A DNA stretch of 63,838 nt, the filler included, from Kipferlia bialata (taxonomy: Eukaryota), in assembly GCA_003568945.1 (NCBI GenBank). It is 5 parts of 5 records of this genome, joined end to end, with 100 filler letters (N's around TTAATTAATTAA, not from the genome) between each part and the next. Parts side by side here need not be neighbours in the genome. Positions count along the whole stretch, not along the records: positions 1 to 26,736 come from BDIP01000055.1; 4 more parts are not named here. One strand, given 5' to 3'. Below are positions 1 through 63,838 of the stretch, piece after piece (position 1 is the first letter of the stretch; the number at the start of each line of letters is the position of its first letter). The translations under genes were made by a program, and so were the position numbers. The notes beneath the pieces were generated by a model, which saw only the letters and a program-made list of their open reading frames with translations, ran no database searches and was not told where the DNA came from.

Positions 1-291
1 ACAACCCAGGGGGGGGCCCCGTACCCCCCCCCCCCCCCCTCCCCCCTCCCCCCATGTTGCCATAAATGATATCTATTTATAGATATATTCATTTGTATGT
101 ATGTATGGGGTATAGAGTCTGCCTCACTAATGGAATGAAACGCTCTCTGTCACATGTATACTACCCCATAGCGTAACCCCCCCCCCGCCCGCCCCACACC
201 TCTGCGTTGGTTTCCATTAGTATTCATAATACAATATTGGATAGTAATATCTATTGAATCCGTTAACACTAATATTCCTATCTGATGTCAG

Positions 292-3200
292 CCATCCGCT
301 CCTGATACCGACAGTGCCTCTCCAGAGGTTGTGTCTCAGCCCACTTCACCCTCTGACAGGTCACGGGAGCTAGTGGACACTCTGCTAGGGTTGGTAGCCG
401 ATCTGGACCTAGCTGAGGTATATATATAGTATGTATTCATATATATATATATACCATCTTTTGGCAGTGAAGTCTGTGGTATATATGCTATACATCCTTG
501 CATCAAGGACACCCATTATTGACTCCATCCCCTCCCCTATATAGCTCATGTCAGGCCGAGAGGTATAGGGTCCACGTTGTTCCCGTGGAGGAGACACAAG
601 GCAGGAGGGGAGAGAGGGAGAGATCCACCCCGGCCTCCAAGCCCCTGAGAGAGGCCCTCAAGTATCTGGTCGAGTACACTCTGAAGAAAGGTAGATACAT
701 GATGCATATTAATTATACATATATCCAATAGATAGCAGTGAGTAGAGTGTAACGCATATAGCGTTAAGGCCATTATATCAAATGAGAGGGGGGGGGGGTA
801 TTATATCAGAGAGAAGTGGAGAATGAGGTATATATATGTAGTCAGAGGGTAATGGGCTCCTACCCCCAATTCACTCTGTACATGGACACACATATGGTAC
901 TATATGCCCTTCTCACACACATCATTATGTGTAAGATCCAGGAGAGATTTGCTGGTATACCTGTTGCATTCCCACCCCAGAGTCCCGTCTGATGGACATG
1001 TACCGCCTCGGAATGCATCTACTGGCAGTGGCCATCCTGCAGCGCCCTGGTATCGACGAAGACACCGTCGTCGGGACTCTCAAACTGATGGGAGCCCTCA
1101 CAGCTACTACAGGTGCTGCCTAGCTTCTGGACTGTGTCTGGAATAGTCCATGTATATTCCAAATTCCGTATTTATCTCTCTTTGTGTACCCTGTCTCTCC
1201 CTTCTTACTCTCAGACCTCCCCCGGCTCTCCTGTGCTGCCAACGCAGGGTTTCACACGGTACGCCTATAAGTACATATCTGGCAGTCGGGACAGCCCCCC
1301 TATGTGCAATCCGTATCCTAATATCTTTCTAGTTACAGTCTTAGTCTCAACCAGGTGACCCTGGCAGTGGCGGGGTCCAATGCCTGGCGCTACAGACCAT
1401 CTGTGGACAATGAAGCAGTTGTGATTCTCGGCCAGATGTCTCGCCTGGGTAGGCCTCAAGACTTGCGAATATATATTAGTATTTCTAGATACACAATTTG
1501 TTATCTTGGATTTATTAACTCATTCCTTCATTGTCAGGTGGCCTGTTTGATGAGAAGACCTCCCAAAGTACCCTGGAAGCTGTAGGGAGGATAATACACG
1601 AGAACAACAGTGACGACGATTGTGACTTCTGCAGTCTCGCCTACGAGGTGCACTCTGTGGCCTGGAACGCTGCGCTGCTACTAAAGAGGCACGCGGGAGG
1701 TACGTCAGATGGAGAGTATACTACGTTCAAGGGATGATTGGGTGTCCATCAACACTCGTCACTCTCATACAATACTGATCAGTGTACACTACTCATGCGT
1801 CCAGCCGATGTCGACTCCATGCCCCAGTGTGACCCGATAAAGCACGTCCGGGTACTCTTGGAGGAAGGAGCAGACGCCCATGCGCAGAGGAGAGCAGTTT
1901 TATTCCTCGTTAAGGCACTAAACTACGTCCACTTTGGTAAGTATTGACTAGAACACCCTGTGGTATATGAAGCCGAAATAGTACATGTGTACTGGAGGCA
2001 GAGCATGGCTGAAATACTATAAGTAGCTATTTGGGTACTCAGTAGAGCATGAGTCTCTTCTCATTATCCAGAACGTGTGGTACTTGACTTTTGCACCAGC
2101 GTAGTCACCCTCTGCCGTGACGTCATCACCCATGAGGACTGCCCACCCGAGTCACAGCTGGAGGCCATGGAGCTGATACGCAGTGTGACAGAAGATACCC
2201 ATAGTAATGGTAAGACGTGCTGCCGTATTGCCGTTGAGTACCAATGACAGCGTTTCACACGTTTGGACATATATAGCGTGTGTCTCTCCCAACTTGTTTT
2301 TACGTAACAGGCAGATGGCTCTCAGATGTGCGGAGCCACTTCCTGCATAGAGGATGTGCGTCAGCAGTGCTATCACTCACCCAGACTGCCGGGCCCGAAC
2401 TTGTATCTGCAGCCCTAGAGACCGCGCTGAACGTGTCAAGCAATGGTATCATGTGCGCACGCCCACTGGGTGAGTAATATTCTCTCTCCTGCCGTCATAG
2501 GTAGTCTTGTATTGTATTCATATCACAATTCTGCTATGCTGTCCTTGTTTGAGCGGTGTCTAATGTTCAGCCCCTAATGATGCCGGCCTCATAGACCTTA
2601 AGGTCCACACTTTTGCCCTTAATGCGATCCAGCGCTTCCCTGACAGTGTTCCGGTGATCAAGCCAGCACTGTCTGTCCTCCATTGGGCCAGGTCTCTCAC
2701 CCGTTGTACGTAACCGATATATCAGTTCTCTCGTAAACTCGTAAATACTTGGTACTCAATTAACGATTGCATACTATTGTACATAGCTTCCACAAGAGTG
2801 TCACGTTAGTATCACACTCACATCCCAGTGCAAGGGATCCCTGTCCCAGGTCTGGATGGGGATGCCGTTGTGACCACTATCCTCGACCTTGTAGAGAGAG
2901 CAGCAGATAATTGGGAGGAGTTGGAGTTGCCCGGCATGCTTCGCATATACGCAAAGACAGGTATGTCATACTGGTGGTTGACGCGTATCTAATTGAGACG
3001 GTATTGAGTCAAGACTCTCTCTCTATCGAATAGAGTCTATTCCAACTCCAGTCCAACCGGAAACAGCTCTGGCTTGCGTACGGTGGTTGGTTGGTGTCAT
3101 GTCCGTACCCTCCCCTCATCGTCGCTACAGATCGATGCTGACACTCTTGGCACTGCCTGACTTCATGCGCATCGCCTCCCCACCCTGCCCTCCCGATGGC

Positions 3201-4266
3201 CCATACCTAATTGGCGAAGAGGTGGCGGCTCTGGTCACCAAAGAGTTCATCGAGGGTGTGCTGGATTACATCAAGACCTCCTGCTTCACCTGGATGGGGA
3301 GTTCCCATACAGGTGGCCTTGCAGCTGCGTGCCATGTTCTTGCGGTGGTGTGCCGAAACCGTTCGTATATCTTCATCCCTATCAACATGAACTGTACCAT
3401 GACAATATGAAGATTGGTGAAGACACTGTTCAACTCCTGGACTATCTTATTCTGTCACGTATATTCCACTAACACTAGGCTCAAACAAGGACAGCGACCG
3501 TGTCTGTGCCCTAGTCGGCGTGTGTGGGGTCATGGACACGTGCAAGAGTCTCGCAAGCCACCACATTGACAGTGCAAATGTCGTCTCGCCCTTGCTGGCG
3601 CCCGTGGCAGCCCTTGCTTCAAATGGTATGGACACGCAAATGACTCTCGCTGGTTGACCAGGACGTTTAGGGCAACAACTATACCAGTAGCTATATATGG
3701 CATATATTATTTGACATGTCTTATACGACATATCTGTTATATATTACAAGACATATATTATCTGTTATGCCGCCGAATGTTTGCCTCACATAACCAGCCT
3801 CACACGTACTGGGGGTTTTCAAGATGAACTTTGGGCGTCTGGCCACCGTATGTCTCAAGAAGCACCCTGAAGATCCCCATGTGTTCAGAAGTGCCGTCAA
3901 GACTCTACTTGGTCTCTCTGCACCTGAGGGTCCAGAGAGTGAGTCTGTGGTGTATATATATACTTACTGTATTAGTTAAGACCCCCATGACCCTTTGATA
4001 AGCGCTCTTTCTGTTTCTTTTAGGGTTATGGGGTGCTGTTATCAGTGTATGGGTAGATAATAGTGTCGTATCTAATTCTAGGTCACTGGCGGCAGACAAC
4101 CCTAGTGAAGCAAGGTGCGGTTCCCCTGCTGCTCCTGGGCATGGCCAAGCATGCCAGTCACACAGCAGAGGGAGAGAGAGACAGTGATACTGAGCGACTC
4201 AGAAGGGCCTGTGTACAGACGCTGGCCAACCTAGGGCACTCGGTGGAGACAGAGGTAGAGACGTAA
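292..4266 (+). CDS. Multi-exon armadillo/HEAT-like repeat protein, 5' partial
   Basis: Hand-stitched GT-AG exons, e.g. 292-417 PSAPDTDS...LDLAE, 554-690 AERYRVHVV...EYTLKK. The last exon, LVKQGAVPLLLLGMAKH...LRRACVQTLANL...VET*, is ARM-like and ends at TAA 4264-4266. Introns are short and have few echoes. Confidence 0.65.
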
Positions 4267-4354
4267 GGACTTGAACGGCGAGGTGGTGTGAGCCACAAGG
4301 GCGACTCGGTATAATAGACGGTCATTTTCTCGTCCTCTATATCTCTACTACACT

Positions 4355-6537
4355 TCAGGATAAATATTTCCTGTAGTCCCATTCTGATAGTATAATGTCA
4401 TCTGAACGGACACGAACACATTGCTTCTTGTGTATGTCCCCCATCCTTCCTACTTCTATGGATACAATGTAGCCTATACTGTTGAATTCCGAGACTTCTA
4501 TTCCCCAATACCCATCGTTCTTGCTTTGATTGAGTCCATAGTGTGTCCCATACACTATAGTCCATAGTGACTATGGTCCATACTCCATACTGCTATGTAC
4601 CATCTCTGGGGTCAGCTCTAGCAGCAGAGTCTCCTGATGCTCTGGAGCCTCACGTGTCTCCTCCACCTTGTGCACCAGAAGCATGCATGAGGGTGTGATC
4701 ATGCCCCCTGTCACAAACTCACCAAAAGGGAGAGGCTTGAGCAGGTGGTAGACTGACGTCACCACGTCATAGATGTACCACCTGTCACCCCCTGGGTACC
4801 CTGCCTCTCTGATTCTCACTGCGTATTCCATATCAGAGAGCATCAGTATGTACCTGTATTGAGAACTCCACATTGAGAACAAACCAAAAGACTTCTTTCA
4901 AAGAAGGGAGACACCCACTAGAAGGTCAAGTAACTGTTGTCCACGTGGGATATGACCTGTTTGAATCACATAACCCTTTAGTACAACTGCCACATTATTG
5001 ATGTGATATGGTATAGTGGTATAACGATTGACCACATACCTCCCAACTGACACCAGGTGCCTAGGTATGAAGGCTCCAGGCCGGTTCCAGTGCTCTACTG
5101 ACATCCTGCAAGGTAAGAGAGCCTCTTCGTGACATTGTGTTGAATAGGAGAGATTTATCTAACTCTAGCACACAAGAGTGTATGAACATGTTATGCTACT
5201 CACCCTGTGTGTGCACTGCATGTCACCCACATATCCCTGCTCCCCCGTGTGTACAGTACACCATCATGCCTCACATAGCACCTGGGGGTCAGTGCTGCTA
5301 TATTGAATTTACACTATATACGATATATAGTATATCTGATAGTATATCTGATAGTATTTATGATATATACTACTGCAAAGTAATGATCAAGTAACTTTAC
5401 TCTATACACATATTTTCAGACATTTGGTATGTGCTTCACACAGCTCCTGGGGTCAGTGATAACAATATTAATTATTGAAACGTATTCATACTGAATAGTA
5501 TTAGATCTATTCTAACACTCAATAGTATTAAGTTGATACTGAATAATTGCTGCTATGCATATTTTCCTTACATATGCATTTTCATCGATATTCCCCCAGT
5601 ACCTATTGTTGCCCAAGTCTTGCTCAGAGAGGTCTCCCTCTAAGGCTGTCCACCTCTCACTCTCCCCGTCTAGCACCTCAGTGACCCCAACCCTCTCGTC
5701 ATTCTGGGGATTGTGTGTCACGTGCCTCGACAGCCCCCCCAGCAGCATCAGATTGCCATCCACACATGCACACATAGGGCCCAGTCTTGGGGTGGGGCGG
5801 ATGGCCTTCTGTGTGAACCTCATGGGCTCACACCTCTCTCTACCGTCTCTCTGTCGAAACTCAATTACCTTCTCATACTCGTATGGCTGGTCCTCTATCC
5901 TGTGCCACTCAAGTGTGGCTAGGTCTAGGCTATGCACCACTAGGGGTCCTGGGTCGCACACTGACACCCAGGGCATGTCTTTAAAGGCACGGGCCTGTGT
6001 CTCATACTGCACAGCGTACACTACACCGTGTCCGACAGAGAGGGTGGGCGCACTGATAGTGTTCCTCTCTAGGGGGCTGGTAGAGGACTCTACCTCTATG
6101 ACAGGGGGAGGGGGGATATCCTCAGTGCTGACAGTGCCATCAGAGTCAACACTCAGCAGCATCAGCCTATAGAGTGAGACCTCTGTTAGTATAAAGTGTC
6201 TCTTGATACTGGGAGACTACAAATAGTAGTATTGCTGATATAGGAGGGTGATTCACCCGGTGAAGCCTCAATACGTTCTTCTGTACCTCAAAACCGGCTG
6301 TCTGTTGTTCTCTGTTACTGAAGAGTCATCTATGGCTCTTACCAGCACAGTTCCATGTGATATAGGCACCACTTGCCGTATGGTGACATTCTAAACAGTT
6401 AGTGTATTGATAGGTAGAACAGACATAAGTATATATATACAATATGATATAGAATCTATGTTAAGGATATACACATATACACATCAAGTCTAGATCTAGA
6501 TTTGCGTTATTCTCTGCAGTTAGTTACCAGTCCTGAA
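4355..6537 (-). CDS. Kelch-type beta-propeller-like protein, multi-exon, start uncertain
   Basis: ORF 5512-6162 has VHSLDLATLEWHRIE and RPTPRLGPMCACVDGNLMLLGG (Kelch GG motif). Downstream exons read RHLVSVGRYILMLS...DRWYIYDVVTSVYHLLKPLP. Both ends are approximate. Confidence 0.6.
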
Positions 6538-6587
6538 CCTCTAGTCAGAACACTCAAATGTAGGGGGCGTTAGAAGAGTAATAAGGT

Positions 6588-6636
<49 letters not shown>

Positions 6637-6736
6637 ATTGGCAGATCAATAATTGTATCTATCTATACCTGCAAAATGTATACACATACACATATTCTCA
6701 CATACCTATATGTTTCAATGCATAAATATACATACA

Positions 6737-7561
6737 CATGCCTGCGATGACCTTGGGGCTGTCAGTGCTGTGTGTCCAGCCAGTGATACATATACACTCA
6801 TATATATACACACACACATATATATATTTACATATACCTACATATATATATACATATATCTATCTCTCCATGCCTGCGATGACCTTGGGGCTGTCACTGC
6901 TGTGTGTCCAGCCAGTGATACTGACAGAGGAGGGGCAGACACCGCAGGTTTCCTAAGAATGAGTACAATTCATATGATATGATACATACTCATTATACAT
7001 ATATTGTTATGAATATATATAATGGAATACTGACAGAGGAGGGGCAGACACCGCAGGTTTCCTGGGGGTCAGCATCAACATCCATATATATAGAGAGAGA
7101 TACATATACATATATACATATATATGTATATATATACTGACAGCGGAGGGGCAGACACCGCAGGTGTTCTAAGAATGAGTACAATTTGTATGATATATAC
7201 ATACTCATTATACATATATTGTTATGTATACAGTGGTATGCTGACAGAGGCTGGACAGGTGTCCTAGATCTACTATACTGGTAGATACACAGATACACGT
7301 ATATATGTGGGACCACACCACACCACAAGACACCAAGATACTCGTAAGAGAGAGTAGGGGGGGGGGGGTCGTAAATATATATATACATACCACGCTTGGC
7401 CCACATACACACATACATGTATAGGTATATATATATGTGTGTGTGTGTAGAGAGAGAGAGAAAGAGAGAAACATACCATGTTGGGACTGTCCCAGAGGTA
7501 AGCGTTGGTGAATGCGCCAGAGTCGGTTGAGTAGTCATCGCTAGGAGTCAGAGACATACAG

Positions 7562-7604
<43 letters not shown>

Positions 7605-8357
7605 GTGGGGTGGTGCCGGAGTCCGAGGAGGGGTCAGAGATACGCAGTAAATATATACATAGATATACATATATATATAGAAAGAGAGAGAGAGACCAGG
7701 TATGCGGTGGTAAATGCTGGGGGAGAACGGTAGAATATATGTATACATATATACATATATATATTGAGAGAGGGAGTCATAACAATATGTACAATATGAA
7801 TACTCATATGTATAATGAATACATAAACTTGTATAGAGAGAGAGAGAGAGAGAAAGAGAGGGAAAGAGAGGGAGCCTGCACTAGGGTCAATAATGCAATT
7901 GATGCATACACACACACATATATATATAGAAATAACTCCATATTAATGTATATATGTGAGAGCGCTTACCCTGTAATGAATATATACATATGCATAGAGA
8001 GAGAGAGAGAGAGAAAGAGCGCTTACCCTGTAATGAAGAGTACGTCATCAACGTAGTCTATGTATTTACCGTAGGACTGAATGCTGGGGAACTCGTAACT
8101 CTGAAGGGTCAAGGGAGGTCAAGAGAGGTCAACCCGGGGGGGGGGGTCATATACAATGACACGTATATAGGTACATGTATAGAGCGAGAGACAAAGTAAA
8201 TTCACTTATATATAATTGTATATATATGAATGATTGAATATATATACATGTAAGTGTATACATACCCTCTGGTACTCCCAGGACAGGTTGTCTGCGGCAC
8301 GGGTGTAGAAGTAGACGGTGTCACGTATCTGGAGGTGAGAGCTTATACACAAATAGG

Positions 8358-8396
<39 letters not shown>

Positions 8397-9209
8397 ACGG
8401 GTGTAGAAGTAGACGGTGTCACGTATCTGGGGGTGAAAGGATATATATATATATATATAATAATATACAAATATATGCATATTTATATAGTGAGAAAGAT
8501 ACACATATGGGAGGAGAGAGAGAGAGAGACGAGAAATGAGGGGAGGGGGGAGAGAGAGAGAGAGAAGAGAGAACCGATATCTTGTCTCCAACGACTATAG
8601 TATGAGAGAGAGGATATATATATAGACGCTGAATGTTGTTTTGTTCTACACTATATCTGTACCTTGTCTCCAACGACCAGGTATATGTATGAATAGACAT
8701 ATAGATGCATACATATGCATACAGACATATGCATATATATATATATATATACACTGTACCTTGTCTCCAATGACCAGGTTGTCACCTGAGAGAGAGCATA
8801 TATATATATATATACACTGTATGAACTGTTCTACAATATATAGTAGTTCTATAGTATATAGTAGTGCATGTACCTTGTCTCCAATGACCAGGTTGTCCCC
8901 TGAGACACCAAGGGAAAAACCAACTGGGGGTGAGGTATATATCTATACATCTATCTATCTATATATATTTATACATATATGCCAACGAGGGACGTACCAA
9001 CTGGGTGTGAGACGACTATATATCAGGATATATATATATTCATCATCGTACTATGCAACATATACAAATATATATATATATATCACTCACTCACATGTGT
9101 GCGTGGAACCGCTGATGGAGGTGGGGGGAGCAATGGTGTCGGTGTAGGTGTAATCCCCAGTGGTGGCATCGCGGGTGTAGGTGATGACACTCTCTGGAGG
9201 GTCAGATAT

Positions 9210-9245
<36 letters not shown>

Positions 9246-9759
9246 GGCTAGTGCATGGTGACACTCTCTGGAGGGTAAGATCCTGACAACCTTACATACA
9301 GAGAGGGAGAGAGAGAATGGCAAAGAGCTCAATTGTATTAGAATGTAATTGGATTCACCCACACCTAGCCCAAAGTGTCCCCAACTGATATGTACTACGG
9401 AAAGAGAGAACTGTGCCACAATGAAACAAAAGGCAGATTTGACAAGCTCCAATGTTACAAATCTGAAACTCACTATACGCATCGCCAAGATAGGTGTTGC
9501 CCAGCACGAGGTACTTGTCTGTGTACTTCATGGGGTTGCCATTGCGACTCTGGCCACCGAGGTCCTTCGTAAGCACCTGCTTGATGCCGTAGCTAGGGTC
9601 AGGAGGGGTAAAAGACCAAATCCCAAACATGAAACGAATTAATCTGCAACACAGGCTGCCGTACCCGCCATTATCCCCTCCCAAGCGCTCCTCAGCAACA
9701 ACTGCAACTGCAAAGAGAGCCGCTACTGCTACGAGCAGCGGTATGACGTGAACTATCAT
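6737..9759 (-). CDS. Secreted/surface FG-GAP-like beta-propeller protein, 3' end not found (runs into the poly-G at 6588-6635)
   Basis: ATG 9759 begins a signal-peptide-like MIVHVIPLLVAVAALFAVAVVA. Exons encode GFSLGVSGDNLVIGDK, SYGKYIDYVDDVLFITG, TVYFYTR and SVITYTRD, matching the FG-GAP-type repeat pattern GxSxxxSGDxLVxG...VYxY. Confidence 0.6.
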
Positions 9760-10097
9760 TGTTTGCGAACGAAGAAAATGGTTTGTTTTCGGCCTTCATG
9801 AGTTTCGAGATTTGGAATCGGCAAATTGGAACACATCCGGTTTGAAAAGTGGTAACTCGCGTTTTGTGGGGCAACTATCTAATTGTACGATTGTGTAAGT
9901 GGTATTCCGATAACACTGTCCTGTTGGTGATACCAGAGAAGCAAATGGTCAACGATCCGGACTTTTATATACACCTTCCCGGACGAGGTTTCTCGATGAG
10001 CACACAGGATGGTACTAGCCCCTTAGAACAATATAACACCACAAAAACAGATTGCTCCACCCTTTATTCATAGTACCAGATTCAATGAATCGATTCA

Positions 10098-12537
10098 TCA
10101 GAATTGGAGGAACTGCATGATTGACTCGTTGGCGCCCTTCCCAAGTGCGATATTCTGCCCAGCCACGCCCTGACCGGGCATGAAGAGGGTAGAGGAGGCG
10201 TCTGGGAGGTTTGGCATGGGTAGGGGTACGGGGAGGGGGGCGGGGGCTACTGAAGCAGGGGCGGCCTGGGGCACGGGGAGAGGGAGAGCAGCGGGTGTGT
10301 TACTGCTAGTAGGGGGTGCCATCCCAGGGACAGGGAGGGGCATAGGCATAGGTAATGCGGTGGGTGCACTACTAGTGCTCACTCCCTGCGGCACAGGGAG
10401 AGGGAGGGCAGTAGGGGCAGCACCAGACGCACTAGATGTGGTAGTCTGTGCGGCACCTGGTACAGGTAGGGGCAGTGCCTGTGCCTTCTCGGCAGCCTTC
10501 CTCTTGGCCTTGCTGGCCTTCTCTCTCTCCCTCTTGATCTGTCTCTTCGTCTTCTCCTTCTTGACGGGTAGGGGCAGGGGGGCAGCTCCAGTAGGCACAG
10601 TTGCAGGTACCGCAGGGGTGGGGGTAGGCAGAGGCTTCGCAGTGGCAGTGTGGGCTGTCTGGGCAGTGGGGAGGGGGGCAGCAATAGCAGTGGCCTTAGG
10701 ACCCTTAGCAGTGACAGTGGGTAGGGGCTTGGCTCCCATAGTGGGCAGTGGAAGAGGGGCGCCTCCCTTCACCACCACCTTCTGGGGGGTCAGTATATAC
10801 AACACACACATAACAGTAACTATTCTCCTATATATATAGACATATATATATATAGGAGAAGTCTATGGTTTTGGCGGCTATCAGGCCTAGCCCCTTATGT
10901 GTTATATACACAACTAGACATACCTTCTGGGGGGTGGGCAGGGGTCTAGATGCACTAGGAGCATTAGAGGTGGGTAGGGGCCGTGGCTTGACCACCACAG
11001 GCATGGGGACGGAGCAGGGCTTGCTCTGACTCCTCTCCCCCTTCCCATGCCCCTTGCCCCTCTTCTTGACACCCATGGGAATGGACTGCCTGTCACTCTG
11101 CCTCTCACGGTCCCACTCACTCCGGTTGCGGGACCTGGGGGTAAGAACATATACACTACATATACACTACAAATACATATATACAATAATATACTACTTG
11201 GTCCCACTCACTCCGGTTGAGGGACCTGAAGTGTGAGGCGAAATTCAATATACATATATATAACATATGTAACTGATACAATACATTCTCATATATCAGA
11301 TACAATAACACACCTGTATCCATCGTCATCAGAGCTGCTAGACACTCACATATATATATCATACACACAGGATACAGTACATTCATACATATAATTATAG
11401 AAATATAGAACATATAACACACCTGTATCCATCGTCATCAGACAACATATATAGTACCAGAATCTTGGTACAAAGTACATATTAATACATATAACACACC
11501 TGTATCCATCGTCATCTGAGCTGCTGCTCAGGTCATCGCACACCCTGGCGCCACGGCCCCTGAGGGTCAGGGAATATATACACTTACAAATATATCACCT
11601 ACCTCATTTATAGTAATATTAGTATATAGTATCTAGAGTATACCCTGGCACCACGGCCCCTGAGGGTCAGGGAATCAATCGGAGAATCAATCGGATGGTA
11701 TCAATCCTATTATACATTACTGAGAGTAGTAATCAGTTGGAGAATCAAACGGATAGCATCAATCCCACATAATACTACCTGGCCCTATGCATATAGTATT
11801 ACTAGCATAAATAGAAATTCTTATACCCATATATATACATATGACCTCACCTGTTTGCCCTCTGCTGGTGCTGTCCTCTATAAATGTAATTTCAAATAAT
11901 AAATTCATACACACACATATATATATGTATATATATATTGATAATTAATTATACTTAACCTCACCTGTTTGCCCTCTGCTGGTGCTGTCCCCTCTTCCTG
12001 GGCTGGTCTAGGCTGGGGGTGAGTATTATCCAAAGTACATAATGTATATATTTATTAGGTATGGGTTTATTTCATACTGCATATCACTAGCATGTAGTGG
12101 AGACAGGTAGGACACACGCTAAGTATACTATATAATACTCATATACATACAGTATGTACCTAACTGCCCCCACCACTAGCAGTGATGACAGTGGTGCCCA
12201 GACAAGTGAATCACATATATACTATATATACTATATATACTACATGGTATATATACCATATAGTGTATATAATGTATTTATATTATGTACCTGACTGCCC
12301 CCACCACCAGCAGTGATGACAGGGGTGCCCAGACAAGGGTGTTGTACCCATGGGCAAGGCCCTCTCCTAGAGGTGAAAGAGAGCAATCGCGTAGAAACAC
12401 AAACATCGTGTAGTAACTAAGTACCTGTGGTACCCATGAGTCCACACCCCTCTCTGGATGCCCTGCCCCATGCCACACAGGCATCGTTGAGGGTGGCAGC
12501 TACAACTACACCTACCTGAGAGTAAGGATATATATAT

Positions 12538-12572
<35 letters not shown>

Positions 12573-15500
12573 CCCATGCCACACAGGCATCATTAAGTGT
12601 GGCAGCTACCACCACTCCTACCTGAGAGGTGAGGTATATATATATATATATGCCACACAGGCATGGTGAGAGTAGGCAGCAACCACTAAGCCAACCCATG
12701 GTAAGGGTGAGTAGTATATGAAGAGAGAGAGATAAAGATACATACACACACACATAATATACATATATATATATACTAATATATACATATGAATGTCTTA
12801 TGTATAAATATTCTAATATATATGTATGCACTCTATGCATACCGTTGTGACGTCTGCCGGTCTGCCCGGGTGGGGCACATTGCCCCCATGCAGCCAGGCC
12901 ACGATAGAGCCTAGAGTGAGGTACTATATGTACTATATATATACTATATATAGGGAGCATTGCCCCCATGCAGCCAGGCCACAATGGAACCTAGAGTGAG
13001 GTGCTATATACACTATATATAATATAGTGACAGAGTATAGTGTATATAGTACATTGCCCATATGAAGCCAGGCCACGATAGAGCCTGGGATCAAAGACTA
13101 TAAGAATATACTATACTGACAATAATAATAGGAATAGTAATAACGCAGCACAATAGTCCCATCATCAGAGTACATTATACATGAACACTACTCACCCTGG
13201 TTGACCCTCTGGGACATGGGTGGGTGCACAACCATATATACCAAATACACAATGTATATATAAAAATCAATATCATTATTAACATATATATATGTATACA
13301 CACCCTGGTTGACCCTCTGGGACATGGGTGGGTGGTGCACAAGGCAGTGGTTGCCTGGGGGTAAGTAAACACATACACACGATAACTATTAACTAGTATT
13401 ATATATTATTATACACATATATATATATATATATATATATAATTATTATACAGTAGGTGGTGCACAAGGCAGTGGTTGCCTAGGATAAGATGATGGGGAA
13501 TACATATATATGACGAATCGGCAGGGGGGAGGGGGATCTTTGATATCTACATGTAGTATCACACAAATATTTACATACCTAGCCCAGAGAGTGCAGCGGG
13601 TGTGTGGGTGATGCCTGGGAGGGACATCAGAGGGGTGGTCTGCACAGTGTCACACACGGCCTGATAGTTAGATAATATATATATATATATATATACATAT
13701 ATAATAGATAGTATATATAGATAGTATATATGGTATATCGATATGAGACATGAGGGGGTTGGTCTGCACAGTGTCACACACGGCCTGAGGGTAAATATAT
13801 ATATAAAAATGAAACAATATAGTATAAATAGCATATAGTATAGAAAGACATGTCATGGTGGTCTGCACAGTACACATATATAGTGTATATTATATATAGT
13901 ATATAAAGTGTATATATGGTATATATATATAGACATCAGAGGGGTGGTCTGTACAGTGTCACAGACAACCTAAGGGTAAGTATATATATATATAGAGATA
14001 TTGAGATAGATACTATATAGATAGTATATATATATGAGACATGAAGGGGGTGGTCTGCACAGTGTCACACACGGCCTAGGGTAAACGTATACAATAATGC
14101 ATACAAGGTATAGTATATCATACCCGAATGAGTGAGTGGTCCATGATGGACACAGCAGGTGGCAGATACTACACCATGTCATATCATATATAATACTTGT
14201 ATACAATATATATACATACATATATACATATATATACATATCTGCCTTACCCTGATCAACGCATGGTCCATGATGGACACAGCCGGAGGGAGGTACTACA
14301 CTATATGTATATATAATAGTAGTATATATGCACGTATATACTATATATCATACCCTAATGAGTGCGTGGTCCATGATGGACACAGCCGGAGGGAGATACG
14401 TCCTCCTGTCAGGCCGTACACAGAACGTGTTGACATAGGTGGTGACAAGGTCGAGGTAACCAACAACAGCCCTGGGGATTAAGGGTATAGAGAGAGGGGG
14501 GGGGGAGAGAGAGCGAGAGAGAGAGAGAGAGAGAGGCGGTGACAATATCCAGGTAGCCAACAACAGCCCTGGGGATTAAGGGTGTATGGAGAGAGAGAGA
14601 GAGAAGTAGAAGTATACCTGGTGCTGGGAGGGGGTAGGGGCAGGGGGTAGGCAGTGTCGTATCCGGATCCCCTAGCCCACTCTCTAGTCTCTGGCTGCCC
14701 AAAGAGGCGGACGCTCTTGATCCTGATGTAAACTACGCGGTTATACCCTGAAACTACGCGATTGTTCGATACCTGGTGTATGGGAACTGCCTGTCTGGCT
14801 TGTCGAACTGATCTGCCAGGGCACGGAAGAGAGTGGGGAACCTAACGCGTTAGTAATAATCCACATCAAAGGATATCTCTCAACATTGTATATCTAGTGT
14901 GTGTGTGTTTGTGTGTACCCACCTGTCTCTGTACTTGGCTATGCACTCCACGCAGTGTCTGCTGACAAAGAGGCCTCTATAGTATATGAATAGATGTATA
15001 TGTATACTATACATGTGTGTATATAGTATGTGATATACCTGTCTCTGTACTTGGCTATGCACTCCACGCAGTGTCTGCTGACAAAGAGGTCCCTGTCACG
15101 AATGGTCACAAAGCCTACACACACCCTGGGAGTGAGAGACCCAAGACCAAATACCTATGCATATTTGTGTATAGACGCAGAGCATCAGAGAAGACGCCAT
15201 GTTGTGTGATATGTATAATCCTACCTGATGTGGCCTCTCTCAAACCCTACCAGTAACAGTACCTATCCTATGCATATACTATACTCTATACTATATATAT
15301 ATATATATATATATAACAATGTACCTTATGTGCCCTCTCTCAAACCCAACCAGGTGCAGTCCACACTCAATGAAACAAATACGTATACATATATATTGAC
15401 AGTATCACCCAGTACTCGGACACATATAGCATCATATATGTATATATATATATATATATATATACCTGATGTGGCCTCTCTCAAACCCTACCAGGTGCAG

Positions 15501-16070
15501 TCCACACTCCCTCTCCTCCCCATCTGGACCCTCAATGCCAAGGGGGCCTGAGGGTGAGTATTACACTAATACATACACATATATATAACAGAGTAGATAT
15601 TCTATACATAAGAGTAGATACACTATACTCCCCATCTGGACCCTCAATGCCAAGGGGGCCTAGGATTAGTTATATATATGTGTGTATTTATATATGTATA
15701 TATATGATACTATTCATACACTATACTCCCCATCTGGACCCTCAATGCCAAGGGGGCCTGGGGGTGAGTTACATAGGTGTAACATTACATATATGTATAC
15801 GTATTAGAGTATTTATAGCATACGCCATATACTCCCCATCTGGACCCTCAATGCCAAGGGGGCCTGGGGGTGAGTTATATATATATATATATCACTGTGC
15901 ACCAACTATACATACACATCTGGACCCTCAATGCCTAGGGGGCCTAGGATTAGATATATAGATATATACATATATATACATAAATAAGAGTAGATACTCT
16001 ATACATAAGAGTAGATACACTATACTCCCCATCTGGACCCTCAATGCCCAGGGGGCCTGGTGTGAGAAAT

Positions 16071-16108
<38 letters not shown>

Positions 16109-17715
16109 AAGACAATATCAATGTATACTCCCCATCTGGACCCTCAATGCCAAGGGGGCCTGAGGGTGAGTAATGTATATATATATATAAGAGTAGATAC
16201 TCAATACCAAGGGGGCCTGGAGTTATGAGAATAGAACAATAACTAATGCATATATAGATACGTAATATAGTAATATAGCAATAACAATTATAGAAATATA
16301 TAGTACTATATAGTAAACATCATATATACATATATATATATATATATATACCTAGCATCCTCTGGAAGACTGGCAGTGGCACCCCAGCCTGCTGGGCACC
16401 TGTCCTGACGGTGTTAGTATCAGGATCTCATATATATGATGCAGATACTAATACAGGATCTACATATGAACATACTGATATATATATATATATATACATT
16501 TATATTGATACTCATACCTGACAGGCATGTACTCAGTCTGGATCTACATATGTACATATGTACCTATTGATACTGATACTGATATATATATATATATATC
16601 ATATATATTGATACTCATACCTGACAGGCATGTACTCAGTCTGACTACTGTGCATGGCCATATGTACATACTGATACTGATACTGATATATATATATATA
16701 TATATAAATACATATATATATATATATATATATACATATATATTGATACTCATACCTGACAGGCATGTACTCAGTCTGACTGCTGTGCATGGCCTTGTGG
16801 CGCTGTCTAACCCTGGGTGTGTCAGTAAACTACACGATTGTAGTAGAGTAAATCCAACAACACGATAGAGATTCTACACGGTATACCTTGAGGATAGGGC
16901 ATTAGCCAGGGTAGAGTAGGATGGCCCCTCTGTGGTTGCGTTGATGGAGCAGGAGCGCATGTATCTGGGTGAGAATATACAAAGAATATCCAACAACAAC
17001 AAATGCAATGAGTCTTGATCTAGAGGGGTTACTAGGGGGCCTAGTAGCATCAAATTAACCATTAATACTATTAGATTGATAAGGATATAGAAGAGTCTAT
17101 GTCCACATATGTACCCATATGTATGTGACGCCTGCGAGTCTCTAAAAAAGAATGCTGCGTATATATAATACAAATATAATAGACATACAATAGATATAGT
17201 ATACATATATAAACTAGTGGTCTATGATGTATGCGTACCCTGTGAGTCTCTCGCTGAGAGTGGTGTTGGGGTCACTCTCGGGGATGTCCTGGAGTCATTA
17301 CAGGTAGTGAAAGATGAAAGTAAGAAAGGTCAGGCTTGGTTGTACAGAAGACGCACTCACATATATATATATATATATAGGTGTTCTAATGCCCAGTCTC
17401 ATGTGTGTGTGTGTGTGTGTGTGTATGTACCTTGTCGATGGATATCACGCTGACCCTGACGGGGTGGGCCAGATTGATCATCTATATATGTATCTATATA
17501 TTACTATATATATAATATACATGCATTATCGACTGATATGGCGGATATATATATATATATATATATCTTATATATAGAGAGTATATATGTACCTTGTCGA
17601 TGGATATGGCACTGACCCTCACTGGGGTGGGTCCCTTGGCCAGATTGGCCACAACCACACTGCCCTTGGTCTGGGACAGGACCTAGGGGGGTTAGTTATA
17701 CATGTACTATTGTAT

Positions 17716-17748
<33 letters not shown>

Positions 17749-20700
17749 CTCATATTGATATATATATGCATGCATGGTGTATACAACCACACTGTCCTTG
17801 GTCTGGGACAGGACCTAGAGGGGTTAGTTATATATATATATACATATATATACATACTGCCTATAATACTATTTACATGGTTATATATGTGTATATGTAT
17901 CATATACAACCACACTGCCCTTGGTCTGGGAGAGGACCTAGCGGGGTTAGGCATATGTGTAAACACGTATCACATCATATGTATGTGTGTAATATATACT
18001 AAATACCTGTCTTGGATCCCTTGGCAGATTAGGGTGGCAGCTGAATGTGCACTCGTCATCCTCAGAGTCAGCACACATGGAGATACCGTACTGGGCCTAG
18101 GTTATCAGTCAAGCAGAACTACGCGATACGATGAACGACACTGATAATCTACGCGGTATGAACATGGTAAATCTACGCGGTTACCTTTGTGCCCTCGGGG
18201 ATGTCCTCCATGTGTGCAAAGGAGCACAGGGGCATGGCAAACACGCCCTGCAGATAGGAAACACGCTCAGCGTACTCGGCGGCGTACTTCTCCTGACTGT
18301 CAGTTTCTATTCGGCATGGTTTTAAGTATTCTACGCGGTTTGGAGTGTCCGTACCTTGATCCCGCTGATCCTGCGCACCACCTCGTTCATGACTGTCTCG
18401 ACACCTGCCCTGTCACCGTTGGACAGGGAGTGGGACTGGAGTAAGGGTATGCACAATATATATTGGAGGGGGGGGGGGGGTGACTGGGGGAAAGATGACG
18501 TACAAAAGAGAATCATACGGTTGCAGTATAGATAGTCACCGTACCTGCCGGATGAATGGGAATGCCAGGTTGGCCTTTCCCTTGGTGACATAGGGAGTGG
18601 AGGGGGGCACACAGAGGACATACACGTCGTCAGGGTTGTTGACAACACCTGATAGTCAGAACATCGCGTAGAAAGTGGAGCATATCGCGTAGAAACACAC
18701 CTCTGCTGTTGAGGTAGACCATGCATGAGTTGCGGCATGTGTCGTAAAGGTCACGGCACTGCTGAAGCTCGGGAAACACCTCCTGATGGTCAGTATGCAC
18801 TAATCCAGTATGGAGTGTGTCTATATCGTGTAGAAATATATATACCTCGTGGACCTTTGCCTTGCCCTTCTTCTGCTTCCTGCTCTTGGGGGCCATCACC
18901 ACACAGCCTGGGGTCAGAGAATATGTATATGGATCTATATATAATATAGTATATATACTTAGTCTATATATAGTATAGTATAGTATCATATCACCACACA
19001 GCCTGGGGTCAGAGTGTACATATAGGGAAAGAACAGATAATACCAGTATCATATACATATATACCCTACCTCTCTTGCATACGACACTGAGCACCCTGAC
19101 TGGCACACAACTGGCACATATTTATATATATACTAATACTAATATCTACTCATACATATATCTATACCCGTATAACCATATAGCTCTCTTGCACATATAT
19201 ATATATATATATATATATATACTCTACCTCTCTTGCACACCACACTGAGCACCCTGACTGGCACACAACTGGGCCAGAGACCCAGGGAGACAGTCGAGGC
19301 AGAGCCAAGACGGAGCTCCTAGAGATAAGAACTACACGATGTATACAATCGTGTAAAGAGAATAGGAAGAGAGACAGTGGAGGCAGAGCCTAGACGGAGC
19401 TCCTAGAGATAAGAATAGATAACTACGCGATGTTAATAGCCGTGTAGACTGACCAACATACCTGCCCAGTCTGCACTGTGAATGCCTCCACCAGCTTGTG
19501 TGCCATGTGTCTCTGCCTATCTATGCTGTCTATGGCCATATTCAACTCCCCAAGACTGTCCCTGATGACGCTGGTGTTGTACCTAACATAAGACAAACGC
19601 GTAGAAAGCTATATATATATATATCGCGTAAGTTTTGGTTATACCTGGGGTACATGCGCACTGTGTGACAGGGGTACTTGGTGTTGAGGTTGTTGACCTT
19701 GATGCGAGGCTTGCCCTGCAACTGAAGGCTCACGTCACACAAGGTCAACCTGGGTCAGATACAGTATCATAAAGGAAGAGCCTCTCATATAGACCTGATA
19801 TATGGTATACACAAGCACTACAATACATGTATAGAGTCACTCACTTTGGCAATGGGTCCTCGGGTCCCTTGGGGAAGTCAGTGCCGGCATAGCCTAAGGA
19901 TGAGAGGGATGAACTACACATTTGCTATTATAGCCAAGTACATACACACCTGTGACTCTAAACTTACAGTAGTAGTGCATAGACACATGCATTGTGTATA
20001 ATAATATTCACACATAAATATCATGCATACCTGTTGCGTATGCACACTCAGTAGTGCCACTGTATATATCTCTCTCCCTATATACTTGATGTATACACAT
20101 ACCTGTGACCGGTGTTGCATCTGCACCCACTGGGTATGTGGCACAGGGGGGGAAGGCGGTGCCTGGGGTGAGGGTCATAGGGTACTATATGAATACCTTC
20201 AGCAACCAATGAATATACAATAATACATATGAGTATATACCTTCGGCAATGAGTGCCCCGGAAGGGTATAGGGCAGGTGCCCTCCCCCCAGCTGTGTCGG
20301 CATGTCCGTATGAGGCAGGGTAGTGTCCATCGAAGAAGGGTGAGTCCAGGGAGTACACCAGAGACCGGTCAGAGACACCAGCGCTCCTCAGCTCGGGTAG
20401 CACATCCCCCTGGAAGAGAGCGGGGACAGACCTGAGGGGTAGTGAGGAACCGCGTAAGTTACAGTAATTACGCGATATATTCTATATCTTACCTATCTGT
20501 CACTGGGACTACTCTACCACCGTCAACGTGAACTCCGCTAGTGATTGGGCGTGTTGTGAAGAGGTATGTGTTGCCACATCTGTTAAGTAGAGCGGTGCGG
20601 TCATCAACCTCCTGGTGATGAGAGGATATACATTAGAACATATGCATATATAGATAAATAAATATTAGACAATTACACATATATACACAGCGGTTGAGGA

Positions 20701-22456
20701 GAGCGGTGCGGTCATCTACCTCATGGGGGGTGAGACATGCAGAATGTGTACATATATATGTATAACTGTATACCTTCGGTGCTACTGTAGCCAGTCCGTC
20801 TATGGCTGCGTCTAGGGCAGGTGACTCTCTCTCTCTCTCTCTTTATATATATATATATATATATGTGTGTATATATAAGTGTACTAGTGTATACCTTCGG
20901 TGCTACTGTAGCGAGTCTCTCTATGGCAGCGTCTAGGGCAGGTGACTCTCTCTCTCTCTCTCTCTCTATACATATATAAATATATGTATATATAAGTGTA
21001 CTACTGCATACCTTAGGTCCTACTGTAGCCAGTCCCTCTATGGCTGCGTCTAGGGCAGGTCAATATAGTATATGTATATATACTATTTTATACTATATAT
21101 AATGTACCTTAGGAGCAACTGTCTGCAGTCCCTCTATGGCGGCGTCTAGGGCAGGTGGTACACTATGTACATACAATATATATATAGTTATACAAATACA
21201 TATCACTATACATACCTTGGGTCCTACAGTAGCCAGTCCCTGTATGGCGGCGTCTAGGGCAGGTGGGGGCTGAAGGGGCACGTGGGTGTGGGGGGGCTTG
21301 AGAGAGGAGGAGGCGCTGTTGGGGTATCTCTGTCTAGTAAAGCTGGGGGTAAGAATGAATGTCTATGTATACATATGATATTGTGAAATACATAGTACGT
21401 AGCATGGGACACACGTGCCTGTTGTACTTCGCTGCATACTATATACTGTATACTATATACATACACGTACTGGTTGTACTTGGCTGCACATATGGACACA
21501 TAGGGCACAAGGTATACTCCGTACGAGTATATATGCAGATTGTGTACCATATATATAATAATGCATATATATAGACATATACGTACTGGTTGTACTTGGC
21601 AGCACAGATGGACACATAGGGAACAAGGGCACTGGGGGGGTTGTGCTCACTGGGTGTTAGAGGGAGTGTACGTAGTATAGGTATAGTACAGTACTACTTG
21701 TACATATATATATGCTATGTATAGTATATATACACTGTACAATAGGGCACAAGGACACTGGGGGGGTTGTGCTCACTGGGGTGAGACAATACGATACGAC
21801 ATATACATATGTATAAGTATACATTGAGAGAGAGAGAGAGAGAGAGTAGGGCACAAGGGCACTGGGTCGGTTGTGCTGACTGAGTGATATATGGAAAGAG
21901 AGTCATATACACAAATAGTACAGGGCTGTTCTCCCCTGAACATATCCATTTGTGAGATCTTAGGGATTTAGCTATAGAAATACAACTGTAGATATACCTA
22001 GATATGGTGATTGACTCGTGGAATGGTGCCAGGGGTGACATACACTCACACATACACACTATACCACTGAGATAGCCTAGCTATAGTACACACTATTATA
22101 TATATATACCTAGATATGGTGATTGACTCGTGGAATGGGGCCAGGGGTGACACAAAGGTGACCTCACTAGGCCACCCAGCCAGGATGTCTGGGCAGGAGA
22201 GAGAGAGGTTGCCGACCTGGGAATAAGGGTGTAGAGGGAGAGAGAGAGAGAGAGAGATCTAGTCTGGAGAGAGATATGCCGACATATTTGTAAATAAATA
22301 TACATATAGTATATATACACTATATACTATACCTTGTTCTTGTGCATTGCAGTGAGTGATGGACTGGGGCAGATGGATAGCAGTACATACAGAGTATAAT
22401 ACTATCACACACATATAATAATAGTAAGAATATAGTACCATGTTAATACCATAGAG

Positions 22457-22487
<31 letters not shown>

Positions 22488-23235
22488 ATATACCTTGTTC
22501 TTGTGCATGGCAGTCAGGGATGGACTGGGGCAGATGGAGAGTAATGCATATATACTACAGTATACTATACAATAGTATATACACACTATATACTATACCT
22601 TGTTCTTGTGCATTGCTGTCAGGGATGGGCTGGGGCAGATGGACAGCAGTACAGCCAGAGGGGGGGCAGGGGAGGAGGGCTCAAAGACATCAATGTCTGT
22701 CAGGTAGGCCTTGTCCTGATAATAAGGGTGTAGAGGGAGAGAGAGAGAGAGGGGGGGAGGCAGGAGGGAATAAAGGCATCAATGTCTGTCAGGTATGCCT
22801 TGTCCTGATATTAAGGGTGTAGAGGGAGAGAGAGATAGGCAGGGGAGGTCTCTATATACACATGTAGTCTCTCTACCTCTGTCTTCAGGAACAGGTCACT
22901 GGCAAAGGGGGCAGTGTTATGTACATACACAACATATATACCTGCTTACTGTCTATCCATACTAATATACTCTCAATATATATATATACTGATATACAGT
23001 ACCTGTGTCTTCAGGAACAGGTCACTGGCAAAGGGGGCAAAGATATGCATACGCATTATATATATAGTATAATGTCGATCTAGACATACTTTCTTGATAT
23101 ACATATTGAGAGAGAGAGAGAGAGAGAGAGTAATTGTACCTCTGTCTTGAGGAATAGGTCACTGGCAAAGGGGGCAAACCTCGGCTCAAAGTACTCTCTC
23201 CAGTGGGGGACACCGACCCTAGGAATTAGAGGGTC

Positions 23236-23281
<46 letters not shown>

Positions 23282-23954
23282 AAAGAATATATGCTCAAAG
23301 TACTCTCTCCAGTGGGGGACACCCACCCTAGAGGGGTTAGAGAAACATATACACACAAACATATATTATGGATTTATATATATATACTTGGATATGTACG
23401 TTACCTGAACCAGTAGTGCAGCACATACATATAATGAAACAAATTAATATATAACAAAATGCACTATATATAATATAAATTATATAATAAAAAATATGTG
23501 TATCGTATATCTACTAAGTGTATTCATGTATATATACACACCTGAACCAGTAGTGGAGCACATACACAGTCATCCGGACATACTGGCGGCGCAGGGACTG
23601 GAGGGGTCAGAGAGAGTCAGACAGTATGTACAGAGATACACATACACATACACGTTCACCGTTCACCGTTCACCGTACCTGGTGGAAGTCCCTAGCCTCG
23701 AGCTTCTGTGCCATTCTATCAGAGGTGCGCATGGCATCCCAGTGAGAGGGCTGAGGGGTAAGTATATTGTACACTTACATATACACACACATACAGATAT
23801 TTAGTAGAATGTACATACATATGTATATACACGTACATATATATGTATATATATATATGTATATAGTGCTATTCTGTCAGAGGTGCGCATGGCATCCCAG
23901 TGGGAGGGCTGGTATGAGTACATTTCCTATACACATACACACACATATATATAC

Positions 23955-23988
<34 letters not shown>

Positions 23989-25742
23989 GTATAGATATAT
24001 ATATATATATCTGTCAGAGGTGCGCATGTCAGCCCAGTTCGAGGACTGGAATTAGTATTCTTAAACTATAAATACACACATGAATTCATACTAGTATGAA
24101 TTAACACGTATTTATCAATATCTGTCAGATGTACGCATGGCATCCCAGTGAGAAGGCTAGAGTGAGACTATTCCTATACATACTATAAGTACCTAGATAC
24201 ACACACACACACAAATATATATATATATATATATGTATCCATACCTCCATGTCAGGCAGTGGCAGGCCTCACCACCATATACATACAAGTACAAACTACA
24301 TATATACATATATATATACATACACACACATATATATATATAAATATGAATAAATACCTCCATGTCACCGAGTGGCAGGCCCTGCCTCACCAGACACTCA
24401 CCCTCCAGCCAGGTCTCATCTGCCTGAAGGGGTTAGAGGGGCAGACATACTCATATATATATACCATATGTACCTGCACCCACGGGGCCTGGTCGAACTT
24501 CTGCTTGTAGTATAGTCTCCTCATCTCATTCATGAAGGATAGCCTGGACATGGCCTGCATCTCGTCAGGGTCACACCTAAAAGTCAGGAGGCGTATATTG
24601 TGTAGGAAAAATATGTAAATATACTGTCATACCTCTCCCTGACCTCCTTGGACAGCTTGTCTCCCTCTCTTTCTCTCTATATATATAGTCGTCTAATAAT
24701 CTACTAATGAACAGTATACAAATACTCAGTGCTCCACAATGGCCATACCTCTCCCTGACCTCCTTGGACAGCTTGTCATCGGGAATGCCATCGATCCTGG
24801 GGGTGAATTACCAAGTATAATAGTATAATATTACGTTCATTGACATCGATACCAACTAATACAATATAAAGGCATATGTACACAGTAAAACACGTATCGA
24901 GAGCAGTTTTGTAACATGTTCCTCTTGCGAGAACTCGTACTTTCTAGACTGAACACTCATAAGATACTACGTGAAGTGTGTCTCATACCTGTTCACCTCC
25001 TCCGAAAGTGTGTCTATCCACTCCCTCACAGGCTGGGGGACGTCTCTGGCATTCCTGGGGTCAAAGAGAAATATAGCTTACACGATATGTATGATACGAC
25101 TATAAATCCTACACGATGTATATGAATATCGCGTACTTTCTGTTCTTGATCTCCTTCTTGATGGACATGAGCTGGTCCGTGAGGAAGCCGACCTCCTGCA
25201 TGGCTGCCACACTCTGCAGCATCTCCTAAGGGGTTAGAACGTACACACAAATTGTAGAGGGATTAGTATATAGAGAGAGGTAAAGAGGCATATATAGAAA
25301 TAGTATACATGTATCTTGCATGGCAGCCACACTCTGTAGCATCTCCTAACAGTGAGTATATCTAGAATCATACTATACATATACTACATATATACCTGGT
25401 ACAGCTCAATGTTGAGGATGGTCTTGGTGGACCTGTATGCTATATATACTTGGTATATATACTATATAAACCATATACTATATATGTACTACAAATATAT
25501 ACCTGGTACAGCTCAATGTTGAGGATAGTCTTTGTGGATCTGTCCGTGAGGTAGAGACCCTTGGACAGGACCTTGTCCTTGTACACACTGGGGGTGAGAT
25601 ATATGTGTGTACACAATCAGATATGTACAATACAATAAGAGAGAGAGAGAGAGAGAGAGGAAGAGACCCTTGGACAGCACCTTGTCCTTGTACACACTGG
25701 AGGTGAGATATATGTATATGCATAAGCAAAATAGTCCATAAG

Positions 25743-25777
<35 letters not shown>

Positions 25778-26736
25778 ACACGATCTTGTCCTTGTAGACA
25801 CTGGGGGAGGGATAGACAATTTACTATATGAAACAAATGAATACAACAAAAGCATTTATAGATTGATGTAAGGGCTCGCCACATAGACTATATATACACC
25901 TGATGATTGACTCCAGTGCCCCCTCTCTGATTGTACTTACTATATGTTTATTTGAATAAAGTGTATATATATATATGTATGTACCTAATGATTGACTCGA
26001 GTGCCCCCTCTCTGATTGTATATAGTTCACACTATGTATACAAATACATCATATATTAATGAGTACTGTAACCAACCTGATAATTGACTCCAGTGCCCCC
26101 TCTCTGATTGAATACAGTTCACTATATACTAATTATCATTAAATATAATCATGTATATACCTGATGATAGACTCCAGTGCCCCCTCTCTGACTGTATGTA
26201 GTATAGTATAAAGTACATAGTAGCATACATAGCAGTAAACATAGTAGTATAGTATACCTGATAATTGACTCGAGTGCCCCCTCTCTGGTTGTACTATATG
26301 TATATATGTATAGAATATATATATATATATATATACACCTGATGATAGACTCGAGTGCCCCCTCTCTGATAGTAAAGCCAGGCAGAGGTGGGAGGAAGTC
26401 ATTGCCCACAGACAGACAGAGCAGAATGAAGTCATCAACCACACGCTCAATGTCTAGAGGGACTTGTCCCTAAGGTTAGTATATAGGGAGAGAGAGAGAG
26501 AGAGACAGAGCAGAATGAAGTCATCAACCACACGCTCGATATCAAGGGGCACTTGGCCCTAAGGTTAGTATGTTAGAGAGAGAGAGAGAGAGAGACAGAG
26601 CAGGATGAAGTCATCCACTACTCTCTCAATGTCTAGAGGGACCTGGCCCTTGGATAAGTATGTTGTATATGGAAAGATGGGAGGAGGGGGGGGGGAGTGA
26701 GAGAGAGATATATATATACCTCCGGCATGTCCTCTG
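10098..26736 (-). CDS. XRN1: 5'-3' exoribonuclease XRN1 (dozens of exons, 5' part lost at the contig end)
   Basis: XRN family motifs: DIERVVDDFILLCLSVGNDFLPPLPGFTIREGAL (26340-26469), YYKQKF (about 24500), YVLHYWFR|GVPHWREYFEPRFAPFASDLF (23140-23600) and PPLAVLLSICP. A long C-terminal extension ending in a Pro-rich exon with TGA at 10098 favours XRN1 over XRN2. That the whole span is one gene is inferred from continuous minus-strand exons. Confidence 0.88.
15518..16220 (-). repeat. Intronic exon-echo array: 7 copies of acceptor plus first ~10 codons of an XRN1 exon
   Basis: CCCCATCTGGACCCTCAATGCC(A/T/C)AGGGGGCCT occurs at about 15518 (real exon), 15630, 15728, 15833, 15918, 16027, 16130 and 16200, with TA-rich spacers. 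Confidence 0.92.
20771..21265 (-). repeat. Intronic exon-echo array: 4 copies of exon 3' end plus donor (PALDAAIxxLxTVxPK|GT)
   Basis: Copies at about 20771, 20891, 21008 and 21103, versus the real exon end at about 21214-21265. Confidence 0.92.
25897..26653 (-). repeat. Exon-echo arrays flanking the XRN1 GNDFLP exon (2 upstream 5'-end copies, 5 downstream 3'-end copies)
   Basis: GQVPLDIERVVDDFILLC copies at 26503-26558 and 26593-26648; REGALESII|GT copies at about 25898, 25983, 26075, 26158 and 26257. Confidence 0.93.
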
Positions 26737-26836
26737 NNNNNNNNNNNNNNNNNNNNNNNNNNNNNNNNNNNNNNNNNNNNTTAATTAATTAANNNNNNNN
26801 NNNNNNNNNNNNNNNNNNNNNNNNNNNNNNNNNNNN
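26737..26836. other. Artificial contig linker N44-TTAATTAATTAA-N44
   Basis: Exactly 100 nt, with a six-frame stop cassette between N runs; identical at four places in the window. Confidence 0.97.
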
Positions 26837-26882
<46 letters not shown>

Positions 26883-26924
26883 TACATAAGTGTAGAGAAC
26901 AGGGGTATCATTGTGCGTGCACCC

Positions 26925-29900
26925 ACCTGGTTCTGGAGCTTGGAGGCCTTGGACAGCACCTCATCCAGCTCTCCCTGGAGAGAGGTGGCACGCTCCCTGA
27001 GATCAGATAGAGGTGTATATATAGAGATATGATATGGCTATGTATAGGCATCATGACGAGTCGTATGGCACTACCTCATGAGCTGCTTGTCGTGCTGGGT
27101 GTTGGTCAGGCTGTCCTGGAGCACACGCTTGTCACGGGTGGTCTCCTCGACCTGCAGCTGCAGGGCACGCCTGTCAGACTCGGTACGGGCAAGGGCCTCG
27201 TTGAGCTCACCAACTGAGAGTGAGACATGAAAGAGGCATGTGCAGAGGATAACGATACTACTACCATTCGTAGACCCCTACCTGAGCCGTTGAGGTTGTC
27301 GATCTCTCCCCTGAGCTGGGAGACCACAGCATCGTGGCCCCTCCTGAGGCTGTCCTTCTCACCCTCGTACCTGACGGGTCAGTATCAGCCATACAGACAC
27401 ACCATATGTACTCCATACAATATTAATATACACGTAGTGTACACATACAACATGCACCCACCTCTCCCTGAGTGCAGCGGTGTCAGCGGCAGCCTGCCTG
27501 GCCTGGGGTGAGGCGGAGATATAAAACGAATACATCATCCATATGGTTATATCTGACAAGCAGTATATGTCACAACCACTCACGTTCTCGGTGACTGTGG
27601 CATCGTGGGCAGCAGCGGTGGAGCGCCTCTGCTCGGCGTTGCTCTCGTAGGTGTCTGCCAGGGTCCTCTTGAGAGACCCAATCTCGGCCTGGGCGTGCTG
27701 GTTGTCGATGGTGGCCTGGTCGAGGCGAGAGGTCAGAGAGGAGACCTGGGGTGACATGGGAGAAACAGGGGAAGGAGAGATATACCAATGAAGGAAGCTC
27801 AGTGTCCACATACAATACCAATTAACCCACCTTGGCAAGGGATGATGTGACTGCGGCGCTGGACTGGGCCATAAGCTCCTCCCAGGAGTCGGCGGGGGCT
27901 GTCTCCTCGGCTGTGATGCTCTGCAGAGACTCAGTCAGAGACATGAGCTTGTTGTCACGCTGGGCGAGGTCCTCCTCAAGAACGGCAATGCGGGCCTCCT
28001 GACAGGTGAGGCATGGCATCCATGTAGATATATATATACATGCATACCTTGGCGTCGACGTCGTCCTGGGAGTCGGTCAGGGTGTGCTTGGTCTTGGTCA
28101 GAAGGTCAGCGAGGGTGGTGATGCGGGTCTCGGCCATGGACAGGTTGAGCTGAGGGGTCAGACATCACGGGACATACACATACACACCCATCACACCCAC
28201 TGCCACCCCCTACCTTTGTGTCCTCGAGGGTGTCCTCGGTCCTCCTCAGGGTGGACTCCACGTCAGAGATGTGGGCGTCCCTGGCGGCGAGCTGGGCCCT
28301 GGTCTCCTGCAGCACACGCACGGTGTTCATGGCCTCGAGCACAAGCTCCCCAAGGGCAGGGGGCAGGGACCCGAAGGTGGTGCTGTCCTTGGCAACGGCC
28401 AGGGAGGCAGGGGTGCGCACGGCACCGGAGGTCTCGAGCCAGGCGTTGCTGAGGGCGTTGGTGCGGATGCCGACGCTGTCGTCGTTGACACACACGGCAG
28501 AGAGGAGAGCACGCACGGAGGTGATCTCGGCAAGGAGGCCGGAGGAGGCGTCGGTGGCCTCCCTGCTGGCAGTAGCGAGGGTGGTCTCGGTCTCAGCAAG
28601 GCTCTTGCTGGTCCTCTCGAGCTGCCACTGGGTGTCTCCCAGGCGGTTCTCGAGGGCCTTGCTGTCTGCCTTCTCAGAGGCCAGCTGCGACTCAACGGTG
28701 CACAGCTCGTCAATCCTCTCCCTGGCGGTGAGAGATGCCACTATATTGTGTGTAATGGGTGTTGGTGGTATATGGGTACCTGAGAGAGCGCATTGTGGCC
28801 TCCATGGCCTCGTTGGTCTGCTCGGCAGTCACACGCTCACGCCTGCTCCTCTCCAGGTCGGCCTCGGTGTCACCTGGGGGGTGAGAGGAGAGATATACCC
28901 AGTAACAGCTTTGTATGCATTAATCACAGCCACATACCGAGCTGCACCCTGGTCTGGGCGAGGTCCTCGCGCACGGAGTCGAGCTCCCTGGAGACAACCT
29001 CGAGGTAGTCGGACTTCTTCACAAGCTCAGGGACCTATTGGGTGAGGGAGAAAGGAAGGGAGGGCTGGGAGTCTGAGAGAGAGGGGGGGAGCTAGGGATG
29101 AGGGATGTGCCGTACCCTAGCAGCGACCTGTGCGGTCTCTGTGAGCTCTGTCTGGGAGTGGCTGAGCTGCCTCTCGAGCACTGCAATCTCCTCTTCCTTC
29201 TCAGACACAATGTGCTCGGTGGCAGCGGTCCTGGCATCAGAGGAGTGCTACACAACACATGTACATGAACAAACACACACACACACACCCTGTCCCCACC
29301 TGCTGTTGGCCTCCTGGGCCCTAGCCACAGCGGCCTGGTAGTCGAGCTTGGCCTCCTGAAGGTCCTGGGGTCAGATATACACTGTGTCACAGTGATAAAG
29401 GGAGTCATAGTATCAGTATACCTTGCGGACGGATGCCTCGACGGCCCTGGCCTCTGCAATGGCCTCCTGCCTCAGCCTCCTCTCCCTGGCCACATCGTCA
29501 TACGACTCAGACAGCCTGGGGTGAGCAAGGGGAGGCAGAGAGAGAGAGAGAGAGAGAGAGTACGGGCATACCTTGCCCTGAGGTCCTTCTCCTTCTGCTG
29601 GCTGGCCCTGCCCTCCGAGGACAGCTGCGACACAGCCACGCGGGAGGAGTCAACCTCACGCTGGGCAGCATCTATGGTAAGAGAGGGGAACAGAGGTGAT
29701 GTAGTGTGGAGTATGATCATGAGTGCCGCACCTGCCCTAGCGTTGGCCTGGCCAATCCTCTCCCTCAGGGCATCCATGGCACCGTTCTGCTCGGCAATCA
29801 CACGCCTGAGGTCTGTCTCCTGCTGGGCCTGCGGGTCAGATATGCATATACACAGACAGAGAGGGTAGAATATGGACATACAGGATGGTAGGGGGGGGGG

Positions 29901-30950
29901 GGGGTCACCTTGGAGTGCCTCAGCTCGTTGATCTCCCCGTCCCTGACGCGGACATCCATGGACAGCTGCTCAAGGCCCTAGGGGTAAGAACAGAGAGAGA
30001 CGTACTCGAGGTGAGGGCAATACACTGAATTCCTACCTGCTTGGCCCTGATGAGCTCGGAACGCCTCTGCACAACCTCCTCACGCACGCTCTTGAGATCC
30101 TGCACCTCACCTGGGTTCAAGGAGAAGCACCAAACAGATACCAGTCAATGCCATGACAGAGTATGAATGACAATGTAACACACCTCTGAGACCATCAATC
30201 TCACGGTCCTTCCCGTAGATCTCCGACTCGAGGCCCCTGAGGTGCTCGACGTGCTGCTGGGAGGCAAGCATGGACTCCTGGCGTCAGAGGTCAAGCACTT
30301 AACAAATTCAAGAGACCAATCCAAGTTCAACGCCACACCATCACTACCACGTGCAACAACCCTCACCTTGTTGATGAGCTCCTCCCTCATCTCCATGTGG
30401 TCCAGATCCACAGCCTGGGGGTTGACAGTCCGGGCCTCAGTCATGCGAGAGGCAGACAGGTTGGCAGAGGTGGCCCCAAGCTGGGAGCGAGAGAGGCTGG
30501 CACCAACGCCAGAGCCGCCATACTTGGACACCATGGACTCGTTCTGGTCCAGAGCGCGGCGAACGCGGGTGTTGAGGGGAGCTGAGGATGAGTCAATCAA
30601 GACCGAGGAATTGACACTATATCCAAAAGGAACAACTATACGAGGAATTAGAGGAAGATTTCCCATCATACTGTATTCATATAACACAAATACGCCCTCG
30701 AACCAGCACTAATGGACAGCTACAGCCAGATAACAAGAGAAGAAAACTGGAGAATTGGACACAACTCACAGAAACACCATCAAACACCACTAAAGTTTCA
30801 TATATGCTTCTGTATATCCCATATAACGTCGCATAGGCAAAATATTCACTCACAGTGCATTACTCCTTGCTTAAGGAGGCTATATGTAACTGAATTGGCT
30901 TCCATTGAGATAAACCCTCCTAGAATACTCGGAGTCAAAAACTTGTCCAT
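26925..30950 (-). CDS. Long coiled-coil protein, N-terminal portion, 3' truncated at the poly-G/linker
   Basis: GC-rich exons with heptad Ala/Glu/Leu/Gln character, e.g. ASLTARERIDELCTVESQLASEKADSKALENRLGDTQWQLE and EARIAVLEEDLAQRDNKLMSL. Introns are short and echo-free. The start is uncertain (candidate ATG about 30950). Confidence 0.7.
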
Positions 30951-31063
30951 CTCGAAGTTCCCATCCTTCTCTTCTCGTCACACTGTGCACTACCCTATCT
31001 GGCGTTCTCCTTCTACCCCCGAAACCTTCCATTGGAGTCATTCCTCTGTAGCAGAAAGTGAAT
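30951..31063. promoter_or_regulatory. Putative compact bidirectional promoter
   Basis: Head-to-head arrangement of the coiled-coil gene (-) and the Sds3-like gene (+); the interval is free of microsatellites. Confidence 0.4.
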
Positions 31064-31832
31064 ATGTCAAACCAGCCGGCTCAGGAGGACACTGAGGCCG
31101 AGCAGGAGCGAATCAAGAAGGACCTCGCTGAGTATGTAGCTGTGGGTCAGCTGTACTTTGACCAGGCCGGAGAGCACCTTCAGAAGGAGATTCAGCAGAT
31201 TGAGGAGCGCAACCACCCCAAGATGGCCACGCTGGAGGCTGGTGCTGCCATGGAGAGAGACAGGCGGCTGGCTGTGGCCCAGCTGGAGTACGACTACAAC
31301 GTGCAGCTAGCCAGGAACAGGCTGGAGGTGGCCTCGGAGACCATCAAGGTGGGTGGACGCTTGGCAGGGGGGAGTTTGGCACTGTGTGGGTTGGATAATT
31401 ACTGTGTATTTGTAGTCTATCTGTTCATCTGTGTTTCATGTCCCTTCCTAATTTGAATACCCACTTGTGTTCTCCTTTGAATGTGGTGTTGATGGTCCTT
31501 GGCAAGTAGAATGGTGCAATTCCCATTTATATATGTGATATGTTGGGGATGCCTGAGTGTTACGTTTGTTGTTCATATCATACCACGGTTTCCTCACCCC
31601 AGGCTGATTACGATGTCAGCATCCGCAACATCTCCGATGACCTTATCCTTCATGTGAAGCAGCAGCACCGTAACCTGGAGAGTGAGTGTACAAGGTGGGT
31701 GGTGACAGATTGGTTGGTCAAGGACACTTACTATACAGGGACACTTTCTACTTGAAAGAGGCGGTAGCATAATGATTCCATGTTCAGTTTAGATGCATGA
31801 CAACAAGCCACCTGTTAGAAGTTGCCGTCACT

Positions 31833-31879
<47 letters not shown>

Positions 31880-31891
31880 ACACCCCCACCC

Positions 31892-31934
<43 letters not shown>

Positions 31935-32419
31935 ATGGTTCGTCAGTAGTCAAGGATGTGTTTCTCAGTGCCCATCTGTATTCTACACATGTCCCTCTCT
32001 CTATCTCATCCCCAGGGTCATGACATCAAGCACATCAGACGGGTGATGTATTGATTCCAGTATGTATAAACACATTATATATAGGCTATTACTACACTCT
32101 AACCCCCAGGGCCCACGACATCAAGCACATCAGACGCGTTGTCAAGACAGCCAAGCAGCTGTGCAGGAAGGAGGGGGGGAACATGGAAGGTGGGTATAGT
32201 ATTTATATGTCTGGTAGGAATAGAGTAATGTCTCTTCCACTCCCCCAATTGTTTCACCCCCTTTTCTGTGTCACTCTTGTCTGTCGGTGGACTCAAGTCT
32301 TGCCCCCAAGCGTAAGCACGAATGATGATAAGAGTGATATATGTGGGTCTGACCCCCAGTCATTGTCCCCGCTGCCTGGCTCCATGACTGTTACATCACT
32401 AGGTACAAGACATATATAT

Positions 32420-32454
<35 letters not shown>

Positions 32455-34600
32455 CAAATACATATATATTTATACGAACACATAGAGACACATAGAGAGA
32501 GAGAGTGCTGCTACAACACTAGGCACATGAGATGTATAGAGCTCTTGTATTTGTCTATAAATGTTACATCACTAGTCACTTGGTTTGTCTATTATGCAGG
32601 ATGTCTTAGGTATCAATGTATCTCATTTTCTCTCTCACATCAGGAAGGACTCCCCCCTCCGTTCCAAGGCATCGGTCCTGGCAGGTGATACATAAATACT
32701 ATATATATATATATGTGTGTGTGTGTGAGTGATTTATACTATTATTATTGATGAGTGTATGAGTTCAATCGCATACAAAATTTGTATCTGAATAGACAAG
32801 TGTGTAAGAGAATATATAATGTTTGCTTGTCTGACCCCCAGGTGACAGGGCCGTGGAGTACCTTAGATCCATAGCATACCCTGAGGAGCACCTAGATATG
32901 ACACATACCTACATATATATATACTATATATATACATTCAACATATATGTCCCCATCACTCCAGACAACATCCACCACTGCATCGCAGCCCACTCCTTCA
33001 GTGCCCAGATAGAGACAGAGACTTTGGAGGTACATATCTATATACATACAAGTGTATACATGTATCACTATATGCATGTATATGTTCATCCACTCCTTCA
33101 GTGCCCAGATAGAGACAGATACACTGGAGGTATGAGATGCAGTACTAAATGAAGTATATGTATGGGTGTGTGTTTGTATACAAGCTCCTCCATCCTTACC
33201 CCAGGCCAAGGTTGTACAGGATGCAGACAGACTCGACAGCTTAGGTATGGGCATGTATATATATTTATCTATATATCTATAACTGAATGTACATGTTTCT
33301 ATATATGTATGTGAATGATGCAGACAGACTCGACAGCCTAGGTATACATCACACATGTATATATGTATGTGATGGGCACATGTATATATGCATATGTATT
33401 AGCACCTATACGTACATACTGTCATTCTTGACAAGTCTCCTTACAGTAGGCGCCATTGGCATCACGCGTCCCACTCTGTGTGCTGCCTATATGAAATATA
33501 TACATATTTATATATGTATATGTATATACCTTATACCAGGTGCCATTGGCATCATGCGTGCCACCCTGTGTGCTGCCTCCATGCCAGGGGTATCAATGTA
33601 CAGTGACACAGACACATTCTGCAAGGGTGAGGGCTATTCAATTTTAGTACTACTCTGTTTCTTTCTCATATGTATACTGGTAGAGAGGATTGCATTCATA
33701 GCATTATGTACAGTGACACAGGCACATTCTGCAAGGGTGGGTCATATATATAGTTATATAGTATTACCGTATTTACTTATGGTATATATATACTGTAGTA
33801 GTAGTGTACAGTGACACAGACACATTCTGCAAGGGTGGGGGCTATTCAATTTTAGTACTACTCTGTTTTCTGTGCGGAGTATTCAGCGGAGTTGCAGCAC
33901 TATATATATACTATATATGTACTATACATCTATACTGTAGGACTAGGATGGTAGTTCTCAGTATCAGTATCAGTATAGATATAGTTTATATAGTATGGTA
34001 TAGATACTGATTCTGATACTGATACTGATACTGTAGGGCCAGGATGGTAGTCTTCTCTCCCTCTCTCTCTTTCTTTTGCTGTGTGTCTAATCCCCAGAGC
34101 GTACCCCCAATGACCGTCTGTACTCCATCGATCACTACTGGTGCAAGCTGCTCAAGTATGTCATAAATATATATATATATATGTATATATATATATGTAT
34201 GCATGTATGGTATGTGTATATATACTTGTAAGCCATCGATCACTACTGGTGCAAGCTGCTCAAGTGAGTGGTCTTATATATATATGTATATTGTATAATA
34301 GGTCCTCTTTAGGAACCTAGCAGTATATCCCTTTGAACCCATCGATCACTACTGGTGCAAGCTGCTCAAGTAAGTGGTCTGGCATATGATAATACATGTT
34401 GGCATATATACATAGTAGATCATCTACCAGCGTCGGTCATGGGAGAGTCGTAGTATTGACCGAGCATTTGCGTCCATAGACTTTCCTCTTAATAGTTTCA
34501 TAAGTATACATATATATGTATGAATCTATATATCATATTATTTGATACTAACCACAGGCTCTCCTCCACCATGAAGACTGTGAGTGTCCATTTGTATATG

Positions 34601-34633
<33 letters not shown>

Positions 34634-35204
34634 ATGTGTGTATCATAATATCTGATCCTTATCTTAGGCTGTCTTCCACCATGAAGACTGTGAGTGGCAC
34701 CGAGGAGGCAGAGAGACGGACAGAGTACATGCAGGTATATTATTCATATATATATATAGAGAGAGAGTGGGAGCGAATGGGAGAGAGGCAGGCAGAGAGA
34801 CGGACAGAGTACATGCAGGTATGATAGATATATAGATATATATAGAGAGGGAGAGGGAAAGGGAGAGAGACGGACACAGTACATACAGGTGCCATTGGCA
34901 TAAACATTGAATATATGCGGTAGTGAAAGTGACACAGTACATGCAGGTCAGGCAGAATTCTATATTTATGTATTATTAGGAAGTAAGAGGGAGGGATGGA
35001 CAGAGTACATGCAGTGGAGATACACATATGCACTTCTCCCTGCACATATCCACACAGTATCCACACAGTCCTGGTATTAATACCATTATCAATCTTTGTA
35101 TTTAGGTTTCCTATGGTCAGATATACCTAGATGTGTGTATGTGTGAGACCTAACCCCAGGGCTACCTTGACCAGCTTCAGACAGAGATTGGCAGTGGAGC
35201 ATAA
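31064..35204 (+). CDS. Sds3/BRMS1-like protein (Sin3-HDAC complex subunit family)
   Basis: Exons 1-2 read MSNQ...LYFDQAGEHLQKEIQQIEERNHPKMATLEAGAAMERDRRLAVAQLEYDYNVQLARNRLEVASETIK|ADYDVSIRNISDDLILHV, which fits the Sds3 pattern LY..rL..L..EL..l....HP....l....R..A...Y. The last exon, GYLDQLQTEIGSGA*, is 35160-35204. Confidence 0.6.
33320..35015 (+). repeat. Exon-echo arrays in introns of the Sds3-like gene
   Basis: TGTACAGTGACACAG-CACATTCTGCAAGG x3, CCATCGATCACTACTGGTGCAAGCTGCTCAAGT x4 and GACAGAGTACATGCAG-like x5. Confidence 0.88.
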
Positions 35205-35499
35205 GTGAACAATATGGAAAGACACTAGTGCAACAACATCTATTCCGGGGGTGTGATTGTATTATTGTTCAGCTTCACTTGGCGCCAAACCAACTCGTGA
35301 TTGCCACGAATATGTTGCGTGTCTTGCGTGGAGGCGTGTCAGGCTGGTGTGTGACCTTGTGTTAGTTGTTGGTTGGGTCGTTGAAATATGTAATTCTAAT
35401 TGTAGTGGACTAGATTACTCTGAGAATACTAGTATGTATGAATAGAGACTTTGCCTTATGAATTGTGTTAGTCATCTGCTTACAAAGTTGTGACGTTTT

Positions 35500-38400
35500 A
35501 CAGTGTATACCCCCCTTCCTTCACTGCAGTCCGATTCTCTTGAGTACGGCCCGTAGGCCACGATATAAACTAAGTATATGGTATAGATAGGCCATGTATA
35601 ATCTCTCTCCATAATACCTTGAAGAAGGTGTCCAGCCTCCTTCCCATACTATTATAGTATTTAGTAATAGTGATGCAATGTGTATGCAATCTTCAGTATT
35701 ATACTATTATACTATCATACTGAATCAGTATACCTTGAAGAAGCTGTCCAGCGTCCTTCCCATGTACTTCGTTCAATTCTATAATAGACCCTTGTCTGTC
35801 TGCAAGTGTACTCTGCTATATTCAAACATATTTCGCTGAGAAACTATTATGAATAGAGACTGTGCTTCGTATAATTGCATGTCATCTTCTTGCAAAGTAA
35901 CATATATTGTACCTTCTTACAATATTTACCCATACTATGTAAATAGTGAATGGAGAGAGTATGTATAATCTATCGCCATCATACCTTGAAGAAGCTGTCC
36001 ACTGGACAGTGTCCAGCCACTTTAGCTGCAGCAATAACACACATATATATATACTAATTATATAGTATATAGAGAGAGCATGTATACACACTCTTCATAC
36101 CTTGAAGAAGCTGTCCAGCCTCCGTCCCATGTACCAGAGCTCACTGAGGACCATTGACTGTACATTGGCACAGGTCCTGGGCCTAGCTATGGTGTGGCCC
36201 TCAGCAGTCTGGGTGGTACTGGTGTAAGGTATCAGTAGATATATCAATAATAGGAAGGCATCGAGAGGTTGAAGTATATATTGTTAATAATATATATATA
36301 TAAGGACGTTTGATACGGTGTGGCCATCAGCAGTCTTGGTGGTACTGATGTAAGGTATGGAATTATTCAATAGTATGGTGGTGTAACTGGTGTAAGAGAT
36401 ATAGACACAACTACAATATTACAGAGTTTCATAAGACTCGAAGCTACGAGAAAACTGGGATGTTTGATCTGTACTAATGTGGTATTAGAATTGACAATTA
36501 GCTAATAGACTGTTTTATAGATATTACCTGTACAAGTCCGTCAGGCTGAGCTGGGTCCCATCACCGCTAACTCCATGCCTCTGGTGGTAGACGTGACGCC
36601 CCATGGACCCCATGCTCCTGGAGGTCTGTACAAGCGGAACTACACATTGCAGGGTGGACAGATTGGCCTCTGTTGGTGAGAAAATACTTCAATTAATATC
36701 CTGAGTATAAGTTCAATAATTCCCTCTTAATATGTACTGGGAGAATCAGAAAAGAGTGAGTGCGTACCATTCCCCGACCACAGTGTGAGCAGTCTCCAGA
36801 TAAATATCCTATATATATGTATTACATTCACACTATACTAAAATATGATACAAACTTAGTTATATATCTTATATATTGGCTACGTACCGTTCCCCGACCA
36901 CAGTGTGACCAATCGCCAGAAGGCCAGCAGTGCAACCATGTAGTCACCCTTGTGGGAGTGGAAGGAAGACACCTGGTGTTAGTATACATAGTAAGGGGGC
37001 ACTTATGATATATACATACATATTTAAGAGAAGAATACAGTGATACTGAAAATTATGAAGACTCATCTTCTGTACAAGTGCCTTCACTGTGTCCCAGCAA
37101 AGTGTGTAGAAACAAGACAATGAAGTTTCCAAGTATTCTCAACCTTGTCTACTATTAGTACTATACACCAACCTTCCCTACAAGTGCCTTCACAGTGTCT
37201 GGTGTACATGTCTGAGTTGCGGTGGACTCGGAGGGGGACTCTTAGGGTAAATGGGTGGGGTGAGACTTCTGAATATTCTCACAGACTACAAACCCAACTT
37301 AGGATGTGATTACGACTGTACGACTCCTACGTTCGATGACTGACATGTTGAACAGTAACAGGGAATAGATACGAACTATGGAGTAAGCATAAATTACTTA
37401 GTATACGTTCCAATATCATAGACCTGAGAGACCCCTACCTTCGATGACAGTCATGTTGAATAGCACGGTGGCAGCATGGCCAACAGATAGGGGGTCTAGC
37501 GACTTGAGGAGCAGTACCTGGATGTGAGACACTCAGAGATATATTTGGAAAGCCCAATCCAGAGTTGCTTCTCAATAGCAGACAGCTCGCACTCTCTTCC
37601 GCCATACTTGAAATTCATGTCTTGAATATGAGAGAGAAGAATGAAGGTTACAGTGTAACCATAGGTTACACCCACCTCTGTCACTGCTGCGTGTATATCC
37701 TTGTGGTACTTGGGTGGGAGTGCTAGGCCTGAGAGTCAGATGTACAGTTCTATCTTGCGTAGCAAGTATCTCTACATATATTACTGATAGGATCACTATA
37801 ACAAGTCTGTCTGCCGCATTGTCTGTATGCACAATATACAATGAACAATATAGACATTGCGAACTGATACATTGTCTCTACCTTCCTCCTTCACAATATG
37901 TGTGCACGTGTCTAGCAGGGTCTGGACCATGAGTCTGCGTGTTGTTGAGTGCCAGGTGGTACACTTCTGCACAGCGCGTGTGAGGGACCTAACAAGAGGC
38001 ATCAGGAGAGACTGGGTCATGGGAGGTACTGACGTGAGTGTGGGTTAACTACATATACTAGCACAACTATCCATAGCAGATGAGTACTGGTGTAGGGCTG
38101 GGATACTGCAATTTGAAGTACTCAATATGTGCACCTCTTTGAGCCAGAATCCTCAGCACATAAGTGCCCTCTGCCACGGCCTGATGGGTAAGTACTACTT
38201 TACTGAAATATCTTACCGTACCTTGAAAGTATAGGGATATAATCTGGTGTTGTAAATTGGAATACGCGTATAGTACTGTATCGCATGGTGTACATACTAC
38301 GTACCTGCATGTCTGCTTACGATTATAATACTACTAAATAGTAGTCCCAAACAAATACTGGTGTAATACATATGAATCTATGCGTGTCTAATAGTACATT

Positions 38401-41400
38401 GTGGTAAGTACTGTATATGTATACCGTGATATACTTTACTGTATATATATACCTGCATGTCTGCTGTCTCTCTGTTAGAGACTCTAACTGAACAGGTCAG
38501 CAGTGCCGCAAGTGGATGGGTGAGACTGGGCAGGGAGTGGGGCCCGCTAACCAGGGATGTACAGCCCTCCTCTGTCAGTACACCTGGGCATGAGACTCTA
38601 ACTTAGAGTCCCTAAGGCACCAGTAAATCAGATGTAGCAGATTAACTGGCTGTTTTAACAGTCGCCGCCACAGACTCTAATATATACCATCAGCTGCAAC
38701 GTACACTCCTGCTGGAGTATGACGCCTCAACAAGTACCAGTCACTACAGAGTTATGAGTCATAACTCATGTTGTTATAGTATACCAATTACTGTTGTACA
38801 TACCTCTGGTAAGTGCCATTCTGAGGCACCGCATTGTCCTGGGTCTAGCCTCATCCGGGTCCAGTAGGCCAGAGATGCTGACCGGACTGTGGGGCAGTAT
38901 CCTGTCAGTCAGAGCCATTGTACTATCCTCTACTGGGGAGATGATTATAGTTTCAATATCCTACAATAGAATCAGTATCCTGTCGCAGATAATTAAGAGA
39001 CCAGTCATTAGTATCAGTTCCAGAGCATAGTATGCTCTGGAATGCTCAGCATACTGAGTATACTTTTTCACCTGTGTAGCAGGGGTAGGAACCCAGGACG
39101 GAGGGTGCCGTTGTGGATGGATGTCTCTGACTGTGAGTGAAGGTTTTTGACGCTTGCAATCGCTACTATACAGTGATGTTTTGGACAGTATACGTATGCA
39201 GTTCTGGCACTCAAGAGACCACTATAGCTTTAGTACAACCAGAGCGACTCACCACTGTCTAGCAGCATCCTAGTGAACCGGGACACTAGAGGCTCTCTCT
39301 GGCGTCAATAACTATTTTGTGAAGTATGTGCCTGAAACATGTATATAGGGTTAAACGTAATATAGGCATGTCACCTTGGGCGTCTTCTCCACTATCGCCA
39401 GGAGGGTTTGGAGGATACCAGCATCAAACAGCAGGTTACAGGAGTCTCCTGGGAGTAAAGGGTACAGCAGACACAATTCTATCCAGATACTGACAAAGAG
39501 TGTAGTATTTGCATCCAGAATCGCCTTACCATGCATAGTGAGTGGCGCAAGGGCCAGATAGGCACTCTCGGGACACAGTTCTCCATACTGAGTCACCAAC
39601 TTGAGAAGTGACTCCAGATTGGGAATGTTGAATGCTTGGCCTGATGTAAGAGCACTGTAAGGTTGTAGTACTCATGACAGATATCCAACGACTCAACTGT
39701 CCCTTACCTCTGGAACAGTCCAGGTCATAGGTAGGGAGGGACGCTGAAGGTTAGAAGAGGGAGAGGTAGACAGGGTAGAATATACAATAGAGACATATAG
39801 TGAGTGATATGTCAAGTCCCACCTTGGACCACACAGGACAGGAGCTCGAAGGCGGACTCGATGACATGTCCCAGTGCCAGTCTCTCTGGCAGGTTGGCAA
39901 CAGCCTTGGCAGTTGCTGTCTTCTTTGGAGGCCTGGTTGTTGTTCTTCCGGTCACCCTGGAGCAGACTAGTTGATACCTAAGGCTTAGACTAAGGTCCAC
40001 TCTCTCTCTAGCCCTAAAGAGTGCATTGAGGACCTTGTCTCTGTCGTGAGAGGCCTTCTTGGCTGTTGTCTTCCGCCACTCCCTAACCCTCTCCACTGCA
40101 TCGACTAGCGGATCGACACTCCCTTGTGTTGACTCTACCTCCCCGTGCCCCTCCCTGGCAGTCACTGCATGGACCCTGACAGGTGCTGCTGATGCCAGTG
40201 CTGGTCCATCTGCCTCACTCTCTACATCATCCATCTCTCCCTCCTCACTCTCTCCCTCCTCAATATCTACATCCTCACTCTCTCCATCATCCATCTCTCC
40301 CTCCTCACTACCTCCCTCCTCAATATCTACATCCTCAACATCTAGTAGATAATCTACATCCTCCATTTCTCCCTCCTCACTCTCTCCCTCCTCAGTATCC
40401 ACCTCATCCATCTCTCCCTCCTCTCTATCCACCTCCTCACTCTGCACCTCCTCACTCTCTCCGTCCTTGTTCCCATCCATCCCAATCTTCCTCTTCCCCT
40501 CTGGTCCTACGAGGAATTGAGTTGGCAATCTCTTGCCAACCTCCCCCCGAGTCTCTACCATGGGCTGTGGGATGGATACTGAGCAATTCTGGAGATAAGG
40601 TTTCACTCAAATTATATGTTATAGAATGGGGTATTGTATGTATGTATATTACTGAGCGTTAGTACCTGGAGTGCTAGGAATTTTGCCTTTAGTATGTCCT
40701 CCCTGTCCACCTTTGAGGGTGCCAGATGCCCCTTCACCACTGCACCAACACCAGGAGACACAGTGGCTACTGTCACTGTGGTGTCTCTCTCTGTCCGTCT
40801 TCTCTCTACTGTAGCCACAGAGGTCACCACACGTGATGTGGCCGTCCCTGTTCCCACTACAGGCGTTGCTCCTGCGACGGCTGACAATGGCGCTGATCCT
40901 GACTCCTTGTGTGTGTGAGTGTGCATAGAGACAGGTGCGTCTGCCTCCATGTCCATGCCAGCCATTGGACTCATGCACTTCAGGTGGATAGTCTCCAGGG
41001 TGACAGCCTTGAGAATACCACCCAGACAGGATGGTAGCCCTTGGGTCAGCATCGCTACCACCCACCATGACCTACTATATAAATTATGGAGATACACTGT
41101 GTTAATGTGTATGTAGTGTATACCTTCATCCAGCAAGTGTCTTCCACAGTGGACTCCCCTGCCACTGTCTGTAGTGGTAATGACAGTGACATCCCCTGGT
41201 GTGTGAGTATATATAGACTACATATAGTATATAGTAAACATAGTATTAGTGCGATTCGCTGTCAAATCCCCTAGAGTGTGAGTATATATATACTATTTGC
41301 CACAACATCATTACAATATGGATATCATTTACAGTGTGTAGCACACTCACCATTACTGACAGTGCCCTGTCCATTAACTAGCACCAGTGCATCATGCTCC

Positions 41401-42548
41401 ACAAACAGGGTCAGAGTGTCCAGTATCCTGATTCGTGAGAAGAAGGTCCGGCACGATATGAAGACAAGTTGTCTTAGACAATGCATATGATACATACGTC
41501 ACATGTTAGAACTATAGAGGGAACATACCCACTATTATCAATACTGTATCGATAGATGACATATGTACCCATCTATATACATATGCTCATTATGCCGGTA
41601 TATGTACCTCCTCACCACGTCCCAGTTGTGTGGCCCCTGTGCCAGTGTCTTGGCAGCACTCAGCAGGAGGGTGCATGCCTCACCCAGGAGGGGGGAGGGG
41701 GTGGGGGGGAGGTACTCTGAAGTGGGGGGAGGTAATTGAGGACATCGTCTATATCAAGGGAATGTGAAGTGTGTTCACTGATGTATGTTGAGTATGCACT
41801 TACATATACCTGCCACTGCCTGTAGAGGCACCAGTGCATCGTATACCGTGGCAGCACATGCAGGGTGGGCAGTGAGGGCAGAGACACACAGGCCAAGACA
41901 GGGCTGAACAAGGGCTAGGGGTGAGGCATTATCGAGACTCTCGAATTGAGAGAGTTGAAAGAGGGAGAGGGGGGGGGGGGGCAATACTCAGGACACACAT
42001 AGTACGTTGCGGTACCTGGGTACTTGGTGCATAACGCCTCTGCCTCTAGCAGGGCCGGTCCACAGTCCTCACCAGAAGATATACAGCGGAAGAGGCGGGT
42101 CTCAATATCACTATTGTCAAAACACTTTGCACTGTATAGGACACACAAATACATCCTGATTCGATTGACTTCTTAAAAGGAATATATATAGTTGTTGTAT
42201 ATGTGCCCTTCCCTACCTGAGTTCAGTGCAACCCGGCACTCCACCCCCCTCCTGAGACTGTGTCTCTTGTATGATGCTTGAGTCTGGTACCGCCTCCCCC
42301 CCACTCCCATCCTCTATGTCTTGTCCACACCCACATCCATCTCCCTCAATCTTGACTGTATCAGCACATACAGAGCAGTCTGCTGATTGACCATCTGCTC
42401 CTGTTACCCCCTTCACCAAACATGCAGAGTCACAGACACTCTGAGTCTCCACTCTCTGATCACCCTCTGCATCAATCAGTACCAGAGGCTCACCCCCAAG
42501 CCCTTCAGCGCTATTGTCCGCTTGCAAGGACCCACTGGTATCCGGCAT
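35500..42548 (-). CDS. Large hypothetical ARM-like protein with an internal acidic repeat (paralogue of 44457-48845)
   Basis: ATG 42548 (MPDTSGSLQ), many GT-AG exons, ORF 39812-40606 and exons such as DSCNLLFDAGILQTLL, ATVLFNMTVIE and VLSELWYMGRRLDSFFK. The 3' end is approximate. Confidence 0.65.
40205..40465 (-). repeat. Coding tandem repeat (15-nt subunits in 45-60-nt units) encoding EEGESEEGEMDDxESEDVDI
   Basis: 40221-40280 and 40281-40340 are near-identical; the ORF translation shows repeated EEGE(S/M) units. Confidence 0.85.
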
Positions 42549-43062
42549 ACCAGTAGAAGTGCTGGAGTGGTCTGCGTAATGTATAGGTACTGCCGTATCC
42601 TTGTCTGATAGATCTAGAAGGCAGGAGACACCTTGAATTTGAGACGGGCCAAAATCGGAAAGTCCGATTTCTCAAAACGGGTCCGTTCGTAGACGCAATG
42701 CCTGGATTACGACTAGATCTCAGCCTCACGGAGTCACAAATACCATTCAATTGGCTGTTACGCATGTATTGATCCTGATTTTAATCCAGCTAAGAGTCAA
42801 CAGCAATCTTGAGTGAATTATTTCCAATTGCTACATTGATGGTGTCTGGGTAGAATAGATGGCCTCTCTGTAGGGCTGTAAGAAAGGATACTACTGTGTT
42901 TGTTATTCCCTTGCACATGCATCTGGACCGTGTAGTACCCCCCCCTCTTTTTACATTGGAGTTCCCAGCCTGGAGGTGGCCATCCGTTCTTCAGATAGTG
43001 CCCTTCTAGCTGAAGTTCAACTCAATTCAGTAATACTGAGGTAAATACCACCCACCTGTTAG
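42549..43062. promoter_or_regulatory. Putative bidirectional promoter region
   Basis: Divergent ATGs at 42548 (-) and 43063 (+); CpG-containing, with the inverted repeat AAATCGGA-AAG-TCCGATTT at about 42652-42670. Confidence 0.4.
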
Positions 43063-44208
43063 ATGCAGGTGCAGTGCTCCATCTGTGGCACCGTGGATGA
43101 TATGGCATGGGTGGTGACACCATGTGGGCACCCATTCCACAGGTACATACCCTACTAGCAAGATAATGCCACACAGTGGGAGTATTGTTATAGCTGACGT
43201 TCACACTACAAAGACTGTGTATACTGGGTGTTGAGTGTATGTAATATATTCTAAGGCTGTGTCTGATGCACAGGCAATTTCTGATGAGTTTTTTGATATA
43301 GTATTGCTACAGGGAGTATACTTATTAGTGTTCTCTCAGTGAGAATATCACACCAGACTGTGTCTGATGCAATGGATGGAGACTGATGTCCCAGACTATA
43401 ACAGGTATACTCCTATGTGTTCATAAGTCATGATATATGTGTATTGCCACATCATCATAGTATGTATCCTCTTCGATGTTCAGGAGAGAGCACTCTTGTC
43501 CAATATGTCAGGAAGACGTCGACTTTGATGCATGTACCGACCTCTATCTACAGGTACATACAGTCATTTGTTGTGTGACGTTGAGCAGCTCAACTTGAGC
43601 TCTCCCCTCTTTCTGACAGCCAGGACAGTCTGTTCGAAAGTGGGAGTGAGTCGCCTCCCAAACCAGTTTGCAGGTACGTCTCTCTCTGAAATATGCTGCT
43701 CGTAATACACATCTAGTTATACCATGTTAGTATGAATGAATAGTAATCTATCTGACCCAGGGACGACACTACCACCACAGGATACATTGTCTCCATCCTC
43801 TCTCAGGAGCTAGGAGAGGAAGCGTTCACCCCTTGGAACATAGTGGAGGTGGAACTTGCCCCCACTCAAACGGTAAGTTGCAGTCAACTTGGACTGCAAT
43901 ACTTGTCACACTCTTAGAGAGTGTCTCTATGGGTTTGCGGATGAGTCAATAGCACCCCATCTTCCCAAATCTCTGAAGAGTGTGCCTAATGCTTCTAGGT
44001 GGGGAGCTACAGGATGCGATTGATGAAATGCTCCACACCAAGGGACTGAAAGTTCGGTACTTGATGTGTTGCAACAAGTTGTTGCAAGATCCAAGCCGAG
44101 TCCTAAGGGAGGTAAGTGACTGTAACATCTACAGTAATTCATGGCTCTGCCCAATAGGTCATATACTCCCGGTTCTTGCAGATCTGGTGCATGGTTGATG
44201 TGACATAG
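43063..44208 (+). CDS. RING-H2 (TRAIP-like RING) E3 ligase with a C-terminal ubiquitin-like segment; apparent 1-nt frameshift
   Basis: Spliced translation MQVQCSICGTVDDMAWVVTPCGHPFH|RLCLMQWMETDVPDYN|RREHSCPICQEDVDFDACTDLYLQ gives a C3H2C3 RING. Later exons read IVEVELAPTQT and GELQDAIDEMLHTKGLKVRYLMCCNKLLQDPSRVLRE (ubiquitin-fold-like). The RING exons are too short to appear in the ORF track. Confidence 0.75.
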
Positions 44209-44456
44209 AGAGGGAATGATGACTGTATATCATATTGAGTAAGTTGAAGAGGACTTGACCAGTAACAGAGGCTTTGTCTGTGATACAAATGATTACGATT
44301 TAGTAAAACTACACACTCACGACGTGAGTGTCAGACATGGAGACAATACAACAAATGTTTGATGGTGATATGTAATGGCTCTTTATGGCCAGTGGCCACA
44401 TGATACAGAGTCTGTGTCAGATACAGACCAGCAGCTGAGTACTCGCTGCTCCCTAC

Positions 44457-47400
44457 TCAGTCATCGAACCCAAGGTCAAACTCGTACAGGTCGTCCTCCG
44501 GCTCAACCACTGACTGTACAGGGATCTCTGCCTAACATTAGATATAAGACATAGTACAACGCCATTTGGTGAGAACAATACATAACATAATAGATAATCA
44601 ACAATACCCTACCTCCTGTAGCCTGTCGATCCTCTCGCCCATGTAGTGGAGCTCAGTCCTCATTGCAGTCTTGTCAGAACGGGTGATGGACACACACTTA
44701 TGCATATCTTCTGTCATCTCTTCCCTGTAGATTGAAGAGAGAGGTGGGATGCTGCCTCTCTTGGATAGCCTCTCTGTCGACCACTTGAACCTATCCTCAG
44801 CACTCATGTAGGGCAGAGACTTGAGCTCAGAGGTGTGTTCACTCAGAATCTCTCTGTTGGCGGCTGGAATCAGAGAATTTCATCTCATTTAGTATTGGAA
44901 ATCTCACTATCAGTCCTAACATATATGACGTACCATTCCCAGTCCAGAGAGTGATGAGGCGCCATATGGGCATGATGACAAGGAGACGCTCCCAGCCCCC
45001 ATGGTATCTGGCATGCTGTACCATGAGTGACACAGTGTCCTTGTCACAGGTGGGGGTGGGGGTGGGTCTGTGCTCTGAGGTGAGAGGAAGCTAGGAAACT
45101 GTACCGAACCCACCGGAATTCTCTACTCAGTTCTATCACATATTGGTAGTCAAGACTTACGAAATAGATATTCTCAATTAGAGAGAGGTAGAGTTGTACC
45201 TTCCACCAGTGTCATATTGAACAGGGTGGACACGCATCTGAAGGACACATCTGGTCTGTGGTATGCATAGGTGTGGTTGAGGATCTGGAGTTAGGCCCTA
45301 ACTTAGGGGATTCTGATTTACTCCAATTGAGATGTAGTCGCCACGTTAATAATGAACACCCCTTATCACTAGTATTATATCAGAGACCCCAACTTCTTTA
45401 AGCCCTCATGGAGAGCTGCAATGTAGACTGGAGGACGACAAATGCCTGATGTGGGAGGCCATACTATATGAAGTACGCACAGCATAGGTAACGTTAATGT
45501 GTGGTAATAGACACGATACTGAATTAGGATGAAGTATAGGTCTTAGGTAGACATTGACTGAGCAAATGCTTACCCTCATTAGTCACTAATCTGCAGCTCT
45601 CGAGCAGTGCAGTGATAATGACTCGGTAGGACTAGTGTAAGTGAGATCTGGATAGATATTAACAGATACAAAGAAATGGAATCAACAGAGAAACATAATG
45701 ATAATGTGTACCCTGATGCTGGATGTTCTGAACTTGGGACTCTCTGTGTACATGCGGGAAAGGGGCTCGAGTATGGGTCTGAGTAGAGCACCGCCACGTT
45801 CACGTGAGACTAGGAGTGAGACCACGAGGAGACATGTACTATTGTGTGTATATAGATTCTATATAATATAGAAACAACAGTACGGTTACCTTTCTTAGCC
45901 AGGACTACAAGCACATTGGCTGCCTCGCCTACTGCCTGGGAGTGAGGAATTCATACAACTGCTAGGTATAGAATAGGAAGTAGTTGATGATTACTGATAT
46001 CTATTGTGCATAGACTATACAATGTATAGACCTATACCTGTCCGGATGCAGAGCAGTTGTAGTTGCTACTAATGCCGGTCCTGATGTGGTTGAGCATGGG
46101 GTAGATGCAGTTAGGGAGGGAATTGGGACCGGTGAGCAGGGCATCTACAGTGGTCACACTGTCTGGTGTGAGAGAGTATAACCATACATGATTGATATGC
46201 CTAAACTGCTTGATAGTGTCACAGAATACCTCTCATCAGCGCTACCCTACAATTACTAGCCTAGTAACTGTTTAGAAATGAGTTTCATATTATACCTAAA
46301 TATACTATTGTGTACACGATATATGTTACCTCTCATTAGTGCGGTCTTTAAGTAGCGCAGGGTGGATGCTGTATAATATTACCACAGAATACACAGCTTG
46401 TTTATCCATACCTCTCATCAGTGTTGCCTTAAGGTAGCGCAGGGTGGATGCCCTGGCCATGAAGTAGTCAGCGGAGTGAGACTCCCCCACCACTCTGTAT
46501 GACGAGTGGGCCAGGGTCTTGGCAAGCAGAGGCTGGAACCCAGGTCTCAGGGAACCGTTCTCTACGGCCCACTCTTAGCATGAGAGAGTGTAAAATAGCA
46601 GTGTACTGTATTATAGGTTGTCAGCAACAACTTGTAACTAGTATACTGGATATCTTCTTGAGCTGTGCGTACCAGAGGAGAGTAGTGTGCGTGCCAGCGT
46701 GATCTGAGAACACTGGTGTGAGAAGTTGCCATTCTATTAGGTAACAGGATAGCTCCAAACCCACTCTATGATCAATATTGATTCAAAAGGATTGAATATA
46801 TGGACTACACAACAGTGTATCAAAGAATAGATATCCAACTCCTCTGAGTTTGAACACCATCCTTCGTAGTTAGTAGCTACTTGACGTACCTCCTTGAGAG
46901 AGTCCAGAACTCCAACGTCAAAGAGCATCTTGCAGTGGGTCTCTGATGGTCAGCTATATCAAGATATATACCTAAAGAATGTATCCATGCATGCATCCTA
47001 ATAGATACACAGCATCGTGTCCGTAGACTGTTGTGTACATGTGTATGTGTCTAGTATGTACTCCATTCTTACCATCAAGCGTCAGTGGGTCCAGCAGTCT
47101 GCAACCACCCATCTGCAGTGTGAAGGAGTGCTTGACATGGGTATCCACCAGAGCCTTCACACTCTCACTGGTAAAGGAGTCTGCGGCTGACATAAGAAGA
47201 GTGGTAACATGTTGTTCATAGACGTATATACCACAGACACAGTAAAGTAACACCTACGTAGTATAGTGCACTTGACTGATTACTCCTGCTACTATCTGTA
47301 AGTGTGAAATACCAAGAAACACAAGTGCTACTCACCCATGACAACTCTCTCTGCCAGGAGAGCTACCGCCCTCTGAACCTTCGGGTATAGCCTATGCACG

Positions 47401-48671
47401 TGCTTTGTGTAGTGAGGGGACTCCACCCAACTGGTTCGTCGGAACCGCATACCCATGTACACTCTACCCTCTAGGGGTTCGGGCTCTAACAGATCTTCCG
47501 CTGGGTTCTCGGCCTAGATATTAGAACAGACCATGTAAGTTACAGCTGCTATCACAGAGAGCACGTGTCCCATTTCAACGATAGAGAGTGAAAGATACAC
47601 ACATACCTTGGCGTCTATGTCATCCATGCTGTGTAACACCTCATCGGCCTTGGTTTGACTCTCCCTACCCTTTGGCAGGGCAGCTAGGATGGCACTCACA
47701 CTCTGTGCAAAACCTGGGTCAGAGGGTAGAGACACAGGGTACAAATACTAAGAGGAGCACTTGCCGTCAGTCATGTCAACTTGATGTGATTGAAGGGTGT
47801 GTGTAATCATACCTGTGTCTATCAGGAACTGTGCACAAGAAGCTGTCTCTGCAGTGTTAGGTCTGGGTATTCTGACACCTCTCTCCACTAGGTGTGATAG
47901 AGTGCCCATGATCCTGAGTGTGAAAGAAGACAATGTAGATATTCGAAGGGTAACTATATTGTATTGTGATAACAAAGGTATATAGAGCTTGCTATATACC
48001 TCATGAGCACATCCCAGCTGTCTGGCTCCATGACTCTATGGATAACAATAGTATCTAATATGGAATAGAGAGGATGGCATTGTAGCATGGATATCATTGC
48101 CAATGATTCATTGATATGTACCTCATTAGCACGTCCCAGCTGTCTGGCTCCATGGCCAATACTCCGGCAGCACTCACCAGGGATATGCATACATCGGCAT
48201 ATAGAGGGGAGGGACCGGGGACGATGTCTTGATGTTAGCGTGGGTATTCCATCAATGGTTGGTACTCGTGCTACACATACCTGCATCTGCACTATATCAC
48301 TATGTTGGATATGTATAATACTGAGTGAGTATAGATGGAGACGATGTACTGCCTGCACAGGGTAGCAGAATACATATGCAATGATATGTACCACATTTGC
48401 ACACCTGCCACTGTTATCATCAGGTCCAGAGAGTCATTGAGTGTGGTCACAGACCCACTATGTCTGTACTCACTGAGACACAGACCAAGACAGCACTCGG
48501 CCAGGACAGGGTCTGAGTGTGAGCTTATATATATACAAGTATGTAAACTACAGATACTATGTGTACTCATAGATCCTATGGCAAAGAAAGTAATCGGCCA
48601 AGAGAGGGTCTGAATGTGAACATATACCGTTACGTGCATAAAGTATGTGTACATATGACCGAGGCTCTCTA

Positions 48672-48710
<39 letters not shown>

Positions 48711-48845
48711 CTATGGTACAACAAGATTCGCCATTTCGGCATGCACTACCTTGTGTCTCCCTGCACAGTCTCTCCAGGTTGACCAGACACAGGTCAGAGC
48801 CATCAGCAGGGGAGAGACCATCTATTAGGCATATGTACTGCTCCC
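44457..48845 (-). CDS. Hypothetical ARM-like protein, 5' truncated, paralogue of 35500-42548
   Basis: Exons read VLAECCLGLCLSEYRHSGSVTTLNDSLDLMITVA, HCKMLFDVGVLDSLKE, VSTLFNMTLVE and AMRTELHYMGERIDRLQE. The last exon is AEIPVQSVVEPEDDLYEFDLGFDD* (stop 44457-44459). Confidence 0.65.
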
Positions 48846-49011
48846 TGGTGGGGTTAGTGTGCCTAGAGGAATACTTATCAGACGAGATACACATCAGGAT
48901 GATAACGGGTACACAGGTCATTCAATTGAGGAAGGAAGTGATGGGGAATGGCGAGAAGGGGGGGGGGGGGGGGGTTGGGGGGGGGGGGGGGGGGGGGGGG
49001 GGGAAAAAAGA

Positions 49012-49111
49012 NNNNNNNNNNNNNNNNNNNNNNNNNNNNNNNNNNNNNNNNNNNNTTAATTAATTAANNNNNNNNNNNNNNNNNNNNNNNNNNNNNNNNN
49101 NNNNNNNNNNN
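49012..49111. other. Artificial contig linker
   Basis: N44-TTAATTAATTAA-N44. Confidence 0.97.
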
Positions 49112-49511
49112 GTGACGGGAGCGGGGGGGGGGGGGGGGGGGACCAAGCCCTATTACGGCAACATGACACCATAACAACTAGAGTGCGGGGTGGGATACGG
49201 TATGTGTGTATATTATGGGGTGTGGGATGACATAGTAACACGCGAAACGAAGGAGATGACTCACGCTGACCTAATTGCAAACAGAAAGAAAGATAAAACA
49301 GCCGCACAGCAGAGACGCTACTAAACACACTTATATATACAGGTTACCTTGTATAGTTATTGCATTCTGAACCAAAGACAACTGTAGTGTCTAGTGACAT
49401 TGTGAACACACACGTCCCAAAATAGAACAAGGAGTCTATAGACCTCCCCAACAACATTCACACTACTTTACCCACACTAAGCTACTATAAACATGTACTA
49501 CACACGTATAC

Positions 49512-49559
49512 CTTGGCGGTGGGTGGGTGGAGACGCATACCCATAGTCGGTGTCGGCAT
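49512..49559 (-). CDS. Possible first exon of a divergent gene running off the contig end
   Basis: ATG...MPTPTMGMRLHPPTAK followed by the donor GTATAC. The poly-G at 49123 has the orientation expected for a minus-strand intron. Confidence 0.3.
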
Positions 49560-50020
49560 GGGACCCTTTTGTCAGCAAGCTTTTTCTTCCGGCACTGGCC
49601 CCTTATGCATTGGCATTCACAAAAAACCTCAGTGGCTCAATCTGGTCTCTCAGTTTCAGTCTCTCTTTCACAAAGACAACAGGTGAGAAGTGTCAATATA
49701 TATGGTTGTTATTGGCTTGATTCCTGTGTATTTACTGTTGTCATGCGATTGGATGTTGTATTGGGTATGTCAGGGTGTGTGGGATCCCCCCTGCATCCAG
49801 TATTGAGTATAGTCTTTGAATTGTCATGTAGTATTTCATATATTGGGATTCTCGGTGTATAAAGTGTGCGAATAACTGTTGTTAGGTCTGAGAGGGGTAG
49901 TTATTTCTTGTGTGGTTCTACAAATGAAGAGACTGAACTGTAGGTATGATAATACGGTTCCATGTCTAGCATTGATATCCTAGTCTTGAAGCTCCTCTAC
50001 TCTCTCCCTTACGCCCAGAG

Positions 50021-51184
50021 ATGCTCTTTGTTGCAGGATCCACTCCAATCATGGACTGCCAGCGCCTGGCTGTGGTACGTAAGACCTCTCTCTACACCTA
50101 TCAATATCTCTCATCTTATGAGAATAATCTATACTTATCACATCTCTTTCTCCAATATGAAGTAGCTCCTGGAAGCGTATTGTCGTTATGAAGAGGAACA
50201 TATCTAGCCCCCCCCCCCCCTCTTCCTCGTTTCCTCTTTGTATATCCCTTCCTTCTCACGCTAGAGGGCCAACAGTCTCACCATGCTCTCCATTGTGTCA
50301 TGGTGCATAATGTATATAATTGTGATGTATAGTAGTATATATATATATCTCTTCTCTAACTCTTCAGAGGGCCAACAGCCTCACCATGCTGTCCATTATG
50401 TATCTACATATGTATTTATATATAATTATTGCATATATATACATAAATACATAGTAGTATATATATCTATCTCTAACTCCTAGCGTGCCAACAGCCTGAC
50501 CATGCTGTCCATTGTCTCCTGGTGCTTCACTTGGATGTACTGGATATCCCCCTTCATCAATGTGTGCACGGGTATCATGGCAGTCATGTACATCAGCGAG
50601 GTATGAGTGTATATATATATATTTACTATATATATGCTAGTAGTATAGTTAGTATATATGTATATTCTTCAGTGTATCCCCCTTGTGGTAGTCATGTACA
50701 TCAGCGAGGTATGGGTGTATTTACATGTTCTAGAGTATATAGGATAATATGTGTGTCTCACCCTGGCCATGAAGGCCCTTGCTGTCAAGTACTCTGCTGT
50801 GTATATACTATAGTGCCTATACTCATATATAATATACATTGTTATGCACTATTCATTTGTATTCATTTGTATTTATTACTGACCCCCAGGCCATGAAGGC
50901 CCTTGCTGTCAAGTACTCTGCTGTGCACCAGGCACTGTTCATGAGGTATATGGCATAGAGCATATTGAGACATATTGATATGGATATTGATGTAGATACA
51001 TAAGAGTGTGCACCAGGCACTGTTCATGAGGTATATGGTGTATATATAGAATAATCATACATGGTTTGCATATGGACATATATATATATATATGCAATAT
51101 CCTAAAGTACTCTGCTGTGCACCAGGCACTCTTCATGAGGTATATGACATTCTGGGATAGATTGATATGTGTATATGGATAAAT

Positions 51185-51228
<44 letters not shown>

Positions 51229-54200
51229 AGTTTCTCTCCTCTCACGTCAACTCCTCTCTCGTCAACCCCTCTCACCCCAGCCTCCAATGGCCCCTACACC
51301 CCTTATGCACCCCATGCCGATGCACCCAGAGAGTGCGTGGTCGGGGCTAAGCAAGGTATATATATATATGCATGTATTAATAGTTATTTGCATTTGTAGT
51401 ATACTTGTATAGGTGTATATGTATGCCGATGCACCCAGAGAGTGTGTCGTAGGGGCAAAGCAAGGTACAAAAGTACTTATGTATAGATTATAGTATTCTT
51501 TGTTCATCTATATCTATATGAATTTTATATCATTATTGTGTCATTAAGCCTCAGGCACCGGCACCCCCCTCTATGAGTTTGAGAGGCCCCAGCATGACAG
51601 GCTAGACTGGTTCGAGGGACTGCACAGAGACATCCTAACAAGGTACATATGTGCATAGATAGTTATATATATATAAATATATAACTACTTACCCCCAGGC
51701 TTGAGTCCTTTGGCTCTCTGGCCCCTGCCTCCCTGGGAGTAGAGCACACGTCCATAGCACTCAGGTACACATACACTCAGTGTATATGTATGCATACATT
51801 CCTATATACAGATGGACATAAAGATGAGTGGTAACTTTGAGAGAGCTTCTCTATATAGTCCAATTACATACCCCCTCACCCCCAGGGCCTTCCACCCCGA
51901 TGTGCTGACCCCATCCATGCTGGTGGCATCGATGAGGTAATGGAATGTATACTTTTTTATATTTATCTTCTTTAGATATATGAAATTGGATATATTGATA
52001 TATATTACATTTGTATGTGTTTCCGTGGTGTTATACACCTCACTCCACAGATGTTTTGTAGAAGTCTTATGCAACCCCTCACCCCCCAGATGCCCCCCCG
52101 ACCCAGAGGCCAGTGTGCTAGGCAGCTCTGTGGAGATTGGTGACCTGTCCAGAGTACCCGAGTTCAAGAGATCGGAGGTGAGAGAGAATTACATTTATAA
52201 TATGTGTAAGTATATATCATATATCCCAGGTATATATGAATATACCATATAACTTTCCAGGGTCCCCGACTTCAAGAGAGATCGATTTACGCCTGGTATT
52301 TATATTCCCTTATTCTCATTCTAATTCCCAGGACGAGATGGACCTCCTAGCCACCCACCCCAGCCATGGCATGGGCACAGGCACAGGCAGGGCAGGGTAC
52401 CCAGTCGGGTTGGCAGGTGCTATCCTCCCCTCTCCTTACTCTCTCTTCTTTTGTATGTTAATTAGTGTTTGTTTCATAATCTTACCTCTCAGGTGTACTC
52501 CCCGACCACACTGAGCTTGTGGCCTCTGTCAATGTCTTTGAGCTGCTGCTCGAGGTGTTCGGTCTACCAGGTACAGTATAGGATTGATGATACAAAGGCA
52601 TATCATCATAGAGTTGTACATTTACGTTACAAGTGGTTTCTAGGTGTATAATTGGTACCCACCCCCTCACCCCCAGCCATTCTCTCCCACTCTCTCTTCC
52701 CCCTACTCCCCGGGCACCTTGATGCCCACCGTTCGTCCAACGGTATCTCTCTACCCCCTGAGGAGGAGGCCAAGAGAAGAAGGGTCATGGAGGATGCCAT
52801 GCACATGCTGGGTGAGTATCTCTCTCTCTCTCTCTCTCTCAGCATGTGTCTTCCTTTCTCGCCCTTTCATCTGTCTTCGTTTATCTCTCCACTACAATTA
52901 TTTCTCCATGTGTCTCTTGCGTTCCTCCTTATTTTTTGATGGATACTGCATTCCCTCTCACCCCAGGTGGCCTCACTCGCCGTTCCCACTCTGCCATTGG
53001 AGAGACATCAGATGACGAGACTGACCCATTCGACAGGTGGGTATATGTATACATGGAGCAGGATGTAATATGCTTTATTTAGATATGTTATAGATATATA
53101 TATATTTATATATATACATCCCTCTTCGCTTACTGTTTGTATGACTTCCTTATCCTCAGGCTTCTGAATGCACTGGATGAGACACCCTCCAGGACAGAGG
53201 CAGTCAGGAGTGAGCAGGTTAGTGTATTATAGTATCTTATACATGTGGTATACAGTGTAAGATGTATCGTTAATAATGTGTAGACACCCTCTAGAACAGA
53301 GACCATCAGGAGTGAGGTGGTACCAGACATTTATACTAATGTATTTTTTAGCGTGTACGATCTACCATCTCATGGAGTCTTCCTGTCTCCCTCTCTAGGC
53401 TCTAGCGACATGTGCATAATCTTACCCCCAGGCCCTGTATGGTCTTCCTTCCGAGCCCGAGAGTGTGCCTGTGCTGGACTGGGACATGCTCACAGAGTAC
53501 TACACAGCATACATTCACAACAAGGTCGGTGTTTCGAACTATATTTATAATACTGAGTGTCCATCGTACATCCTAACCCCAAGGACATGACGTCCCATAT
53601 ATTCAGTGCCATCAACTAATATTGCATATTCTTATCTATATGTCCCATAACTATCATATATATCCACTGTTTGCTTACCCCTAGGACATGACGTCCCGTC
53701 TGTTCAGTGCCGTCAGCATACTCTTTCATTTGTTCCATTATTGACTTATCCTCTAAGCTATATTGATTGCTTATCCCTAGGACATGACGTCGCGTCTGTT
53801 CAGTGCCGTCAAGGCCCCTGGGGAGAAGTACCTCTACCCCACAGACCTCAGACGGATGGTCATGTCGGTCGTCATGCACCACCCAGGTGGGATAGGGCAT
53901 ATACATATGACATATAGACTAATCGTATGTGATAGAGTTTCATGTACTCACCCACCAGGCCTTGCCTTCCTGTGTGTCACCCCTAGTGATTATTATAGAG
54001 GATATGTATTTGTATTATATGGGTACCTGGCATATACTAACTGTAAGGCCTTGCCTTCCTGCGCGTGACCCCCGAGTTCCAGTCCAAGTACACCAACACG
54101 GTGGTCACAAGGCTCATGTACCAGTATGACAGGTATATGTGTGTGTATATGCATACCATAGTTGTCACTCTCTCTTTCCGTCTCTCCTTTACACCAGGGA

Positions 54201-63838: not shown

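Follow-up and report, generated by a model that had tools for sequence, protein, structure and literature searches.

Untranslated DNA that obeys the genetic code calls for explanation, and an array of three copies of an exon start in the genome of Kipferlia bialata (GCA_003568945.1) raises exactly this question: why do partial copies of exons, lying in introns, differ from these exons mainly in silent ways? We analyzed the array within a window of 63,838 nucleotides, the whole stretch under study, composed of five joined parts. The partial exon copies are referred to as echoes below.

An XRN exon with partial copies at both ends

The array at 26414-26653 (minus strand) lies in a gene which, judged by its sequence, is an XRN-family exoribonuclease. 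The 131-nt exon matched Pfam XRN_M (E = 1e-13) and 14 PDB XRN sequences comprising XRN1 and XRN2 chains, the best PDB match being an XRN2, and its GNDFLP motif contains an aspartate that we take to be catalytic. A second Pfam match in the gene was weak (E = 0.018); among 23 further exons, 21 had no Pfam match and none matched an XRN1-specific family. The 1547 modeled codons and the ∼975 nt lying upstream in an RNA-type contig fit the long C-terminal extension of XRN1. The gene had been called XRN1 in the preliminary description; the family assignment stands, and XRN1 rather than XRN2 is likely by length. A homolog search with the 43-residue exon returned no match, a HMMER protein search returned 1497 XRN-type proteins (best identities approximately 50–72%) with no close relative among them, and a metagenome pattern scan found three loci, all of them unrelated XRN genes. 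A further observation from the metagenome is an unrelated XRN gene (L001:1037-1737 and L002:911-1611) with many in-frame TAA/TAG codons and 25% GC, which probably uses a reassigned stop code.

Table 1. Coordinates of the XRN exons, their echoes and the other genes of the window.
Position	Strand	Feature	Evidence or remark
26339..26469	-	real 131-nt exon of XRN-family 5'-3' exoribonuclease (start of Pfam XRN_M; DxERxxDD...GNDFLP)	RNA-type contig, Pfam, PDB
26720..26736	-	3' end of preceding exon (EDMPE, GT donor), cut by gap, in frame with real exon	no contig piece listed over it
26648-26595, 26558-26505, 26469-26416	-	cores of echo 2, echo 1 and real copy	two further shared bases each give the limits of the preliminary description
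26503..26558	-	echo 1: first 18 codons of exon after own AG acceptor, 6 silent differences	DNA contig, depth 390; without RNA cover
26593..26648	-	echo 2: first 18 codons of exon after AG acceptor, 7 silent differences	DNA contig 26609-26695, 0 differences; without RNA cover
26470..26502	-	intron half of repeat unit at true acceptor: (CT)n tract, CTAAC branch-like motif, AG in use
26559..26592	-	intron half of echo-1 unit: (CT)n tract, unused acceptor almost identical to true one
25900..26293	-	five copies of 3' end of 131-nt exon, own GT donor each: 26258-26293, 26161-26196, 26077-26108, 25985-26020, 25900-25935	one DNA contig; absent from RNA-type contig
25657..25800	-	two 5' echoes of next exon: 25777-25800, 25657-25696	skipped by RNA-type contig
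25503..25587	-	next real exon, 85 nt, joined to 26339 in transcript; own 3' echo 25396-25436
10098..26736	-	XRN gene: 47 exons modeled without echoes, 1547 codons open to stop, all introns GT-AG; 69 echoes at 28/47 exons
50019..57023	+	EF-hand gene, which we take to be PP2A B''-like: 20 echoes at 11/27 exons	ab initio, hand-corrected
58272..62527	-	coiled-coil-like gene: 13 echoes at 8/19 exons	ab initio
32110..35200	+	gene with 14 echoes at 7/11 exons (1 of 11 a boundary placeholder)	ab initio
35618..38901	-	3' part of long gene: 8 echoes at 5/11 exons (1 of 11 a boundary placeholder)	ab initio
6870..9193	-	gene with 5 echoes at 3/6 exons	ab initio
26935..30534	-	internal control: GC-rich coiled-coil-like gene, 0 echoes in 18 predicted exons

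Read on the minus strand, the 18 residues GQVPLDIERVVDDFILLC are common to the real exon start, echo 1 and echo 2, and every difference among the three copies is silent, so that our comparison confirmed the central claim of the preliminary description. Six bases differ between the real copy and echo 1, seven between the real copy and echo 2, and 11 between the two echoes, which differ silently in 10 of the 18 codons. The union comprises 12 variable sites in 11 codons, all 12 of them silent; the 13 differences counted earlier included codon 1 twice. The silent share expected for random changes in this segment is ∼24.5%, which gives P = 5e-8 for 12 of 12 under free decay and P = 1e-5 when the constrained exon is taken to have contributed half of the changes; a window-wide count is the fairer test, as this array was chosen by eye among 129 echoes. 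A degenerate pattern for the 18-codon segment found three matches in the window and none in 100 shuffles.

The tandem repeat at the exon start has a period of 89–90 and 2.7–2.8 copies, with a unit made of the intron end with its AG and the exon start. Echo 1 and echo 2 both break into (CT)n at the exon's ...CTCTGTCT, which resembles the CT tract, as had been claimed of them, and both end short of the conserved GNDFLP motif. The real exon is echo-1-like in the acceptor region and codon 2, carries echo-2 states only at nt 7-24 (five consecutive codons, nt 9-21), and is echo-1-like again thereafter. It is an echo-2-type patch inside an echo-1-type exon: of the mosaic described before, with echo 2 on the left and echo 1 on the right, the mixed states remain and the clean halves do not. 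A runs test on these patchy states gave P = 0.024, and a six-copy array at the opposite end of the same exon showed four-gamete conflicts in two of three informative site pairs. Some shuffling, the sound part of the recombination or conversion signature proposed earlier, is therefore present, and the patch at nt 7-24 possibly arose via conversion from echo 2; an exon built from these echoes in cis is more than three sequences can demonstrate, because a recombining allele pool predicts the same patchwork.

Contigs, which lose rare forms, were taken from two runs of one sample and compared with 25380-26736. One run, not on record as RNA, was treated as such since its contig skips a GT-AG intron; the DNA run contained 94% of sampled 31-mers of 19000-28800. 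DNA contig depths were 380 for the exon body, 367 for the exon start, 390 for echo 1 and 289 for echo 2, with junction contigs at 289–411, and the depth of the exon body was single, not summed over copies. These depths indicate that the echoes coexist with the exon start instead of substituting for it and that they are not minor alleles, and the equal depths of echo, start and body contigs argue against echo haplotypes that continue as complete exons on separate molecules. Repeated 31-mers were found only at 26414-26418 and 26503-26507. Three features of the contigs follow to the base from these positions: where the exon-body contig stops (26443), where the exon-start contig begins and how long it is (26419, 114 nt), and where the echo-1 contig begins. 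The 114-nt contig fits the predicted 26419-26532, from the exon start through the CT tract into echo 1, by start and size, its repeat part being outside the displayed alignment, and we infer the link between echo 1 and echo 2, in a repeat beyond direct coverage, from the lengths of the contigs. A 583-nt DNA contig reproduced 25786-26298 with its five downstream echoes at 0 mismatches. Over 25380-26736, the DNA run had no listed variants and no collapsed joint among its contigs, two joints at repeats being left out of the listing.

The single RNA-type contig (5629 nt) carries the real exon over 26344-26471 with 0 differences and none of the echoes. It jumps the 751-nt intron (26339 to 25587) with its seven echoes and enters the real next exon. 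Downstream of this junction, the echo-free model measures 4413 nt vs 4438 nt in the contig, that is within 25 nt, and skipping of echoes elsewhere in the XRN gene rests on this agreement of sizes. The echoes are real tandem duplications across splice sites, skipped by the dominant transcript; the idea that they are recodings in use did not survive this result, and the array also has no AG/GT route into the exon.

Census, splicing and codon-level signature of the echoes

A total of 129 echoes were found at 62 of 121 modeled exons in six genes, 69 in XRN and 60 in the five others. The supposed speciality of the active site is contradicted by this spread, as it is by echoes that stop before GNDFLP. 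The detector was nucleotide-only; with a milder mismatch penalty, the XRN background was 15 matches in 1849 non-adjacent exon pairs vs 69 in 90 adjacent pairs. The XRN model was hand-curated, the first automatic model having taken echoes for exons, and the other five gene models were ab initio and hand-corrected, without RNA check, 2 of the 121 exons being boundary placeholders. The census was limited to the window and excluded the gene at 44560-48820 and the regions 1-6800, 43000-44300 and 62800-63838; it also omitted exons 1–12 of the 22 predicted for the gene at 35620-42080, and the initial exons of the gene near 9590.

Classified by geometry, the 129 echoes comprise 55 exon starts upstream, 61 exon ends downstream and 13 internal copies, with none at the wrong end and none of a whole exon; 116 are anchored at a splice site, the median length is 31 nt and the largest copied fraction of an exon is 0.68. 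This geometry suggests that the copies are those short tandem duplications after which a single intact exon remains innermost. Among the 116 break points, nine lie in CT/AG tracts, 67 are merely AT-rich and 40 are of other kinds, so the microhomology of the first array may not be general. Divergence of echoes showed no clear trend with rank from the exon. Median intron length in XRN is 327 nt with echoes vs 78 nt without them. The control gene at 26935-30534 has a GC3 of 0.81, a median intron of 68 nt and an intron GC of 0.48; GC3 and intron GC in the adjoining XRN gene are 0.69 and 0.31, respectively.

Several further observations were made along the window. At 15547-16216 (minus strand), the start of one exon is copied seven times upstream, in most cases with a strong acceptor, and the echo-free model uses only the last. 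Five 27-nt in-frame pseudo-microexons bounded by AG...GT lie at 25900-26284 (minus strand); a simple gene finder takes them and many other echoes as exons and outputs repeated peptides. Gene finders that mistake echoes for micro-exons in this way would inflate intron counts and invent repeated peptides. An apparent in-frame exon at 32842-32895 (plus strand) is followed by AT, not by a GT donor, which may be a non-canonical site, an assembly error or a lost real copy. The reading phase of the EF-hand gene breaks at 51187-51280 (plus strand) by a long poly-C run, and an exon is probably missing from the assembly. A 15-nt tandem repeat with 17 copies, encoding an acidic repeat, lies in a long predicted exon at 40213-40467 (minus strand). 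The gaps 26737-26836, 49012-49111, 57440-57539 and 62687-62786, often by long G/C runs, all consist of 44 N, a 12-base AT spacer and 44 N, and are scaffold padding.

Splice dinucleotides are kept in nearly all echoes, AG in 53 of 55 upstream and GT in 59 of 61 downstream copies; the echo sites score below the real ones (P = 2e-4 and 6e-7) and far above the intron background. Splicing uses the innermost sites, namely the most downstream acceptor and the most upstream donor. A seamless AG/GT route, by which an echo could replace an exon end, exists for 4 of 129 echoes and for none in the 26414-26653 array, and in 108 of 116 cases the reading frame would be shifted or interrupted by a stop if an echo site were joined to its real partner. 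With so few seamless routes and so many disrupted products, constraint most likely acted elsewhere than on the echoes in place. The echoes are most likely not translated in place, minor isoforms being beyond the view of contigs.

Mismatches between echoes and exons fell on codon positions 1, 2 and 3 in the numbers 48, 28 and 169. There were 155 silent and 72 replacement codon changes and no stops (pN/pS 0.14, pS ∼0.17). Second positions differed at 28 of 1330 sites (2.1%) vs 129 of 677 fourfold sites (19%), a ratio of 0.11, or 0.12 with shared array changes merged (P = 2e-13 against 0.5); a neutral-decay simulation with the same detector, in which the echo changed freely and the exon only silently, gave 0.50–0.54. 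Mismatches between echoes showed the same positional pattern (22/19/92), and 53 unique single-base replacements were conservative (BLOSUM62 +0.34 vs -0.65, P = 5e-5, in a model without the mutation spectrum). Gene by gene, XRN (0.095) and the EF-hand gene (0.16) showed the most pronounced bias, and three genes in which changes were few showed less of it (0.33–0.65); pN/pS was 0.24 outside XRN (60 echoes) and 0.16 in XRN with a milder aligner. The 131-nt XRN exon is the extreme case, with 22 silent and no replacement codons over seven echoes under the strict aligner, and with two replacements, at the broken edge of 3' echoes, under the milder one.

Other properties of the differences bear on their origin. 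pN was flat (2.0–2.8%) across pS bins, which is weak evidence because the echoes are short, and silent differences were Poisson-like across echoes. Intron halves of the units had an identity of 0.32–0.50 beyond 10 nt from the splice site (background 0.27–0.32) and were near background past 15–30 nt. Shared variable fourfold sites were two-state in 44 cases vs three-state in three (3/152), adjacent silent changes were clustered (38 vs 24.5 expected), and 49 of 129 echoes had no third-position difference. The fourfold differences included 95 transversions and 34 transitions, with 37 G-C swaps and a slight AT drift (37 vs 28), unlike simple decay in AT-rich introns.

Origin of the echoes

We consider it somewhat better than an even bet (about 0.55) that the echoes were copied from, or are still exchanged with, other functional alleles in a highly diverse population that recombines. 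Recombination or repair out of register between diverged homologs would connect a site within an exon to an intron tract of low complexity (in this array CT) via microhomology, and this slipped exchange would place the exon end of one allele beside the complete exon of another. Selection would then remove all products except those with one complete innermost exon, which exon-definition splicing could read correctly. Under such a scheme the copies would be young as junk (at most ∼2% decay) and old as alleles (∼17–19% silent divergence), and later unequal exchange could expand, shuffle and collapse the arrays and may leave patches like that at nt 7-24. The differences between echo and exon resemble those between alleles in their pS and pN/pS, conservative changes, two or three states per site, four-gamete conflicts and patchiness; similar divergence throughout a pool would give the flat pN and the Poisson-like silent differences that were seen, and three-state fourfold sites together with four-gamete conflicts fit more than two source haplotypes. 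In amphioxus, the two authentic BflGb6 alleles differ at five silent codons and mirage copies of haplotype 1 carry haplotype-2 states, as far as can be judged by eye from supplement 4 of PMC3087553.

Several results weigh against allele capture. No second allele, isolate or close relative was found in the DNA run (at single-copy depth), the metagenome scan or the protein search. The needed silent diversity, ∼0.17 overall and 10 codons in 18 between echo 1 and echo 2, is, to our knowledge, at or above the top of the range for eukaryote populations. The reading is also weakened by the higher pN/pS outside XRN, by the two edge replacements under the milder aligner, by the scarcity of CT/AG breaks, by contigs that drop rare isoforms, by the use of one sample, and by five of six gene models without RNA check. 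According to PMC8516963, NHEJ is lacking in metamonads, and no argument here rests on that.

The same silent divergence might come from a one-off hybrid, in which two diverged genomes met, their chromosomes were homogenized by repair, and fragments of the haplotype that disappeared stayed behind in introns through slipped repair. Uniform, Poisson-like divergence, mostly two-state fourfold sites and the lack of present heterozygosity in the DNA contigs of 25380-26736 agree with such a history, which we nevertheless regard as unlikely, since three-state sites and four-gamete conflicts occur, arrays hold up to seven differing copies, and echo 1 and echo 2 depart from the exon at different sites.

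Less likely still are live templates in cis, a reading in which conversion or collapse of echoes into the exon at the DNA level, perhaps through a dedicated process, is so frequent that the echoes are a direct target of selection and form a library of silent variants. The echo-2 patch, the four-gamete conflicts and the clustering of adjacent silent changes would be expected, and amphioxus mirages are unstable according to the part of PMC3087553 available to us. By reasoning, however, if exchange within a clonal line were rapid enough to clear replacements, the 17–19% silent divergence would disappear as well, and no collapsed joint was listed in the DNA contigs, from which rare forms are dropped and two repeat joints are left out. 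At lower odds again we place the general proposal that genes with AT-rich introns keep an untranslated library of synonymous recodings beside most exons. Frequent recombination, possibly of a dedicated kind, would transfer these recodings to the expressed exon, and selection would thereby act on DNA that is never translated in place.

Translation in minor isoforms, with echoes kept by selection as alternative or mutually exclusive exon parts, is improbable. The retained splice dinucleotides, site scores well over the intron background and the in-frame AG...GT 27-mers among the 3' echoes that a gene finder accepts as exons speak for it; they are set against zero full-length copies, the rarity of seamless routes, disrupted frames in 108 of 116 cases, an RNA-type contig free of echoes and echo sites weaker than real ones. 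Ordinary duplicates in neutral decay, with a silent excess due to changes in the real exon, would explain the geometry, the skipping by splicing and the 49 echoes identical at third positions without further assumptions; this account is nonetheless highly improbable, because it predicts a ratio of ∼0.5 where 0.11–0.12 was observed, predicts neither conservative replacements nor silent echo–echo differences, and would need a rate of change in intronic copies several times below that of silent sites in exons, the opposite of what the intron halves show. Least probable of all is an assembly artefact with haplotypes of a mixed culture placed end to end: the assembly is a draft, gaps adjoin the locus and the DNA run, perhaps the window's own source, is not independent, but contigs reproduce the junctions at equal depth (289–411), one spans five echoes, the exon body has single depth, and the run contains 94% of the sampled 31-mers.

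If allele capture is true, one genome carries samples of the allele pool of its species, silent diversity (∼0.17) and cryptic sex or parasex become readable from a single isolate, and the origin of mirage repeats becomes testable at hundreds of loci. The arrays, in which splicing picks the innermost of up to eight near-identical sites, also offer a natural test of exon definition outside animals.

Comparison with known boundary repeats and tandem exons

Mutually exclusive tandem exons are complete copies, each with its own acceptor and donor and each expressed. The echoes share with them neighboring coding copies and a silent-biased divergence. They differ in that 0 of 129 are whole, the largest fraction being 0.68, and in that only real exons occur in the one RNA-type contig, where rare forms are possible; the echoes therefore do not fit this class.

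Intron gain according to the Rogers model proceeds by tandem duplication of an AG/GT segment (in the summary given by PMC3087553), and the raw mutation, a short intragenic tandem duplication, is the same as here. No new intron was found at 26414-26653, where the AG/GT route is absent, as it is in all but four of the 129 echoes, and intron gain was rejected. As a separate observation, the last 11 bases of the intron at 10779-10923 (minus strand) are identical to those of the exon before it, and GT follows both, as would be expected if tandem duplication had given rise to the intron; this intron has two possible acceptors 3 nt apart.

In human F7, the first unit of the 37-bp VNTR in intron 7 spans the exon–intron boundary, downstream donor copies are functional but silent, and the most upstream donor is used, according to the part of PMC1557585 available to us. 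The 3' echoes likewise leave the most upstream donor in use. As far as that source goes, the F7 repeat concerns one locus, identical pseudo-sites and donors only, whereas the echoes include acceptors, of which the most downstream is used, and have diverged with regard to codons.

The closest structures are the mirage minisatellites of amphioxus, described for Adh3, the globins BflGb6 and BflGb9, troponin C and PGBD5, with copies 80–100% alike in the exon half (available parts of PMC3087553 and PMC3902484). In both systems tandem units span the exon–intron boundary at either end, AG/GT is duplicated and spliced mRNA is undisturbed; here the unit has a period of 89–90 at the XRN exon start, 116 of 129 echoes are splice-anchored, and dominant splicing is undisturbed, minor isoforms being out of sight. 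As for concerted evolution within clusters, some states are common to echoes and four-gamete conflicts occur, but intron halves fall near background past 15–30 nt. Unlike amphioxus mirages, the echoes occur at 62 of 121 modeled exons of an apparently unrelated eukaryote, with intron halves nearly unalignable, and unlike the BflGb6 copies, in which a stop, indels and replacements can be seen by eye in supplement 4 of PMC3087553, they show protein-level constraint and no stops. Codon bias of mirage copies is not discussed in the available parts of PMC3087553 and PMC3902484, and our literature search, which had most subscription journals outside its reach, found no report of silent-biased partial exon copies, of such density or of protein-level constraint, although older mirage papers may mention codon bias. 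The structure of the echoes is already known from mirage repeats and the F7 VNTR; their density and the protein-level signature of selection are unusual.
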